A stretch of 64,000 nt of DNA from contig JAJYEE010000007.1 of the NCBI GenBank assembly GCA_021790335.1, positions 1,255 to 65,254 of the forward strand, given 5' to 3'. A model generated the notes under the pieces. That model searched no databases. It had not been told where the DNA came from and saw nothing but the letters and a program-made list of their open reading frames with translations. This DNA comes from Pseudomonadota bacterium. Lineage in GTDB: Bacteria; Pseudomonadota; Gammaproteobacteria; Acidiferrobacterales; UBA6901. A program made the position numbers and the translations under genes. Below, in pieces: positions 1 through 64,000 of this stretch (within the stretch, counting starts at the first letter, position 1; each line of letters starts with the position of its first letter).

Positions 1-1
1 A

Positions 2-211
2 TTAATCGCCGGCACGGGAAATAAATGCTTCGATTCAAACTTGGCCGCACCCTATCTGGGCGATCAACACGTCACATTGCTGCAGAGGATCGCCAAAGGA
101 CCGGAGATAACGGCGATGGCCAGAGGGAACTCCAAGACAGCAAAGCAGCTGAGGCGGTACTTCGAGAAGATCGTCGCCGAGCAGGTCCGTCTGCAAAAAG
201 AGTCTGGTTGA
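2..211 (+). CDS. 3' end of an unidentified protein-coding gene entering from the left window edge (C-terminal 69 aa: ...LLQRIAKGPEITAMARGNSKTAKQLRRYFEKIVAEQVRLQKESG*)
   Basis: The frame is open from nt 2 to TGA at 209-211. It is absent from the ORF track only because it has no in-window start. The charged helical C-terminus looks protein-like, but no family was recognised. It is convergent with hisC. Confidence 0.3.
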   Translation, partial: LIAGTGNKCFDSNLAAPYLGDQHVTLLQRIAKGPEITAMARGNSKTAKQLRRYFEKIVAEQVRLQKESG

Positions 212-364
212 TTCCAGCTGTCATCCGAACAGCCCGCGCGTGGTGTGAACTTCAGGGCGATCCATTCCGACCGATGCATGTTCTGTCTTCGCTTCGGAAG
301 CGGTGACCCGCCCCGCCAGACCGGCGCAGCGATTTCAGCCGCGCGCATCCCGATTGCGTTGCGG

Positions 365-1480
365 TTATGCGTTGGCGTCTATCGCCTGCGCGAGCGCCTC
401 GAGGAAACGCTGGTTCTCTTCGGGCAGTCCGACCGTGATGCGCACGTGGCGCGGCATGCCGTAGTTGTCCACCGGCCGCACGATCACGCCCCGACGCAAG
501 AGCCGCTCATACACTTCGCGCCCCGCCAGCGGCAGCTCCACGCTGACGAAATTACCGGCTGACTCGATGAAGCCGAGCCCGAGCCTGCGGAAACCGGCGG
601 TGAGCTGGCGCATGCCTTCGCGGTTGATGCGGCGCGAGCGCTCCAGGTGATCACTGTCCTCGAGCGCGGCCAGAGCAGCGGCCTGCGCGAGACTGTTGAC
701 GTTGAACGGCTGCCGCACCCGGTTCAGCACATCCGCCAGCGCCGCACCCGACACCCCGAATCCGACGCGCAGGCCGGCAAGTCCATAGGCCTTGGAGAAC
801 GTGCGCGCCACCACCAGGTTCGGATGCTTGCCGATCCACTCGATGCCGTTGGGAAAGTCCGGTGCCTCGACGTACTCGAAATAGGCCTCGTCCAGCACAA
901 CGACCACCCGGTCGGGGAGTTCTGCCAGGAAACGCGCAAGCGCCGGCCGCGCAAGCCAGGTGCCCGTCGGATTGTTCGGGTTGGCGATGAAAACGAGCTT
1001 GGTGCGATCCGTCACCGCGCGCAGCATGGCATCGAGATCGTGGCCCCAGTTGCGCGCCGGCACGGAAACCGCGCACGCCCCTACCGCCTGGGTGACAATC
1101 GGGTAGACCGCGAAGGCATGCTGCGAAAACACCACTTCGTCGCCGTCACCCGCGAAACTGCGCGCCGCCAGTTCCAGAATGTCGTTGGAGCCGTTACCCA
1201 GCGTGACGCATTGCGGGTCCACTCCATGGTGGCGGGCGATAGCGCTCTTGAGTGCGAAGCCGCCGCCGTCCGGATAGCGCGCGATCCCCTTCGCCGCCCG
1301 CTCCAGCGCCGCCAGCGCGTGCGGGCTCGGACCCAAAGGATTCTCGTTGGATGCAAGTTTTATGGCGCCCTGCATTCCGTACTCGCGCTCCAGCTCCTCG
1401 ATCGGCTTGCCCGGCTGATAAGGCTCGAGACCCCGAACGCCGCGCACCGCCAGATCGATCATGCGGCGTGTTCCGCTCAT
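365..1480 (-). CDS. hisC: Histidinol-phosphate / aromatic aminotransferase (class II PLP aminotransferase)
   Basis: 371-aa ORF with HisC-type motifs (KLASNENPLGPSP, FIANPNNPTG, RTFSKAYGLAGLRVG with the PLP lysine). Its ATG overlaps the pheA stop (ATGA). It sits in the conserved gyrA-serC-pheA-hisC block. Confidence 0.9.
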   Translation of the reverse strand: MSGTRRMIDLAVRGVRGLEPYQPGKPIEELEREYGMQGAIKLASNENPLGPSPHALAALERAAKGIARYPDGGGFALKSAIARHHGVDPQCVTLGNGSNDILELAARSFAGDGDEVVFSQHAFAVYPIVTQAVGACAVSVPARNWGHDLDAMLRAVTDRTKLVFIANPNNPTGTWLARPALARFLAELPDRVVVVLDEAYFEYVEAPDFPNGIEWIGKHPNLVVARTFSKAYGLAGLRVGFGVSGAALADVLNRVRQPFNVNSLAQAAALAALEDSDHLERSRRINREGMRQLTAGFRRLGLGFIESAGNFVSVELPLAGREVYERLLRRGVIVRPVDNYGMPRHVRITVGLPEENQRFLEALAQAIDANA

Positions 1481-2562
1481 AACACGGCCCTTGGATAAGA
1501 CCCCAGGAGCTTTACAAAGGCAGCCTCGCGCTCGAGTTCACCGATCGCCTCGCGCACATTTTCATCGCATACATGGCCGACGATGTCGATGAAGAAAACG
1601 TATTCCCACAGCCCTTTGCGCGAAGGCCGCGATTCGATGCGTGTCATGTTGATTCCATGGCGCGCGAACGGCTCCAGCAGGCTTACCAGCGCACCCGACC
1701 GGTTCTGGCCAGACAGCAGCAGGCTGGTCTTGTCGTCGCCGCTCGGCTGCGTATCGATCTTGCCGACAACCAGGAAGCGGGTGGTATTGTCCGGCTCATC
1801 CTCGATGTTCAAAGCGAGCTTCTGCAGGCCGTAAATTTCCGAGGCCGACCCGCCCGCGATCGCCACCAGGGTCCGGTCCGCGGCGGCGAGGCGCGCCGCC
1901 TCGGCATTGCTCGCCACGCTCACACGTTCGAGCCCGGGCAGATTCGCATCGAGCCATTCGCGACACTGGGCGAGCGACTGCTGATGGGAGACGATCCTGT
2001 TCCTCCCTTCCAGACCCTCTCCCAGACCGAGCAGGTGATGGTGGATGCGCAGCTCCACTTCCCCGCAGATCTTGAGGTCGGAGCTCATGAACATGTCGAG
2101 CGTATGGTTCACCACGCCCTCGGTCGAATTCTCGATCGGCACCACTCCGAAATCCGCCGACCCGGACTCCACTTCGCGAAATATCTCGTCGATCGCGTTG
2201 AGCGGCAGCGTGCGCACAGAATGTCCGAAATGCTTGAGTGCCGCCGTCTGGGTGAAGGTTCCCTCGGGACCCAGGAAAACGACTGTCATCGGCGATTCGA
2301 GTGCGAGACAGGCCGACATGATCTCGCGGAACAGGCGCGCCATTTCCTCCCCTGCCAGCGGTCCATGGTTGCGCTCGATCACATGGCGCAACACATGCGC
2401 TTCGCGCTCCGGCCGGTAGAAATTCTCTGACCCTGCCTGGTGCTTTATCGCCGCGATCTCCTGGGCGCAGCGCGCGCGCTGCGTGATCAGGTCCTGAATT
2501 CTCTCGTCCAGGCCGTCTATCCGTTTGCGCAGATCCTGCAGGCGCTGTTGGTCGTCGCTCAT
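1477..2562 (-). CDS. pheA: Bifunctional chorismate mutase / prephenate dehydratase (P-protein)
   Basis: 361 aa with three parts: an N-terminal chorismate mutase helix region (LRKRIDGLDERIQDLITQRARCAQEIAAIK), a prephenate dehydratase core (VVFLGPEGTFTQ...VPIENSTEGVV), and a C-terminal ACT region (TSLLLS...ESRPS). Confidence 0.93.
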   Translation of the reverse strand: MSDDQQRLQDLRKRIDGLDERIQDLITQRARCAQEIAAIKHQAGSENFYRPEREAHVLRHVIERNHGPLAGEEMARLFREIMSACLALESPMTVVFLGPEGTFTQTAALKHFGHSVRTLPLNAIDEIFREVESGSADFGVVPIENSTEGVVNHTLDMFMSSDLKICGEVELRIHHHLLGLGEGLEGRNRIVSHQQSLAQCREWLDANLPGLERVSVASNAEAARLAAADRTLVAIAGGSASEIYGLQKLALNIEDEPDNTTRFLVVGKIDTQPSGDDKTSLLLSGQNRSGALVSLLEPFARHGINMTRIESRPSRKGLWEYVFFIDIVGHVCDENVREAIGELEREAAFVKLLGSYPRAVL

Positions 2563-2578
2563 TGGGTCTAGCCCGCGT

Positions 2579-3742
2579 TCAGACGATTCGCGCCATCATC
2601 ACGCCCTGTATGGCGGCGATCTGGCTGCATACCGATTCGGGCACCGGGCTGTCCAGGTCCACGACGGTGTAGGCAAAGTCGCCGCGCGAGCGATTGACCA
2701 TATCGCGGATATTGAGGTGGGCATCGGCCATCACCGTGGAGATCTGTCCGAGCATGTTCGGCACATTTGCGTTGGCGACGACCAGCCGGTGCTCGGACTC
2801 GCGCGCAACGACAACGTCCGGAAAGTTCACGGCGTTTACGATGTTTCCGTTCTCCAGGAAATCACGCACCTGATCGGCGACCATCACCGCGCAGTTGTCC
2901 TCGGCCTCGGCGGTCGAGGCGCCAAGGTGCGGAAGGGTGATCACCCGCTCATGGTTCTTAAGCAGATTTGACGGAAAGTCGCAGATGTAGGCATAGACCT
3001 TGCCAGCCTTTATGGCCGCGCTCACCGCGGCGTCGTCGATGATGCCTTCGCGCGCGAAATTGAGGATCACCACCCCGTCCTTCATGAGCTTGAGGCGCGC
3101 GGCGTTGATCATGTGGCGGGTCGCCTCGACCAGAGGCACATGAAAGCTGACGAAATCGGCCACGCGCAGCAACTCTTCGACGCTTGCGGCTTTCTTCACA
3201 TGGGCCGAAAGCTGCCAGGCACCCTCCACGGTCAGCCCCGGATCGTAGCCGACGACCTTCATGCCGAGCGCAATACCGGCATTGGCGACCGAGCGCCCGA
3301 TCGCACCAAGGCCGATTACCCCGAATGTGCGCCCAGGCAGCTCGAATCCGGCGAATTTCTTCTTGCCGGCCTCGACCGCCTTGTTGATCTCGGCATCCGT
3401 CCCCTGCAGAGTGCGCGCGAAATCCCAGGCCTCGCACACATGGCGGTAGGCGAGAATCAGCCCCGCTACAACGAGCTCCTTCACCGCGTTGGCGTTGGCC
3501 CCGGGGGCGTTGAACACCGGAATGCCCAAACGGCTGAGTTTGTCGACGGGAATGTTGTTGACGCCCGTGCCCGCCCGCCCCACCGCCTTCAGGCTGGGCG
3601 CGATCGGCATGTCGTGCATCTTGTACGAGCGCAGCAGAATCGCATCGGGCTCGGCGATGTCGTCACCGATCTGAAAGCGTGCGGAGGGAAGCCGCTCAAG
3701 ACCGGACACAGAAATATTATTTAATATCAATATCTTGAACAT
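2579..3742 (-). CDS. serA: D-3-phosphoglycerate dehydrogenase (2-hydroxyacid dehydrogenase fold plus C-terminal ACT-like domain)
   Basis: 387 aa with NAD-binding motif GVIGLGAIGRSVA, a catalytic region (NFAREGIID...LPHLGAST) and a C-terminal regulatory domain. It is packed tightly between serC and pheA. Confidence 0.85.
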   Translation of the reverse strand: MFKILILNNISVSGLERLPSARFQIGDDIAEPDAILLRSYKMHDMPIAPSLKAVGRAGTGVNNIPVDKLSRLGIPVFNAPGANANAVKELVVAGLILAYRHVCEAWDFARTLQGTDAEINKAVEAGKKKFAGFELPGRTFGVIGLGAIGRSVANAGIALGMKVVGYDPGLTVEGAWQLSAHVKKAASVEELLRVADFVSFHVPLVEATRHMINAARLKLMKDGVVILNFAREGIIDDAAVSAAIKAGKVYAYICDFPSNLLKNHERVITLPHLGASTAEAEDNCAVMVADQVRDFLENGNIVNAVNFPDVVVARESEHRLVVANANVPNMLGQISTVMADAHLNIRDMVNRSRGDFAYTVVDLDSPVPESVCSQIAAIQGVMMARIV

Positions 3743-3747
3743 TTCTG

Positions 3748-4833
3748 TTAACCTTGTTTATTGCGGAACTCTCGCATGTAATGGATGAGTGCGTCGATAC
3801 CCTCCTCGGGCATGGCATTGTAGATGCTCGCGCGCATCCCGCCGACGGAGCGGTGCCCCTTGAGCTGCAGGAGGCCGGCAGCCTTGGCACCCTTGAGGAA
3901 GGCGTCGTCGAGCGCCGGGTCGAGCAGCGTAAACGGCACGTTCATCCACGAACGGCACTTGCGCTCAACGGGGTTGCGGTAGAACCCGTCGCTGCTGTCG
4001 ATGCAGGCATAGAGCTTCTCGGCCTTGCGCGAGTTGATTTCAGCGATGGCGCGCAGCCCGCCTAGTTCCTTCAGCCATTCGAATACCAGTCCGGCCACGT
4101 ACCAGGCGTAGACCGGCGGCGTGTTGTACATCGACCCGTTGTCGGCCTGAATCTTGTAGTCGAACATGGTCGGCGTACCCGCCAGTGTCTGTCCGAGCAG
4201 ATCCTCGCGCACGATCACGATCGTGAGCCCTGCCGGCCCGATGTTCTTTTGCGCGCCGGCATAGATGAGCCCGAAGCGACGCACGTCGATGGGCCGCGAA
4301 AGAATGGTCGAGGACATGTCGGCGACCAGCACGGCCTGTCCGACGTCCGGAACATCGTGGAATTCGACGCCGCCGATGGTCTCGTTGGGCGTGTAGTGGA
4401 CATATGCGGCGTCTGGATTGAGGCGCCACTCGCCACGCGCCGGCACCGTGGTGAATTTCGATGCCTCGGAGCTGGCTGCCACGTTCACCCGGCAGAACTT
4501 GCCCGCTTCCTTGATCGCCTTCTTCGACCATTCGCCGGTGTTGATGTAGTCGGCCGTGCTCTTTCCGCGCAGCAGGTTCATGGGAACCATGGCGAACTGC
4601 GCGCTCGCCCCGCCCTGCAGGAACAGCACCTTGTATTCGGCCGGAATCGCCAGCAGATCGCGCAGATCGCGCTCGGCCTTCTCCGCGATTCCCATGAATT
4701 CCTTGCCGCGATGGCTCATCTCCATCACCGACATGCCCGAGCCATGCCAGTCCACGAGTTCCTCGCGCGCACGCTCGAGCACCGCCAGCGGCAATACCGC
4801 CGGCCCCGCACCGAAATTGAACAATCTCGTCAT
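3748..4833 (-). CDS. serC: Phosphoserine aminotransferase
   Basis: 361 aa with a typical SerC N-terminus ([18 protein letters not shown]), the FLQGGAS motif and a [14 protein letters not shown] lysine region. It lies directly downstream of gyrA. Confidence 0.95.
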
Positions 4834-4846
4834 CAGGGTTTCACCT

Positions 4847-7423
4847 TCAGGAATTTTGCTGCAGATCTTTCGCGCCTTCGTCGCCTTCGGACTCGGCCAC
4901 CTTTTCTACTCCGACCAGCTTCTCGCCCTCGCCCAGCTCGATCAGGCGCACGCCGAGCGTGTTGCGACCAACTACCGAAATCTCGCTGACGCGCGTGCGG
5001 ATCAACGTGCCGCCATCGGTAATGAGCATCACCTCGTCGTCGGCGCGCACCAGGGTCGCACCCACTACCGGGCCGTTGCGCTCGCTCACCTGGATGGAAA
5101 TCACGCCCTGGCCGCCGCGACCATGCCTGGGATACTCGGACAGCGGCGTGCGTTTGCCGTAACCGCGGACCGTCGCCGTCAGGACCGTGGCCTCGGCCTC
5201 GGCCGCACCCGCGATGATCAGCGACACGACCGCCTGCCCTTCCGGTAGCGCAATGCCGCGCACGCCGCGCGCAGCGCGACCCATGGTCCGCACAGCCGCC
5301 TCGCCGAAGCGTATGACCTTGCCGGCGGTGCTGAACAGCAGGATGTCGCAGCTTCCGTCCGTCAGACCGACTCCGATCAGACAGTTGCCATCGACCAGCT
5401 CGACCGCGATGATGCCGCTCGCGCGCGGCCGGGAGAATTCGCTGAGCGCCGTCTTCTTCACGGTTCCGTCGGAGGTGGCCATGAAAACGGTCTTGCCCTC
5501 CTCGAACGTCCGCACCGGGAGAATGGCATTGATGCGTTCGCCGTCTTCCAGCGGCAGCAGGTTGACAATGGGCCGGCCTCGCGCCCCGCGCCCGGCCTGC
5601 GGAATCTCGTATACCTTGAGCCAGTAGACCTTGCCGCGGTTGGAGAAACACAGGATCGTGTCATGGGTGTTGGCTATGAAAAGCTTGTCGACGAAATCCT
5701 CTTCTTTCATCGAAGTTGCGGACTTGCCGCGTCCGCCACGGCGCTGGGCGCGGTAATCGTCGAGCGGTTGGGCTTTCACGTACCCGGCATGCGACAGCGT
5801 GACCACGACATCCTCTTCGGCGATCAGGTCCTCGAGGCTGAGCGCCACCTGGCTCTCCTGGATCTCGGTGCGCCGCTTGTCCCCATACTCCGCGCGCAGC
5901 ACGCTGAGTTCCTCGCGGATAACGCGCATAAGCCGCTCGTGGCTCTGCAGGATATCCAGCAGATCGCGGATTTTTTCCAGGATCTCCTCGTACTCGCTGC
6001 GAATCTTTTCGCGCTCTAGCCCGGTCAGCCGGTGCAGACGCAGATCGAGAATCGCCTGCGCCTGGATTTCCGTCAGACGGTAGCCGTCCGGACCTAGTCC
6101 GTAGACCGCTTCCAGCCCGGCGGGCCGCGAAATGGAGCTGTCCGCGCGCTCCAGCATGCTGCCGACGATCTTCGCCGGCCACGTCCGCTGCATGAGCCCG
6201 AGCTTGGCCGTGGCCGGATCGCCCGCGGCCCTGATCAGAGCGATCACGGCGTCGATGTTCTCCAGCGCAACCGCCAGGCCCTCCAGGATATGGGCGCGCT
6301 CGCGCGACTTGCGCAGATCGAAGAGCGTGCGGCGCGTGACCACTTCGCGGCGGTGGCGTACAAACGCCTCGATGATCTCCTTCAGGTTGAGCACACGCGG
6401 CTGGCCGCCGTCGAGCGCCACCATGTTGATGCCGAATACGCTCTGCAGCGCCGTGTGCTGGTAGAGATTGTTCAGCACCACGTCGGCCACCTCGCCGCGC
6501 TTGAGCTCGATCACCATGCGCATTCCGGACTTGTCCGACTCGTCACGCAGCTCCGAAATGCCTTCCAGCTTGCCCTCCTTGACGAGCTCGGCGATCTTTT
6601 CCAGGAGCCGGGCCTTGTTTACCTGGTAGGGAAGCTCGGTCACGATGATCGACTGGCGGCCACGCTTCTCGTCGGTCTCGATCGACACACGCGCACGCAC
6701 GTAGATCTTGCCGCGTCCGGTGCGATAGGCCTCGCGGATTCCGGCGCTGCCGTTGATGATCGCGGCCGTCGGAAAATCCGGCCCCGGCACGTGCTCCATC
6801 AATCCGTCCACCGTTATGCTTTCATCGTCTATCAGTGCCATGCAGGCATTGACGATCTCGGTGAGATTGTGCGGAGGTATATTGGTGGCCATGCCCACGG
6901 CGATACCGGAGGAACCGTTCACAAGCAGGTTGGGCAGCCGCGTCGGCAGCACGACCGGCTCGAACTCCTTGCCGTCGTAGTTCGGCACGAAGTCAACGGT
7001 CTCCATCTCGATGTCCGCCAGCATTTCCGAAGCGAGCCGGGTCATGCGGCATTCGGTATAGCGATAGGCAGCCGGCGGATCGCCGTCGATCGACCCGAAG
7101 TTTCCCTGCCCGTCGGTCAGCAGGTAGCGCATCGAAAAGTCCTGCGCCATGCGCACCAGCGCATCATAGGTGGCGGTATCCCCGTGCGGGTGGAATTTGC
7201 CGAGCACGTCACCGACAATGCGCGCGCACTTGACGTACGCCCGGTTCCAGACGTTGTTGGCCTGGTGCTGGGCATAGAGAATGCGGCGATGCACCGGTTT
7301 GAGACCGTCGCGGACATCGGGGAGCGCGCGACCGACGATCACGCTCATCGCGTAATCGAGGTACGACTGGCGCATCTCCTGTTCTAGATTGACAGGAATC
7401 GTCTCTTTGGCGAATTGTTCCAT
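4847..7423 (-). CDS. gyrA: DNA gyrase subunit A
   Basis: 858 aa with an unmistakable GyrA N-terminus ([35 protein letters not shown]). The QRDR reads [17 protein letters not shown], and the active-site Tyr context is [10 protein letters not shown]-terminal beta-pinwheel repeats are present. Confidence 0.98.
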
Positions 7424-7917
7424 TTTCGATGCCGCTATGGGGACATTAGCTCAGCCAGAACCCGCGGACAGAGCGCTTTTTTTGTCGCTGTTCTTTCACA
7501 TCAGCCCAGTCCTGCGAGGCCCGGATCGGCGCTCCGGAAAAAACGAATTTTAGCACGGAAGCCATTCCCGCTGCACTCGCGACCTGCGGTACGCGCAGCC
7601 CAGCACGGTGCCGGCTCCCGCCGGCAGCCCGGAAAGACCGGTCGATCTCCGGCCCCGCCGCCCGCATTGCGCCCGACTGTGATTCCGGGAAGGGGTTGGT
7701 TGGGCACGAACGGCTTCAAGGTGACGGGTGCCTGGCGCGCAAACGGCAGTCCGCGCGCGCAAGGCACCTCATTTTATCTTGCCGGGTGAGCGTGCTGCCG
7801 ACCACCTTCCCGCTTCTGTTGCGCCGGTTCACGGCAACCGCGCCCGACGGGATCCGGCCCGTCCTATCCGACCTGCATTCGTCTCACAAGCGGTCCGGCT
7901 CAGGCCGCGGCCCCATT

Positions 7918-10593
7918 TCAGGCGCCACCGTTCTCCAGCAACACCCTCAGTTCTGCCATCAGGGCATCGTTTTCGATCTGCAGAATCCGGCCGGTGAGCA
8001 AGGCATCGGCTTCATTTTTGGCATCCAGGCACAACCGCGCCTCACGGGCCAGTCGGTGGGTCCGGGCATGGCGCTCCCGCAGGGCGGGGTAGACCGGATT
8101 CAGACCGAAGCGCGCGAACCCTTCGTGCTCCAGCCACCGCCCGAGATGGCACTGCGTCTCGGTATAGGCATCCAGCACGAGGGCCGGAAACGGTTCCTTT
8201 CCTTCCAGTGCCGCCACGAACTGGTGCACGCGATGGGTATGCGCACGGAAAATGCTGTCGGCCGCATAACCGATGGGGGCCGGAGGCGGGAATCCCGTTT
8301 CCCGCACAATACTGCCGGGACCGCACCGATACTGCTGCAACCATGCCGGCACCGCTTCTGCGAGCATGGGGCGCGCAACAAAATAGCCCTGCAGCAGGCG
8401 GCACTGGATGTCGGTCAGCAGCGCCGCCTGGCGGGAAGTCTCCACCCCTTCGGCAATCACATCCAGACCAAGCATGCGAGCCGTCATGATGAGCCCGGAT
8501 ACGATGGCCAGATCGCGCGGATCATCGAGGATGTCGCGCACGAAACTGCGGTCGATCTTCAGAGTGTGGGCCGGTATTTTCTGCAGGTAAACGAGCGAGG
8601 CATTGCCGGTCCCGAAGTCATCGAGGGAAATGCGCACACCCAGGCGCATGCAGTCCTTGAGCACACGCTGCGCTGCGTCGAAGTCCCGCAGCGGGGCACT
8701 TTCGGTTATTTCGATCTCGACATACCCGGCGGCCAGATCCGCATGACGGGCCAGCGCCTCTTGGAGGTCCTCGTGGAATCGCGGATCCAGCAGATGCAGA
8801 GCGCTGATATTGACGCAGATGCGCAGCGCCAGTCCCTGGCGGTGCCAGACTTCGGCCTCGGCAAGCGCCGAGGAGAGAACAAAACGCCCGATGGAGCGGC
8901 CGAGACGAACATGATCCAGGGCGCCGCCGAATTCAGCCGGCGTCAACAGCGTCCCGTGCCCGTCATTCAGCCTGAGCAGAGCCTCGAATCCCACCACGCT
9001 CGATTCTGCGCCATTGCCACCCATGGCGACGATGGGCTGGTAATGAAGCAGCAGCCGCCCCTCGCGCAGAGCGAGATCCATCTTTTCCCGCACCGACGCC
9101 TCATTGCTGATGCGCGTATCCAGGCTGAGGGTGTGCAGCTGGTACTGGTCACGCCCCTGCTCCTTGGCAGCGTACAGGGCGAGGTCGGCATGTCGCACAA
9201 GGCCTTCGGCATCACCCTCATCCACCGGATGCAGGGTGAAACCGAGACTGCCGGAAATGGTGACCGGTTCGCCGTGGATACTGAAGGGCCGGCGCAGCCC
9301 TTCCGAGATCCGCTCGCAGATGACGTCCAGATCGTCCATCCGTTCCAGGTCGGGAAGCAGCAGTCCGAACTCGTCACCACCCATGCGAGCCAGGGTGTCA
9401 CCGGCGCGCAGCGCAAGCTTCAGGCGCGCAACCACCTGGCACAGCAGCACGTCCCCGGCCGCATGCCCGAGCCGGTCGTTGACCTGCTTGAAGCCGTCGA
9501 GATCAAGCATTCCCACACCCAGCAGCAGTGAGCGCTTCTCGTTCTGAAGGCAAGCCTGCTGCAGGCGCTCGAAAAAAAACCGCCGGTTGGGCAGACCGGT
9601 CAAAGGATCCTCCTGCGATTGCGCCCGCATCCGCAGTACCAGATCCCCGAGGCGCACGAAGGCAAGAAAATAGCCTGAACCCACGCGCTCGAAGTATCCT
9701 GGCTCGCGAGAACCGATCATCCCTACGGCGCGCAGCGTGCCGTGTCCGAACGGCAGGCAGGTGATCTCCGTGAGATGCCCGCGCAGCTGCGCCAGCCATG
9801 GCGGTGCCCGCAGATCGTTCACCGACACCGTCACGGACTCGCCGCTCTCGAGAGCCGTCCAGGACGGATCGAGCGGCGTGCGCGGGATGTGCAAATCCGT
9901 CAGCAACTCGCCGGTCGCACAACGAAATGTCAACAGATTGTCCTCTTCCTGCACGGCATAACCCGCCCAGTCAGCCGCGCCATGGCTGACGAGTCCTCTG
10001 CACAGCTCGCTCAACAGCCGGTTGCTGTCGGGATCGTCCGCGACCTCGGGCACAGAGAGTGTCCGCAGCAGGACATCGAAAACCAGCAGTCGCTCGTCGC
10101 GGGACTCCTGGGCAATGCGGGCATGCCCGTCCAGCTGCGCCATGAGATCGCCGACAAGCAGCCGGAAGAGCACCTCGCGTAGGCGCATGCGGTTGCCGTG
10201 GGGAACGGCCGCCTCCACAGCGCTTGCCCAGTGGCGCCAGCACAGCATATAGGCTCCCGACACCCAATGAGGCTCGACGCCCAGAACGTGGTGAAGGCGG
10301 ACCACGTCCCGCACGCTTGTCGTCCAGGTAACGCCCAGACGGCTGGTTAGCAGTATCCGGACGTGCGCGGCCTGCTTGTGGGAAAGTTGCTCCACATGCT
10401 CCGCAGGGCAATGGCCCGACACCGTGGCCGTCGCCGGAAGGCGCAGGAGATAATCATAGAAATCCCGCGCCAGGACCTCGGCATCCTGAACGATCGCACC
10501 GCGATATTTCTCCAGAAGCGAGAAATCGGCGTCAGTCAGCCCCAAGAACCGGGCAAGATGCGACCCATGTCTGATTGCGTGGACCGTCCTCAT
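7918..10593 (-). CDS. Multidomain c-di-GMP enzyme: globin-coupled sensor - GAF-like - GGDEF - EAL - CZB (zinc-binding) domain
   Basis: 891 aa.
- The N-terminus resembles a protoglobin/globin-coupled sensor (FLGLTDADFSLLEKY...ARDFYDYLL...RLHHVLGVEPHWVSGAYM).
- The GGDEF domain is intact with an I-site (RAGDTLARMGGDEF).
- The EAL domain carries EALLRL, DDFGTG, KIDRSF, EGVE and QGY.
- The C-terminus has a CZB-type motif (H..H...CHLGRWL...HARTH). Confidence 0.85.
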   Translation of the reverse strand: MRTVHAIRHGSHLARFLGLTDADFSLLEKYRGAIVQDAEVLARDFYDYLLRLPATATVSGHCPAEHVEQLSHKQAAHVRILLTSRLGVTWTTSVRDVVRLHHVLGVEPHWVSGAYMLCWRHWASAVEAAVPHGNRMRLREVLFRLLVGDLMAQLDGHARIAQESRDERLLVFDVLLRTLSVPEVADDPDSNRLLSELCRGLVSHGAADWAGYAVQEEDNLLTFRCATGELLTDLHIPRTPLDPSWTALESGESVTVSVNDLRAPPWLAQLRGHLTEITCLPFGHGTLRAVGMIGSREPGYFERVGSGYFLAFVRLGDLVLRMRAQSQEDPLTGLPNRRFFFERLQQACLQNEKRSLLLGVGMLDLDGFKQVNDRLGHAAGDVLLCQVVARLKLALRAGDTLARMGGDEFGLLLPDLERMDDLDVICERISEGLRRPFSIHGEPVTISGSLGFTLHPVDEGDAEGLVRHADLALYAAKEQGRDQYQLHTLSLDTRISNEASVREKMDLALREGRLLLHYQPIVAMGGNGAESSVVGFEALLRLNDGHGTLLTPAEFGGALDHVRLGRSIGRFVLSSALAEAEVWHRQGLALRICVNISALHLLDPRFHEDLQEALARHADLAAGYVEIEITESAPLRDFDAAQRVLKDCMRLGVRISLDDFGTGNASLVYLQKIPAHTLKIDRSFVRDILDDPRDLAIVSGLIMTARMLGLDVIAEGVETSRQAALLTDIQCRLLQGYFVARPMLAEAVPAWLQQYRCGPGSIVRETGFPPPAPIGYAADSIFRAHTHRVHQFVAALEGKEPFPALVLDAYTETQCHLGRWLEHEGFARFGLNPVYPALRERHARTHRLAREARLCLDAKNEADALLTGRILQIENDALMAELRVLLENGGA

Positions 10594-11180
10594 GCCCGCC
10601 GTTCACCCTTTCTCGGGCGCGGAAACGGCGTGGAACTGCTGCAGATGTGGATGGGATCAGAGAACCACGGCAGCAAATCGAATTCGTACGTCGTCATCTT
10701 TAACCGCTCCAGAGCGTCCCTGCCGGATGGTGATGACCAAGCCGACCGCCATGAATTGCCACAACACCAGTGCTTCGGTGGTTACGTTGAAAACTTATAG
10801 CCGATTATTCTGTACTATCCAACACACGCCCCTGTGCCGGAGTCCGGTTTCGCATTTTGTTGATCTGTATCAGGCGCAGATGCAGCGTCGTGCGTACATC
10901 TCCTTAAATAACGACTTGCGCTGACGGGGAGAAGCCCCTGCCGTCATTCGGGTCCGTCCGCGCAATGTGCGTTATGTCACACAATCGCGCGCTCGGCCAT
11001 CTGCAACGGGGCTTGCCGGCCTGCACCGCCACGCAACCGTCGCCATGCTTGTGCAGCCTGCCGTCCGCCCAGGCGGACGTAACCTTCCCTTAACCGCCTG
11101 ACGTCCATACCCAGCCCGCCCGCAGCCGAGCGGTCAGATGCGATCCCGACTGCCTCATGCGCAGGGCCGGCACACGCTGC

Positions 11181-12248
11181 TCAGGAATCCGCGAGCGCCC
11201 GCATCTTCGCAGTCGATGGTGCCTCGACTACACCTTTTTCCGTGACAATGGCATCGATAAGCGTCGCAGGGGTAACGTCGAATGCCGGGTTCCATGCCTG
11301 GGCACCCTCGGCAGCCGTGCGCGTTCCTGAACAGTTGAGCACCTCAGCCGGGTCACGGCTTTCGATGGGGATCCCGCCGCCATCGGCGATCGCCATATCG
11401 ACGCTGCTGGTCGGAGCGACAACCATGAATTTCACGCCGTGGTAGCGCGCGCTCACCGCCAGCCCGTAGGTGCCGATCTTGTTGGCGGTGTCGCCGTTGG
11501 CCGCGATGCGGTCAGCGCCCACGATCACCCAGCGTACGCGCCCCTCCTTCATGAGCTGTGCCGCTGCCCCCTCGGCAATCAGTGTTACCGGGATGTTCTC
11601 CTGCACCAGCTCCCAGGCAGTCAGCCGCGCACCCTGCAGCCATGGGCGGGTCTCGTCGGCATAGACCGGCCCGATACGCCCGGCGGCAAATCCGGCGCGC
11701 ACCACCCCAAGCGCCGTGCCATACCCGCCGGTTGCGAGCGCACCGGTATTACAGTGTGTCAGCACGCCGCTGCCGGGCTCGATCAACGCCATTCCCAGTG
11801 CCCCCATGCGATGATTGGCGGCGATGTCCTCGGCGTGGATGCGGCGCGCTTCGGCCAGCAAAAGGGCCACAGGGTCCGCGCCGATTGCCGATTCGACAAC
11901 GCAGCGCATGCGCTCCACCGCCCAGCGCAGATTCACCGCCGTCGGGCGCGCTGCCGCCAGCTGCTCGAGATCAAGAAAAAACGCGCTGCGCCAGCCTGCA
12001 GGATCGGAGCGATACCGGTCGCGCGCCGCCAGAACCACGGCATAGGCAGCGGTGATGCCGATCGCAGGCGCGCCACGCACAACCATGTCCCGGATCGCAT
12101 GGATGCATTCCGGCAGATGCTCGAGTACCACCATTTCGGTGCGGCCCGGTAACCGGCGCTGGTCGATCAGACTGAGCCGGTCGTTTTCCCACTGCACCGC
12201 CCGCACTCGATCATAAGGAATGTTTTCAGAAACCTGCGGATTCTTCAT
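11181..12248 (-). CDS. mtnA: S-methyl-5-thioribose-1-phosphate isomerase
   Basis: The track ORF (to 12392) has an Arg/Cys-rich, non-protein-like N-extension. The homologous part begins at the internal ATG at 12248 ([35 protein letters not shown]). The protein shows eIF-2B-like family motifs ([31 protein letters not shown]). Confidence 0.9.
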
Positions 12249-12781
12249 CGGACAACCATCACCTTGCAGCAAAGTCTGCTTTCGACACAAACGCTCACGT
12301 TGCGGGCAGCGTCTCTGACTTCCGCGCGCCGGCCCACGAGCTAAAGAACCAGCACACACCCCGCGCCGTGCACCGATAGGAGCACCCCGCACCGCGGCGG
12401 ATCATACCAGACGGTTCAGCCGCCCGGCAGCCGCCCCGATGGCGCACGACCACGCGAAAGGTTATCCGCCGCGGGCCTGGGCGCTTTCGCCAATGGCGTC
12501 CTGAAGCATACCGAGAAACCTCCAGCCTGCAGCCGCTGCATCCCGGCCGGCGGTCTCGCGCAAGAATCCGGGGACATCGGCCATCAATGGTCCAAACCGG
12601 GCATGCCGAAATGCCTTCTGCATCGCGCCTCATCCAGACTGCGCCGAGAGCCGGCGCCACTTTGCGAACCTCGAAGATGTCCGGGGCACCGGCAAACGGA
12701 AATGGTCCCGCACCCCGTCCGAGACCTCTCTGCTGCCGATGCGACATGCATGAGATTTGAGATTCCGGTATAGAAATGTCA

Positions 12782-12798
12782 TATAACATATTGTTATA
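12782..12798. repeat. Perfect 7-bp inverted repeat TATAACA-tat-TGTTATA at the core of a ~70-bp AT-rich island
   Basis: Read directly from the sequence. My hand count for 12761-12820 is about 25% GC, against neighbours near 65-70%. A TATAAT hexamer lies at 12803-12808. Function unknown. Confidence 0.3.
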
Positions 12799-13515
12799 AA
12801 TATATAATATAAAACCACCGGTTGGTCTCATTAACCAATTGACCTGCAAACGCCGCACGCCGTCCAACTCAAGGCGGCTGCCTGATGCGATGGCCGAACC
12901 CATCGGACATCTCACCGGGAGAGTCCGGCGCTCGTGACGCGCACACTCCCGCAGGCAGCGCCGTACACCGCATTGGCTCCCGGCAGCAGCGCAAACCGAT
13001 CCACGGCCCGCGGCGCTGTCAAAATCCGTCGAGCCGGTGGCCCTTAGCACTGAGCTGTCCCGACCCCACTTTCGGAAAAAAGCGGTGACCTCGAGGTCAA
13101 TGGTACAGACCGGCCGGTACCTTACAGTAGTGACATCATGTGAACTTTTTGCCGCCCTCATGGCTCAGACTGGGCATGAATCGGCGCGGACGCACGAAAT
13201 CTGGTGAAGGCCCCACGGCGTCCACCCCCGGGGCGCCTGACGTTGCGCTTTCTTCCGAGCTGCCCACCGGATCGCGAACCGGATGGACAGGTGCGAAACC
13301 GACACCCAAGCGCAATGCACGCCGAGCGCTGCAGAACGGCGAGAAGCTTGAGCCGCACACCGGCGCGCGGGTCGTCTCATTCGGCAATCATCGCCAGCAG
13401 CCACGCACGGCCCCGGGTACCCCGATGGCTGCCTGGTTTTCTGGCTTATGAGTGACTTTCAACTAAGATTCAAACATCACCAGCCCTTTTTAATGAACGC
13501 AGTTTGGGACACCCC

Positions 13516-14556
13516 ATGACCATCACGATCAGCGAACTTGCCGAGGTGTGCGGTGCCGACATCTTTGGAAGAAATCCCCATCAGACCATCGATTCCGCCG
13601 CCAACATCGATGAGGCCGGCGCAAATCAGATCACCTTTCTCAGCAGTCCGAAATACGCATGCCGACTCAAAACCACCACAGCAAGCGCCATACTCGTGCA
13701 GAAGGGGACACCGGACAATACGTCGAATGTCGACACCTGTCTGCTGGTTGTGGACGATCCGGAGATGGCCTTCATCGCCTGCCTGCATCGGCTTTATCCG
13801 CAAAAGACAAGCTGCGGCACACTGAGCCCCAGGGCGCACATCGATCCGGCGGCGATCATCGGTGAAGGCACATGCGTGGAAGCGTTCGTGTCCATAGGCG
13901 CTCACACCACGCTCGGCAGCAACTGCTGGATAAAGGCCGGATGCCATATCGGCGATGGCGTGACACTGGGCGATAACTGCGTACTTCACCCGAACGTGGT
14001 GCTTTACGACGGGGTGCGACTGGGAAACAACGTCGTACTTCACTCCGGGGTCGTCATCGGGTCGGACGGCTTCGGCTACAAGTTCCGCAACGGCGAGCAT
14101 GTGAAATTCCCCCAGGTGGGCACCGTGGTGATCGAATCGAACGTGGAGATCGGCGCCAACACCTGCATCGACCGGGCCTCCCTGTGGGAGACGCGCGTGG
14201 GCGAGGGTACGAAGATTGATAACCAGGTACACATCGCGCACAACGTGCAGATCGGCGCGCGCTCGCTGTTATGTGGCCAGGTCGGCATCGGCGGCTCCAC
14301 GGTGATCAAGGACTACGTCACGCTGGCCGCGCAATGCGGCGTAGTGGACCATGTCACCATCGGTTCGCAGACCGTCGTGCTGGCGCACTCCGGCGTGACG
14401 AAGGACGTCGCGGACGGAAGCGAAGTAATGGGATTTCCCGCGACCGGCCGCAAGGAAGCGCTGCACGAGATGGCGGCACTGCGGCGGCTTGCGCACAATC
14501 AGAAGGCGATCGTGGAGCTTGTGCACCTGCTGCCGAAGCTGCGACGAATAGATTGA
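13516..14556 (+). CDS. lpxD: UDP-3-O-acylglucosamine N-acyltransferase
   Basis: LpxD-like N-terminal domain (ITISELAEVCGA...ITFLSSPKY) followed by left-handed beta-helix hexapeptide repeats and GFGY...H active-site context. The ATG at 13516 is preferred over the track's TTG at 13504. The gene is not in the usual bamA-skp-lpxD-fabZ-lpxA context. Confidence 0.85.
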   Translation: MTITISELAEVCGADIFGRNPHQTIDSAANIDEAGANQITFLSSPKYACRLKTTTASAILVQKGTPDNTSNVDTCLLVVDDPEMAFIACLHRLYPQKTSCGTLSPRAHIDPAAIIGEGTCVEAFVSIGAHTTLGSNCWIKAGCHIGDGVTLGDNCVLHPNVVLYDGVRLGNNVVLHSGVVIGSDGFGYKFRNGEHVKFPQVGTVVIESNVEIGANTCIDRASLWETRVGEGTKIDNQVHIAHNVQIGARSLLCGQVGIGGSTVIKDYVTLAAQCGVVDHVTIGSQTVVLAHSGVTKDVADGSEVMGFPATGRKEALHEMAALRRLAHNQKAIVELVHLLPKLRRID

Positions 14557-14831
14557 ATTGGCAGGTCTTTCCGTCAGCTGCACGTTTTCGGCGGCAATCG
14601 GGGCATTGCCGGAACCGTTTCCGTGGTGCATTCGTAATTACGCCGCCGCGGGCGGCGGCAACGAACTGCGGCAACGCGGCTGCTGCGAGAACCACACGAG
14701 TCGTGCCGGGTTGCCACCCTTGCCGTCGATCGATGCAGAAACCGGTAAGTCGTGAGCTATGGCGCAGTCGCCCGGGCGGCGATGAGTCGGATGGCTCCTT
14801 GAAACCAGCGCTGCGACCCACGTAAAGTCAC

Positions 14832-14874
14832 GTGACATTGGGCTTTAATGCAATATACTGCACGAAATTTCGTG
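14832..14874 (+). promoter_or_regulatory. Candidate sigma70 promoter of mtaD-ubiG with two palindromic operator-like sites
   Basis: The -35-like GTGACA (14832-14837) and -10-like TATACT (14854-14859) are separated by a 16-nt spacer. A 10-bp palindrome GTCACGTGAC (14827-14836) overlaps the -35. A perfect 14-bp palindrome CACGAAATTTCGTG (14861-14874) covers the predicted transcription start, about 30-40 nt upstream of the mtaD GTG. Confidence 0.35.
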
Positions 14875-14902
14875 GGCACCTTTAAAGCGGCGTTGTCGCT
14901 CC

Positions 14903-16225
14903 GTGACTGAAATCGAACTGCTGATCAATGCGCGATGGGTGATTCCGGTGGACCCGGAAGGCCATTTCGACCACCACAGTGTCGCCGTCGACCAGGGGCG
15001 CATCCTGGATGTCTTGCCGACCCCTGCGGCGCTCGCACGCTACCGGGCGCGCCGGACCATCGATCTCGCGACCCACGCGCTGATCCCGGGTCTGGTCAAC
15101 GCCCACACTCATGCGGCCATGGGACTGTTTCGGGGCCTGGCGGATGACCTACCGCTCATGGACTGGCTGCACAACCACATCTGGCCGGCGGAAGTCCGCT
15201 GGGTTTCTCCGCAGTTCGTGCGCGACGGAGTGCAGCTGGCCATCGCCGAGATGCTGAAAGGTGGCACCACCTGTTTCAGCGACATGTACTTCTTTCCCGA
15301 AGACTGCGCGCATGTGGTGCACAAGGCCGGTATCCGCGCCTGCGTTGGAATGATCGTAATCGATTTTCCGACGCCCTATGCCGACTCGCCCGCCGCCTAT
15401 CTCGACAAGGGCCTCAGACTGCACGACGAACTGCGCGGCAGCGAGCTGACCACGGCGGCGTTCGCGCCGCACGCGCCCTATTCCGTATCTGACGAGCCGC
15501 TTATCCGTATCCGCACCCTCAACAACGAGCTGGATCTTCCGGTCCACATGCACATCCACGAGACCGCCCACGAGGTGCAGGAGGCGCTCGCCAAGACCGG
15601 ACGGCGACCGCTCGAGCGGCTGCGCGAACTGGATCTGCTCACCCCGAATCTTGTCGCAGTGCACATGACACAGCTGCTGCCCGAGGAGATCGCGCTCCTG
15701 GCGCGTACCGGGGTAAGCGTCGTCCATTGCCCAGAGTCGAACCTCAAGCTCGCCAGCGGCTTCTGTCCGGTACACGAGCTGGCGCGCGCCGGTGTCAATG
15801 TCGCCCTCGGCACCGACGGGGCTGCAAGCAACAACGACCTCGACATGCTCGACGAGATGCGCGTCGCAGCGCTGCTGGCCAAGGCCGTGAGCGGAGACGC
15901 CACCGCCCTGCCCGCCCGCGCGGCGCTGCGCATGGCCACGCTCAATGGTGCGCGCGCGCTCGGACTCGACTCCGTCACGGGCTCGATCAGCGCCGGCAAG
16001 TACGCGGATCTCGCCGCAATCGATCTCGCGCGCATCCCCAGCCAGCCGGTCTACGACCCGCTTTCGCAGATCGTCTACACCGCCGCCCGCGACCAGGTCA
16101 CCGATGTCTGGGTGGCCGGCCGTCAGCTGCTCGATGGCGGCCGCCTGACAACCCTGGATGAGTCCGAAATTCTGCAACGCGCGCAAAGCTGGAGTGATAG
16201 AATACGCCAGCAGCCGAACCCTTGA
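14903..16225 (+). CDS. mtaD: 5-methylthioadenosine / S-adenosylhomocysteine deaminase (amidohydrolase, TRZ/ATZ family)
   Basis: 440 aa with a GTG start. The amidohydrolase metal motif is GLVNAHTHAAM, with HIHE and later GTDG/D residues. It is adjacent to ubiG, as in pseudomonads. Confidence 0.85.
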   Translation: MTEIELLINARWVIPVDPEGHFDHHSVAVDQGRILDVLPTPAALARYRARRTIDLATHALIPGLVNAHTHAAMGLFRGLADDLPLMDWLHNHIWPAEVRWVSPQFVRDGVQLAIAEMLKGGTTCFSDMYFFPEDCAHVVHKAGIRACVGMIVIDFPTPYADSPAAYLDKGLRLHDELRGSELTTAAFAPHAPYSVSDEPLIRIRTLNNELDLPVHMHIHETAHEVQEALAKTGRRPLERLRELDLLTPNLVAVHMTQLLPEEIALLARTGVSVVHCPESNLKLASGFCPVHELARAGVNVALGTDGAASNNDLDMLDEMRVAALLAKAVSGDATALPARAALRMATLNGARALGLDSVTGSISAGKYADLAAIDLARIPSQPVYDPLSQIVYTAARDQVTDVWVAGRQLLDGGRLTTLDESEILQRAQSWSDRIRQQPNP

Positions 16226-16316
16226 CGGCATGTCGCGGAGCGGGCATACCGCCGCCCATGCACATGCCCGGCGGTAGGCTGCGACCGCCACACTTCATTC
16301 CCGGCAGCGGGTCAAC

Positions 16317-17036
16317 ATGCGCATGACAACGACCACCCACAACGTCGACGAAGCCGAGATCGCCAAATTCGAGAAGCTGGCCGAGCGCTGGTGGGATCCG
16401 ACGAGCGAGTTCAAGCCGCTGCACGATATCAATCCGCTGCGGCTGCGGTACATCGAGGAACGTGCTGTCCTGCGCGGCAAGGCCGTGCTCGACGTTGGTT
16501 GCGGCGGCGGCATCCTCTCCGAGAGCATGGCAGCCCTGGATGCGCAGGTGACCGGGATAGATCTGGGGGAGGCGCCACTGGCCGTCGCGCGCCTGCATCT
16601 GAAGGAAACCGGGAATGTGGTCGACTACCGCCGGATTTCCGTCGAGGACCTGGCACGGCAGCAGCCGCAGTCGTTCGACGTGGTCACCTGCCTGGAAATG
16701 CTAGAACATGTCCCCGACCCGGCATCGACGGTGACCGCCTGCGCGCATTTGGTCAAGCCGGGCGGACAGGTGTTTTTCTCCACGATCAACCGCAATCCCA
16801 AAGCCTGGCTGTTCGCGATCGTGGGCGCGGAGTACGTGCTGCGCTTGCTGCCACGCGGCACACACGATTACATGAAATTCATCAAGCCGTCCGAACTCCA
16901 GGACATGTGCCGTCATGCCGGCCTCGAGATGCTCGGGTTCACCGGCATGCACTATAATCCCGTGACCGCCCAGTACACGCTCGGGCCGGGAGTCGACGTC
17001 AATTACCTAGCCTGGTGCCAACGCGCGGATGATTGA
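16317..17036 (+). CDS. ubiG: Bifunctional 3-demethylubiquinol 3-O-methyltransferase / 2-polyprenyl-6-hydroxyphenol methylase
   Basis: 239 aa with a UbiG N-terminus ([19 protein letters not shown]...[13 protein letters not shown]) and SAM motif [13 protein letters not shown]. Confidence 0.92.
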
Positions 17037-17694
17037 CATCCACACTGTCCTGTTCGACCTCGACGGGACTCTGGCGGACACTGCCCCCGATCTGGGTTTC
17101 GCTCTCAACGAACTGCTGCGTGAGCACAGCCGGCCGCCCCTGCCCTATGACCGGATCCGGCCCGTGGCCTCGTACGGCGCGCGCGCGCTGCTGCGGCTCG
17201 GCTTCGGGATCGCACCGCACGACACGGACTACGACGCGCTGCGCCGCCGTTTCCTGGACCTGTACGCCACGAACTTGTGCAGGGAAACGCGGCTGTTCCC
17301 GGGCGTCAGCGAACTGCTGTCGGCGCTGCCCGGGCGCAAACTCAACTGGGGCATTGTCACCAACAAGCCGGCCTTTCTGACCGAACCTCTGGTGCGCGCG
17401 CTCGGGCTGGCCGACACGGCAGCCTGCGTCGTGAGCGGCGATACCACGGCTAATTCCAAACCGCACCCCGCTCCGCTGCTGTATGCCTGCGCCCAGTGCG
17501 GTAGTGCGCCCGCCAACTGCCTGTTCGTCGGAGATGCCGCACGCGACATCGAGGCCGGACGCAGCGCCGGCATGCACACGCTCGTGGCGATGTTCGGTTA
17601 CATCGGCGAGGGCGACGATCCGCCGAGCTGGGGCGCCGATGCTCTGGTTTACTCGCCCGGCAATGTCCTGGAATGGATCGATGCCCGCCGCTGA
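17029..17694 (+). CDS. HAD-superfamily phosphatase, phosphoglycolate phosphatase-like (Gph/MupP type)
   Basis: 221 aa with HAD motif [17 protein letters not shown], and [12 protein letters not shown]...[11 protein letters not shown]. Overlaps the ubiG stop by 8 nt. Confidence 0.8.
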
Positions 17695-18925
17695 TCTTTC
17701 GACTCTGGCATTGCTGGCAGCGGTCGCCGCGGTGGCCGGTGCGCTCGGCTGGCTGCTCGCGAGCGCCCGCAGCCTGAGGCGCATCGCCGAGCTTTCCGCC
17801 ACCCTCGACCTGGAGCGGCGCAAAGCGGCCGAACAGATGCAGGGACTGGAGCGCACCTTCAATGCCCTGTCGCACGAGGCGCTGCAGCGCAACAACCAGG
17901 CATTCCTGCAGCTCGCCCAGGAGACCCTCAAGCGCTTCCAGGTCCAGGCGGCGGCAGACCTGGAACAGAAGGAAAAAGCGGTGGAAAATCTGGTGACACC
18001 AATCCGCGAAGCCCTGCTCAAGACGGAACAGCAGATTCAGCTGATGGAAAACACGCGCAAGGAAGCCTATGGCGCATTAACCAGACATCTGGAGACCATG
18101 GCGCAGACTCAGGATCAGCTGAGGACCGAAACCCAGAATCTGGTGAAATCCTTGCGCCGGCCCGAAGTCCGCGGCAAATGGGGCGAGCTCACGCTCAAAC
18201 GCCTGACCGAACTGGCTGGCATGGTCGAGCACTGCGACTTCACCCAGCAGGAATCGGTGAGCACCGACGAAGGCATGCTTCGTCCGGACATGGTCGTGCG
18301 CATGCCGGATGGCCGCGAGATCGTCGTAGACGTCAAAACCCCGCTCGACGCCTACCTCAATGCCATGGAGGCAACCGACGATTCCGAACGCGCGCGCCAC
18401 CTCGAACATCATGCACGCAAGGTCCGCGAGCGCGTGGCCGAACTATCGCGGAAGGCGTACTGGAGCCAGTTCAAGAATACTCCCGACTTCGTTGTCCTGT
18501 TCATCCCCGGTGAGCAGTTCCTCAGCGCGGCGCTCGACATCGACCGCAATCTTCTCGAGGACGCGCTGCGCCAGAAGGTGATCCTGGCCACGCCCACGAG
18601 CTTCGTCGCGCTGCTGCGTGCCGTGGCTTATGGCTGGCGCCAGGAGGCGCTGGCGGCCAACGCTGCGCAAATCCGCGATGCCGGAGAGGAGCTGTACGCA
18701 CGCCTGGCGACGTTCTCGGAGCATCTCGCGCGCCTCGGAACGAGTCTCGACAGCAGCATTGGTCATTACAACCGCGCCATCGGCTCATTCGACAGCAAGC
18801 TGCTTCCGGGCGCGCGCAGGTTCACCGAAATGGGAGTCACCGCCCGAAAAAACATCGAGCCCATGGCGCAGATCGAGAAAGGCGTGCGCGAGATATCGCG
18901 ACCGGAAGGCGACGACCGGGCCTGA
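17681..18925 (+). CDS. rmuC: DNA recombination protein RmuC
   Basis: The track ORF starts at 17483, inside the HAD gene, in a non-protein-like stretch. The ATG at 17681 gives an N-terminal TM helix (LSTLALLAAVAAVAGALGWLLA), a coiled-coil region and the RmuC nuclease-like C-terminal domain (RPDMVVRMPDGREIVVDVKTPL...FIPGEQF). Confidence 0.88.
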   Translation: MPAADLSTLALLAAVAAVAGALGWLLASARSLRRIAELSATLDLERRKAAEQMQGLERTFNALSHEALQRNNQAFLQLAQETLKRFQVQAAADLEQKEKAVENLVTPIREALLKTEQQIQLMENTRKEAYGALTRHLETMAQTQDQLRTETQNLVKSLRRPEVRGKWGELTLKRLTELAGMVEHCDFTQQESVSTDEGMLRPDMVVRMPDGREIVVDVKTPLDAYLNAMEATDDSERARHLEHHARKVRERVAELSRKAYWSQFKNTPDFVVLFIPGEQFLSAALDIDRNLLEDALRQKVILATPTSFVALLRAVAYGWRQEALAANAAQIRDAGEELYARLATFSEHLARLGTSLDSSIGHYNRAIGSFDSKLLPGARRFTEMGVTARKNIEPMAQIEKGVREISRPEGDDRA

Positions 18926-18926
18926 C

Positions 18927-18963
18927 AGCCCGCGCGCTGGCGCTTCCCGGCCCCGCGCGGGCT
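18927..18963 (+). terminator. GC-rich hairpin immediately after the rmuC stop (possible intrinsic terminator without a U-tract)
   Basis: AGCCCGCGCG (18927-18936) pairs perfectly with CGCGCGGGCT (18954-18963), leaving a 17-nt loop. It starts 2 nt after the TGA. No T-run follows, so termination is uncertain. Confidence 0.35.
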
Positions 18964-18983
18964 TCCGCATGATGCTATAGTTG

Positions 18984-19003
18984 CGGTATCTTTCCGGATA
19001 CCG
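18984..19003 (+). promoter_or_regulatory. Inverted repeat CGGTATC-N6-GATACCG just upstream of the REC-GGDEF gene
   Basis: Read from the sequence. The perfect 7-bp arms end 16 nt before the GTG at 19020. It could be an operator or a 5'-UTR hairpin. Confidence 0.25.
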
Positions 19004-19019
19004 GCAATTCTGACAAGGT

Positions 19020-20009
19020 GTGACGCGTCCGCAACTGCTCATGGTGCTCAGCGATCCAACGGGTGCAGACTCCCGGCCCCGCATCCTGCTTGCCGAGGAT
19101 TCCCAGACCTCGAAGGCAATGCTGTCCAAGAACCTCTCGGAAAGCTACCAGCTTATCGAGGCCAAGGATGGCGAAGAAGCATGGCAGATCCTGGCGGCTG
19201 ACGAGCACATCGACGTGGTCATCACCGACGTCAACATGCCACGCATGACCGGACAGCAGCTGCTGGTCAAAATCCGCAAAAGCCCGATCGCCCGTATCGC
19301 AAGCATACCGGTGATCGTAATGACCGCGGCCAACGACAGCGTCGACAAGAACCTGGCGTTCCTTAACGGCGCCAATGACTTTCTCACCAAGCCGGTCGAC
19401 GTCATGGAGCTCCAGGCGCGGGTCAACGTCCACTACAAACTCAGCAGGACGATCCGCGAGCTCGAGGAAAGCCGCCGCGCCCTAGTCGAGCAGGCCAGTA
19501 CCGATCCGCTGACACGGCTGCGCAACCGGCGCAGCTTTTACGAACAGGGTACGCAGCAGGTCGCGGCCGTAAAGCGTTACATGGGAGAACTGTCGGTACT
19601 GCTGATCGACATCGACCACTTCAAGCAGGTCAACGACAAATTCGGTCACCAGGCGGGCGACGAGGTTCTGGTCAAGGTCGCAACCCTGCTCGGCGGCATC
19701 GTGCGCAATGGTGACGTTGTGGCACGCATCGGCGGCGAGGAATTCGCGGTGCTGCTTCCGGAAACCAACCGCCTCGGTGCCGCGGTGCTGGCCGAGCGCA
19801 TACGCGCGCGCGTCGAGAAGGCGGAAATCGTCACCGCCGATGCCCGCATTCGGGTCACCATCAGCATCGGGATGGCTGCCTTCAGTGCCGAATCTGTCGA
19901 TACCTTCGATGAGCTGCTTGCCGTCTCCGACCGGCGCCTTTATCTCGCCAAGAATCAGGGCCGCAACCGCATTTGTGTCAACGACGAAGGGAAGTCGCGT
20001 TTCGCCTGA
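19020..20009 (+). CDS. Response regulator with receiver domain and GGDEF diguanylate cyclase output (PleD/WspR-like)
   Basis: 329 aa. The REC domain reads ILLAEDS...DVVITDVNMPRMTG...K. The GGDEF domain has an intact active site and I-site (RNGDVVARIGGEEFAVLLP). Confidence 0.88.
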   Translation: MTRPQLLMVLSDPTGADSRPRILLAEDSQTSKAMLSKNLSESYQLIEAKDGEEAWQILAADEHIDVVITDVNMPRMTGQQLLVKIRKSPIARIASIPVIVMTAANDSVDKNLAFLNGANDFLTKPVDVMELQARVNVHYKLSRTIRELEESRRALVEQASTDPLTRLRNRRSFYEQGTQQVAAVKRYMGELSVLLIDIDHFKQVNDKFGHQAGDEVLVKVATLLGGIVRNGDVVARIGGEEFAVLLPETNRLGAAVLAERIRARVEKAEIVTADARIRVTISIGMAAFSAESVDTFDELLAVSDRRLYLAKNQGRNRICVNDEGKSRFA

Positions 20010-20434
20010 ACATGGTTGCGCGGGGGCCCGCCGCATCCGGCACCGACAGGTGAGCGGCCTGGCGCCCAGCGAATTGCTGCCGCGGTCGATGTGAGGATCC
20101 CGCCCCCGCCTCCCTTTTCATCTTGGCCGGAAACCCGGACCGGCTGGCGAGCCGGCCGGCAGTGACACACTACCCACGGAAACCTGCCATCGCGACGACT
20201 TGCCACCTTTCCCGGGTTGCGCTTCCGGGACACCTGCCTGCGCAATCTGGAACGGATAAAGACACTGCGGCGCGGCGCGCGTGCACACGAAGTACACCGC
20301 ACGCAACCCTCGATTCCGCGGGCAGAAATCAATCGCGCCTCTTTCGAGCAAACGGTGCGATGCGACAGTGCTCGAAGCTTCCATGCTGAGTGCGGTACAA
20401 TGCACGGTTTCAACCTGACTCTCGTCCGAAATCC

Positions 20435-21196
20435 ATGCCCCAATCAATGACCGCACCGAATCCTTATCAACCCGCTTCCGATCTGCTCGCTGGCCGCGTT
20501 GTACTTGTCACAGGAGCGGGCGATGGCCTCGGCCGGGCGGCCGCCCGCGCCTACGCAAAGCACGGTGCCAGCGTCATTCTTCTGGGGCGCACGGTTTCCA
20601 AGCTGGAAAGCGTCTACGACGAGATCCTCGCCGACGGCGGACCACAGCCGGCAATCACGCCCCTGGATCTGGCGCGGGCGACGTCCAAGGAATACGACGG
20701 CCTCGGAGCCGCGATCGACAAGGAGTTCGGCAAGCTCGATGGCATCCTGCACAGTGCGGCCGAGCTTGGCACGCTGACGCCGCTTGAGCTCTACGAGCCG
20801 GAACTGTGGACGCGGGTGATGCAGGTCAATTTCAATGCAGCATTTGTCATCACACGCCTGTGCATCGACCTGCTCAAACGTTCGAGCGATGCATCGGTGA
20901 TATTCAGCTCTTCCGACGTGGCGCGCCACGCTCGCGCCTACTGGGGCGCCTACGCAGCCGCGGGTGGCGCGCTCGAACGCCTCATGGAGATCTGGGCGGA
21001 CGAACTCGAAAACAGCACCCACATCCGGTTCAATAGTCTGGACCCGGGTGCAGTGGCGACCGCGCTGCGTGCCCGCGCCTACCCCGGCGAGGTTGCGGAC
21101 CAGCATCCGCGCCCCGAAGAGGTCATGGCGCCCTATCTTTATCTGATGGGCCCGGACAGCCGCGGCACCACCGGGCGGGCTTTCAGCACTCGCTGA
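20435..21196 (+). CDS. Short-chain dehydrogenase/reductase, YciK-like
   Basis: The Rossmann motif VTGAGDGLG follows the ATG at 20435 (MPQSMTAPNPY...). The SDR catalytic region includes YWGAYAAAGGAL. The track start at 20390 adds 15 unsupported residues. Confidence 0.85.
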   Translation: MPQSMTAPNPYQPASDLLAGRVVLVTGAGDGLGRAAARAYAKHGASVILLGRTVSKLESVYDEILADGGPQPAITPLDLARATSKEYDGLGAAIDKEFGKLDGILHSAAELGTLTPLELYEPELWTRVMQVNFNAAFVITRLCIDLLKRSSDASVIFSSSDVARHARAYWGAYAAAGGALERLMEIWADELENSTHIRFNSLDPGAVATALRARAYPGEVADQHPRPEEVMAPYLYLMGPDSRGTTGRAFSTR

Positions 21197-21208
21197 CAGG
21201 GGTAGCCG

Positions 21209-22051
21209 TCAGCGGAAATAGTACACGCCGCGGATCGCGTAGACATTGCGGTGGCTCTGCGGCTGCACGAAAAGGCCCACTGGCGTCCCGGCGACGGTCA
21301 ACAGCTGGGCATTGGACTGGCCGAACCGAAAGCTGTCGTAGTCTAGTATCAGGCCAAAATGATCCTGCGTGCTGGGCCCGAATTCCACGGTGATCCGGGC
21401 AAATCCGGACAACTCCCTTCCCGGTGAAAGACTCAGGCCATCGCCGAGATTCGCGTGTTCATACGTGTACAAGGGATATTTCCCGCCCGCCTTGATGCGA
21501 TACGACCACGATCCGAACTCCTGAAAGAACCCTGCACCCAATTTTGCATACAGGACATAGTACTGCTCGATGTAGCCGTAGGCCGGCGTCCCGTTGGCGG
21601 CCAATGCGTCCTGAATGGACCGGCTCCAGTACTCCCAGCCACCTCCGCCGAACAGGTCGATCCCGTGTGGCCACCGGGCAAAGCGATAGCCGCCCAGCCC
21701 CTCCAACTGCAGTCCGGAGTAATCAGACTTAGTCGTCAGCGGAATGCCGCTCTGGGTCTGGCCATCATAGTTCAGGGTTCCAAGATACACCTGGCCGCCC
21801 GCCTGATAGATAGGTCCGCTGTCGATGCGCCGGAAATTACTGACACCGGCACCGAACGTGAGCAGCGGCCCGGATTCCTTGTCCAGAATGCTGTCCGTGC
21901 TGGAGAATTCCTTCCAATCGTATTGCTCCAACCCGGCCTGCACGTAAGTCTGCCGCGGACCGTAATTCCAGGGTTCATGCGCCTGCACTCCAGGGCTGGT
22001 GCCGGCGATAGCCACTGCGAAACCCAAGGTCCGCAAACCTGCCTTGTTCAT
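21209..22051 (-). CDS. Putative outer-membrane beta-barrel protein (family not recognised)
   Basis: 280 aa with a Sec signal peptide (MNKAGLRTLGFAVAIAGTSPGVQA/HE). It shows alternating aromatic/Gly-rich beta-strand patterning and an aromatic-rich C-terminus (IRGVYYFR). Confidence 0.6.
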   Translation of the reverse strand: MNKAGLRTLGFAVAIAGTSPGVQAHEPWNYGPRQTYVQAGLEQYDWKEFSSTDSILDKESGPLLTFGAGVSNFRRIDSGPIYQAGGQVYLGTLNYDGQTQSGIPLTTKSDYSGLQLEGLGGYRFARWPHGIDLFGGGGWEYWSRSIQDALAANGTPAYGYIEQYYVLYAKLGAGFFQEFGSWSYRIKAGGKYPLYTYEHANLGDGLSLSPGRELSGFARITVEFGPSTQDHFGLILDYDSFRFGQSNAQLLTVAGTPVGLFVQPQSHRNVYAIRGVYYFR

Positions 22052-22265
22052 TGCCCCCCCGCTTTTTTTGACTCATCACAAGGTAGCCGCTCGCACCGCC
22101 ACGCGCAACGCAGAACACATCGACCCATACGCGCACCGGCCGCCGGCCAGTCATGTTCGTGGCGCATCCGAATCCGCCACAAAAAGTAGCGATTCCCCGC
22201 GATGGACAGCACCCCACCTTGGCCATATGGACCCGGCCTGGCAGATGTGCAAACATTTCCCGGTC

Positions 22266-23252
22266 ATGGAGAACGCATTGATCGATTCGTTCAGCCGCCG
22301 CATCGAGTACCTGCGGGTCTCGGTAACCGACCGCTGCGAGCTGCGCTGCTCATACTGCATCCCCAAGGGCTTCACCGGATTCGAGGAGCCCGGACACTGG
22401 CTTACCTTTGACGAAATAGAGCGCGTGGTGCGCGCCTTCACGCAGATCGGCGTGCGGCACGTGCGCCTGACCGGTGGCGAACCGCTGTCGCGCGGCAAGC
22501 TGCCGGACCTGGCGACACGCCTGGTACGTCTCGCAGGGCTGCGCGATCTGTCGATCAGCACGAACGGCACGCGCCTGCGCAGACTCGCCCTGCCGCTGCG
22601 GCGCGCCGGTGTCGCCCGCCTCAACGTCAGCCTCGATTCACTGAATCCCGAACGCTTCGCCGAGATTACCGGCGGTGGCCGGCTTGAACAGGTCCTGGAC
22701 GGACTGATGGCCGCCAAGGAGGCGGGATTTGAACCGGTCAAAATCAACATGGTGGCGATGAAGGGCATGAACGACGGCGAGATCGGCGACATGGTCGATT
22801 TTTGCATCCGCCATGATTTCACCCTGCGGCTTATCGAAACGATGCCCATGGGCGCCACCGGTCGCGACGCCACGGAACGATACCTGAACCTGCAGGAGGT
22901 GAAGCGCGCCCTGCAGTCCAGATACGAGCTGATTCCCACGATGATGGCAGGCGGCGGACCGGCGCGCTATGTGCGGGTAGGCGGAACGAATCTGCGGATC
23001 GGCTTCATCACGCCCATTTCCCAGCATTTCTGCGCCACCTGCAACCGCGTGCGACTGGCGGTGGACGGGACGATCTACACATGTCTCGGTCAGGAGCACA
23101 AGCTGGAGTTGCGCCCGCTGCTGAGGTCGGGGGCATGTGACGAGCAACTGAAGGAAGCGATCTGCCGGGCCATCTTGCTCAAGCCGGAAAGGCACGAGTT
23201 CACCACTCAGCCGGCGAAGATCGTGCGTTTCATGTCGGCAACGGGCGGCTGA
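22266..23252 (+). CDS. moaA: GTP 3',8-cyclase (molybdenum cofactor biosynthesis protein A, radical SAM)
   Basis: Homology begins at the ATG at 22266 (MENALIDSFSRRIEYLRVSVTDRCELRCSYC, a CxxxCxxC radical-SAM motif). A C-terminal second-cluster motif CATCNRVRL is present. The track ORF from 21999 is an antisense-overlap extension. Confidence 0.92.
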   Translation: MENALIDSFSRRIEYLRVSVTDRCELRCSYCIPKGFTGFEEPGHWLTFDEIERVVRAFTQIGVRHVRLTGGEPLSRGKLPDLATRLVRLAGLRDLSISTNGTRLRRLALPLRRAGVARLNVSLDSLNPERFAEITGGGRLEQVLDGLMAAKEAGFEPVKINMVAMKGMNDGEIGDMVDFCIRHDFTLRLIETMPMGATGRDATERYLNLQEVKRALQSRYELIPTMMAGGGPARYVRVGGTNLRIGFITPISQHFCATCNRVRLAVDGTIYTCLGQEHKLELRPLLRSGACDEQLKEAICRAILLKPERHEFTTQPAKIVRFMSATGG

Positions 23253-23269
23253 GCCCCCGGCCGGCGCAG

Positions 23270-23737
23270 CTAGGGGCGGGCCAATGCCGCGATCAGACGG
23301 TCTTCCAGCTCGATGCGCACGGCGATCTGCTCACCCAGATGGGACAGCTCCTGCGGCAGGTTCTCGAGCATCGGACGGTGGTCGTCGCGATCGTACCGGT
23401 CGTTGAAATCGAGCGCTGCGTCCGTGGTCCGGGCGATAGCCGGGTAGAGCTGCTCGGCCAGGCTGGCGACATCGCGCCGCCGCTCGGTGCCATCAATGAT
23501 GCGCTCGTACAGGGCGAAATGGCCGGCGGAAATATAGTCGACCAGAATCTGGCAGAACTCCTCGAGCAATTCCCTCACCGGCCGAATCTCCGAGGGGTAG
23601 GATTCGATGCCTGCCAGACGGCAGAACAACACCAGCATCTCGATTCTTTCAGCAACGAGTTTCTGAGTCAGCTCACGGCTGCGCGCGCGGCGCTCGGCCG
23701 ACTTTTCCTGCGAGGTCGTCTCGTTCACCGTGATCAT
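23270..23737 (-). CDS. rsd: Rsd/AlgQ-family regulator of sigma-70 (anti-sigma D)
   Basis: 155 aa. The central region matches the Rsd signature (FCQILVDYISAGHFALYERII versus E. coli FCQSLVDYLSAGHFSIYERIL). Confidence 0.8.
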   Translation of the reverse strand: MITVNETTSQEKSAERRARSRELTQKLVAERIEMLVLFCRLAGIESYPSEIRPVRELLEEFCQILVDYISAGHFALYERIIDGTERRRDVASLAEQLYPAIARTTDAALDFNDRYDRDDHRPMLENLPQELSHLGEQIAVRIELEDRLIAALARP

Positions 23738-23817
23738 GCACTCGCCTCCCCTTATTCCGTTATCCGCAATTCCTGTCGAAAAAGCGGTCGTGCGTAGTTC
23801 TGCAATGATTCTTGTCC

Positions 23818-23840
23818 CCTGATAAATCGTATATATCAGG
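23818..23840. promoter_or_regulatory. Inverted repeat CCTGATA-N9-TATCAGG in the rsd upstream region
   Basis: Read from the sequence. It lies 80-100 nt upstream of the rsd start, in a locally AT-richer stretch. Function unknown. Confidence 0.2.
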
Positions 23841-23998
23841 TCCCTTCGATCAATTCAACCGGCAATCCGCGCCAGCGTCGACACATCGCAGGCGGGTGAC
23901 TTCCCCCAGGCAGATCCGGTGATCTGCGACCGGCAGAGGCATCGCGATCCGGAGTTCGGCACCATACCCTTCGGGATCGCGGCGGCTTGAATCCGCGA

Positions 23999-24016
23999 AA
24001 CGGCCCTCGGGCCGTT
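23999..24016 (-). terminator. Short GC hairpin abutting the ffh stop codon
   Basis: AACGGCCC / GGGCCGTT form 8-nt complementary arms around a 2-nt centre, giving an effective 6-bp stem with a 4-nt loop. No U-tract follows on the minus strand, so this is weak. Confidence 0.25.
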
Positions 24017-25371
24017 CAGAACGGAAGCCCCGGCAGCTTTCCCCTCATGTCCCGCATCATCTTGCCAATTCCCCCTTTGCCAAGACGCTTCATCATCTTC
24101 TGCATCTCGCCGAACTGCTTCAGCAGCCGGTTGATTTCCTGCACCTGCGTACCCGAACCGGCAGAAATCCGGCGCTTGCGCGAACCGCGGATGATGTCGG
24201 GAAACCGCCGTTCCTGAGGCGTCATGGAATTTATGATCGCAATGAGACGCCGCGTCTGCCTGTCGTCCATTTGGGCCTTGGCAGCCTCGGGGATGCCAGC
24301 CGTTCCCGGAAGCTTGTCCATGAGACTTGCAATACCGCCCATCTTTTCCATCTGCTGCAGCTGGTCGCGGAAGTCCTCCAGGTCGAAGCCCTTGCCCTTG
24401 GTGATCTTCTGTGCCAGCTTGCGTGCCTGTTCCTGGTCCACCGACTGCTGGGCCTGCTCGACGAGGCTAAGCACATCGCCCATACCCAGAATGCGCGAAG
24501 CCATGCGATCCGGATAGAACGGCTCGAGCGCCTCGGTCTTCTCGCCGACCCCGAGGAACTTGATAGGCTTGCCGGTGACACGCCGCACGGACAGCGCTGC
24601 ACCGCCGCGCGCATCGCCATCGGCCTTGGTCAGGATCACGCCGGTCAGGGGCAGCGCCTCGTTGAAGCTCTGGGCCGTGTTGACGGCATCCTGTCCGGTC
24701 ATGCTGTCGACGATGAACAGCGTTTCTATCGGATCGACCGCGGCGTGGATCGCACGGATCTCGTCCATCATCTCGCGGTCGACATGCAGGCGTCCGGCGC
24801 TGTCGATGATGACCGCATCTGAACCCGATCTGCGTGCCTGCTCCACGGCCGCACGCGCGATGTCAACCGGCTTCTGCTGCGCCGTGCTTGGAAAGAACGC
24901 AGCGCCGACCGTGCCTGCAAGCACCTTGAGCTGCTCGATGGCTGCTGGCCGATAGACATCGGCGCTCGCAACCATCACCGACTTGTGCTCGCGCTCACGC
25001 AGGAAACGCGCGAGCTTCGCGACCGTGGTGGTTTTTCCGGAGCCCTGCAGTCCCGCAATCAGGATCACCGCCGGCGGCCGCGTCGCCAGATGAAGACGGT
25101 CGTTCGCCTCCCCCATGAGCGCCACCAGCGCGTCGTACACGACCTTGATCACGGCCTGGCCGGGAGTCAGGCTGGTGAGAACCTCCTTGCCGACCGCACG
25201 CGAACGCACGTCCTCGATAAAGGACTTTACCACCGGCAGAGCCACGTCTGCCTCGAGCAACGCCATGCGCACTTCGCGCAGGGCCTCGCCGATGTTCTCC
25301 TCGGTCAACCGCCCCTCGCCGCGCAGTTTCTTCAGAACCTGCTGCAGCCGCTGGCTCAGATTATCGAACAT
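24016..25371 (-). CDS. ffh: Signal recognition particle protein Ffh
   Basis: 451 aa with an N domain and a G domain (GLQGSGKTTTVAKLA, DSAGRLH, TKADGDARGGAALS), plus a Met-rich M domain (KMMKRLGKGGIGKMMRDM). Confidence 0.97.
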   Translation of the reverse strand: MFDNLSQRLQQVLKKLRGEGRLTEENIGEALREVRMALLEADVALPVVKSFIEDVRSRAVGKEVLTSLTPGQAVIKVVYDALVALMGEANDRLHLATRPPAVILIAGLQGSGKTTTVAKLARFLREREHKSVMVASADVYRPAAIEQLKVLAGTVGAAFFPSTAQQKPVDIARAAVEQARRSGSDAVIIDSAGRLHVDREMMDEIRAIHAAVDPIETLFIVDSMTGQDAVNTAQSFNEALPLTGVILTKADGDARGGAALSVRRVTGKPIKFLGVGEKTEALEPFYPDRMASRILGMGDVLSLVEQAQQSVDQEQARKLAQKITKGKGFDLEDFRDQLQQMEKMGGIASLMDKLPGTAGIPEAAKAQMDDRQTRRLIAIINSMTPQERRFPDIIRGSRKRRISAGSGTQVQEINRLLKQFGEMQKMMKRLGKGGIGKMMRDMRGKLPGLPF

Positions 25372-25663
25372 GCTCTGCTACCTGTTTGTCGATCGATTGC
25401 ACCGCATCGGCCGCCCGGATTTGTCTTGGCCGGCATGGCGTCTGCGACGGTCTTCCTGCGAAATACGCCCGAATAATGCCAGCAAAGCGCCCGGCGCGCA
25501 CGGACGCCACGATGCACGACGCGGTTCCCGGCACCTGCCCGGCAGCGGGTTTTCGCGTCCGCCGCAGCGCACAAACCGCCGGTGTTTGCTGCCGTCCTCT
25601 TCATTGGCGGCGTAAGCTGTGCCATCATTCGGCCTAAATAATTACATTATGACCAATTAAACA

Positions 25664-26467
25664 ATGAATTTGCTAGCGGCTGTGCTGTATCTGTGCGTCG
25701 GCGCTCTGCTGTGGCTCGGCCTGGGCCGTCCCGAGTCGGCCCGCGGCCCGGCCCGCCTCGGCATCTACGCACTGGCGGTTGGGGCGGTCGCGGCGCATGC
25801 CGCTGTCCTGTACACCGGCATGCTGCACGAGGGAGGCCTGAATGTCGGCCTGGCCAACGCCATCTCGCTGATCGCCTGGGCGATCGCAGTGCTGTTTCTG
25901 ATCGCCAGCATCACCCGCCCAATCGAAAGCCTCGGCATCCTTATCATGCCGGTGGCGGCGGCGACCGTTTTGATCGATTGGCTGACGCCGCGCGGCCACC
26001 TTCTCATCGTCACGGTCACGCCCCTGCAATCGGTGCATATCGTGATTTCGTTGATCGCCTACAGTCTTCTCAGCATCGCCGTGGTCCAGAGCCTGATGCT
26101 TGCCTGTGTCGAGAGCCATCTTCGTCATCGCCGCCAGCCGAGCCGGTTCCTGCGCGCCCTGCCGCCGCTAGAGACCATGGAAAATCTCATGTTTCAGATG
26201 ATCACGCTCGGCTTCATACTGCTCACGCTGACCGTGATCAGCGGCGTATTCTTTTCGGAGCAGCTGTTCAACAAGCCGCTGGAATTCACTGATCATATAG
26301 TATTGTCGATAATTGCCTGGGTAGTGTTTGCCGTGCTGCTCGCCGGACGCTGGCGCTTCGGCTGGCGTGGCCGCACCGCGATCCGCTGGACGTTGGGCGG
26401 ATTCACGCTTCTTGCCTTCGCCTATTTCGGCAGCAAATTCGCGCTGGAAATCCTCCTGCGCCGCTGA
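25664..26467 (+). CDS. Cytochrome c assembly family inner-membrane protein (YpjD/CcsA-like)
   Basis: 267 aa, polytopic membrane protein, divergent from ffh as in many gamma- and beta-proteobacteria. Confidence 0.75.
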   Translation: MNLLAAVLYLCVGALLWLGLGRPESARGPARLGIYALAVGAVAAHAAVLYTGMLHEGGLNVGLANAISLIAWAIAVLFLIASITRPIESLGILIMPVAAATVLIDWLTPRGHLLIVTVTPLQSVHIVISLIAYSLLSIAVVQSLMLACVESHLRHRRQPSRFLRALPPLETMENLMFQMITLGFILLTLTVISGVFFSEQLFNKPLEFTDHIVLSIIAWVVFAVLLAGRWRFGWRGRTAIRWTLGGFTLLAFAYFGSKFALEILLRR

Positions 26468-26563
26468 GCAGGCATCGCAGCTGCATCATGGGCTGGCGTT
26501 GCGTTCTGGCCCGCCGGCTGGCGTATTGAAGCCAGCGGGCCGCAGAAAATCCGAGACGATCAA

Positions 26564-27847
26564 TTGGACGATCCCCATACTGGCGTATTGCTTGCGGTTC
26601 TGGTGTTCCTGATCCTCCTCTCGGCGTTTTTTTCCGCCGCGGAGATCGGGATGATGACCCTGAACCGCTACCGGCTGCGCCACCTCGCCAGCTCTGGCCA
26701 CCGCGCGGCACGCATCGCGGCGCGGCTGCTCGATCGCCCGGACCGCCTGTTGGGCGTGATACTGCTGGGGAACAATTTCGCCAATATCGCGGCCTCTTCC
26801 GTGGCCACACTTCTGGCTCTGAACCTGTACGGCACACCGGCCATCGGCATCGCTACCGGCCTGCTAACCCTGGTGGTGCTGGTCTTTGCCGAGGTGGCCC
26901 CCAAGACCGTTGCAGCACTCTATCCTGAGCGCGTCGCGTTTCCGGTTGCCTACGTGCTCGGCTTCCTGCTGAAACTGCTGTCGCCGCTGGTATGGCTGGT
27001 GAATATCATGGCCAACGGACTGCTGCGGACTCTCGGCATCACGATCCACGGCAAGACCGCCGACCAGATCAGCACCGAGGAGCTGCGCACGGTGGTTCGG
27101 GAAGCGGGTACGTTCATGCCGCAAAGCCACCAGCAGATGCTGCTCGCTGTCCTTGACCTGGAGAATATGACGGTGGAGGATGTGATGGTCCCGCGCGGCG
27201 AGATCGAAATGATCGATCTCGATTCCGACTGGGAACACATCCTGGCAAGCTTCACCACCAGCCACTATTCGCGCCTGCCGGTCTGCCACGGCAGCCTGGA
27301 CAACATCGTGGGCATCGTGCATGTGCGCAAGGTTTTGCTCCTGATGCGCTCTGGGGAGTTCGTGCGTGAAAACCTGGAGAAGATTCTGGAGACACCATAT
27401 TTCGTGCCGGAAGGAACCCCGCTCGGAAGACAGCTGCTGAACTTCCGCGAAGCACAGCGGCGCATCGCCCTGGTGGTCGACGAGTACGGGGATCTCGTGG
27501 GGCTCGTATCGCTGCACGAGATCCTGGAAGAGATCGTCGGCGAGTTCGCGGCCCCGGCACCGGGTGTCATCGATGAGGTCCAGCCCCAGGACGACGGCAG
27601 CTATATGGTCAGCGGCAGCATTACCCTGCGCGACCTCAATCGGCGGCTCGAATGGGATTTGCCTACCACCGGCCCCAAAACCCTCAACGGACTCATCACC
27701 GAGTACCTCGAGGACATCCCCCAGCCGGGCACCAGTCTGGCCCTGGAGGGCTACCAGGTGGAGATCGTGCGTACGCGCGGCACTGCCGTGCAGCTGGCGC
27801 GCATACGTCCGAAGGCGCCAAAGGCCGCTGCCGGCGCCGGGGATTGA
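26564..27847 (+). CDS. HlyC/CorC-family (CNNM) transporter: DUF21 membrane domain, CBS pair and CorC_HlyC domain
   Basis: 427 aa with an N-terminal DUF21 motif (FFSAAEIGMMTLNRYRL), a CBS region (TVEDVMVPRGEI...) and a C-terminal transporter-associated domain. Confidence 0.85.
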   Translation: MDDPHTGVLLAVLVFLILLSAFFSAAEIGMMTLNRYRLRHLASSGHRAARIAARLLDRPDRLLGVILLGNNFANIAASSVATLLALNLYGTPAIGIATGLLTLVVLVFAEVAPKTVAALYPERVAFPVAYVLGFLLKLLSPLVWLVNIMANGLLRTLGITIHGKTADQISTEELRTVVREAGTFMPQSHQQMLLAVLDLENMTVEDVMVPRGEIEMIDLDSDWEHILASFTTSHYSRLPVCHGSLDNIVGIVHVRKVLLLMRSGEFVRENLEKILETPYFVPEGTPLGRQLLNFREAQRRIALVVDEYGDLVGLVSLHEILEEIVGEFAAPAPGVIDEVQPQDDGSYMVSGSITLRDLNRRLEWDLPTTGPKTLNGLITEYLEDIPQPGTSLALEGYQVEIVRTRGTAVQLARIRPKAPKAAAGAGD

Positions 27848-28014
27848 ACCGCGCTGCGCTTCGTCTTGCGGCGTCCGGCAGCACGCGGTTGCCGCACCAC
27901 TTCGATTCGGGCTGCCCCGGGCGCATTGCACGGCTGTCGCAGATCACTCTTGAATTTTCGACGCCAGCGTCTTAGCATCCGTTCCGCTGGCAGGAGTCTG
28001 CCTGACAGGACACA

Positions 28015-28033
28015 CTGGCCAATGTGTGGCCAG
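28015..28033. promoter_or_regulatory. Inverted repeat CTGGCCA-N5-TGGCCAG upstream of the hyf-like operon
   Basis: Read from the sequence. The perfect 7-bp arms lie about 97 nt upstream of the TTG start at 28130. It is a candidate operator only. Confidence 0.2.
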
Positions 28034-28129
28034 GCGGCGGAATCCACATCACGAAAAAGAACGAGGCAGTTACGGTTCATCCCTGTCCCCATTTGTGCAC
28101 TGCCCGGTCTGCGTTGAGGACGCGCTGAG

Positions 28130-30184
28130 TTGTCGCCCCTCATACTCGCGTACGTGGCGGTGGCAGGTGCACTGCTGTCGGGCGTAGTGGCCCTGGCCGC
28201 AGACCGGTTTCCCGCTGCACTGCGCGCAGGGTCGTTCAGCATCCTCGGTATTGCTGGCGTGACCGCGGTGGCTGCCGGCGGCTGGGCACTGGTGACGGGC
28301 ACCCGCACCACCGCGCAGCTTCCCTTCGGATTGCCCTGGCTCAACTGGCACCTGCGCCTCGACCCGCTCTCCGGTTTTTTCATGGCGATAGTCGGCATCG
28401 CCGTGATTGCGGTCAGCCTCTACGGCCCCGGCTACGTGCGCGAGTACGAGCGTGACAGGCATGCGCACCAGGCGGCGTCCGGCGAATCTCAGCCACGCAA
28501 TTCGCTGGCCACACTCGGGCTGTTCACCGGCATATTCGTGGCTGGCATGCTGGCGGTACTGCTGGCCGATGACGCCTTCGTGTTCATGATCGCGTGGGAA
28601 CTGATGTCGGTGTCGAGCTACCTGCTGGTCGCCTATCAGCATGACAATCCGGCCAACCGTCACGCCGCCTTCCTTTACCTGCTGCTCGCCGAAATCGGCG
28701 CACTGGTGATCCTGCTTGCCTTTGGCGTGCTCGCCGGATTCGGCGGCAATTTCACCTTCGATGCAATGCGCGCGGCGCACCTGTCGCCGGCCTGGGCATC
28801 GCTCGCGTTCGTGCTGGCGCTGTTCGGATTCGGCATGAAGGCCGGCATGGTGCCGCTGCACGTATGGCTGCCCGAGGCGCACCCGGCAGCTCCGTCCCAT
28901 ATCTCTGCGCTGATGAGCGGGGTAATGCTCAAGGTGGCGATCTACGGACTCATCCGCTTCGTATTCGATCTGCTCGGCCACCCCCAGTGGTCCTGGGGCC
29001 TGACGACCCTGGCGATCGGCACCGCCACGGCTGTGCTCGGGGTCCTGTATGCTGTCACACAGAATGACCTCAAGCGGTTGCTCGCCTATTCCTCCGTCGA
29101 GAACATCGGCATCATCCTCATGGGCCTTGGCCTGGGCATGATCTTCATCGGCACCGGTCATCCAGTCCTTGGCGCCGTAGCACTGCTCGCCGCCCTGTAT
29201 CACAGCCTGAATCACGCCGTATTCAAGACCCTGCTTTTCCTCGGCGCCGGGGCAGTGCTCTACCGCACCCACGAACGCGATCTCGACCACCTCGGCGGCC
29301 TGATCCGGCGCATGCCGGCCACTGCGTTTTTCATGCTCATCGGCTGTTTCAGCATCGCCGCCCTGCCCCCCTTTAACGGCTTCGTCTCGGAATGGCTGAC
29401 GCTGCAGGCGGCGCTGCAGGTACCGGCGCTCTCGAGCGGCGTGCTGCGCTCCATCATTCCGATCGCCGCAGCGCTGCTGGCGCTGACCACGGCGCTGGCG
29501 GCCGCCACGTTCGTCAAGGTCTACGGGGTAGCGTTCCTCGGACAGCCGCGCACGCGCCACGTGGCGCACGCTCGCGAAGTCGGCCTGGGAATGCGCGCCG
29601 GAATGGGGCTGCTGGCACTGCTGTGCGTGGTGCTGGGCGTAGTGCCCACGCTGGTAATCCGCCTGATCAGCCCGATCACGCGGGGTCTGCTGCACCTCAG
29701 CCCGGCGGGCGCCACGGTGCGCGGCTGGCTATGGCTGACGCCGGTCTCGCCGCACGTGGCCTCGTATTCCGCACCGCTGGTTGTCGCCGCCATGGCGTTC
29801 ACTTTCCTCGCCGGCTACCTGCTTCTGCATCGCCGCGCCCGCAGCGCGCGGCGCAGTGATCCCTGGGACTGCGGCTTCGGCGGACTGAACGCGCGCATGC
29901 AATACACTTCAACGGCGTTCGCACAACCGATCCGCCGGGTATTCGCACCGGTATGGCAGATCGACGAGCACGTCGACAAGGTCCAGAACTCTGCGACCCG
30001 CTACACCAGCATGCGCCACCAACTGCATGTCACGGACTGGTCATGGTCCGCTGTCTACCTGCCCATCGGCCGTCTGGTGCTCGCGGCAGCGCGGCGCGTC
30101 GGCCGCATACAGACTGGCAGCATACGCATCTACCTCGCCTATTCCTTCTTCACCCTGCTGCTGCTGCTATGGCTGATAACCTGA
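28130..30184 (+). CDS. Hydrogenase-4 subunit B-like antiporter-type membrane subunit (NuoL/HyfB family) of an Ehr-type complex
   Basis: 684 aa with a TTG start. It is collinear with E. coli HyfB as I recall it (FMIAWELMSVSSYLLV versus FIVLFEMMSLSSWFLV) and has many TM helices. Confidence 0.85.
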   Translation: MSPLILAYVAVAGALLSGVVALAADRFPAALRAGSFSILGIAGVTAVAAGGWALVTGTRTTAQLPFGLPWLNWHLRLDPLSGFFMAIVGIAVIAVSLYGPGYVREYERDRHAHQAASGESQPRNSLATLGLFTGIFVAGMLAVLLADDAFVFMIAWELMSVSSYLLVAYQHDNPANRHAAFLYLLLAEIGALVILLAFGVLAGFGGNFTFDAMRAAHLSPAWASLAFVLALFGFGMKAGMVPLHVWLPEAHPAAPSHISALMSGVMLKVAIYGLIRFVFDLLGHPQWSWGLTTLAIGTATAVLGVLYAVTQNDLKRLLAYSSVENIGIILMGLGLGMIFIGTGHPVLGAVALLAALYHSLNHAVFKTLLFLGAGAVLYRTHERDLDHLGGLIRRMPATAFFMLIGCFSIAALPPFNGFVSEWLTLQAALQVPALSSGVLRSIIPIAAALLALTTALAAATFVKVYGVAFLGQPRTRHVAHAREVGLGMRAGMGLLALLCVVLGVVPTLVIRLISPITRGLLHLSPAGATVRGWLWLTPVSPHVASYSAPLVVAAMAFTFLAGYLLLHRRARSARRSDPWDCGFGGLNARMQYTSTAFAQPIRRVFAPVWQIDEHVDKVQNSATRYTSMRHQLHVTDWSWSAVYLPIGRLVLAAARRVGRIQTGSIRIYLAYSFFTLLLLLWLIT

Positions 30185-31128
30185 ACGGCTGGCTGTGGGC
30201 CGCGCTTCAAACACTGCTGTTCATCGGCGGGGCGCCGCTGCTGGCCGGCTGGATCAAGCGCCTGAAATGCCATCTGCAGAACCGGGCCGCCCCCTCGATC
30301 CTCCAGCCGTACCGCGACCTCGCCAAGCTTTTCGCCAAGGATCTGGTGCTTGCGCACGATGCATCCTGGATCTTCCGGGTGACGCCGTACGTGGTCTTCG
30401 GCGCCATGCTGCTGGCGGCGGCGGTGGTGCCGCTGGTGGCGGTACCGCTGCCGACCGCTGCCATTGCCGATGTCATCGTGCTGGTAGGATTTTTCGCGCT
30501 GGCGCGCTTCTTCCAGGCACTGGCGGGCATGGACATAGGCACCGCCTTCGGCGGCATGGGTGCCTCGCGCGAAATGACCGTCGCATCACTCGCCGAGCCC
30601 GCGATGCTGATGGCGATATTCACGCTCACCATGACCGCTTCCACGACCAACCTCTCGGTGGCGATCCAATACATTCTGAACGCCGGCCTGGTACTGCGTC
30701 CGTCTTTTCTTTTCGCACTGCTCAGCCTGGCCATGGTGGCGGTCGCCGAGACCGGTCGCATCCCGATCGACAACCCGGCGACCCATCTCGAGCTCACCAT
30801 GCTTCATGAGGCGACAGTCCTGGAATACAGTGCCCGCCATCTGGCGCTGATAGACTGGGCCGGCATGGTCAAGCTCATGATCTATGCAGTCCTGATCAGC
30901 AACATCTTTCTGCCCTGGGGAATCGCCCGGCATCTCACGCTTCCCGGCCTGGCACTTGGCACTGTGGCGGTAGCCGCGAAGCTCGCGCTTCTGGCGGTGC
31001 TCCTGGCGCTGTGGGAAACCGTACTCGCCAAAATGCGCCTGTTCAGGGTTCCACAGTTTCTGGGGTTTGCGTTCGTGCTGAGCCTGCTGGGGATCCTGAC
31101 GCACGTGATCCTCGAGAGCGCATTGTGA
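30169..31128 (+). CDS. HyfC/HycD-like membrane subunit (NuoH family)
   Basis: The ATG at 30169 gives MADNLNGWLWAALQTLLFIGGAPLLAGWIKRLKCHLQNRAAPSILQPYRDL, a typical HycD/HyfC N-terminus. It overlaps the upstream gene by 16 nt. The track ORF from 29953 is over-extended. Confidence 0.85.
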   Translation: MADNLNGWLWAALQTLLFIGGAPLLAGWIKRLKCHLQNRAAPSILQPYRDLAKLFAKDLVLAHDASWIFRVTPYVVFGAMLLAAAVVPLVAVPLPTAAIADVIVLVGFFALARFFQALAGMDIGTAFGGMGASREMTVASLAEPAMLMAIFTLTMTASTTNLSVAIQYILNAGLVLRPSFLFALLSLAMVAVAETGRIPIDNPATHLELTMLHEATVLEYSARHLALIDWAGMVKLMIYAVLISNIFLPWGIARHLTLPGLALGTVAVAAKLALLAVLLALWETVLAKMRLFRVPQFLGFAFVLSLLGILTHVILESAL

Positions 31129-31179
31129 ATTCGATCGCCCCAGGGAACGGCCTGTCCATGATTAAGGAGCCGCAATGTC

Positions 31180-31857
31180 ATGCATCTGACTGATCTCAGT
31201 CTCTTCAGCCAGGGCATCCTGGTTTCGGCCGCACTGGTGCTGTTCACCTCGTTCGTGATGCTCGCCCAGGCACGCATCCAGCCACTCATATACGCTTTCG
31301 CCTGGCAGGGCGCACTGCTGTCGATCACCACGGCGCTGGTGGCGCTGGTATCGGGACATACACACCTTTATATATCGGCGCTGCTCACCTTCGGACTCAA
31401 GGCACTGCTGATCCCGTGGATGCTTTATCGCCTGACGAGGCGACTGCATATCCAGTATGACGTTGAAATCGTCGCCCACCCCTCGCTCACGCTCCTCGCC
31501 GGCACCGTGCTGGTGGTGTTCTGCTACTACGTAGCGCTGCCGATTGCCCAACTTTCGACGCTCGTGACCCGCAATACGATCGCTGTGAGCATGGCAACCG
31601 TATTGCTCGGCATGCTGCTCATGATCAGCCGCCGGACCGCAGTGGCACAGGTGATCGGATTCATGTCCATCGAGAATGGTCTGTTCTTCGCGGCCGTGGC
31701 CTCGACCTACGGCATGCCGATGATCGTCGAACTGGGTGTCGCTTTTGACGTCCTGGTGGCGGCCGTACTTTTCGGCGTGTTTTTCTTCCAGATCCGCACC
31801 AGCATCGACTCGCTCGATGTCGATCGTCTGAACCGCCTGTCGGAGCGAGGCGAATGA
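31180..31857 (+). CDS. HyfE-like membrane subunit (NuoK-related)
   Basis: 225 aa with an AAGGAG Shine-Dalgarno at 31164-31169. It resembles HyfE (GFMSIENGLFFAAVA versus GYCLMENGSHLVLAL; C-terminus LDVDRLNRLSE versus LDVNNLTALKG). Confidence 0.8.
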   Translation: MHLTDLSLFSQGILVSAALVLFTSFVMLAQARIQPLIYAFAWQGALLSITTALVALVSGHTHLYISALLTFGLKALLIPWMLYRLTRRLHIQYDVEIVAHPSLTLLAGTVLVVFCYYVALPIAQLSTLVTRNTIAVSMATVLLGMLLMISRRTAVAQVIGFMSIENGLFFAAVASTYGMPMIVELGVAFDVLVAAVLFGVFFFQIRTSIDSLDVDRLNRLSERGE

Positions 31858-33323
31858 GTCCGCTCTACCTGGTGCTGTGGCTGCCGCTCGCCGGCGGCCT
31901 GGTGCTCGCGCTGGTGCCGAACTACCGCATCGCGGGCTATATCAACGTGGCGATCGCAGCCTCGACCTTCGGCTCCTCGGTGTGGCTCGCCTGGAATGTG
32001 CTCGGCACCGGCCCGGAGCTGTCGCCGGGCAAGCTGTTCTACATCGACGCCTTCAACGTCTACCTCGTGGCGTTGACTGCGTTCGTCGGCTTGACTACGG
32101 CGATCTTCTCGCGGCCCTATATGCAGCACGAAGTCGAGCGCGGCCGGGTCGGTCCCCCGCGTATGCGGCTGTATCACTCGATGTACCAGGGCTTCCTGTT
32201 CGCAATGCTGCTGGCTCTCACGACCAACAACATGGGCGTACTGTGGGTGGCAATGGAAGCCGCTACCCTCACGACGGTGTTGCTGGTAAGCCTGTATCGC
32301 ACCCCGGAATCGGTGGAAGCGGCCTGGAAGTACTTCATCCTGTGCGGTGTCGGCATCGCCCAGGCGCTGTTCGGGACCGTACTTTTGTACTTCGCGGCAG
32401 AGCGGCGCCTCGGCGCCGAGCGTAACGATACGCTGCTGTGGAGCGTCCTGCACAACCACGCCGCCCAGCTCGATCCGGCCGTGCTGGCAATCGCCTTCGT
32501 GTTCCTGCTGGTCGGCTACGGAACCAAGGTCGGACTGGTGCCGCTGCACAACTGGCTGCCGGATGCACATTCCGAGGGTCCTACGCCCATGTCTGCGGTG
32601 CTGTCGGGCCTGCTGCTCAACGTCGCGCTCTATGCGCTCGTGCGCGTTAAGATGCTGGTGGACGGCTCGCTGCATACTGCGCTTGCCGGGCACCTGATGA
32701 TGGGATTCGGCCTGCTGTCTTTTCTGGTAGCGAGTCTGTTTCTGCACCGCCAGCACGACATAAAGCGCATGTACAGCTATTCCTCGATTGAACACATGGG
32801 TCTCATGACTTTCGCCTTCGGAATCGGCGGCGCACTCGCCACCTTTGCCGCCCTGCTGCACATGACCGTACACTCGCTTACAAAATCCTCCATCTTCGTT
32901 ACCGTCGGTCACGCCTCGCAGCTCGCCGGCACCCAGCGCATCGAGCACATACGCGGGTTGATCCGCACTCAGCCGCAGGTCGGCTGGGGCCTGCTGATCG
33001 GCACGCTTGCAATCGCCGGCTTTCCACCCTTCGGCGTGTTCATGAGCGAGTTTCTGGTGCTTAACGCGACCATGAAATCCTGGCCATGGCTGACCGTGCC
33101 GCTGCTGGTGGGTCTGGCCATCGCGTTCGCCGGCCTGTTCCGTCACCTGCAACCCATGGTTTACGGTACCCCGCCGCCCGGGCAGACCCGCGTCAGGGCC
33201 AACATGCTGCCGGTGGCGATCCATCTCGCCCTGGTACTGTGGCTCGGCCTGTCGATTCCGCTGTTCCTGTCACACTGGTTCGAACAGGCGACAAGTCTTA
33301 TCTCCGGGAGTCTGCCGCTGTGA
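31854..33323 (+). CDS. HyfF-like antiporter-type membrane subunit (NuoN/NuoM family)
   Basis: 489 aa with an ATGA overlap onto the hyfE-like stop. It carries the Mrp/Nuo antiporter motif (LVGYGTKVGLVPLHNWLPDAHSEGPTPMSAVLSG). Confidence 0.85.
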   Translation: MSPLYLVLWLPLAGGLVLALVPNYRIAGYINVAIAASTFGSSVWLAWNVLGTGPELSPGKLFYIDAFNVYLVALTAFVGLTTAIFSRPYMQHEVERGRVGPPRMRLYHSMYQGFLFAMLLALTTNNMGVLWVAMEAATLTTVLLVSLYRTPESVEAAWKYFILCGVGIAQALFGTVLLYFAAERRLGAERNDTLLWSVLHNHAAQLDPAVLAIAFVFLLVGYGTKVGLVPLHNWLPDAHSEGPTPMSAVLSGLLLNVALYALVRVKMLVDGSLHTALAGHLMMGFGLLSFLVASLFLHRQHDIKRMYSYSSIEHMGLMTFAFGIGGALATFAALLHMTVHSLTKSSIFVTVGHASQLAGTQRIEHIRGLIRTQPQVGWGLLIGTLAIAGFPPFGVFMSEFLVLNATMKSWPWLTVPLLVGLAIAFAGLFRHLQPMVYGTPPPGQTRVRANMLPVAIHLALVLWLGLSIPLFLSHWFEQATSLISGSLPL

Positions 33324-34909
33324 GGCGCTTCGACTGGCTCGATCCGTTCCTTGGCCGGCTCGTCGCCGAGGATGTGGCGGTGCGGGAGCTGCCGGCATGT
33401 TCCGGTCTCGCCCCGGCCCGCGTGATCGGGGTCGATGCCGATGATTGGGGGAAACTCGGACAGGCCGCCAGGCACTGGGGTTGCCGCTGGGTTGGCTGCT
33501 GGGGCGATGACATCGGGGAACATTTTCACCTTTATTCCTGCTTCGAAAAGGACCGCGGCTATCTGCTGGCACGCACCGCGGTGCGACGCCTCACACCCAT
33601 CCTGCCCTCCCACACACCGTATTTTGCGGCCGCCGACCGTGCCGAGCGTCATCTCCAGGATCTTTTCGGCGTGGCTTTCGGAGACCATCCCGACGCACGT
33701 CGCTGGATCCGCCATCAGGCCTGGAAGGACAGCGAATACCCGTTGCGCAAGGATTTTCCGCTCGCGGGCCACCCTCAGCCGCAGACTCCGGCAGACAACC
33801 ATTACAAATTCCTGTTCGCCCAGGGCAGCGGAGTCTGCGAGATCCCGGTCGGGCCGGTGCATGCATCGATCATCGAACCGGGACATTTCCGCTTCCAGGC
33901 GGTCGGCGAGACCGTGCTCCACCTCGAGCAGCGGCTCGGCTATGTCCACAAGGGTACGGAAAAGCTCGCCGAGGGGCGTGATGCCACGGGACTGGCGCGG
34001 CTTGCGGCACGCGTTTCGGGCGATTCCACCGTGGCGCACAGCTGGGCCGCGTGCATGGCGATGGAAAAGGCAGCGGCACTCGAGGTTCCGGCGCGCGCAC
34101 TTGCACTGCGGGCCATCCTGGCCGAGCGCGAACGCATCGCCAACCACCTCGGCGACATCGGCGCCATCTGCAGCGACGTGAGCTTCAGCTTCGCCTTCTA
34201 CCAGTTCAGCCGTCTGCGCGAGCTCTGGCAACGCGTCAACCTTGCAGCCTTCGGTCACCGGCTGCTCATGGACTGCATCGTACCCGGCGGGGTCGCCACA
34301 GACCTCACGACCGAAGCGATCGTCGCCCAGCACGAGCAGATCCGCACCTTTCGACCGCAGCTTGCCCGGTTGATGGACATCCTTAATACCAGTCCTACGG
34401 TCGAAGACCGCCTCATCGGGACCGGCAAACTCAGCCCCGAGCTGGCCGCCGAATTCGGTGCACTCGGCTACGTCGGCCGGGCAAGCGGCATCGACCTCGA
34501 TGTGCGCCGCGATTCACCCTATGCCCCGTACGACGCTTTAACGATACCTGTCCCGGTCCATCGCAGCGGCGACGTCGCAGCGCGCGTTCGGGTACGGGCT
34601 GAAGAAATCGGCAATTCGTTTGTGCTGATAGAAAATCTGCTCGACAAACTCGTGGCAGGACCGACGCACGCTCCCTGGGTGCCGCCTGCGGGCAATGTCA
34701 CGGGACTGGGTGTGGTCGAAGGATGGCGCGGCGAGACGCTCGCCTTCGTGCGCTTCGGCGACGATGGGCGCATCGCCCGCTATTACCCGCGGGATCCGAG
34801 CATGATCAACTGGCCGCTGCTTGAACTGCTCATCCACGAGAACATCGTCCCGGATTTTCCGGTATGCAACAAATCGGTGAACGGATCGTATTCCGGCAAT
34901 GACTTGTAG
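33320..34909 (+). CDS. HyfG/HycE-like 'large subunit' (fused NuoC-NuoD-like) lacking all four [NiFe] cysteine ligands
   Basis: The GTG at 33320 overlaps the hyfF-like stop (GTGA). The core aligns with HycE (PVHASIIEPGHFRFQAVGETVLHLEQRLGYVHKG). The N-terminal metal motif reads RVSGDSTVAH where HycE has RVCGICGFAH. The C-terminus reads NGSYSGNDL-stop where HycE has DPCYSCTDR. Confidence 0.85.
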   Translation: MRRFDWLDPFLGRLVAEDVAVRELPACSGLAPARVIGVDADDWGKLGQAARHWGCRWVGCWGDDIGEHFHLYSCFEKDRGYLLARTAVRRLTPILPSHTPYFAAADRAERHLQDLFGVAFGDHPDARRWIRHQAWKDSEYPLRKDFPLAGHPQPQTPADNHYKFLFAQGSGVCEIPVGPVHASIIEPGHFRFQAVGETVLHLEQRLGYVHKGTEKLAEGRDATGLARLAARVSGDSTVAHSWAACMAMEKAAALEVPARALALRAILAERERIANHLGDIGAICSDVSFSFAFYQFSRLRELWQRVNLAAFGHRLLMDCIVPGGVATDLTTEAIVAQHEQIRTFRPQLARLMDILNTSPTVEDRLIGTGKLSPELAAEFGALGYVGRASGIDLDVRRDSPYAPYDALTIPVPVHRSGDVAARVRVRAEEIGNSFVLIENLLDKLVAGPTHAPWVPPAGNVTGLGVVEGWRGETLAFVRFGDDGRIARYYPRDPSMINWPLLELLIHENIVPDFPVCNKSVNGSYSGNDL

Positions 34910-34990
34910 CACAAGCACCAGCGATGCGTACTGGCCGGCCATGGCGGCGGCCGCGCCGGCCGCTTGCACGGACCGCGAGGTTTCATATCC

Positions 34991-35530
34991 ATGCTGAGAA
35001 TTCTCGGAAAAGTACAGCGTATCGGCATCATTACCGAAAGCCTGTCACCGTGGGACGAACCGGCTCTGAGCCAGGTCGGAGAACAGCTGAAGGCGGCGGT
35101 CGGCAGGCGCTTCCGCGGGAGTCTCGCGATCCGCCAGGTAGACGCCGGCTCATGTAACGGCTGCGAACTCGAGATCCAGGCGCTCAACAATCCGTACTAC
35201 GGCATCGAGCGCTTCGGCGTGCATTTCGTCGCCAGCCCGCGCCACGCCGATATGCTGCTGGTGACCGGGCCGGTGTCGCGCCACATGGAGGAAGCCCTGC
35301 GCCGCGTGCACGCCGCCACCCCCGATCCCAAGCTCGTGATCGCCGTCGGCAACTGCGGCGCCACCGGCGGGGAATTCGGCGTGAGCTATGCCAGCGCCGG
35401 CGCGGTGTCGAATGTGGTTCCGGTGGACGCGGTCATTACCGGCTGCCCGCCCACGCCGCTCGATCTGATGCGCGGCATACTCGAGGCCATCGACGCCCGC
35501 AAGGCGGGCCGCGTGTCGGCCACACGCTGA
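34991..35530 (+). CDS. HyfI/HycG-like small subunit (NuoB family) retaining the [4Fe-4S] cysteines
   Basis: The ATG at 34991 gives MLRILGKV.... Cluster ligands are present in AGSCNGCELE, VGNCGATGG and GCPPTP. The track start at 34964 is a TTG. Confidence 0.85.
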   Translation: MLRILGKVQRIGIITESLSPWDEPALSQVGEQLKAAVGRRFRGSLAIRQVDAGSCNGCELEIQALNNPYYGIERFGVHFVASPRHADMLLVTGPVSRHMEEALRRVHAATPDPKLVIAVGNCGATGGEFGVSYASAGAVSNVVPVDAVITGCPPTPLDLMRGILEAIDARKAGRVSATR

Positions 35531-35548
35531 ACACCCAGGCCGCGCCGG

Positions 35549-37132
35549 TCAGCGGCCATCCGCTGTCCGATCCCGCAACGCTGCCATGCCCTGCAGGTAG
35601 GCGCGTGCACGTTCAACGACTTCCTCCGGCAGCCCGCTATTGCGGGCAATGACAAGCCCCAGGGATCGCCCGCTCGTGCCGATCTGTAATTGATAAGTGG
35701 GCTTCAGCCGCTCCTCGTCAAACGCCATGGATGCATTGGTCAGTCCGCCGTGGTGCGCGGCGAACGCCTTGAGCGGCGCGAGATGGGTCGTCACGATGCC
35801 CTGGACGTGCCTTGCGGCGAGCTCATCGAGCACCGCCATCGCCAGCGCCGCACCCTCCTCCGGGTCGGTGCCGGTTCCAAGCTCATCGAGCAGCACCAGC
35901 GTACCGCTTCCGGCATCGCGCAGAATGCGCTTGAGGGCCTCCACGTGCCCGGCGAAAGTTGAAAGATGATGATAGAGACTCTGCGGGTCGCCGATGTCGA
36001 CGATTACCCGGCTGAAATTCCCGATGATGCAGTCACCCTCCGCCGGGATGTGCAAACCGCAGTGCGCCATGGTCACCAGCAGGCCGACGGTCTTGAGCAC
36101 CACCGTCTTGCCGCCGGTATTCGGACCAGTGACGATCAGCATGGGCTGGTGCGCATCGAGCGTCAGACTCAGCGGCACCGGGCGCGGCCCCTGGCCGCCG
36201 GTGAACTGCAGCAGCAGGGCCGGATGATAGGCGCGATCGAGCTGCAGCCGCGGCGTATCCACAAGCTGCGGCGCATGGGCGTTGAACTGAGCGCTCAGCT
36301 TTCCCGCTGCCAGGGCCAGATCGATCCAGGTCAAGGCATCGAGCATATGCCCGAGGGTGGCCAGATGGTCCCGCAGGAACCCGGTCAGCTCGCGCAACAG
36401 CGCCTGGGTTTCGACCTCCTGCTGCCCGACAAGCGCCTCGACGCGATTGTTGCGGGCGATCACTTCCATCGGTTCCACCAGCTGGTCGCCCTTGCCGCCG
36501 GCCGTGCCGCGGCGCACGCCGCGGATACGCTCGACCTGCCCTGCTGCGACCGCCAGCATCGCCCGTCCACCCTGCCAGACAATCCTGTCGGCGGACACCA
36601 CATCCCGGACGTCGGGGCGCTCGATACGCGCCGTGAGCGCGCCGACGACTTCCTCACGCAGCGTGCGGAGCTGTGCGGCGAGCTCGTCGAGTCGCGGGCT
36701 TGCGTCCTCGCGTACTCTTCCGGAAGGGAGAATGCTGCGATCCAGCCGCTGCACCAGCAGCGGCGGCGGCTCCAGATGTTCCTGCGGGCCAGGATATAGA
36801 TCGGGACGCACGGCGACGGCCTGCCGCAAAGCAGCAACCGCCGCGATCACCTGCTGCAGGTTGCGCAGCGCCGTTCCCGGCAGCGCCGCCCCCGGATTGG
36901 CAGCTTGCCGCAACGCCACACGTATGTCCGGTACCTCTCGGAGCGTCGGCGTTGCACCCGCATCCAGCACGCTGCGTGCCGCCGTGACTGCCGCCAGCAT
37001 GGCGCGCGCCAGGTTCAGGTCGGGAGCCGGCTCGATATGCCGTGCAGCTTCCGCGCCATAGGGCGTGGACGTCAGCTTCTCGAGCAGCCGCCGCACTGCG
37101 TCGAACTCAAGGGCCTTCAGGTCGCTCTGCAT
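35549..37132 (-). CDS. MutS2-family ATPase lacking the C-terminal Smr nuclease domain
   Basis: 527 aa with a MutS domain V ABC-type ATPase (Walker A TGPNTGGKTVVLKTVGL, STFAGHV, Walker B LVLLDELGTGTDP, TTHL). The protein ends shortly after the ATPase domain, with no coiled-coil or Smr region. Confidence 0.8.
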   Translation of the reverse strand: MQSDLKALEFDAVRRLLEKLTSTPYGAEAARHIEPAPDLNLARAMLAAVTAARSVLDAGATPTLREVPDIRVALRQAANPGAALPGTALRNLQQVIAAVAALRQAVAVRPDLYPGPQEHLEPPPLLVQRLDRSILPSGRVREDASPRLDELAAQLRTLREEVVGALTARIERPDVRDVVSADRIVWQGGRAMLAVAAGQVERIRGVRRGTAGGKGDQLVEPMEVIARNNRVEALVGQQEVETQALLRELTGFLRDHLATLGHMLDALTWIDLALAAGKLSAQFNAHAPQLVDTPRLQLDRAYHPALLLQFTGGQGPRPVPLSLTLDAHQPMLIVTGPNTGGKTVVLKTVGLLVTMAHCGLHIPAEGDCIIGNFSRVIVDIGDPQSLYHHLSTFAGHVEALKRILRDAGSGTLVLLDELGTGTDPEEGAALAMAVLDELAARHVQGIVTTHLAPLKAFAAHHGGLTNASMAFDEERLKPTYQLQIGTSGRSLGLVIARNSGLPEEVVERARAYLQGMAALRDRTADGR

Positions 37133-37183
37133 GATTCGGTCCCCACGGCGCCGGCGTGGACGCGGCCCACGGCGCCGGCGTCT

Positions 37184-37858
37184 TCAGCAGTCAGCGGCTT
37201 TTTTCTTTGCCACGTCGTCGCGCACATAAACCGGCAGCGCACGCTCGGCCGGCAGCGCCTCGCCGGCGGCAAAACCGGCCGCACCGAGAATGGCGACATC
37301 GCGCGCATGCGGGAAACGCTGCGCGCTCCAGCCGCTCACCTGGCCGGGCCAGCGCGCCAGAAGCTGCCCGGCGTACAGGTCCCAGCCACTGCCCGCGCCC
37401 CACCATCCGGCCCCCTGCGGAGCGGGCAGATCCGCAGGTGCGGCGACGAGCTCGGAACCCACCAGACGCGGATGCGACCGGGCGTCGCGGACGTAGACGC
37501 CCCAGTACACCTGGTTCATGCGCGCGTCCATTGCCGCCAGCACCCGGTCCTGCGCCTCGCCCTGGGCAAGCGCCGCCAGCGACGACACGGGAACAACCGG
37601 CAGGTCGGCGGCAAAGCCCAGCCCCTGCGCGACCGAAGCACCGATGCGCAAGCCGGTAAAGGACCCGGGGCCACGCCCAAATGCCAGGGCATCGAGGTCG
37701 GCAAGATGCAGGCCGGCGTCGCCCAGCAGCGCCCCGATCATGGGCAGAATGCGATGCGAGTGCTGTTCGCCGAGTTCGAAACGCTCGTGCACACGCCCGT
37801 CGTCCCAGAGGGCGACGGAACAGGCTGGCGTGGAGGTGTCCAGAGCGAGTAATTTCAA
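37184..37858 (-). CDS. tsaB: tRNA threonylcarbamoyladenosine biosynthesis protein TsaB (YeaZ)
   Basis: Homology starts at LKLLALDTSTPACSVALW (TTG at 37858), followed by GRGPGSFTGLRIG. The track ORF to 37939 adds an Arg/His-rich extension. The start codon is uncertain. Confidence 0.8.
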   Translation of the reverse strand: MKLLALDTSTPACSVALWDDGRVHERFELGEQHSHRILPMIGALLGDAGLHLADLDALAFGRGPGSFTGLRIGASVAQGLGFAADLPVVPVSSLAALAQGEAQDRVLAAMDARMNQVYWGVYVRDARSHPRLVGSELVAAPADLPAPQGAGWWGAGSGWDLYAGQLLARWPGQVSGWSAQRFPHARDVAILGAAGFAAGEALPAERALPVYVRDDVAKKKAADC

Positions 37859-37922
37859 GGGCGGCGGATCGCGATGGTGCGGGCCATGATAACACGCACG
37901 CCTGCCGCGGACAGCGCTGCCG

Positions 37923-38312
37923 TCACGTCCCGCGCACAAGCGCCCGGCGGTCGTTCAGATAGAGCCAGCCCTTGACCACACGGTAGATCGCCCACACGTA
38001 GGTGCCGAACAGCACGAAATAGCCGACGATGAAGACAAAGGTCGCCATGCCCAGCACCAGCAGCGCCATCGCGACCCAGAATGTACGTATCTGCCAGCGG
38101 AAGTGGGATTCGATCCAGGTACCGGCGGTATCGGGCAGCTTGACGTAATCGATGATCACCGCGACGACCAGACCGATGAGGAACAGCGGGAACACCACAC
38201 TCACCGCCTGCAATGCATAGACGACAGTCGCCAGTCTGATCAGGCGCTTCGATTCGCCGGCATCTCCGGCATCCTTCGGTGCGTTGTCTGTCACCATTGG
38301 CCCTCTGGACAT
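37923..38312 (-). CDS. Small integral membrane protein (three predicted TM helices; resembles the YALQA...GTW.ESHFRWQIRTFW...IYR.VKGW family of uncharacterised proteobacterial proteins)
   Basis: The ORF is open to 38387. ATG codons at 38312 and 38297 avoid overlap with the upstream OMP gene, and 38297 is preceded by AGAGGG. The conserved-looking core is IESHFRWQIRTFWVA...IYRVVKGWLYLNDRRAL. Confidence 0.6.
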   Translation of the reverse strand: MSRGPMVTDNAPKDAGDAGESKRLIRLATVVYALQAVSVVFPLFLIGLVVAVIIDYVKLPDTAGTWIESHFRWQIRTFWVAMALLVLGMATFVFIVGYFVLFGTYVWAIYRVVKGWLYLNDRRALVRGT

Positions 38313-38367
38313 TATCGCGTGAATGACCGCATCGGCCCTGCCCCCGGCGACCGCCACGGCACTGGTG

Positions 38368-39150
38368 TTAGCGGTATTCGCGGTCACGCGTCAGCAGATC
38401 GACACGCCTGCCGAAATAATACCTGATTCCGACCATGATGATATTGTTCGTGACGGTCTGGTGCCTCCTCGTGTAGCTGGCCCACAGACCCGAGGAATTG
38501 TCGAAGAACCTTGGCTGAAACTCGACCCCCAGGCTGTAGGTGTTCTTCAGGTCCTGTCCGTAGGTAGCCAGATCCACGCGCAGGATATTGGTGGGATACC
38601 AGCTGCCGGTCAGGCTGTCGCTGTTGAACCGGTCGAAGGCATTGAAGCGCGTCTGGTTCCAGGAAACCCCGATCGTGAACCGGGAAAAATAATACTGGGC
38701 CCCGGCAGAATAGTCCTTCATATCGAGCCTGGCGGTACCGCTGGCAAGGAATGTCGACTCGCAATGCGACATGGCCTGCCCCGCGCCGTAGCCCGCACTG
38801 ATCCGGCCGACGGACGGATCGCGGACGAACAGGCCGGCGCTCAGCCCCTTGTCGATCACTGTGCACTGCGGCAGGGAACTTGCCAGGGTCAGGCCGCTGC
38901 CGAGGGAAGCGAAGTTCGCTGCCATGCTGTAGTGGTCATAGAAGGCGGACACCGAAGCGCCCAGATAGCCGGCCAGCGGAAGGGTGATGCTGCCGTCGAC
39001 GGCATTGACACGGCTGTCGCTGCCGCCGACAGTGTTGATATCCCCGGATTCGTACCCGATCTGGTAATGGGTCGACTTCACGGCGGCCGGATCAGCAAGT
39101 GCGCTGCCGCCATATACCAGGAGCAGACCGGCAAGAAAGAGGCGTTTCAT
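38368..39150 (-). CDS. Putative outer-membrane beta-barrel protein
   Basis: The ATG at 39150 gives signal peptide MKRLFLAGLLLVYGGSALA/DP. It shows alternating beta-strand patterning and a terminal strand MVGIRYYFG plus a short tail. Only 11 nt separate it from the upstream lipoprotein gene. Confidence 0.6.
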   Translation of the reverse strand: MKRLFLAGLLLVYGGSALADPAAVKSTHYQIGYESGDINTVGGSDSRVNAVDGSITLPLAGYLGASVSAFYDHYSMAANFASLGSGLTLASSLPQCTVIDKGLSAGLFVRDPSVGRISAGYGAGQAMSHCESTFLASGTARLDMKDYSAGAQYYFSRFTIGVSWNQTRFNAFDRFNSDSLTGSWYPTNILRVDLATYGQDLKNTYSLGVEFQPRFFDNSSGLWASYTRRHQTVTNNIIMVGIRYYFGRRVDLLTRDREYR

Positions 39151-39161
39151 GGATTGTCTCG

Positions 39162-40874
39162 TCAATGACACTGGTTCGTCGGCGCCGGTGCCACCACGAT
39201 TTGGCTGCTGCCGGCCAGGAACAACCAGCCGCCATCGGGGCTGATGGCCATCTTGACCGCTCCGCCGGTGCCGGGGCTGCTAACGGGCGTCGTCGCCCCA
39301 GCCTGGGGAAATGGGCCGCCCGACATGCCTGTGATCAGATTGAAGGCCAAAATCTGCCCGGACGAATCGAACGTGTAGGCGCAGTCCGCATTCGGGCTCA
39401 CAACCACGGCGAGGGTCTTGCTGGGCAGCTTTCCGAGGAGCGTGAAACTGCTGTCGTAGACATCAATACCGCTGAGCACGATGCGGGTCGCAGACTGATC
39501 GAGCGCCGGGGCGATTGTACCCTGGTTGATCGCCGCAGCGGTGGAAGCAAAGGTTTCCGAGGAGGCTGTGTATTGGTACACCGGCGGCGACGATGCGAGT
39601 GACGGATCTCCCTGCTGCAGGGCGACGACGGACCCGTCGGCGGACGCACCGGGGGTCGCGTTGTCGAGGCTGGGTGTCGTGGAATTCTGGGTGAACGCCG
39701 GATCGCGCACCGCAAACAGATAAAGCGGCGTACTGGCACTGCTGCCATTGCCGGTCGTCACGATGGCATTGCCGTCATTGGCCACTGCCAGATTCTTGAG
39801 GTAGACGCCCGCCGGCGCCGGGGTGGGGCCGGGCGTATATTGGGTCTTTATCGCGAGCGTCCCCGGATCGAGCTCGGTCAGATACTGCGGGGAGAGCGCC
39901 AGCAGCTCGCCGCCCTGCGTAGACAGGGCGATGTCGGAGAGGTTCGCCAGCGACGGGAGGGTGGCCGACGAAACCGTGGCCGGCGTGGTGTTCCAGCTTC
40001 CTGAGCTATACGCGTAGCGCAGCAGTTCGGTGCCCGAGCCCGTCGTCGCCACCACCAGCAGCGCCTGCCGCTCGGCGTCGTAGCGAAGCTGATCCACGCC
40101 GGTCACGCTGGGAGGATAGGGGAGCGTCGTGGAAACATAGCTCGGAGCCTGCACAATCACGAGTTTGGCATCAGACTCGATGGGCTGCGGGCTGCTCGGG
40201 GCCACAATCTGAACCGGGTAGGTAACCGGGTAAGTGCTGCCGGTGGGCAGGGTCAGGGAATAGCTCGCCTCGATCTCGGTATCGCTCACCACGCTGAACG
40301 TGCTGGCCGAGACCCCGTTGAACGTGACGTTCTGCACCGGAAATTGTTCGAACCCCTGACCGCGGATGATCACCGATCCGCTCGCGGTGAGGGGCGACCC
40401 GGTGGCCACGCCGACATACGGCGCGACATAGCGCACGATCGGCGGGATATCATAGGTGACATTGATGACCTGCGAATTGCCCGAAACGAGCTGGCTGCAC
40501 CCGGGATTGCCGCAGCTGTAGCCCGTTACGGTGATCGTACCGTGGAACACCCCGGCACCAAGGGCGCTGGGCGCTGCGGGATCGACCACGATCTGCGCCG
40601 CGGTGCCGCTCAGGGTGTAGGTGGCGTTGGCGATGGCGCTCCCGCCGTGCAGGACCGCAACCGACACGGTGCCGGGGCTGACGCTGGCGCTGATCGTCAG
40701 CGGCGACGGTGTTGTCGCGTCCGGGCTGGTGGCACTAAAACTGAGGCTGTTGGTGGAGACGCTGGCGACCGGCTGCTGATTTCCGGTTCCGCATGCCGAA
40801 AGACCGGCAACGACCCAAAGAAGCGCGATGGCGCGGGTGCAACGGACGGCAAAACGCACACTCCCCCCTTGCAT
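39162..40874 (-). CDS. Large secreted lipoprotein with Ig-like/IPT-TIG domain(s) and a probable beta-propeller C-terminal region
   Basis: It has a lipobox (LLWVVAGLSAC) and an IPT/TIG-like segment (VIIRGQGFEQFPVQNVTFNGVSASTFSVVSDTEIEASY). The C-terminal half is Ser/Thr/Gly/Ala-rich and repetitive, with blade-like repeats (LAVANDGNAIVTT, ADGSVVAL, SPDGGWLFLA). The start is uncertain: TTG 40886, ATG 40874 or GTG 40859. Confidence 0.65.
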   Translation of the reverse strand: MQGGSVRFAVRCTRAIALLWVVAGLSACGTGNQQPVASVSTNSLSFSATSPDATTPSPLTISASVSPGTVSVAVLHGGSAIANATYTLSGTAAQIVVDPAAPSALGAGVFHGTITVTGYSCGNPGCSQLVSGNSQVINVTYDIPPIVRYVAPYVGVATGSPLTASGSVIIRGQGFEQFPVQNVTFNGVSASTFSVVSDTEIEASYSLTLPTGSTYPVTYPVQIVAPSSPQPIESDAKLVIVQAPSYVSTTLPYPPSVTGVDQLRYDAERQALLVVATTGSGTELLRYAYSSGSWNTTPATVSSATLPSLANLSDIALSTQGGELLALSPQYLTELDPGTLAIKTQYTPGPTPAPAGVYLKNLAVANDGNAIVTTGNGSSASTPLYLFAVRDPAFTQNSTTPSLDNATPGASADGSVVALQQGDPSLASSPPVYQYTASSETFASTAAAINQGTIAPALDQSATRIVLSGIDVYDSSFTLLGKLPSKTLAVVVSPNADCAYTFDSSGQILAFNLITGMSGGPFPQAGATTPVSSPGTGGAVKMAISPDGGWLFLAGSSQIVVAPAPTNQCH

Positions 40875-41313
40875 GATGAGGTACAACGCAATTCTACGTG
40901 GAGCGCAGCCCGAAAGTCCGCGGCTTCCGCGTTGTAAGAATCCGGCAGGCCGTTACGACCGTTGTCTGTCGAAACACCGCAGGGAAACACCGGACCCTGC
41001 GTCGACCGCCGCTGACTGCATTCCCCGTCTGCGCACCGCTCAAGGAGCACCGCAGGCCCGCCGCGGTTGACCGGCCACCCCTGACGCATCGGTCACAGGC
41101 CGCCAGGAATCTTGCGGAGCCGCATTGTACCTGACACGCACAACGCGCTGGAAGGGGAAGCACGACAATCGGATCTCGTGCCTGTGTCCTGTGGGGGGGC
41201 TGGGAAGCCGCCAGCGCCCCACCCGGCCCCGGGGCCGGATTTCCCGGGCGACTACCACCAATCGGCCGCATCCGTCACGATCGGCCGTCACGGCAACGGA
41301 CGATATGCTCCGC

Positions 41314-42003
41314 TCAGCTGCCCTTCCGGTCCTGCGGGTCCTTCGTCGGAAACCAACGTTCCAGCATTCTCGCAGCCCACTGCTGCCCGCCCAGCCCGAA
41401 GGCCAGCGCTGCCGCGAGCACGACCCCGGCGAGCAGGATGAGGAAGCTCTGGTGGACCAGTTCCGTCGCGACCTGCACCTGCTCGAGCGCGATCAGCACC
41501 ACGAACACCAGGATCGCATAGCGCGCAAGCTGCCCCAGCAATTCGGCGTCTGCCACCCCGACATTCTTCCCGTAGGCGGTGATGGTACGCTCCATGAACC
41601 GGGCGAAATACCCGCCAAAGGCGAGAATCAGCACTGCCAGGATCACGTCCGGAATGAACAGTGCGACGCGCCCTACAACTTCCGTCACATGGGTGAGGCC
41701 GAGGCTGTTGAATGCGATCATGAGGGCCGCCAGGATCACCAGCCAGTACAGCAGCAGCACCACCACTCCGCCGGTGTCGGTTCCGATGCCACCCTGCCTC
41801 AGGAAGCCATCGATGCCGGCACGCTCGGTCAGAATATGAAAGTTGATCGCCCGCAAACCTTTGGTCACCGCAACGCGCAGCAGCTTCGCCAGCAGCCACC
41901 CCACCAGCAGGATGACAACTGCGAGTACGAGCTTCGGCGCCAGTGCGCCGGCCTGCGCGAGAAATGCGCGCACCGGTTCCAATGAAATGCCTACGTTTGC
42001 CAT
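41314..42003 (-). CDS. Membrane protein of the 'conserved TM helix repeat' / MscS-related small-channel family
   Basis: 229 aa with a strong Shine-Dalgarno (CAGGAGGAAATC-ATG). Repeated TM hairpins each carry a following amphipathic segment (LVLAVVILLVGWLLAKLL, VILAVLILAFGGYFARFM). Confidence 0.65.
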   Translation of the reverse strand: MANVGISLEPVRAFLAQAGALAPKLVLAVVILLVGWLLAKLLRVAVTKGLRAINFHILTERAGIDGFLRQGGIGTDTGGVVVLLLYWLVILAALMIAFNSLGLTHVTEVVGRVALFIPDVILAVLILAFGGYFARFMERTITAYGKNVGVADAELLGQLARYAILVFVVLIALEQVQVATELVHQSFLILLAGVVLAAALAFGLGGQQWAARMLERWFPTKDPQDRKGS

Positions 42004-42173
42004 GATTTCCTCCTGTCGCTTCCGCGTCGTCGTTCACAAAGAGATCCGCGCATTGCCACGGTCCGGCTCATGGCGCACTGCCCGGGATGCGCCGCAACGC
42101 ACAGCACCGCACGCGCCCAAGCGGCGTGCCTCGGACGGCCGGATGCGCAGCGAGGCGACCTTTGCGCCCCAAG

Positions 42174-45100
42174 CTATTTCGGCGGACCGAGAAGCTCCAG
42201 GATTCCGTGCAGTCCGACGGATATCCGCTCCGGTTGCCTGTCCAGCGCTGCGCGCACCCCGTACAGGACCTGCTCCAGTTCGAACATGTCCAGCAGTTGC
42301 GGCATTCCGCGCTGATCTCCGAGCAAGCCGGTGTCGCGGGTCGTCTCGGTATAGGCCTGCAGGAAGGCGCGCCGTGCACCCAGCTGCCAGGCCTGCAGCA
42401 GGGGTTCTAGCGGCCGAACGTCCTCCGGATGCCCGGCGGTCGCCGCTAGCAGCGCCTCCTGGCGCGCCTCCGACAGAGAGCACAGCATGCTGGCCACGTC
42501 GCGCAGCGGCGAATGCTTCGCGCGGTACTCCGCGCGCATCCGACCCGCTCCGCCCTCGAACCCGATGATGAAAAAATCATTCTGCGCCAGCAGCGTCCGG
42601 GACAGGCCAAAGTCGCCGTGGATCCGCGTCCTCACCCCGTTCGGCGGGCTGCCTGCGGCGGAATCGATGCGCTGCAGCAGCTCGGCGCGCCGCTCGAGGA
42701 TCGCCTGCGCCGCCGCGCTTGCCTCGTCACCCAGCGCCGTCCGTTGCCGCTCCAGCGCGTCCAGCGCGGCGGCCGCCTCGGCGCGCGCATCGGCAACCCA
42801 GTCCGCCGGATCCCGGCGCCGTAGCGGCTCGGCGGCAAATGCCGGGTCGCTGGCGTAAGCGGCCAGCGCCAGATGCAGCTCTGCGGTGCGCCGCCCGAGC
42901 ACACCCATGAGAGCGTGGTAGGCGCCGTGCGTTTCCGCCGATCCGGCCCCCGACAGACCGCGCGTGCGCTCCTGCTCGAGAAAACGCTCCAGATAGGAAA
43001 GCGTATAGCTCCAGCCGTCGCCTTGATTTTCCACAAAACTCTGGATCAGGGCGAGCGTCGCCGGCACGCCATCGCCACCCACATACTCGACGTGACCGGC
43101 TAGCGGCACGCTGTGCGAGAAATGCGCGACCTCGCCGAGAAACCGGCTGAACTCGACCTCCGGATGAAGCCCGACCCGCAGGCGCCGATAGGCCTTGAGC
43201 AACAGGCGGCTTCCGAAGCGCAAGGCGGTGTGGCTGCCCCTCGCACCCTGCACCGATACCGGCAATTCCTCCAGCGCTGCAGTCCCTTTGATCTCCTCGA
43301 ACCGTGCCGCCGGAATGAACCGGATGGTGCCGGCGGCACACGGCAGTTCCTCGCCCCGCCCGGCGGCCGCCACCATGGCACGGCAAAAGCTCTCGTCCGA
43401 AAACGCATCGGCGAGCACGCCGGTGCTCGCCTGCTGGCGCACACGCGCCAGCGTCGCGGTGGACAGACTGCGGTCGCGCGCATCGTCGCCGCTGTCCCAG
43501 ATCAGCGCGAACGGCGCAAAGTAGGTCTCGGCCGGGCCGGCAAGCGGCCCGATACGCAGCAGAGCCACCAGCCATTTGGCCGGATCACCGCCCCACTCGG
43601 CGCTGTCGACGAGCTGCACGTGCTCGGGCACGTGCTCCTTCAGCCCGGACCAGCGCTGCATCGCAACAAACTTCGGGAACACCTCGGTTTCGAGCTGGGC
43701 ACGCAACTTTTCGGCCATGCGTATGCGCCACGGTACAACTCGGTCGCGCAGCAGGCTGTGCAGGCCGTCGAACAGCACCACCACCGGAAGCTCCTCGGGC
43801 GCGAGGCGCTGCTCGTGCCACAACGGCACCTCGGCATCCTTCACCAGCCGGAACCAGTAAAACCCGTGCCCCGGAAGCGTCAGCAGATAAGGCAGGCCGC
43901 CGACCGGAGGAAATGCGGTACGGCCCATCAGCTCCACCGGAACGCGTCCGCGATACTGAGCCAGATCGAGTTCCACCGGCTGGGCGGATCGTGCAAGATT
44001 CGCAACGCACAAGATGGTCTCATCGCCGTGCTCGCGCAGATACGCGAGGATTTTGCGGTTTCCGGGCCGCAGGAACTGGAACCGCCCGCGCCCGAACGCC
44101 TGATAATTCCGGCGCACGCCGAGCGTGCGGCGCATCCAGTTGAGCAGTGACGAAGGGTCGCGCGACTGCGCTTCCACGTTCACCGCCTCGTAACCGTACA
44201 CCGGGTCCATGATCGGCGGCAGATACAGCCGCTGCGGGTCGGCGTGCGAAAATCCGGCATTGCGGTCCGGACTCCACTGCATGGGGGTACGCACGCCGTT
44301 GCGGTCGCCGAGATAGATGTTGTCACCCATGCCGATCTCGTCTCCGTAATAGATGATCGGCGAACCCGGCATCGACAGCAGCAGGCTGTTCATCAGCTTG
44401 ATCCGGTCAATGTCGTTGTCCATGAGCGGCGCGAGCCGGCGACGGATGCCCAGATTGAGGCGTGCCTGCGGGTCAGCCGCATACATCTGGTACATGTAGT
44501 CTCGCTCCCGGCTCGTCACGGTGGCGAGCGTGAGCTCATCATGGTTACGCAGAAACACCGCCCACTGGCAGTTTTCCGGGATGTCCGGGGTCTGCTTCAG
44601 AATCTCAACGATCGGATGGCGGTCTTCCTGCGCGATCGCCATGTACATGCGTGGCATGAGCGGAAAGTGATAGGCCATATGGCACTCGTCACCGTCACCG
44701 AAGTAATCGCGCACATCCTCCGGCCACTGATTGGCCTCGGCAAGCAGCATGCGGTCGCGGTAATGGGCATCGATCTCGCCACGCATCTGCCGGATCACGG
44801 CGTGCGTTTCGGGAAGATTCTCATTGTTCGTCCCCTCGCGAACGCACAGGTACGGCACCGCGTCCAGCCGCAGGCCGTCCACCTCCTGGTCCAGCCAGAA
44901 GCGCATCACCCGCGTCATTGCCTTCACCACGTGCGGGTTGTTGTGATTGAGATCAGGCTGGTGGAAAAAAAACCGGTGCCAGTAATAGGCCTGTGCCACT
45001 TCGTCCCATGCCCAGTTGGACTTTTCCGTGTCGCTGAAGATGATGGGCGTGCCGGCGAACTTCTCGTCGGTGTCACTCCAGACATAGAAGTTGCGCTTGG

Positions 45101-45503
45101 ACGAGCCCGGCGGCGACCGGCGGGCAGCCTGGAACCAGGGATGCTGATCGGAGCTGTGGTTGATCACAAGCTCGGTAATGATCCGAAGTCCGCGATCGTG
45201 CGCCGCGCGCACGAAGTTGCGGAAATCCCGTCGCGTGCCGTAGGACGGATGGACGTTGTGGTAGTCGGATATATCGTATCCATCATCGCGCAGCGGCGAC
45301 GGATAGAACGGCAACAGCCACAGCGTATTGACACCCAGGTCGCGGAGATAGTCTAGCTTGGACGTGAGGCCCGGAAAATCGCCGATGCCGTCGCCGTTGC
45401 TGTCGAAGAACGCCTTGACGTGCAGCTCGTAGATGACCGCATCCTTGTACCAAAGCGGGTCATCTGACGATACTGTCTCGGGCGCTGTGCGCTGCTGATC
45501 CAC
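42174..45503 (-). CDS. treS: Trehalose synthase (maltose alpha-D-glucosyltransferase) fused to maltokinase (TreS-Mak/Pep2)
   Basis: The GH13 TreS domain begins DPLWYKDAVIYELHVKAFFDSNGDGIGDFPG. A C-terminal kinase-like domain of about 450 aa carries IHGDFGLSRTL. I prefer the GTG at 45503 (GGAG 7 nt upstream). The track start at 45626 is also a GTG. Confidence 0.9.
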   Translation of the reverse strand: MDQQRTAPETVSSDDPLWYKDAVIYELHVKAFFDSNGDGIGDFPGLTSKLDYLRDLGVNTLWLLPFYPSPLRDDGYDISDYHNVHPSYGTRRDFRNFVRAAHDRGLRIITELVINHSSDQHPWFQAARRSPPGSSKRNFYVWSDTDEKFAGTPIIFSDTEKSNWAWDEVAQAYYWHRFFFHQPDLNHNNPHVVKAMTRVMRFWLDQEVDGLRLDAVPYLCVREGTNNENLPETHAVIRQMRGEIDAHYRDRMLLAEANQWPEDVRDYFGDGDECHMAYHFPLMPRMYMAIAQEDRHPIVEILKQTPDIPENCQWAVFLRNHDELTLATVTSRERDYMYQMYAADPQARLNLGIRRRLAPLMDNDIDRIKLMNSLLLSMPGSPIIYYGDEIGMGDNIYLGDRNGVRTPMQWSPDRNAGFSHADPQRLYLPPIMDPVYGYEAVNVEAQSRDPSSLLNWMRRTLGVRRNYQAFGRGRFQFLRPGNRKILAYLREHGDETILCVANLARSAQPVELDLAQYRGRVPVELMGRTAFPPVGGLPYLLTLPGHGFYWFRLVKDAEVPLWHEQRLAPEELPVVVLFDGLHSLLRDRVVPWRIRMAEKLRAQLETEVFPKFVAMQRWSGLKEHVPEHVQLVDSAEWGGDPAKWLVALLRIGPLAGPAETYFAPFALIWDSGDDARDRSLSTATLARVRQQASTGVLADAFSDESFCRAMVAAAGRGEELPCAAGTIRFIPAARFEEIKGTAALEELPVSVQGARGSHTALRFGSRLLLKAYRRLRVGLHPEVEFSRFLGEVAHFSHSVPLAGHVEYVGGDGVPATLALIQSFVENQGDGWSYTLSYLERFLEQERTRGLSGAGSAETHGAYHALMGVLGRRTAELHLALAAYASDPAFAAEPLRRRDPADWVADARAEAAAALDALERQRTALGDEASAAAQAILERRAELLQRIDSAAGSPPNGVRTRIHGDFGLSRTLLAQNDFFIIGFEGGAGRMRAEYRAKHSPLRDVASMLCSLSEARQEALLAATAGHPEDVRPLEPLLQAWQLGARRAFLQAYTETTRDTGLLGDQRGMPQLLDMFELEQVLYGVRAALDRQPERISVGLHGILELLGPPK

Positions 45504-45742
45504 GACGAGTCTCCGCCGACGCCGTTGCCGGTCCTGCACCGACCGGCGCAGCCGTATGTGCGGATGCGGTCCGGCTTCGCGCCCGGATTCCGTCTCGCCC
45601 CGCACCGGCAGCGGAACGATCCGCACCTCTGTTGCAGTGACGCGACCTGTGCGCCTAACCGGCAGAACAGCTCGCGCCGTGACTTCCGACGGCCAGCGCC
45701 CCCGCGGAGCACCCCGGCAATCGCCGCAGCCGTCAATCTAAC

Positions 45743-48655
45743 CTACTCAGCAACATCGATCAAACCTGCCGCGCGCTCCGTGTCACCGGTCAGCGGCGTT
45801 CGCAGCAGCAATGCCACGGGAAAGCGCGCGAGCACCCGGGCCGCACGCAACCACCATCCGCCCCGCCGCCACTCGGCTGCGAGGATCTCTCCGGTAAAGA
45901 CGTTCAGGTAATCGCCGGGTGCCGGTGCCTCGATGTCCGTATCACCCCATACTTCCGCACCGAGCGGCAGGCGTTCGTGCTCGCCGGTGAGCCGCGCAAA
46001 CCAGCGCGGCGCCACCGTGACTATCGTCGCCGCCTCATTGCGGCGCGCGAACGCGCAGATGTGCTGTGCCCGTGCACCCCGCGGCAAGAGCGCCAGATAC
46101 TCGCCGCTGCAAAATACATCCGCATGCCGCCCACGCAGTTCGAGCACCCGCCGCACTACGTACAATTTCACGCGCCCATCCTCCCAGGTGTTGAGCAGCA
46201 GCCGCACGCGCGCCGCAAGCGCGGTCCCGCTGCCCGCCACAAGCGGCCTGAGCTGTTCCAGAAGCCGGCGGCGACGCTCGAAATCGACCGGACGTCGGTT
46301 GTCCGGGTCGACGAGACTCAGCTGCCAGATCTCCGTACCCTGATAGATATCGGGCACGCCCGGCGCAGTGAGCCGGACGAGCACCTGCGACAGCCCGTTC
46401 AGCATGCCGAACAGGGCAACATGCCTGGCAAACCGCGCGATATCGGAGCGGAATGTACTCTTGCGCGATGCCTCGAGCAGCGTACGCACAAAGGCAAGCA
46501 CCGATTCTTCATATGCCGCATCGGGGTTGATCCAGCTGGTGTGCACCTTGGCCTCACGCACCGCCTTGAGCATGAAGCGCTCGATGCGTTCCGCGAATTC
46601 GGCAAGACCCGGGCTGCCGGACTCCTCGACCGGCCATGCGCCAACCAGCGTCTGGTACAGCAGGTATTCGTCTTCGCGCGCCGGCACGGAGCGATCGTCG
46701 AGCATGCGCCGGGCGCCGGCGTTGAGGCGGCTCCAGCGGTTGACATGCGTGCGCCACGTCGCCGGCATCTCGGAAAGCACGTCGATGCGGGCGCGCACGT
46801 CCTCGCTGCGCTTGCTGTCGTGAGTCGAGCTCGACAGCAGCATATGCGGCCACTGCCGCTGGCGCTCGCGGTTCATCATATGGAACGCTGTCATCGGAAA
46901 GCCGAAACGGCGCGGATCGTCCCCGACCTCGTTGAGTGCGATGAAGCGGCTGTAGGCATAAAAGCTGGTGTCCTCCATGCCCTTGGCCATGACCGGCGCC
47001 GTATACTGCTGGAATTTCATCACAAAGCGCAGCTGCCTATCGTCCCGATCCGGACCTGCCTGCTCGAGCAGCAGGATCCGGCGCAGGAATCCGAAGATGC
47101 TGACGTCGGCCGCGGGGCTGCGCTTCATTGCCTGGACGATGGCCTGCTCGATACAGCGCCGGTCCTCTTCCGAGACCCCGGCTGCCGAGATGTAGGTGCG
47201 GTACACCGGAAAGCAGGCGATTACCTCCATGAGCGCATCGCGCAAGGCGTGCAGCGTATAGTCGCGCGTGTGGCGGTCGTCCTCGGAAATCTGGTCCAGC
47301 AGGTTGGCCAGCACCATCAGCTCCCCCGACATCAGCGTACGCATGACGAGTTTTTTGCTTTCACACAGCAGCTCCGTGAAATCGCCCGCCTGTCCCGTGA
47401 AACGTTCGTAGATTTCCGTCAACACCGGACCGGCATCCGGGTATACGAAAAGACCGTTCAGCTGCGCGGAAAATTCGTAGCCGGTGGTGCCATGCACCGG
47501 CCAGTCGGAGCGCAGCCGCTCGCCCGCCGCCAGGATTTTCTCTGCGACGGTATATATGGCCAGGCCCTCGCCGTCCCCCCCGGTCGAGACCGCATCCCGC
47601 AGCATCCGGAAATAATTCAGCGGATCGAACAGCCCGTCGGGATGGTCCACGCGGAAACCCTCCAGCATGCCCGCTCTGGCGAGTTCCACGATCACCCGGT
47701 GCGTGGCGTGGAAAACCTCCGGACGCTCCATGCGCAGTCCCGCGAGCGCATTGATGTCGAAAAAGCGACGGTAGTTGATCTCATCCGATGCCACCAGCCA
47801 GTATGCGAGACGATACGCCTGCTGCTCGAGCAGCTGATGCAGCACATCCAGGCTCTCAGGCTGTGGCGGGTCGCCGTTGACCGCAGCCACCGTCGCTGCA
47901 ATCCGCTCGCCGATCTGTGACTGGTCACGGCACAGATCCGCCAGTGCGCTCTTGAGTACGGCGATCGCCTGTGACCTGATGCGGCTGCGCGCCGCCGCCG
48001 TCTCCCGGCGCGCAGGCAGATCATCGAACGCGCCGATGAGCTGCCGCAGGGTTTCACGCCCGGCGAATCCCTCCGGCAGCGCGTCCAGTACGTTGCGAAG
48101 GACGAAGGGGTAGGTTTTTGGATCGATCGGAAAGTAATGCTCGTGATACGTTATGCCGAGCTGGCCCTGCGCGGCGTCGAAACTCAATTGCAACAGCCGC
48201 TTCTCGAGAACCGTGCCGTAGTGGTCCTCGAGAAACGGCAGCAGCAGTTTGCCACGCAGTTCACTTTTGGCCGGACGCCAGTCGATGTCGAAATACGTCG
48301 CGAACTCCGATGCCTCTCCGTTTTCCAGAACATCGAGCCACCACAGATTGTCCGCGCCACCGACACCCATGTGGTTCGGAACAATGTCGACCACCACTCC
48401 CATGCCGTGCTCCCGCAGTACCGCCACGAAGCGCTCGAAATCCTCGCGCGTCCCGATCTCCGGATTGAATTCGCTGTGATCGACCACATCGTAGCCGTGG
48501 CCGCTTCCAGCACGTGCGCGCAGGATCGGCGACACGTAGCAGTGGCTGATCCCCAGTTCGTGCAGATACGGAACCAACTGCGCGGCGTGGGTAAAGGTGA
48601 AGTCCCGGTTGAGCTGAAGCCTGTAGGTGGCAAGCGGTATGCGCGGCGCATTCAT
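45743..48655 (-). CDS. treY: Malto-oligosyltrehalose synthase
   Basis: The ATG at 48655 gives MNAPRIPLATYRLQLNRDFTFTHAAQLVPYLHELGISHCYVSPIL, a classic TreY N-terminus, and overlaps the treZ stop (ATGA). The track ORF to 49174 is an artefactual 173-aa extension. Confidence 0.92.
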   Translation of the reverse strand: MNAPRIPLATYRLQLNRDFTFTHAAQLVPYLHELGISHCYVSPILRARAGSGHGYDVVDHSEFNPEIGTREDFERFVAVLREHGMGVVVDIVPNHMGVGGADNLWWLDVLENGEASEFATYFDIDWRPAKSELRGKLLLPFLEDHYGTVLEKRLLQLSFDAAQGQLGITYHEHYFPIDPKTYPFVLRNVLDALPEGFAGRETLRQLIGAFDDLPARRETAAARSRIRSQAIAVLKSALADLCRDQSQIGERIAATVAAVNGDPPQPESLDVLHQLLEQQAYRLAYWLVASDEINYRRFFDINALAGLRMERPEVFHATHRVIVELARAGMLEGFRVDHPDGLFDPLNYFRMLRDAVSTGGDGEGLAIYTVAEKILAAGERLRSDWPVHGTTGYEFSAQLNGLFVYPDAGPVLTEIYERFTGQAGDFTELLCESKKLVMRTLMSGELMVLANLLDQISEDDRHTRDYTLHALRDALMEVIACFPVYRTYISAAGVSEEDRRCIEQAIVQAMKRSPAADVSIFGFLRRILLLEQAGPDRDDRQLRFVMKFQQYTAPVMAKGMEDTSFYAYSRFIALNEVGDDPRRFGFPMTAFHMMNRERQRQWPHMLLSSSTHDSKRSEDVRARIDVLSEMPATWRTHVNRWSRLNAGARRMLDDRSVPAREDEYLLYQTLVGAWPVEESGSPGLAEFAERIERFMLKAVREAKVHTSWINPDAAYEESVLAFVRTLLEASRKSTFRSDIARFARHVALFGMLNGLSQVLVRLTAPGVPDIYQGTEIWQLSLVDPDNRRPVDFERRRRLLEQLRPLVAGSGTALAARVRLLLNTWEDGRVKLYVVRRVLELRGRHADVFCSGEYLALLPRGARAQHICAFARRNEAATIVTVAPRWFARLTGEHERLPLGAEVWGDTDIEAPAPGDYLNVFTGEILAAEWRRGGWWLRAARVLARFPVALLLRTPLTGDTERAAGLIDVAE

Positions 48656-50535
48656 ACCTGAATCCCCGCGCCCGCCGCATCGAGAAACCAGATGACCGAC
48701 CAGGGAGGCAGCGTACGGGCGCCAGCCTGCACGCCACCCGCGGAATAGATCACCCGTCCCGCCGGCCAGTCCCCGGCCGGCGCAGGTCCGGCGCCGAGAT
48801 TCGCGACCAGTACAAGCACACTGCTGTCGGCGAGCGTCCAGCGCACGCCCAGCGCCGTCTCGCCGTGCAGCCGGAATTGTCCGCAACCGCCCTGAAGCCG
48901 CGTGATGCGTGGAGCGATTTCGCGCTGCCGGATCGCGAGCAGCTCGCGGTGCCACCGCCACCAACGCCGTCCGGCGCTGGTTTCCGGTTCGCTCCAGTCG
49001 AGCTTCGCACTTTCGAAGGTTCGTACATCGTTCGGATCGGGAATGAGTGCGCGCGCCTGCGGGTCGCGAAACGCGGGAAAGTGCGCGAACTCCTCGCGCC
49101 GCCCGCGTGTCACAGCTTCTGCCAGGCCATCTGCGAAATCGCAGAAAAAAGGAAACGGCGCCGCCGTCCCCCATTCCTGCCCCATGAACAGCAGCGGCGG
49201 CGACGGCGCAAGCAGCAGAACCGCCGTGGCCGCACGCACCGCGGCTTCGGTCGCCAGCCGCGTTATGCGCTCTCCGAAAGCCCGGTTGCCGACCTGATCA
49301 TGCGTCTGGAGCGCCGAGACGAACGCCGTGAGCGGCAATCCCGCCGACGGCTCGCCCCGCAACGCGCCGCCCCGATAGCGCGACGGCTCGCCCTGGTAGG
49401 AAAACCCCTCCGTCAGGCAGCGGCCAAGATGGCGTGCGGGTGCATCCGCGTAGTCCCCGTAGTAACCGCTGCGTTCGCCGGTGACAAGCACGTGCATGGC
49501 ATGATGAATGTCGTCATTCCACTGCGCGGCGTAGCGGGTCTGGCCGCAATCGGCGCTACGCGCGAGGTGCCGCGCCTCATTGCGATCGTTTTCGAGCACC
49601 AGATGGACGCAGCGCGATGCGCCCGGGCCTTTTGCCACCGTCTGCGCGAGCTCTTCCAGAAAATCCGGTTGCGAGACGTCCCGGATTGCGTGCGCTGCAT
49701 CGATGCGCAGGCCATCGAAATGGAATTCATCGAGCCAGTAGAGCGCGTTGTGAATGAAATACTGGCGCACGACGGACGAATCCGCACCGCCAAAGTTGAT
49801 CGCCGCGCCCCACGGCGTGTGCTGCCGCGCATCCAGAAAGGCCGGGGCATAGCGCGGCAGATAGTTGCCATCCGGTCCGAAGTGGTTGTATACGACATCC
49901 AGGAAAACCATGAGACCGCGTGTGTGTGCGGCCTGCACGAGCGCTTTAAGCGCCTGCGGCGGGCCGTAACTCGAATCCGGCGCGAACGGCAGGACACCAT
50001 CGTAGCCCCAGTTGCGCGCACCGGGAAAGTCGGCAACCGGCATGAGCTCGATGGCCGTGACGCCGAGATCGGCGAGCCGGTCCAGTCGGCTCTGTACACC
50101 GGCAAATCCGCCTTCGCGCGAAAACGCACCCACATGCAGCTCGTAGAACACGGTCTGCGACCAGGGACGTCCGCGCCATCCGCCGTCGGACCACTCGAAG
50201 GCGAGCGGGTCGATCACCTCGCTCGGTCCGTGTACATCCTGCGGCTGGTGACGCGAGGCCGGATCGGGCACCTCGACACCGCCGTCGATCCGGAAGCGAT
50301 AGCGCGTACCGGGACCGGCGATGCCGGTCGTCAGCCCGAACCACCCTTCCTGCAATGCGTCCATCGGCAGCATTTGGGGTTCACAGTCATGCTCCAGACA
50401 GAGCATAACCTCGCGCGCTGCCGGGGCCCACAGCCGGAAGCGCACGCCGCCACCCGGAAGGACCTCAGCCCCGAACGGCATGCAGTGGCGGCGCCGCACT
50501 GGATCGCCAGTCTGCGATGCGCGTGATTGGTTCAT
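48652..50535 (-). CDS. treZ: Malto-oligosyltrehalose trehalohydrolase
   Basis: 627 aa with a GH13 catalytic core (FDGLRIDAAHAI, LENDRNEA) and an N-terminal E-set domain (VRFRLWAP). Confidence 0.92.
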   Translation of the reverse strand: MNQSRASQTGDPVRRRHCMPFGAEVLPGGGVRFRLWAPAAREVMLCLEHDCEPQMLPMDALQEGWFGLTTGIAGPGTRYRFRIDGGVEVPDPASRHQPQDVHGPSEVIDPLAFEWSDGGWRGRPWSQTVFYELHVGAFSREGGFAGVQSRLDRLADLGVTAIELMPVADFPGARNWGYDGVLPFAPDSSYGPPQALKALVQAAHTRGLMVFLDVVYNHFGPDGNYLPRYAPAFLDARQHTPWGAAINFGGADSSVVRQYFIHNALYWLDEFHFDGLRIDAAHAIRDVSQPDFLEELAQTVAKGPGASRCVHLVLENDRNEARHLARSADCGQTRYAAQWNDDIHHAMHVLVTGERSGYYGDYADAPARHLGRCLTEGFSYQGEPSRYRGGALRGEPSAGLPLTAFVSALQTHDQVGNRAFGERITRLATEAAVRAATAVLLLAPSPPLLFMGQEWGTAAPFPFFCDFADGLAEAVTRGRREEFAHFPAFRDPQARALIPDPNDVRTFESAKLDWSEPETSAGRRWWRWHRELLAIRQREIAPRITRLQGGCGQFRLHGETALGVRWTLADSSVLVLVANLGAGPAPAGDWPAGRVIYSAGGVQAGARTLPPWSVIWFLDAAGAGIQV

Positions 50536-50658
50536 GCGATCTCTCCGTGTTGACGCAATGTGCCGTCTGGCAGAGCTCTACCGTGGACAAAACCGACACA
50601 GCAATTCGCCGCTGCCTGCCCCCAATGCGCCGCAGCCTGTGCTGCCGACGCCGCCGGC

Positions 50659-51153
50659 CTACCGCAGCTTGCTTAGTTGATAAAGCATGGTCTCGGCGTC
50701 GCTCACCTCGAACTTTCCCGGCTCCTCGATATTGAGCGTCATGACCACGCCGTCATCGACCAGCATGGAATAGCGCTTCGAGCGCAGCCCCATGCCGTAG
50801 CCGCTCAGATTCTCTTCGACGCCGATGGCTCGGGTAAAATCCGCGTTGCCGTCCGCCAGCATGCGGATTTTTCCTTCGGTGTGCTGATCCCGTCCCCAGG
50901 CACCCATGACGAACGCGTCGTTTACCGACACGCATGCGATCTCATCGACGCCGAGCGCCCGGATCTTGTCCGCCAGGGCAAGATAGCCGGGCACGTGACG
51001 CGCAGAGCACGTCGGAGTGAACGCCCCCGGCAACCCGAACAGCACGACGCGTCGTTTGCGGACCAGGCCTTCAATTGAAACCTCCCTGGTTCCATCGGCC
51101 GTCAATTCACGCAGTGTCGCGTTAGGGAGTGGGTCACCGGTAGTGATCGCCAT
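50659..51153 (-). CDS. Peroxiredoxin, Prx5/type II (AhpC/TSA family)
   Basis: 164 aa with the peroxidatic Cys in GLPGAFTPTCS and Prx5-like spacing. Confidence 0.9.
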   Translation of the reverse strand: MAITTGDPLPNATLRELTADGTREVSIEGLVRKRRVVLFGLPGAFTPTCSARHVPGYLALADKIRALGVDEIACVSVNDAFVMGAWGRDQHTEGKIRMLADGNADFTRAIGVEENLSGYGMGLRSKRYSMLVDDGVVMTLNIEEPGKFEVSDAETMLYQLSKLR

Positions 51154-51624
51154 AGTCGGAGCTCCTAATTAGATTCCAGCAATCGTTTCAGGGGTAGGTC
51201 GGAAGCCGGCCGGAGTCGGTTTCAATTCCGGTCGAGGCGCGGGCCCCGCGATGCTTCCGGCTGGCCAGTCGACCATGGCGACGACAACACGCGCGCCTTC
51301 GGTGCGTACCGGCTCAGCCACTGAGACGGCACGACCGGCAGGACGACGCCGCGTGGCCGCCTTGGCAAAAAAACCCGTGTGGCACAGTGCATGCACCCGG
51401 GTGGGCCGCAGGATTCGCGGCTGAGCCAGGCCATCGCAATCCGAGCCGCGAACCCCGGGGCGCTTCGCGAAACGCAGTCTCATGCAAGGAACGCTGTGCG
51501 CCGACGGCTTGTGCTGCATTATCCGCCAGCACGGCGGGCATCCGCAAACCGTGCCGCCAACGGAGAATGGGGCCTGGGCCGCATCCGGTATCCCGGGCGC
51601 GGTCTGGCAATGGGACGAGGCAGG

Positions 51625-53574
51625 CTAGTCCTGGGCGTGCAGTTCCGGTGTCTGCGCCCGGCATTCCGTCCGCAGGAACTGCTGCACGTCCCCCAACAGC
51701 CGGGTGCGCGGCATCGGCGGCAGGCTCGCAAGAAATATTTTCCCGTAGCCCTTGGCGAGCAGCCGCGGGTCGCAGAGCATCAACACCCCGCGGTCGTTGG
51801 CGTCACGGATCAGCCGTCCCGCCCCCTGCTTGAGCGCGATTACGGCATCGGGCAGCAGCGATTCCATGAACGGACTGCGTCCGTCGCGTTCCAGCGCCTC
51901 ACCGCGCGCCCGCATCACCGGATCGTCCGGCGCCGCGAACGGCAGCTTGTCGATGATCACCGTCGACAACGCCTCGCCACGCACATCGACTCCTTCCCAG
52001 AAGCTCCCGGTACCGAGCAGCACTGCATTGCCAGCCAGCCGGAAGCGCTCCAGAAGCCGTGCGCGGGGTGCGCTGCCCTGGACGAGCAGCGGGAAGCTGC
52101 AACGCGAGGCCAGATAGGCGGCCGCGAACTTCAGGGCGCGGTGGCTGGTAAACAGTACAAACGCCCGCCCCCGGCTCGCCTCAATCACGGGCAATGCCGC
52201 TTCGAGAACACGCTCTGTGTAGTCGGGAGCAGCCGGCGGCGGCATGCTTTCCGGGATATAGAGCAGCGTCTGATGGGCGTAGTCGAACGGACTCTCCCAC
52301 TGCTCGGCGATGGCTTCCTGCAGGCCGAGCTCATCGCGGAAATGGGCGAAGCTATGGTCTATTGCCAGCGTCGCGGATGTGAAGATCCAGGCTTTCCGGT
52401 CCCCCTCGAGGTGGCGGCGAAACAGCGGCGCAATCGCCATGGGAGTGAGATGCAACGCGAAGCTGCGCGCCGCCGTCTCGAACCACGGCACGAAATCCGG
52501 TGGCGGGGTTTCGATCAGGAGTTCCAGCCGCCCGCTCAGATCAAGAGCGCGGTTGAGACAGTTGGCGAGTCCGGGCCCGCGAACCGCCGCGGCCTCGAGC
52601 AGACCGGTCAGCTCTCCGAGGCGGACACGCGTTTCACCGATCGCTTTCTGCAGTTCCTGCCGCTGAGCCATGTTGCTCCACGGGCTGCGTTGCGGTTCGG
52701 TTCCGAACGCAAGGCGTGTGTCGGCAACCGACTTTTCGAGCCGCTGCGCCGCCTCCTGCAATCCTGCGACCGCACTCTTCTCCTTAATCTCTTCGACAAT
52801 CGCATCCCGGCACAGCGCATTGAGCTGCTGGCTCCCCAGGGAGATTCCGAAGAATCCGCTGGCAATCTCGGGAAGCTGGTGCGCTTCGTCGAAAATCAAT
52901 GCCTCCACTCCTGGCAGCAGCTGCCCGAACCCTTCTTCGCGTAGTGCCAGATCGGCGAAAAACAGATGATGATTGACCACCAGAACATCGGCAGCGAGCG
53001 CTTCGCGCCGCGCCCGGTTCACATGGCACTGGCCATAGTGACCGCACTGGCTGCCGAGGCAGTTGTCGGATGTCGAGGTGACCAGTGGCCAGAGCTCCGA
53101 GTCCTCGGGAACATCGCTCAGTTCGGCGATATCGCCGCTGACGGTGACACCGGCCCATTTGCGGATGTGCGCCAGCATCGCGTCGCGGCGCCGCCCGCCG
53201 AAGCGGCCCTCGAGCTCGGCGCGTTCCAGGCGCGCGAGGCAAAGATAGTTCGAACGCCCCTTGAGAAGTGCGACGCTCACCGGCACGCCCAGCGCATCGC
53301 GCACCAGCGGCAGATCGCGCCGGTACAGCTGATCCTGCAGATTCCGCGTGCCGGTGGAAACGAGCACCTTTTTTCCCGAAAGCAGAGCCGGCACCAAATA
53401 GGCGAAGGTCTTCCCGGTACCGGTACCGGATTCGACGATATAGATAGACTGTTCCGCCAGCACGGTCTCGATGCGCGCTGCGATCTGCTGCTGCGCTGGC
53501 CGTGCCACAAACCCCGGGAGGCGGGAAGCAAGGGGCCCGCCCGGCCCGAGACACTGCGCGCTAGGCGAGTCCAT
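51625..53574 (-). CDS. ATP-dependent DNA helicase, DinG/YoaA (XPD/Rad3-like, Fe-S) family
   Basis: 649 aa with Walker A VESGTGTGKTFAYLVPA, a DEAH box (FDEAHQL), a four-Cys Fe-S region (YLCL...DNCLGSQCGHYGQC) and C-terminal helicase motifs. Confidence 0.88.
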   Translation of the reverse strand: MDSPSAQCLGPGGPLASRLPGFVARPAQQQIAARIETVLAEQSIYIVESGTGTGKTFAYLVPALLSGKKVLVSTGTRNLQDQLYRRDLPLVRDALGVPVSVALLKGRSNYLCLARLERAELEGRFGGRRRDAMLAHIRKWAGVTVSGDIAELSDVPEDSELWPLVTSTSDNCLGSQCGHYGQCHVNRARREALAADVLVVNHHLFFADLALREEGFGQLLPGVEALIFDEAHQLPEIASGFFGISLGSQQLNALCRDAIVEEIKEKSAVAGLQEAAQRLEKSVADTRLAFGTEPQRSPWSNMAQRQELQKAIGETRVRLGELTGLLEAAAVRGPGLANCLNRALDLSGRLELLIETPPPDFVPWFETAARSFALHLTPMAIAPLFRRHLEGDRKAWIFTSATLAIDHSFAHFRDELGLQEAIAEQWESPFDYAHQTLLYIPESMPPPAAPDYTERVLEAALPVIEASRGRAFVLFTSHRALKFAAAYLASRCSFPLLVQGSAPRARLLERFRLAGNAVLLGTGSFWEGVDVRGEALSTVIIDKLPFAAPDDPVMRARGEALERDGRSPFMESLLPDAVIALKQGAGRLIRDANDRGVLMLCDPRLLAKGYGKIFLASLPPMPRTRLLGDVQQFLRTECRAQTPELHAQD

Positions 53575-54442
53575 GGTCGTCCGCCAGACATTGCCTCAGG
53601 GCAGCTTCCCATCCCGGCAACCGGATTCCGAAACCGCGCTCGAGCTTGTCGCAGGACAGAACGGAGTAGGCGGGGCGGCGTGCCGGCGTCGGATACTGGG
53701 CGGTGCTGATGGGGGTGACACGCACGCGCGCGGCCCGGCCGGACAGCTCGATGATGCGCTGCGCAAACCCGTGCCAGCTGACTGACCCCTGACAGGTCAT
53801 GTGGTAGACACCGTTGCGCTCCGTACGAAACCCCTCCCCGTCGCTCATCGCCGAAAGCATCTGCACGCTGGCTTCTGCCACCAGCCGCGCATAGGTAGGG
53901 CTGCCGATCTGGTCGTCGACCACGCGCAACTCGTCGCGCTCGTCCGCCAGATGCAGCATGGTCTTCAGGAAATTGCGTCCATGGTTCGAGTACAGCCAGG
54001 CGGTGCGAACGATCAGATATGCACCTGCGACGGCACGGATTGCCTCCTCGCCGGCGAGCTTGGTCTTCCCGTAAACACCGAGCGGCGCGGTCGGAGAGTC
54101 TTCGGTATAGGGTTCGTGTGCCGTCCCGTCAAACACATAGTCGGTCGAATAGTGGAGCAGCAGCGCGCCGATCTCGCCTGCCACCCGGGCCATGACCGCG
54201 GGCGCTTCGCCATTTATACGCCCGGCCGTATCGGCATCCGACTCGGCCCGGTCCACCGCCGTGTACGCGGTGGCATTGATGATGATCCGTGGCTCCTGCC
54301 GCAACAGCGTTTCACGCAAGCGGGGGCCATCGGCGAGATCGACCTCATTCCGGCCGTAGGCACACACCTCCATGCTGTCACCGAGAATGGCAAGCAGACT
54401 CGATCCAAGCTGCCCGTTGCGACCGAACAGTGCGACTTTCAT
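53561..54442 (-). CDS. rfbD: dTDP-4-dehydrorhamnose reductase
   Basis: 293 aa with an N-terminal Rossmann motif ([12 protein letters not shown]) and STDYVFDG. Last gene of rfbBACD. Confidence 0.92.
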   Translation of the reverse strand: MKVALFGRNGQLGSSLLAILGDSMEVCAYGRNEVDLADGPRLRETLLRQEPRIIINATAYTAVDRAESDADTAGRINGEAPAVMARVAGEIGALLLHYSTDYVFDGTAHEPYTEDSPTAPLGVYGKTKLAGEEAIRAVAGAYLIVRTAWLYSNHGRNFLKTMLHLADERDELRVVDDQIGSPTYARLVAEASVQMLSAMSDGEGFRTERNGVYHMTCQGSVSWHGFAQRIIELSGRAARVRVTPISTAQYPTPARRPAYSVLSCDKLERGFGIRLPGWEAALRQCLADDHGLA

Positions 54443-54987
54443 CCGGGAATCAGCGCGTCGCGCAGCGGCACGCCCTTCGCATCCTTGTCAGAGATCACCG
54501 GCTCCATCACCGGCCAGTCAATGCCGATCTCCGGATCGCTCCATAATATGGAGTGCTCGCAATCGGGGCTGTAGAAATCGGTGCACTTGTAGAGGACGCG
54601 CGCATGATCACTGGTCACGCAGAACCCGTGCGCGAAACCGGGTGGGATGTAGAGCTGCAGGTGGTTCTGCTCCGATAGCGTTACGCCGAACCACTTTCCG
54701 AACGTCGGAGAATTCCTGCGTATGTCCACCACCGCGTCATAAATCTCACCTTCGATCACCATCACCAGCTTTCCCTGGGCATGCGGGTGTTGATAATGCA
54801 GACCGCGCAGCACGCCGCGCTCCGAGCTTGACAGATTGTCCTGCACGAATGCATCACGAACCACGTCCGACTCGAACTTCTGCAGGTGGTAGGTTTCCAC
54901 GAAATAGCCGCGCGCATCCTCGAATACCCGCGGCCTGATGAGCTTAAGCCCGCCGAGCGGCAGGTCCGAAACCACCAGATTGCTCAT
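54439..54987 (-). CDS. rfbC: dTDP-4-dehydrorhamnose 3,5-epimerase
   Basis: 182 aa with RmlC cupin motifs ([19 protein letters not shown]). It has 4-nt overlaps with both neighbours. Confidence 0.95.
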
Positions 54988-55859
54988 GCCTGCTCGCCCT
55001 CCGCCACTATGGCGCGCAGATAGGCTCCGTATTCATGACCGACCTTGCCCGCCAGCCGCTCAAGCTGGTCCCGGTCAATAAATCCCATCTGATAGGCCAC
55101 TTCCTCGATACACGCCACCTTCAGGCCCTGTCGCATTTCGATCGTCTGAATGTAATTCGCCGCCTGGTGCAGGGTTTCGTGTGTGCCGGTATCGAGCCAC
55201 GCCGTGCCGCGGCCGAGCCTTTCGACGTACAATTTCCTGTCTTCGAGGTAACGCAGGTTGACGTCGGTGATCTCAATCTCTCCGCGCGCCGACGGTCTCA
55301 GGTCGGCAGCGATGTCGCACACATGTGCATCATAGAAGTAAAGCCCGGTCACCGCGTAGCGCGACTTCGGAGCGGACGGCTTTTCAACGATATCGACCAC
55401 CCGCCCCTCACTGTCGAATTCGGCCACACCGTAACGCTGCGGATCCTTCACGCGGTAGACGAAAACGGTCGCCCCCTCGCGGCGCGAGGATGCTTCGAGC
55501 ATCTGCTCGGCGAGGCCGTGGCCGTAGAAAATATTGTCGCCCAGTATGAGCGCCACCTGTCCACCGCCAACAAACCGGCGCCCGAGAATGAACGCCTGGG
55601 CGATACCCTCGGGACGCGGCTGCTCGACGTAATCGAACTTCAGGCCGAGGTGCCCCCCATCGCGGAACAGGTCTCGAAAACGCGGGAGATCCTGCGGCGT
55701 CGAGATGATCAGAAACTCGCGGATCCCGGCGAGCATCAGCGTCGACAGCGGATAATAGATCATCGGCTTGTCGTATACTGGCAGCAGCTGCTTGCTGATC
55801 ACCTGAGTGAGAGGTGCCAGGCGCGTGCCCGCGCCGCCGGCCAGAATGATGCCTTTCAC
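54984..55859 (-). CDS. rfbA: Glucose-1-phosphate thymidylyltransferase
   Basis: The GTG at 55859 gives [18 protein letters not shown], the canonical RmlA start, and overlaps the rfbB stop (GTGA). The track ORF to 55973 is over-extended. Confidence 0.95.
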
Positions 55860-56953
55860 TTTACCCCCCCATTCACCGCCGCGGGTCCGCGTCTGACGTA
55901 GTTCGCGTCGATCCAGCGCTCGTGCGCCCCGGTGCTGACGGCTGCGACCCAGTCGGCATGTTCTGCATACCACCGCAACGTACGTGCGAGCCCGTCGTCG
56001 AAGCCGGTACGCGGGTGCCAGCCAAGTTCGCGTCGCATCTTGGAAGCATCGATTGCATAGCGCCGGTCGTGCCCTGGGCGGTCGGCGACATGGGCAATGA
56101 GCTTTGCGTGCGGCGCGTCTTGCGAGTACATGTCATCGAGTAGGCGGCACAGGCTGCTGACAATTTCCAGATTCGCGCGTTCGCAGTCTCCGCCGATATT
56201 ATAGGTCTCGCCCGCGCGCCCACGCTCCAGCACCAAACGCAGTGCGTCACAGTGGTCCTGCACATAAAGCCAGTCGCGGACCTGGCGGCCGTCGCCATAG
56301 ACCGGCAGCGGTCGGCCTGACCTTCCGTTTTCTATCATCAACGGGATGAGTTTTTCCGGGTGCTGGTAGGGTCCGTAATTGTTGGAGCAATTGGTGGTCA
56401 GCGTCGCCAGTCCGAAAGTCTGGTGATACGCCCGCACCAGGTGATCTGCCGCAGCTTTGCTTGCCGCATACGGGGAGTTCGGCCGGTATTGGCTGTCCTC
56501 CGTGAACGGCGGGTCGTGCGGGCCGAGGCTGCCGTAGACCTCATCGGTCGACACGTGCAGAAACCGGAAGCCGGAAGCGCGCCCGCCCTCCAGACCCTTC
56601 CAGTAGCTCAGGGCGCACTGCAGCAGCGTATGGGTACCGACAACATTGGTCTGAATGAATTCCTGCGGCCCGGTGATCGAGCGGTCGACGTGCGACTCCG
56701 CGGCGAAATTGACAATCGCTGCGGGCTGATGCTCGCGCAACAGCGAATCGATCAGCGCTGCATCGCCGATGTCTCCGCGAACGAATACATGATCGCGATC
56801 GTCGGCGAGGTCGGCCAGATTTTCGAGATGGCCGGCGTAGGTGAGCTTGTCCAGATTGATGATGCGCGCACACCCCTCGCGCCGCACGCTGCGCACAAAG
56901 TTCGATCCGATAAACCCAGCACCGCCCGTAACTAGCCAGTTCGGCAACTGCAT
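55856..56953 (-). CDS. rfbB: dTDP-glucose 4,6-dehydratase
   Basis: 365 aa with [11 protein letters not shown] and [11 protein letters not shown] (YxxxK). Confidence 0.95.
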
Positions 56954-57432
56954 CCGCCCACCTCCCTCGGTGTATATCCCTTCCGTATCAACTGTTTATG
57001 TATCATACTGCACGCCATATCTTAACAGGCCGCGCGACTCTTTCACGAAACGCTCGACAATCCGTTCTGCGCGTCCGTCACAAAAAGCGCCAGCCGATTC
57101 GGCTGCACCCGCTGCCCTCCCAAAGAACGCGGTCGTTGCTGCCCCCCCCCAACAGCCGCGCTCCGCACAGTCTACATCGGAATCCCTGCTCTGGGTCCGT
57201 CCCGCGGCAACGATCCGCCGCGACTCGCGGATCGGTCCGGACCTTACGTCAAATCTTTCTGCGACCACACCGGCTGGGCAGCTGGGCGACGGTGCTATGC
57301 ACGCCCCGGTGGCTCGAATTCCTGCCGCCCCTTGCTATAACCCTGTCAACCTGTACGCGCGCACGGCGTTAATCAGACTGTAACCGCCATTATCATGACG
57401 GACAAACTCGAAAAACCATCCACAAGGAGACA

Positions 57433-57774
57433 TTGATACTTAAGCCTGTGATTGTGGCACTCGGTACCGTGCTGGCCGTTTCCGCTTTTCCTCTCGCGCA
57501 GGCAGCCCCTCGCTTTGCCCACCCCGTGCGGCATGATATCAGACGGGATACGCACGACATGCGCCACGACCGGCACGACTTCCACAAAGACCGGCACGAT
57601 CGCAGCCGGGACCGGCGCGCGCTCCGCCGGGACCTGCATCACGGCAACATGACCGGAGCCCGCAGGGAACGCCGTGACCTGCGCTCCGATAATCGCGACA
57701 TGCATCACGACCGGCGCAACATCCGCAGCGACCGTCGTGACCGTCGTCATGACTTGCATCGGCACCGCGACTAA
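57433..57774 (+). CDS. Small secreted protein made almost entirely of Arg/His/Asp repeats
   Basis: 113 aa. It has a Sec signal peptide with an AxA site (MILKPVIVALGTVLAVSAFPLAQA/AP) and an AAGGAG just upstream of the TTG start. The mature part is repeats of the R-[HR]-D type (RHDRHDFHKDRHDRSRDRR...DRRDRRHDLHRHRD). A codon-aligned antisense ORF (57373-57798) exists, so the strand call is not certain. Confidence 0.5.
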   Translation: MILKPVIVALGTVLAVSAFPLAQAAPRFAHPVRHDIRRDTHDMRHDRHDFHKDRHDRSRDRRALRRDLHHGNMTGARRERRDLRSDNRDMHHDRRNIRSDRRDRRHDLHRHRD

Positions 57775-58057
57775 ATATCCGCGAGTACAGGGAGACATTC
57801 CAGGGGAGGCTTGTCGATCATCCGAACCTGCCGTTCACACCAATGCCAGCACATCGCCCGATATATCGGCGGCGCTGGTACTCAACGGGCTTGGCGGCCG
57901 GCGGCATGCGCTCCACACGCTGAACACTTCTCCGGCCGGCTCATTCTTGAATACGGCCCGCGGTAACCATAAACGGTCGGGCCGAAGGCCCCAAACGCCG
58001 CAGAACCCGATCGGTGCCCCGCCACCCACCCAGAACGGCAGGCGGCGGAGCATCGAT

Positions 58058-58639
58058 TCATTTCTTGGTACGGCGCTTGCGCACCGGCGCCCGGGTCCGG
58101 GTACGTACCGGAGGCCTGAAACGGCCGGTGTCTTCAGCCACTTCCATGCGTTCAATCAGATCCTGGTCATGTTCGTCCCGGTAGGGCTTCAGATCCAGAT
58201 CAGCGGGCACCTCCGTGAGACGCTCGTCTCCGATGTCCTTGACGTAGCGCTGCATGAAGCTGTCATAGGCACTCCACAGTATCCGGTCTGCCCGCACCGC
58301 AGCCTCTTCCGCCCGGGTGGCAATCTGGTGGGCGTGCAGATAGTGCAGATTGAGTTCATCAATCAGCGTCTTCTCGACCGTCTCGTGCAGGATCAGATAG
58401 CGGTCTACGCCAACTTTCTTTCCACGGTGGCTAAATGTCTCCGGCAGGTGCCGATCAATATAGATAGTCCGGCCATCCTGGCTGTAGCCGGCCAGATAGG
58501 GAATGTCATGCTCGCGATCGAGCCGGATGCGCCGCAGGATTGCGTCCAGGGCGCGGTCCAGCATGAGGCTGGACACGTACCAGTCGGGCCGCTTCAACTT
58601 GCGGTGCGCTGAGATCGGATGGCAGCTGTTTTTTGGCAT
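58058..58639 (-). CDS. Hypothetical protein with a highly basic C-terminal tail
   Basis: 193 aa. No family was recognised. The globular-looking body (DGRTIYIDRHLP...LILHETVEKTLIDEL...HAHQIATRAEE) is followed by the tail RFRPPVRTRTRAPVRKRRTKK. A lower-GC promoter region lies upstream. Confidence 0.55.
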   Translation of the reverse strand: MPKNSCHPISAHRKLKRPDWYVSSLMLDRALDAILRRIRLDREHDIPYLAGYSQDGRTIYIDRHLPETFSHRGKKVGVDRYLILHETVEKTLIDELNLHYLHAHQIATRAEEAAVRADRILWSAYDSFMQRYVKDIGDERLTEVPADLDLKPYRDEHDQDLIERMEVAEDTGRFRPPVRTRTRAPVRKRRTKK

Positions 58640-58901
58640 AAAACCCTCCTCGTTTCGTCAATTTAGACTTCTCGCGGGCAAAAACCGGCAACGCCGCTCT
58701 CTGTGGTGCGCCTTTCAAGAAAGACCTGCTTGTCCGTCGGTAATTATAAGCTATTGTTTTGAATTGAATTAAACCCGCCGGCGTGCAAATCGGACGCCGG
58801 GACCGGAAAACTTGGGGTCCGGTAATTTATGTATTTATTGATGGTATCAAACTTGCACGGCATCCCTGGAAATTTCTCTATCGGCTCGAAAAAGATTTCC
58901 T

Positions 58902-61880
58902 ATGCAAATAATACGGATACTGCGGTCGCTCCGCCTGCGTGCCTACCTGCTGTTTCTGGTTCTGCTGGTCCTGCTGCCCACAGCAGGCCTGCTGGTGCAC
59001 ACAGCCATCGACCAGCGACGGCTCGCAGCGGTTGCTGCCGAGCACCGTGCGCTGCGGATCGCGCGGATCGCCGATCTCGAGCAGGTTCAGCTGGTCACAG
59101 CCAGCCGCACACTGCTGACATCCGTTTCGCAGATCCTAGTTCCCCATGCCTCGAAGCTGCGCCGCTGCGCTCCACTGCTGGCCGGCCTCCTTAAGACCGA
59201 ACCCTATTACGTCAATCTGGGCATTATCAACGCGAGCGGTCGTATCGTGTGCAGCGCGGTTCCGTCCGCGCATCCGGTCACGGTGGCCGATCGCGCCTAT
59301 TTCCGCCGCGCCTTGATGACCGGCCGATTCGCCGTCGGCAACTATCAGGTCGGACGGATCACTGGCAAGCGCACTTTGAACTTTGCCGTCCCGGTGTTCG
59401 ATCGGGAGGGCAGCCCGCGCTGGGTCGTGTTCGCGGCGGTCAATCTTTCCTGGATCCACAGGACGATCGCCAATATGTCACTGCCGCACGGCCTGACCGT
59501 CACCGTAGTGGATACCCACGGCACGGTGCTCGCCCGCGACCCGGACTCGGGACCAACAGTCGGGCGGTCGATTGGCGACTTACCCCTAATGCGCATCCTG
59601 AAACGCCTCGGCAGCGGCACCACCGAGCTCACCGGACTCGGCGGAGTTGCCGATCTTTACGGGTTTACCCCACTCGACATCAGCACACACGGCGACGTGT
59701 ACGTCATCGCGAGCATTCCCAAGGCCATTGCCCTGGCCGCCGCCAACCGGGCTTTCATTCAAAACCTAACGCTGTTCATCATGGTGGCATTGGCCGCACT
59801 GGGGGCCGCATGGGTAGGCGCCGATGCGCTCATCCTGCGTCGGGCCAAAGCGATCAGCAGGGCCGCCCACCGTCTCGGACAGGGCGACATGACTGCCCGC
59901 ACCGGCCTTCGGCATGATCACGGCGATTTCGGCGAGGTGGCGTTTGCCCTGGACGACATGGCCGGAAAGCTGCAGCGCCACGAGGATGAAATCGACGCGG
60001 CCAACCGGAGAATGCATCAGATCAACCGTGCCCTGCTGACTCTGGGTTCATGCAACCGCACCCTGGTGCGCGCGGTCGACGAAGAGTCGCTCCTGGAAGG
60101 GATGTGCCGGGTGATCGTGGAGACCGGCGGCTATCGCCTGGCCTGGGTCGGCTATGCGCAGCAGGATGCCGGCAAGAGCATCGGCGTTCAGGCACAAGCC
60201 GGATTCGACCAAGGCTACCTCGAGAGCATCAGGACCACCTGGGCAGACACCGAACGCGGCCGCGGACCTGCCGGCACCGCCATCCGCACCGGCGCCCCCT
60301 GTCTGGTCCATGATCTACTCTCCGACGCGCGCTTCGGTCCGTGGCGACAGGATGCCATGAAACACGGCTATCGCGCCTGCATCGGCCTGCCGCTCACGGT
60401 GCACGGACAGGTCATCGGCGTTTTGATGATCTACTCGACGGAATCAGACGCATTCGCCCACAAGGAAGTGGACCTGCTCACGGAGCTGGCCGATGACATC
60501 GCCTTTGGCATCGAAACCCTGCGAACGCGTGCATTGAGCCAGAAGGCGCACGAGACGATCTGGCGCATGGCCTATTACGACGAGGTAACGGGGCTTCCCA
60601 ATCACGCGCGGCTCACCGAATTTCTGCAACAGATTCTGTCCGACAATACTGACAACACCCATTCGTTCTCGCTACTCATGCTGGACATCGATCACTTTCG
60701 CGAGATCAACGACGCAATGGGAGTCGAACATGCCAACGCGCTGCTTCATGAAATCGGTTCGCGCATACGGAGCACCTTGCCTGAGGAGGAACTCGTGGCA
60801 CGCATGCGCGGCGACGATTTCGCCGCGCTGCTGCCGGACAATGACGCGGACCATGCGATCAGGACCGCGCAGCGCATCATGGAAATAATGCAGCAGCCGT
60901 TCATCACCGGCGAACTTTCACTCGACGTGCGTGTGAGCATCGGCATCGCCCAGTTCCCGCAGAACGGCAACCAGGTTGACCAGCTGCTGCGACGCGCGGA
61001 CCTGGCCGTGCGCCGCGCCAAGCACTCCGACAGCGGCTACACATTCTATGAGCCGGGTCTCGACGATGACAGCCCGCGGCGGCTGGCGCTTGCTTGCGAT
61101 CTGAGGCAGGCGATAGACACGGATCTGCTGCTGCAGTATTACCAGCCGAAAGTCGACATGAAGACCGGGCAGCTGTGTGGCGTGGAGGCGCTGGCGCGCT
61201 GGAACAGCCAACAGTACGGCATCATTTCCCCCGACGAATTCATACCCCTGGCGGAACACACCGGACTGATACGGCCTCTCACCTACAAGGTGATCGAGAC
61301 CGCCATGAAACAGCTGCGTGCATGGGCAGCAATAGGCTGGCGCATCCCGATCGCGGTCAACCTTTCCGCGCACAACCTGCGCGATCCCGGTCTGGTCAAA
61401 CGGGTCCAGGAACTGCTCGATGCCTACCGCATCGATTGCAGCCAGCTGGAGATGGAGATCACCGAGACTGCCATCATGGAGGATCCCTCTGGGGCGCTCG
61501 ACGTGCTGACAAAACTGAGCCGCATGGGGATCACGCTGTCCATCGACGATTTCGGCACCGGTTATTCGTCATTGAGCTACCTCAACAAATTGCCCGTCGA
61601 CGCCATAAAGATCGACAAGTCCTTTGTGATCGACATGCTGTCGAACGAAGACGCGGCGCTGATCGTGCGATCGACGATCGGGCTGGCGCACGACCTGGGT
61701 CTGCGCGTCGTCGCCGAAGGTATCGAGAGTGCGGCCGGCTGGAAAATCCTCGCCGAACTCGGCTGCGATGTCGCCCAAGGCTACCACGTCGCGCGCCCCA
61801 TGCCGGATTACGATCTTAGGCAGTGGATTGGGAACCAGTGCAAGACAGGCGTCTGGACCGGCCATGTCGACGCTGCCTGA
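58902..61880 (+). CDS. Membrane sensor: periplasmic Cache/CHASE-like domain - HAMP - GAF - degenerate GGDEF - EAL (probable c-di-GMP phosphodiesterase)
   Basis: 992 aa. Two TM segments flank a periplasmic region of about 250 aa. It has a HAMP domain (GQGDMTARTGL...FGEVAFALDDMAGKL) and a GAF domain. The GGDEF site is degenerate (RMRGDDFAALL). The EAL motifs are intact (EALARW, DDFGTGYSSLSYL, KIDKSF, EGIES, QGY). Confidence 0.88.
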   Translation: MQIIRILRSLRLRAYLLFLVLLVLLPTAGLLVHTAIDQRRLAAVAAEHRALRIARIADLEQVQLVTASRTLLTSVSQILVPHASKLRRCAPLLAGLLKTEPYYVNLGIINASGRIVCSAVPSAHPVTVADRAYFRRALMTGRFAVGNYQVGRITGKRTLNFAVPVFDREGSPRWVVFAAVNLSWIHRTIANMSLPHGLTVTVVDTHGTVLARDPDSGPTVGRSIGDLPLMRILKRLGSGTTELTGLGGVADLYGFTPLDISTHGDVYVIASIPKAIALAAANRAFIQNLTLFIMVALAALGAAWVGADALILRRAKAISRAAHRLGQGDMTARTGLRHDHGDFGEVAFALDDMAGKLQRHEDEIDAANRRMHQINRALLTLGSCNRTLVRAVDEESLLEGMCRVIVETGGYRLAWVGYAQQDAGKSIGVQAQAGFDQGYLESIRTTWADTERGRGPAGTAIRTGAPCLVHDLLSDARFGPWRQDAMKHGYRACIGLPLTVHGQVIGVLMIYSTESDAFAHKEVDLLTELADDIAFGIETLRTRALSQKAHETIWRMAYYDEVTGLPNHARLTEFLQQILSDNTDNTHSFSLLMLDIDHFREINDAMGVEHANALLHEIGSRIRSTLPEEELVARMRGDDFAALLPDNDADHAIRTAQRIMEIMQQPFITGELSLDVRVSIGIAQFPQNGNQVDQLLRRADLAVRRAKHSDSGYTFYEPGLDDDSPRRLALACDLRQAIDTDLLLQYYQPKVDMKTGQLCGVEALARWNSQQYGIISPDEFIPLAEHTGLIRPLTYKVIETAMKQLRAWAAIGWRIPIAVNLSAHNLRDPGLVKRVQELLDAYRIDCSQLEMEITETAIMEDPSGALDVLTKLSRMGITLSIDDFGTGYSSLSYLNKLPVDAIKIDKSFVIDMLSNEDAALIVRSTIGLAHDLGLRVVAEGIESAAGWKILAELGCDVAQGYHVARPMPDYDLRQWIGNQCKTGVWTGHVDAA

Positions 61881-62369
61881 TCGATACCGATTGCCTGCTC
61901 CGCGTGCAGCGCCGCCCGACAGCACGGACACAGAGTCATCCGCTGCTTTTCGCACAGTCCCCAAACCATCTCCTGTTCGTTGCGACATCCCACGGCGGCG
62001 ACTGCGCATGCCGCGCAAATACACCGTCACTACCCCTACCAAGGTCAGCTTTCTGTGGATCCACGACACGCTGCTTCGTATGCTGCGTGCCCGCCGAACC
62101 CCGCCATCCGAACCGGCGCCGGACCCAAGCCGGGAATCTGACACAGATCCAGGCTCCGGACCGGTCGATCTTCGCTTCCACCGTTAGCAGAGGCAGCCCG
62201 GAAGCTTCCGGTATCCCGTCCAACCGGAACGCACCCCTGCCAATCGAGTACCACGCCTCGCCGAAAATTGCCGGACCGGCGTACGCGAGCTGAACAAACA
62301 CCGCCGAAAGCCCGTTGCAGCAAATCCGCTACCGGCACACCTGCCCGACGAGCATAGCGGCTCTGAAGA

Positions 62370-64000
62370 TCATGACTCCGGAGTCCATTCGCGCCATCCA
62401 CCGATCAGAGGAAAATACAGCCCCAGACGCAGGGTCCGCCCTTCCAGCTTCGACATGATCTTCGCGTAGCGCTCAAGCTGCGCACGATAGCGCTCGCGCT
62501 CGCGATCCAGGAATTCCTCCACTCCGCCTCCTTCGTGCGCGCTTGTCTTGTAATCGATGATCCAGCGTATCCCGGCAGCATCCACAAACGTCCGATCAAG
62601 CACCACGTTGCGCAGCTCGCCGCCGAGGACAGCGGTCAGTGCGTACTCGCACCGGCCGTCGCCGTGTGCAGAATCGAGAATCCAGCGTCCGCGCTCGTCG
62701 CCGAGAACTCCGAGAAGCCCTGTTTCGCTTCTCTGAACCGCCCCGTCCATCTGCGCAGGAGGTACGCCCCTCTCGGCGAGGCGCGCCGTGATGAGTGGCC
62801 GCAGCGCACGCACGCGTTGTGCGTTCCAGGCCGCCACTCCTTCGCGCCCCATTTGCTGCAGGAAACCGTGCACCACGGACCCGACGTGCCGGATGGTCTC
62901 CTGCGCCCAATCGAATTCGACCCGCGCATCCCCGCCCCCCTCGAGAAGAGTGGCCGCAGACTCCCACGCCAGAGGTGGCGGCGGACTGGGAAGCCGCCAT
63001 GCGAGCGGCAGACGGCGCATGGGTCGGTGCTGCGTCGTGTCCGGCTTTTCCGCCTTCTTCGCCGCAGCAGCCATCAGTTCGAACGCCTGATCGAAATCGG
63101 TCTGCACCACGGACCACAGCCGGTGGAGCAGCGATCTGCGGTCGGGCGCCCGCAGCCTGCGTTCACCGTCCGCCCCTTCCGGCGCCACATGACCGAGCAG
63201 GTGCAGCCGGTCGATCGCCCGCGTCGCCGCAACGTAGAGGAGACGGCCATCTTCGTGCGCGCTCTTCTGCTTCTCGAAGTCCTTCAGATATTCGAAAACA
63301 GGATCTGGCTCGCAACCGCCTCCCTGTATCGGGGCAAGCAGCAAGTCCACTTCACTGGTCCCGGCGTTCGGACGTTCCGCCCAGGCGAGAAGCGGCGCGT
63401 CCGCGGCCCGCGGAATCCGCCCGAGCCCCGGAACGATGACCGTATGGAACTGTAGGCCCTTGGCCTTGTGAATCGTCATGAGTTGCAGCCGCTCGTCCGC
63501 TTGCAGGTCCGGCAGCGCGAACAGTGCATCGACCCGATCCGACAGTTCTGCCAGATCGACGATATCGCCGCCCGCTTCACATTCTTCGAGCAGATCGAGA
63601 TAGACGAAGGCATCGCCGAGTTCAGTGCGGTCGGCGCAGCAGGCTGGCCCTCCGAGCGTAATCCACGCCTTTTCGACCAGACGCCGGAGCGGCTCACGTC
63701 CGGCGCGCACGATGCAATCGGCCACCACAGCACGCAGTCGATCGTGCCGGGCACGTCCGTCGGCACTCAGAACATCGAGACGTCGCGGGTCCTGCATGAG
63801 ATCCCAGACCGCCGTGCCCGCATCCGCGCCAGCCAATGCCTCCAGGTCCGCGAGCGTCAGCCCGCACCACGGTGCACGCAGCAGCGCCAGCCAGGACAGC
63901 CGATCGCCCGGATGAACCAGCGCACGGGTAAGCGTCAGCAAATCCCGCACCGCGGATCGATGGCCGAGCGCTTCGATATCGACCGCTCGGAAGCGCAGGC
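62370..64000 (-). CDS. C-terminal part of a UvrD-type helicase fused to a PD-(D/E)XK nuclease (AddA-like); 5' end lies beyond the window
   Basis: The frame stays open to nt 64000 upstream of the track's GTG at 63950. A late UvrD-family helicase motif (LMTIHKAKGLQFHTVIVPGL) and a C-terminal RecB-type nuclease motif (GIRWIIDYKTS) are present. Confidence 0.8.
   Translation of the reverse strand, partial: LRFRAVDIEALGHRSAVRDLLTLTRALVHPGDRLSWLALLRAPWCGLTLADLEALAGADAGTAVWDLMQDPRRLDVLSADGRARHDRLRAVVADCIVRAGREPLRRLVEKAWITLGGPACCADRTELGDAFVYLDLLEECEAGGDIVDLAELSDRVDALFALPDLQADERLQLMTIHKAKGLQFHTVIVPGLGRIPRAADAPLLAWAERPNAGTSEVDLLLAPIQGGGCEPDPVFEYLKDFEKQKSAHEDGRLLYVAATRAIDRLHLLGHVAPEGADGERRLRAPDRRSLLHRLWSVVQTDFDQAFELMAAAAKKAEKPDTTQHRPMRRLPLAWRLPSPPPPLAWESAATLLEGGGDARVEFDWAQETIRHVGSVVHGFLQQMGREGVAAWNAQRVRALRPLITARLAERGVPPAQMDGAVQRSETGLLGVLGDERGRWILDSAHGDGRCEYALTAVLGGELRNVVLDRTFVDAAGIRWIIDYKTSAHEGGGVEEFLDRERERYRAQLERYAKIMSKLEGRTLRLGLYFPLIGGWREWTPES

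Follow-up and report, generated by a model that had tools for sequence, protein, structure and literature searches.

Organization of the Operon

Within the 64,000-nucleotide stretch of DNA analyzed here (the window), positions 28130-35530 carry six tightly coupled plus-strand ORFs, all with intact reading frames (Table 1). Each predicted protein finds its best E. coli match in the Hyf subunit that bears its own letter, one to one, at identities of 40% (HyfB), 34% (HyfC), 26% (HyfE), 39% (HyfF), 33% (HyfG), and 38% (HyfI). An earlier note on this DNA had described a coupled hyfB/C/E/F/G/I-like operon, and both coordinates and sequence agree: the B and C genes overlap by 16 nt, ATGA is common to the E and F genes, and GTGA to the F and G genes. 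The I gene more likely starts at ATG 34991, giving 179 amino acids, than at TTG 34964. An ATG at 33086, upstream of the G gene, was ruled out as its start because homologues of 526-532 amino acids cover 100% of the 529 amino acid version.

Table 1. Predicted genes and upstream region of the operon
Feature	Coordinates	Strand	Remarks
Upstream intergenic region, 282 nt	27848..28129	+	GAGGA ribosome-binding site 9 nt before TTG start
hyfB/hyqB-like antiporter-like subunit, NuoL/HycC class, 684 aa	28130..30184	+	
hyfC/hyqC-like NuoH/HycD-type membrane subunit, 319 aa	30169..31128	+	ATG start; Pfam NADHdh
hyfE/hyqE-like small membrane subunit, 225 aa	31180..31857	+	
hyfF/hyqF-like antiporter-like subunit, NuoM/N class, 489 aa	31854..33323	+	
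hyfG/hyqG-like large subunit, NuoC::NuoD-type fusion, 529 aa	33320..34909	+	GTG start
hyfI/hyqI-like NuoB-type small subunit	TTG 34964 or ATG 34991 to 35530	+	Pfam Oxidored_q6

A promoter scan of the upstream region (27848..28129) yielded no sigma-70-like site, and Rfam gave no match there. FNR, Fur, ArcA, or convincing sigma-54 boxes were found neither in this region nor conserved across 47 related upstream regions, and no hyqR-like regulator gene is encoded at the window locus.

Membrane Arm and Small Subunit

Four parts make up the membrane arm: two antiporter modules (HyfB-like and HyfF-like), a connector resembling HyfE, and a subunit of the NuoH/HycD kind. The B protein matches the NCBIfam model "hydrogenase 4 subunit B" (866.7 bits against a cut-off of 667) and Pfam Proton_antipo_M. 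Its E157 (TM5), K237 (TM7), and K366 (TM12) are invariant in 47/47 relatives and K268 (TM8) in 46/47; in order along the protein, E157, K237, K268, and K366 align with HyfB E142, K221, K252, and K352. The F protein ("hydrogenase 4 subunit F", 779 bits, cut-off 543) can be aligned with MbhH and MbsH, and its E135 (TM5), K225 (TM7), N256 (TM8), and K344 (TM12) are invariant in all 55 relatives; the Asn at the TM8 position is also found in E. coli HyfF. HycD (7z0s_D) can be aligned with the entire C protein (E=1.3e-46, 163 bits). The E protein scores under the family cut-off of "hydrogenase 4 membrane subunit" (E=7.6e-23), and its gene occupies the same position in all related loci with sufficient flank.

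The cytoplasmic head consists of two proteins, the NuoC-NuoD-type large subunit and the NuoB-type subunit. The latter has C55, C58, C122, and C152 (in SCNGC, GNCG, and GCPP), which align with HyfI C44, C47, C111, and C141 and are invariant in 38 of 38 relatives; as the earlier note had it, all the cluster cysteines are kept, and the protein is predicted to bind one [4Fe-4S] cluster.

Loss of the NiFe Site in the Large Subunit

In a phmmer search of the PDB, residues 68-528 of the large subunit aligned with HycE (7z0s_E, E=3.8e-73), RVCGICGFAHS of HycE lying opposite RVSGDSTVAHS and DPCYSCTD opposite NGSYSGND; HyfG C243, C246, C517, and C520 correspond to S233, S236, S523, and G526. The earlier note had read RVSGDSTVAH and NGSYSGNDL in place of the cysteine motifs and had named alignment to HycE and HyfG as the check; the two alignments concur, with cysteine ligands absent at all four positions. 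It was also right that there is no protease-processed extension: the stop codon directly follows L529, where a matured large subunit would end, whereas HyfG runs 32 residues longer. The protein descends from group-4 NiFe hydrogenase large subunits, minus the NiFe ligands, and has no feature that calls for maturation or C-terminal cleavage. A conserved polar pocket remains, formed by E186, H189, R231, S233, G234, D235, S/T236, S523, Y524, G526, D528, and the C-terminal carboxylate; in the AlphaFold model, residues 126-237 and 490-529, i.e., the pocket region, have a pLDDT below 50. A sequencing artefact was rejected, as the identical 529 amino acid protein occurs on six contigs, from at least three samples, and the substituted motifs hardly vary among 120 homologues of 64-99% identity.

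Conservation and Distribution

The ligand positions read S, S/T, S, and G, with the same end residue, in 63/63 relatives (43-100% identity) from Gamma-, Beta-, and Alphaproteobacteria, Nitrospirota, and Acidobacteriota. The cysteine-less site is a motif in its own right, SGD… / …SYxGxD[L/R]-stop, and the former ligand motifs, two in number, are richer in invariant positions than the protein as a whole (9/19 versus 72/529, p=3e-4). Judged from these alignments, the site is conserved under purifying selection and not decayed; no cysteine of the large subunit is conserved in all family members. In a rough neighbor-joining tree of 119 representatives of clusters at 50% identity, the 95 sequences lacking the full four-cysteine set group in a single clade from which four-cysteine sequences are absent.

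A collection of species-representative genomes contained at least 600 matching stretches, and family members include methanotrophs, nitrite oxidizers, rhizobia, Cupriavidus, Thiobacillus, and Nitrospirota. The closest named relatives of the host (Acidiferrobacterales, Sulfurifustaceae, Sulfuricaulis) are sulfur oxidizers. Homologues are annotated as "Ni,Fe-hydrogenase III large subunit", "NADH-quinone oxidoreductase subunit C", or "nickel-dependent hydrogenase large subunit", bearing out the prediction that pipelines would mislabel the complex.

Genomic Neighborhood

Several parts that the earlier note had listed as missing from the window (a HyfH-type subunit, HyfA, HyfD, formate dehydrogenase, hyp genes, and hycI) also escaped directed searches: tblastn gave no match to HyfA, HyfH, or HyfJ, there is no third, HyfD-type subunit, no reading frame holds a CxxCxxCxxxCP ferredoxin motif, and Pfam scans of about 46 window ORFs revealed no hyp, hycI, or formate dehydrogenase families. 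A moaA gene lies 5 kb upstream among unrelated housekeeping genes, in a separate transcription unit.

The B-C-E-F-G-I order was kept in every related locus with sufficient flank, and in a survey of gene co-occurrence at 80 loci the most recurrent flanking gene family was present at no more than 5-7 of the 80. Formate dehydrogenase, hyp, and HycF-like genes were not recurrent neighbors in any of them, and ferredoxin motifs lay within 10 kb at just two. A small HTH regulator occurs near the module in about 20/46 loci, the window locus not being among them; apart from this regulator the module has no conserved partner gene and is self-contained. It is also found on plasmids and between transposases, and on one Rhizobium plasmid its neighbors are NfeD/slipin-type membrane-protein genes.

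Identity of the Complex and Prior Knowledge

The operon encodes a complete Hyq/Ehr-type complex maintained by selection; it is very probably a member of that family and not a NiFe enzyme. The type of complex is not new, being widespread and in print since 2009-2013: the same family has been named hyqBCEFGI in Azorhizobium caulinodans, "Ehr" in Nitrospira, and hyfBCEFGI in Cupriavidus and Acidithiobacillus. The reading as a minimal six-subunit Ehr-type complex matches the published Ehr concept in structure (PMC6349859, PMC10284858, PMC12342949), and that of a single Fe-S cluster with no visible electron-input module stands, no second Fe-S subunit having been found. The assertion that no physiological role had been established, however, overlooked the orthologous A. 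caulinodans hyqRBCEFGI (PMC2650096, PMC3357923, PMC2930871). New here are the conserved cysteine-less motif under apparent purifying selection, its confinement to a single clade in the rough tree, the absence of a universally conserved large-subunit cysteine, the invariant ion-translocation residues, and the lack of a conserved partner gene other than the HTH regulator.

Deletion of hyq in A. caulinodans slows diazotrophic growth, and expression of the operon is NifA-dependent (PMC2650096). By in vivo genetics, ~80% of microaerobic H2 evolution in a hupSL-deletion background is hyq-dependent, and hyq-linked H2 evolution persists in a nifK mutant (PMC3357923); "H2 recycling" remains when all 20 hup/hyp genes are deleted (PMC2930871). 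In Nitrospira moscoviensis, H2 gave no rise in Ehr expression (PMC12342949), and in A. ferrooxidans on H2 the subunits were undetected, the HydDB class of its large subunit being non-hydrogenase (PMC7735108). Genome papers have often proposed that this cluster type is connected with formate (PMC2864759, PMC7735108, bioRxiv 10.1101/144600), and in Geobacter the Ehr subunits reach higher abundance on formate (PMC7894505). The earlier claim that the complex cannot be an H2-evolving hydrogenase is reasonable from sequence but is not settled fact, because the genetics-only in vivo claims for hyq conflict with it.

Proposed Function and Alternatives

Our best reading, to which we give a probability of about 55%, is an energy-coupled redox module that carries one Fe-S cluster, is not a NiFe hydrogenase, and has putative partners. 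Energy-coupled redox chemistry as such is likely; the specific pairing of quinone with ferredoxin is tentative at best. Where the large, small, and NuoH-like subunits meet, the cluster and pocket would undergo a redox or protonation change that is relayed through the conserved Glu/Lys chain of the membrane arm and linked, in either direction, to the movement of H+ (or Na+), as happens in complex I, MBH, and formate hydrogenlyase. One partner may be the membrane quinone pool, chosen because respiration in the host lineages uses quinones and the complex lacks a second Fe-S subunit; quinone reactivity is only putative, however, because the complex-I quinone ligands are absent from the large subunit (NuoD Tyr87 and His38 are Gly234 and Ile185). 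The other might be a soluble low-potential carrier (ferredoxin or flavodoxin) on the face covered by HycF/NuoI in relatives, no gene for either being linked. In chemolithotrophs such as the host, the useful direction would run from quinol to the low-potential carrier, powered by the proton-motive force. The hyq diazotrophy phenotype and NifA dependence, the hup/hyp-independent activity, the missing H2 response, and the HydDB non-hydrogenase call count in favor of a low-potential, non-NiFe role, whereas the H2 evolved by the nifK mutant (PMC3357923) is accommodated by a ferredoxin model only if a second H2-forming catalyst is invoked.

That same H2, together with the ~80% lost on hyq deletion (PMC3357923), is an argument for a true "endo-hydrogenase", a proton-pumping reversible H2:quinone oxidoreductase with an H2 site other than cysteine-ligated NiFe, which we consider unlikely. 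A. brasilense Sp7, a hyq carrier according to Sprecher et al., has the same family and gene order, with a large subunit 47% identical to that of the window (other subunits 46-57%) that reads ARISGDATVAH and CNKSFNCSYAGHDL-stop; the published HyqG length of 504 and its Cys258/491/497 match alphaproteobacterial members exactly, and the hydrogenase "EPGH" motif still has its E186 and H189. The thiolate ligands, however, are all gone, and the "conserved" HyqG cysteines vary (C284 in 41/63, C516 in 42/63, and Cys in 16/63 at position 522, which is Gly in the window protein). The attributed activity is hyp-independent (PMC2930871), with support from in vivo genetics only, and neither N. moscoviensis (PMC12342949) nor A. 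ferrooxidans (PMC7735108) responds to H2. The family is also common in mostly non-diazotrophic lineages (Nitrospirota, Thiobacillus, Cupriavidus), which contradicts the argument that it is co-selected with N2 fixation.

The wholly intact antiporter-like subunits, the lack of an electron-input module, linked redox partner, or quinone-ligand residues, and a self-sufficiency and mobility like that of mrp operons would also suit a redox-independent cation/proton transporter of the Mrp kind, with the head as a structural or regulatory cap and the cluster structural or a redox sensor; the NfeD/slipin-type neighbors on the Rhizobium plasmid point the same way. It is nonetheless improbable, as cluster cysteines and pocket residues invariant across phyla are hard to square with a passive cap, and the hyq phenotypes are limited to redox-stressed, diazotrophic, or microaerobic conditions (PMC2650096, PMC3357923).

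Direct reduction of another small substrate, e.g., a sulfur compound, at or beside the [4Fe-4S] cluster would suit a sulfur-oxidizer-like host, and has reportedly been proposed, with polysulfide, for the Pyrococcus MBS complex, a precedent for a hydrogenase-derived complex functioning without NiFe. MbsL and MbsH are detectable as relatives, but the MbsL similarity is low (81 bits versus 251 for HycE), an electron donor is still missing, and methanotrophs, nitrite oxidizers, rhizobia, and Cupriavidus have no sulfur metabolism in common, making this quite unlikely.

The proposed formate link, the greater abundance of Geobacter Ehr on formate (PMC7894505), and the nearby moaA could suggest part of a formate hydrogenlyase-type system, completed by an unlinked cysteine-bearing paralogue, HycF-like subunit, formate dehydrogenase, and hyp/hycI. 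This is very improbable: all 63 family members lack the ligands, a substitute large subunit is unnecessary because the operon encodes its own complete, conserved one, the supposed partners do not recur at the 80 loci, and moaA is separately transcribed among housekeeping genes. A decaying, functionless remnant, which the loss of every catalytic ligand and several Hyf subunits might suggest, is refuted by six intact, translationally coupled reading frames, strong motif conservation across phyla, a clade of at least 95 clusters at 50% identity, and the at least 600 genomic matches.

Comparison with Known Systems

A. caulinodans Hyq (hyqRBCEFGI, AZC_4361-4355) has the same six structural genes in the same order and likewise lacks HyfA, D, H, and J. 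Its HyqG is also a NuoC::NuoD fusion with both CxxC motifs gone and the end ...SYSGxDL, and in its small subunit Cys55, Cys58, and Cys152 match the window positions, with a fourth cysteine besides. This likeness was drawn from published descriptions, bridged by the loci of A. brasilense Sp7, Rhizobium, Bradyrhizobium, and Mesorhizobium. Unlike Hyq, the window operon is not preceded by a hyqR-type HTH regulator gene and shows neither a NifA nor a sigma-54 signature; Gly replaces one of the three HyqG cysteines called "conserved", and the host is a gammaproteobacterium resembling sulfur oxidizers rather than an alphaproteobacterial diazotroph.

Ehr (Ech- or energy-converting-hydrogenase-related) complexes (Coppi 2005 and Marreiros 2013, cited through PMC7894505 and PMC4758237; for Nitrospira, PMC10284858 and PMC12342949) share the kinship to group-4 hydrogenases and complex I, the absence of NiFe cysteines, and the antiporter-like subunits, and their function was stated as unknown as late as 2025. 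Nitrospirota loci (L023-L026, L028, L035) are members of the window operon's family (47-49% identity); the window gene order is seen in L025, L026, and L035, whose contigs are long enough, and L024 is aberrant. Note that Ehr is an umbrella term including other compositions (Geobacter GSU0739-45, Mbx), the window complex being one six-gene, single-cluster subfamily.

E. coli hydrogenase-4 / Hyc (7Z0S) is the closest solved structure and characterized relative (HycE 251 bits, HycD 163 bits), and each coupling residue and each cluster cysteine has its one counterpart there. In comparison, the window proteins lack the four HyfG cysteines and the 32-residue extension, and the operon lacks HyfA, HyfD, HyfH, HyfJ, HyfR, FocB, a formate dehydrogenase partner, and maturation genes. 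Cysteine-bearing group-4 large subunits that lack a C-terminal extension (e.g., P0265, P0268, P0269; 39-42% identical), probably the "group 4f" neighbors of PMC10284858, keep all four ligands and fall outside the cysteine-less clade in the neighbor-joining tree. They end in ...CY[SA]CxDR-stop at the same position, so loss of the extension predates loss of the cysteines.

Relative to complex I and Pyrococcus MBH, the operon is without a NuoI/MbhN-type subunit and NuoA, E, F, and G, and its small-subunit cluster motif is the hydrogenase-type CxxC rather than the tandem CC of complex I. The modular architecture, the cluster at the N2 position, and antiporter-like modules with a Glu/Lys chain are nevertheless shared by the window operon with complex I (NuoB, CD, H, L, M) and with MBH/MBS.

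The operon and its subunits

Six genes, labeled B, C, E, F, G, and I by their resemblance to hyfBCEFGI, form the operon; their positions and domain assignments are collected in the table below. When the six proteins were compared with the E. coli K-12 hyf operon, each found the Hyf subunit of the same letter as its top match, at 26-40% identity, and the C product aligned over its full length with HycD (E=1.3e-46). The earlier note had described six tightly coupled genes with one overlap and two shared start/stop tetranucleotides, and the coordinates bear this out, as do the searches for the parts that it reported missing: tblastn gave no match to HyfA, HyfH, or HyfJ anywhere in the 64-kb window, no third HyfD-type subunit is present there, and Pfam and NCBIfam scans of ~46 window ORFs revealed no hyp, hycI, formate dehydrogenase, or ferredoxin-type subunit gene. 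The CxxCxxCxxxCP ferredoxin motif is absent from every reading frame of the window, and neither NuoI, the NuoEFG input module, nor the NuoA/J/K/N subunits were found in the operon or the rest of the window. The six-subunit architecture is homologous to the core of formate hydrogenlyase, MBH, and complex I.

Features of the window and of related loci (L-handles are genome loci fetched from relatives; positions are those of the window or of the locus)
Feature	Position	Strand	Description
Operon	28130-35530	+	six genes
B	ends 30184	+	Proton_antipo_M; NCBIfam 'hydrogenase 4 subunit B', 866.7 bits, above cut-off
C	ATG at 30169	+	NuoH-type (Pfam/NCBIfam); 16-nt overlap with B
E		+	HyfE-like (Pfam/NCBIfam)
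E/F junction	31854-31857	+	shared ATGA
F		+	Proton_antipo_M; NCBIfam 'hydrogenase 4 subunit F', 779 bits, above cut-off
F/G junction	33320-33323	+	shared GTGA
G	33320-34909	+	large subunit; Complex1_30kDa and Complex1_49kDa (Pfam/NCBIfam)
I		+	NuoB-type (Pfam/NCBIfam)
Sensor protein	7918-10593	-	891 aa; protoglobin sensor, GGDEF, EAL, C-terminal CZB zinc-binding domain
MutS2-like gene and three ORFs	35549-40886	-	truncated MutS2-like protein, 527 aa, with 18 nt between its stop codon and that of the operon; ORFs of 154, 267, and 574 aa
GC-rich patch	36-38 kb		GC 0.69
Alpha-amylase family	42174-50535	-	three adjacent genes (1150, 1143, and 627 aa); CBM48 and DUF3459 in the 627-aa product
Second signaling protein	58902-61880		dCache, GAF, GGDEF, EAL
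HTH gene, L085	6595-6915		XRE-type
HTH gene, L068	4613-4855		XRE-type
HTH gene, L073	4552-4791		XRE-type
HTH gene, L008	1506-1760		XRE-type
HTH gene, L012	4592-4840		XRE-type
HTH gene, L021	4600-4863		XRE-type
SulP gene, L009	2775-4460		upstream of hyfB
SulP gene, L011	2767-4422		upstream of hyfB
SulP gene, L020	2902-4500		upstream of hyfB
Transposase genes, L086	3052-5439; 14474-14797		flank the module
Extra ORF, L086	11470-11781		103 aa, between F and G; no Pfam match
Module, L024	6069-11377		aberrant; B and C missing

The former NiFe site

Residues 68-528 of the 529-aa large subunit align by phmmer against the PDB with the HycE chain of formate hydrogenlyase (7z0s_E, E=3.8e-73), placing RVSGDSTVAHS opposite RVCGICGFAHS and NGSYSGND opposite DPCYSCTD; at the level of sequence, this alignment is unambiguous. 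The four HyfG ligands C243, C246, C517, and C520 map to S233, S236, S523, and G526, respectively, and the protein stops after L529, opposite HyfG R523, where HyfG runs 32 residues further. The loss of both cysteine motifs, with a stop directly after the second, had been claimed in the earlier note and holds opposite both HycE and HyfG. Sequencing error is excluded because the same 529-aa protein, identical throughout, occurs on six contigs, of which the three shown represent three samples.

Relative to a group 4 [NiFe]-hydrogenase, the operon has the NuoB-type four-cysteine small subunit and the HyfB/C/E/F-type membrane subunits, and lacks the four-cysteine L1 (RxCGxCxxxH) and L2 (DPCxxCxxR/H) motifs, the C-terminal extension cleaved by a HycI-type protease, and the HycF/HyfH-type 2x[4Fe-4S] subunit. 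The missing tail alone does not decide group-4 membership, since some cysteine-bearing relatives are also tail-less. We infer that the complex is not a NiFe hydrogenase. In the 2026 PDB, the best match is only ~33% identical, so that no member of the cysteine-less family is among its solved structures; an AlphaFold2 model from a 20-sequence alignment had a mean pLDDT of 60.9, falling below 50 exactly at residues 126-237 and 490-529.

Conservation of the cysteine-less site

Among 120 homologues sharing 64-99% identity, RVSGD[ST]TVAH and NGSYSG[HNS]DL-stop hardly vary. A set of 63 relatives (43-100% identity), taken from 80 genome loci and spanning Gamma-, Beta-, and Alphaproteobacteria, Nitrospirota, and Acidobacteriota, carries S, S/T, S, and G at the ligand positions in 61 cases. 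E186, H189, G234, Y524, G526, and D528 are invariant in this set, R231, S233, D235, and S523 are each present in 62 members, and all 63 end at the same residue. Invariant positions are overrepresented in the two former ligand motifs (9/19 vs 72/529, hypergeometric p=3e-4). None of the large-subunit cysteines is shared by all 63: C284 is found in 41 and C516 in 42, and position 522, Gly in the window protein, is Cys in 16. Judged by these alignments, the site is conserved rather than decayed. A vectorial carbonic anhydrase of the CupA/DAB kind was considered and rejected, as the pocket lacks a conserved set of His/Cys zinc ligands.

The residues associated with ion translocation are likewise retained. 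In the HyfB-like subunit, all 47 relatives share E157 (TM5), K237 (TM7), and K366 (TM12), and 46 of them have K268 (TM8); in the HyfF-like subunit, E135, K225, N256, and K344 are invariant in 55 relatives, and the TM8 Asn is ancestral because E. coli HyfF also has Asn there. Small-subunit C55, C58, C122, and C152 map to HyfI C44, C47, C111, and C141 and are invariant in 38 relatives, in keeping with the earlier note's reading of an intact [4Fe-4S] site. The complex has one cluster ligand set and an intact Glu/Lys chain, and a pocket of conserved polar residues takes the place of the NiFe site.

Size, origin, and spread of the family

When 1.84 billion cluster representatives were searched exhaustively with HMMER, 966 clusters (50% identity) matched the large subunit at E≤1e-30, a count that includes cysteine-bearing relatives. 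About 100 of the best 150 of these are cysteine-less, with the hallmark xSGD[S/T/N/E/H]… and …SY[S/A]GxD[L/R]-stop; 23 of the 150 have all four cysteines, and the closest of these, 39-42% identical, also lack the C-terminal tail. A few of the 150 are intermediates: the cluster representatives P0254, P0258, P0377, and P0379 have CSAG at the ligand positions, P0263 has CSSG, P0287 CCCD, and P0304 CCCA, so that one or three of the four cysteines are kept.

In a rough neighbor-joining tree of 119 full-length representatives, with E. coli HyfG as the root and without support values, the 95 sequences lacking the full ligand set group in a single clade that contains no four-cysteine sequence; this fits one ancient ligand loss followed by a large radiation. 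The CCCD and CCCA sequences fall among or adjoin the cysteine-bearing ones, and the CSAG and CSSG sequences lie within the cysteine-less clade; these patterns may be steps in, or reversals of, site loss. The published placement of Nitrospira Ehr complexes (Ehr for energy-converting-hydrogenase-related) beside group 4f (PMC10284858) agrees with the tree.

Scanning 185,579 species genomes with the family peptides IEPGHFRF and CNKSVNGS gave at least 600 matching stretches in this collection of species representatives, and 80 loci were fetched. Hosts include nitrifiers, sulfur and iron oxidizers, methanotrophs, rhizobia, and Cupriavidus, and the module is also carried on plasmids or chromids of Rhizobium, Azospirillum, Burkholderia, and Cupriavidus. 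The inference of the A. caulinodans Hyq authors that its carriers are microaerophilic diazotrophs alone does not hold in this wider sampling. The closest named homologues belong to Acidiferrobacterales (86%), Sulfuricaulis, and Sulfurifustaceae, and the window probably comes from an uncultured, sulfur-oxidizer-type gammaproteobacterium. With an alphaproteobacterial member as query, the only matches listed were relatives from metagenomes and from Pseudolabrys.

Genes around the module

The order B-C-E-F-G-I is kept in every one of the 80 loci with enough flank. The earlier note had proposed a survey of co-occurring genes; run by clustering all ORFs within ±10 kb, where several apparent neighbor clusters were antisense ORF artefacts, it placed no non-operon family in more than 5-7 of the 80 loci, and a Pfam census of 76 immediate neighbors was heterogeneous. 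Neither approach yielded a recurrent partner gene, an HTH regulator apart, and a ferredoxin motif lay within 10 kb in only 2/80 loci. This sole recurrent neighbor is a ~100-aa XRE-type protein (Pfam HTH_31/HTH_3) that probably corresponds to the hyqR of A. caulinodans. Its gene lies directly upstream of B in ~20 of 46 loci, from alpha- as well as gammaproteobacteria, and in Rhizobium the end of this gene overlaps the start of hyfB. The Rhizobium protein has no match in the window.

Five loci (the three in the table and two others), from Methylococcales in those traced by clustering, have a SulP-family transporter gene next to hyfB, upstream and on the same strand; a DUF2490 protein follows the operon in four loci, and a beta-carbonic anhydrase is one further neighbor. 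The SulP and DUF2490 cases are probably lineage synteny, or all three may be a weak hint of an anion or bicarbonate link. On the 148-kb plasmid 2 of Candidatus Methylocalor cossyra (L086), the six-gene module stands between transposase genes, a context which suggests that it moves horizontally as a unit. In Nitrospirae bacterium MYbinv3 (L024), the 1.8-kb gap between F and G was considered as an extra subunit and rejected, as it holds an unrelated F5/8-type-C (discoidin) domain gene; this locus may be a decayed copy or a mis-assembly.

Regulation and the rest of the window

No Rfam family is present in the window, and a window scan found no sigma-70-like promoter. Upstream of B, there is no FNR, Fur, ArcA, NsrR-like, or convincing sigma-54 site, nor any sigma-54 box with ≤1 mismatch, and none of these regulator sites is conserved across 47 related upstream regions. 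The scanned window ORFs include housekeeping and signaling genes (among them gyrA, pheA, serC, ffh, moaA, rsd/algQ, rml genes, and genes for GGDEF/EAL proteins); the operon has no relation to its immediate upstream neighbors (ffh, CcsA-like, and CNNM/CorC genes) or to the MutS2-like gene that converges on it from downstream. The truncated MutS2-like protein matches model positions 3-513 of 790 and thus lacks the Smr end; upstream of its gene on the same strand are three successive ORFs (154, 267, and 574 aa) with no Pfam/NCBIfam match. In the 891-aa protein, a globin-coupled c-di-GMP enzyme, the additional zinc sensor is unusual. The alpha-amylase-family genes look like a trehalose or alpha-glucan cluster; two of these ORFs (45743-49174 and 48652-50535) overlap by ~520 nt, so that one start or reading frame is uncertain.

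Published relatives

Clusters of the same type have been published under the name hyfBCEFGI for C. metallidurans and C. necator (PMC2864759) and for Nitrospira (bioRxiv 10.1101/144600). For A. ferrooxidans, HydDB put the large subunit among the non-hydrogenases, and none of the subunits was detected during growth on H2 (PMC7735108). About half of the Nitrospirales genomes carry Ehr; it was still labeled 'function unknown' in 2025, and its expression in N. moscoviensis did not rise with H2 (PMC12342949, PMC10284858). Literature searched by locus tag for C. necator H16_A2196-2201 and B. japonicum blr6338-6343 consisted of genome and Hyq papers only.

We consider the 'endo-hydrogenase' hyqRBCEFGI of A. 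caulinodans to belong to the same family, on grounds of sequence bridged through A. brasilense Sp7 and matching residue numbers. A. brasilense Sp7, named as a hyq carrier (PMC3357923), shares the six-gene order and shows ARISGDATVAH and CNKSFNCSYAGHDL-stop as its motifs; the published HyqG length of 504 and Cys 258/491/497 fit alphaproteobacterial members ending …C-NKSFN-C-SYSGHDL, and the published HyqI cysteines 55, 58, and 152 carry the same numbers as those of the window small subunit (PMC3357923). Deletion of hyq slowed diazotrophic growth, and expression was NifA-dependent (PMC2650096); ~80% of microaerobic H2 evolution was lost, even in a nifK background (PMC3357923), and 'H2 recycling' persisted after deletion of all 20 hup/hyp genes (PMC2930871). 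The H2:quinone oxidoreductase claim comes from in vivo genetics only (PMC3357923), and its authors noted that HyqG is without both CxxC motifs and called a NiFe site 'uncertain, if not unlikely'. This H2:quinone claim, the only experimental one, is at odds with the family's sequence.

What the complex may do

Events at the cluster and in the pocket would be coupled to ion translocation. Our preferred partners, at a probability of about 0.3, would be the quinone pool and a soluble low-potential carrier docking at the place of HycF/NuoI; in hosts living on high-potential donors, the complex would then run in the proton-motive-force-consuming direction. The NifA dependence, the phenotype under diazotrophy, and the occurrence in many chemolithotrophs agree with this pairing, which explains the H2 data only if another catalyst releases H2.

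A bolder and doubtful proposal is that the cysteine-free pocket (S-G-D … S-Y-x-G-x-D-L-COO-) by the single [4Fe-4S] cluster is a catalytic site of an undescribed kind. It could be a metal-thiolate-free site interconverting H2 and H+ with quinone, as Hyq genetics suggest, or a proton-motive-force-driven quinol:ferredoxin/flavodoxin oxidoreductase site. The latter, if true, would supply aerobes and chemolithotrophs with low-potential electrons by a third route beside Rnf and FixABCX; either would be a new energy-converting reaction in aerobic respiratory chains.

A true H2:quinone enzyme with an unconventional site would take the Hyq deletion phenotypes at face value; given a large subunit stripped of its ligands, we think it improbable. 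We give the same low standing to an Mrp-like transporter with a non-catalytic head, which would use the intact Glu/Lys chain and leave the invariant cluster cysteines and pocket without catalytic work. Somewhat less likely again is a reductase of another small substrate. A formate hydrogenlyase completed in trans would draw on the homologous core and need every missing part from elsewhere, and is very unlikely; a relic, set beside motifs so well conserved, hardly deserves consideration.

The window instance introduces no new principle; the comparison yields D235, S233, Y524, D528, and the cluster cysteines as targets. The finding is real and accurately described, in a known and often-noticed family that is a somewhat neglected problem, and this uncultured instance does not render the family more testable than existing model organisms already do. 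Routine annotation of members as hydrogenase or complex I subunits inflates genome-based claims of H2 metabolism.

Comparison with known systems

Respiratory complex I differs at the quinone site: the quinone-headgroup ligands of NuoD, Tyr87 and His38 (T. thermophilus numbering), are not kept in the window large subunit, where alignment with Aquifex NuoCD2 (7q5y_B) puts Gly234 opposite the Tyr and Ile185 opposite the His. The operon agrees with the Ehr definition, namely NuoB/NuoD/NuoH/NuoL/M/N-like subunits with the NiFe-binding residues absent from the large subunit (PMC6349859, PMC10284858). The earlier note had recognized and accurately described this fit, and overlooked Hyq. The window differs from Hyq in having neither hyqR as first gene nor a NifA/sigma-54 signature, and in carrying C284, C516, and Gly522 where HyqG has three 'completely conserved' cysteines (Cys258, Cys491, and Cys497). 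That conservation does not survive wider sampling, and the idea of the three as a metal site was dropped because they are not conserved across the 63 relatives. The window operon shares with Hyq the B-C-E-F-G-I order, the NuoC::NuoD fusion without CxxC, and the four-cysteine small subunit.
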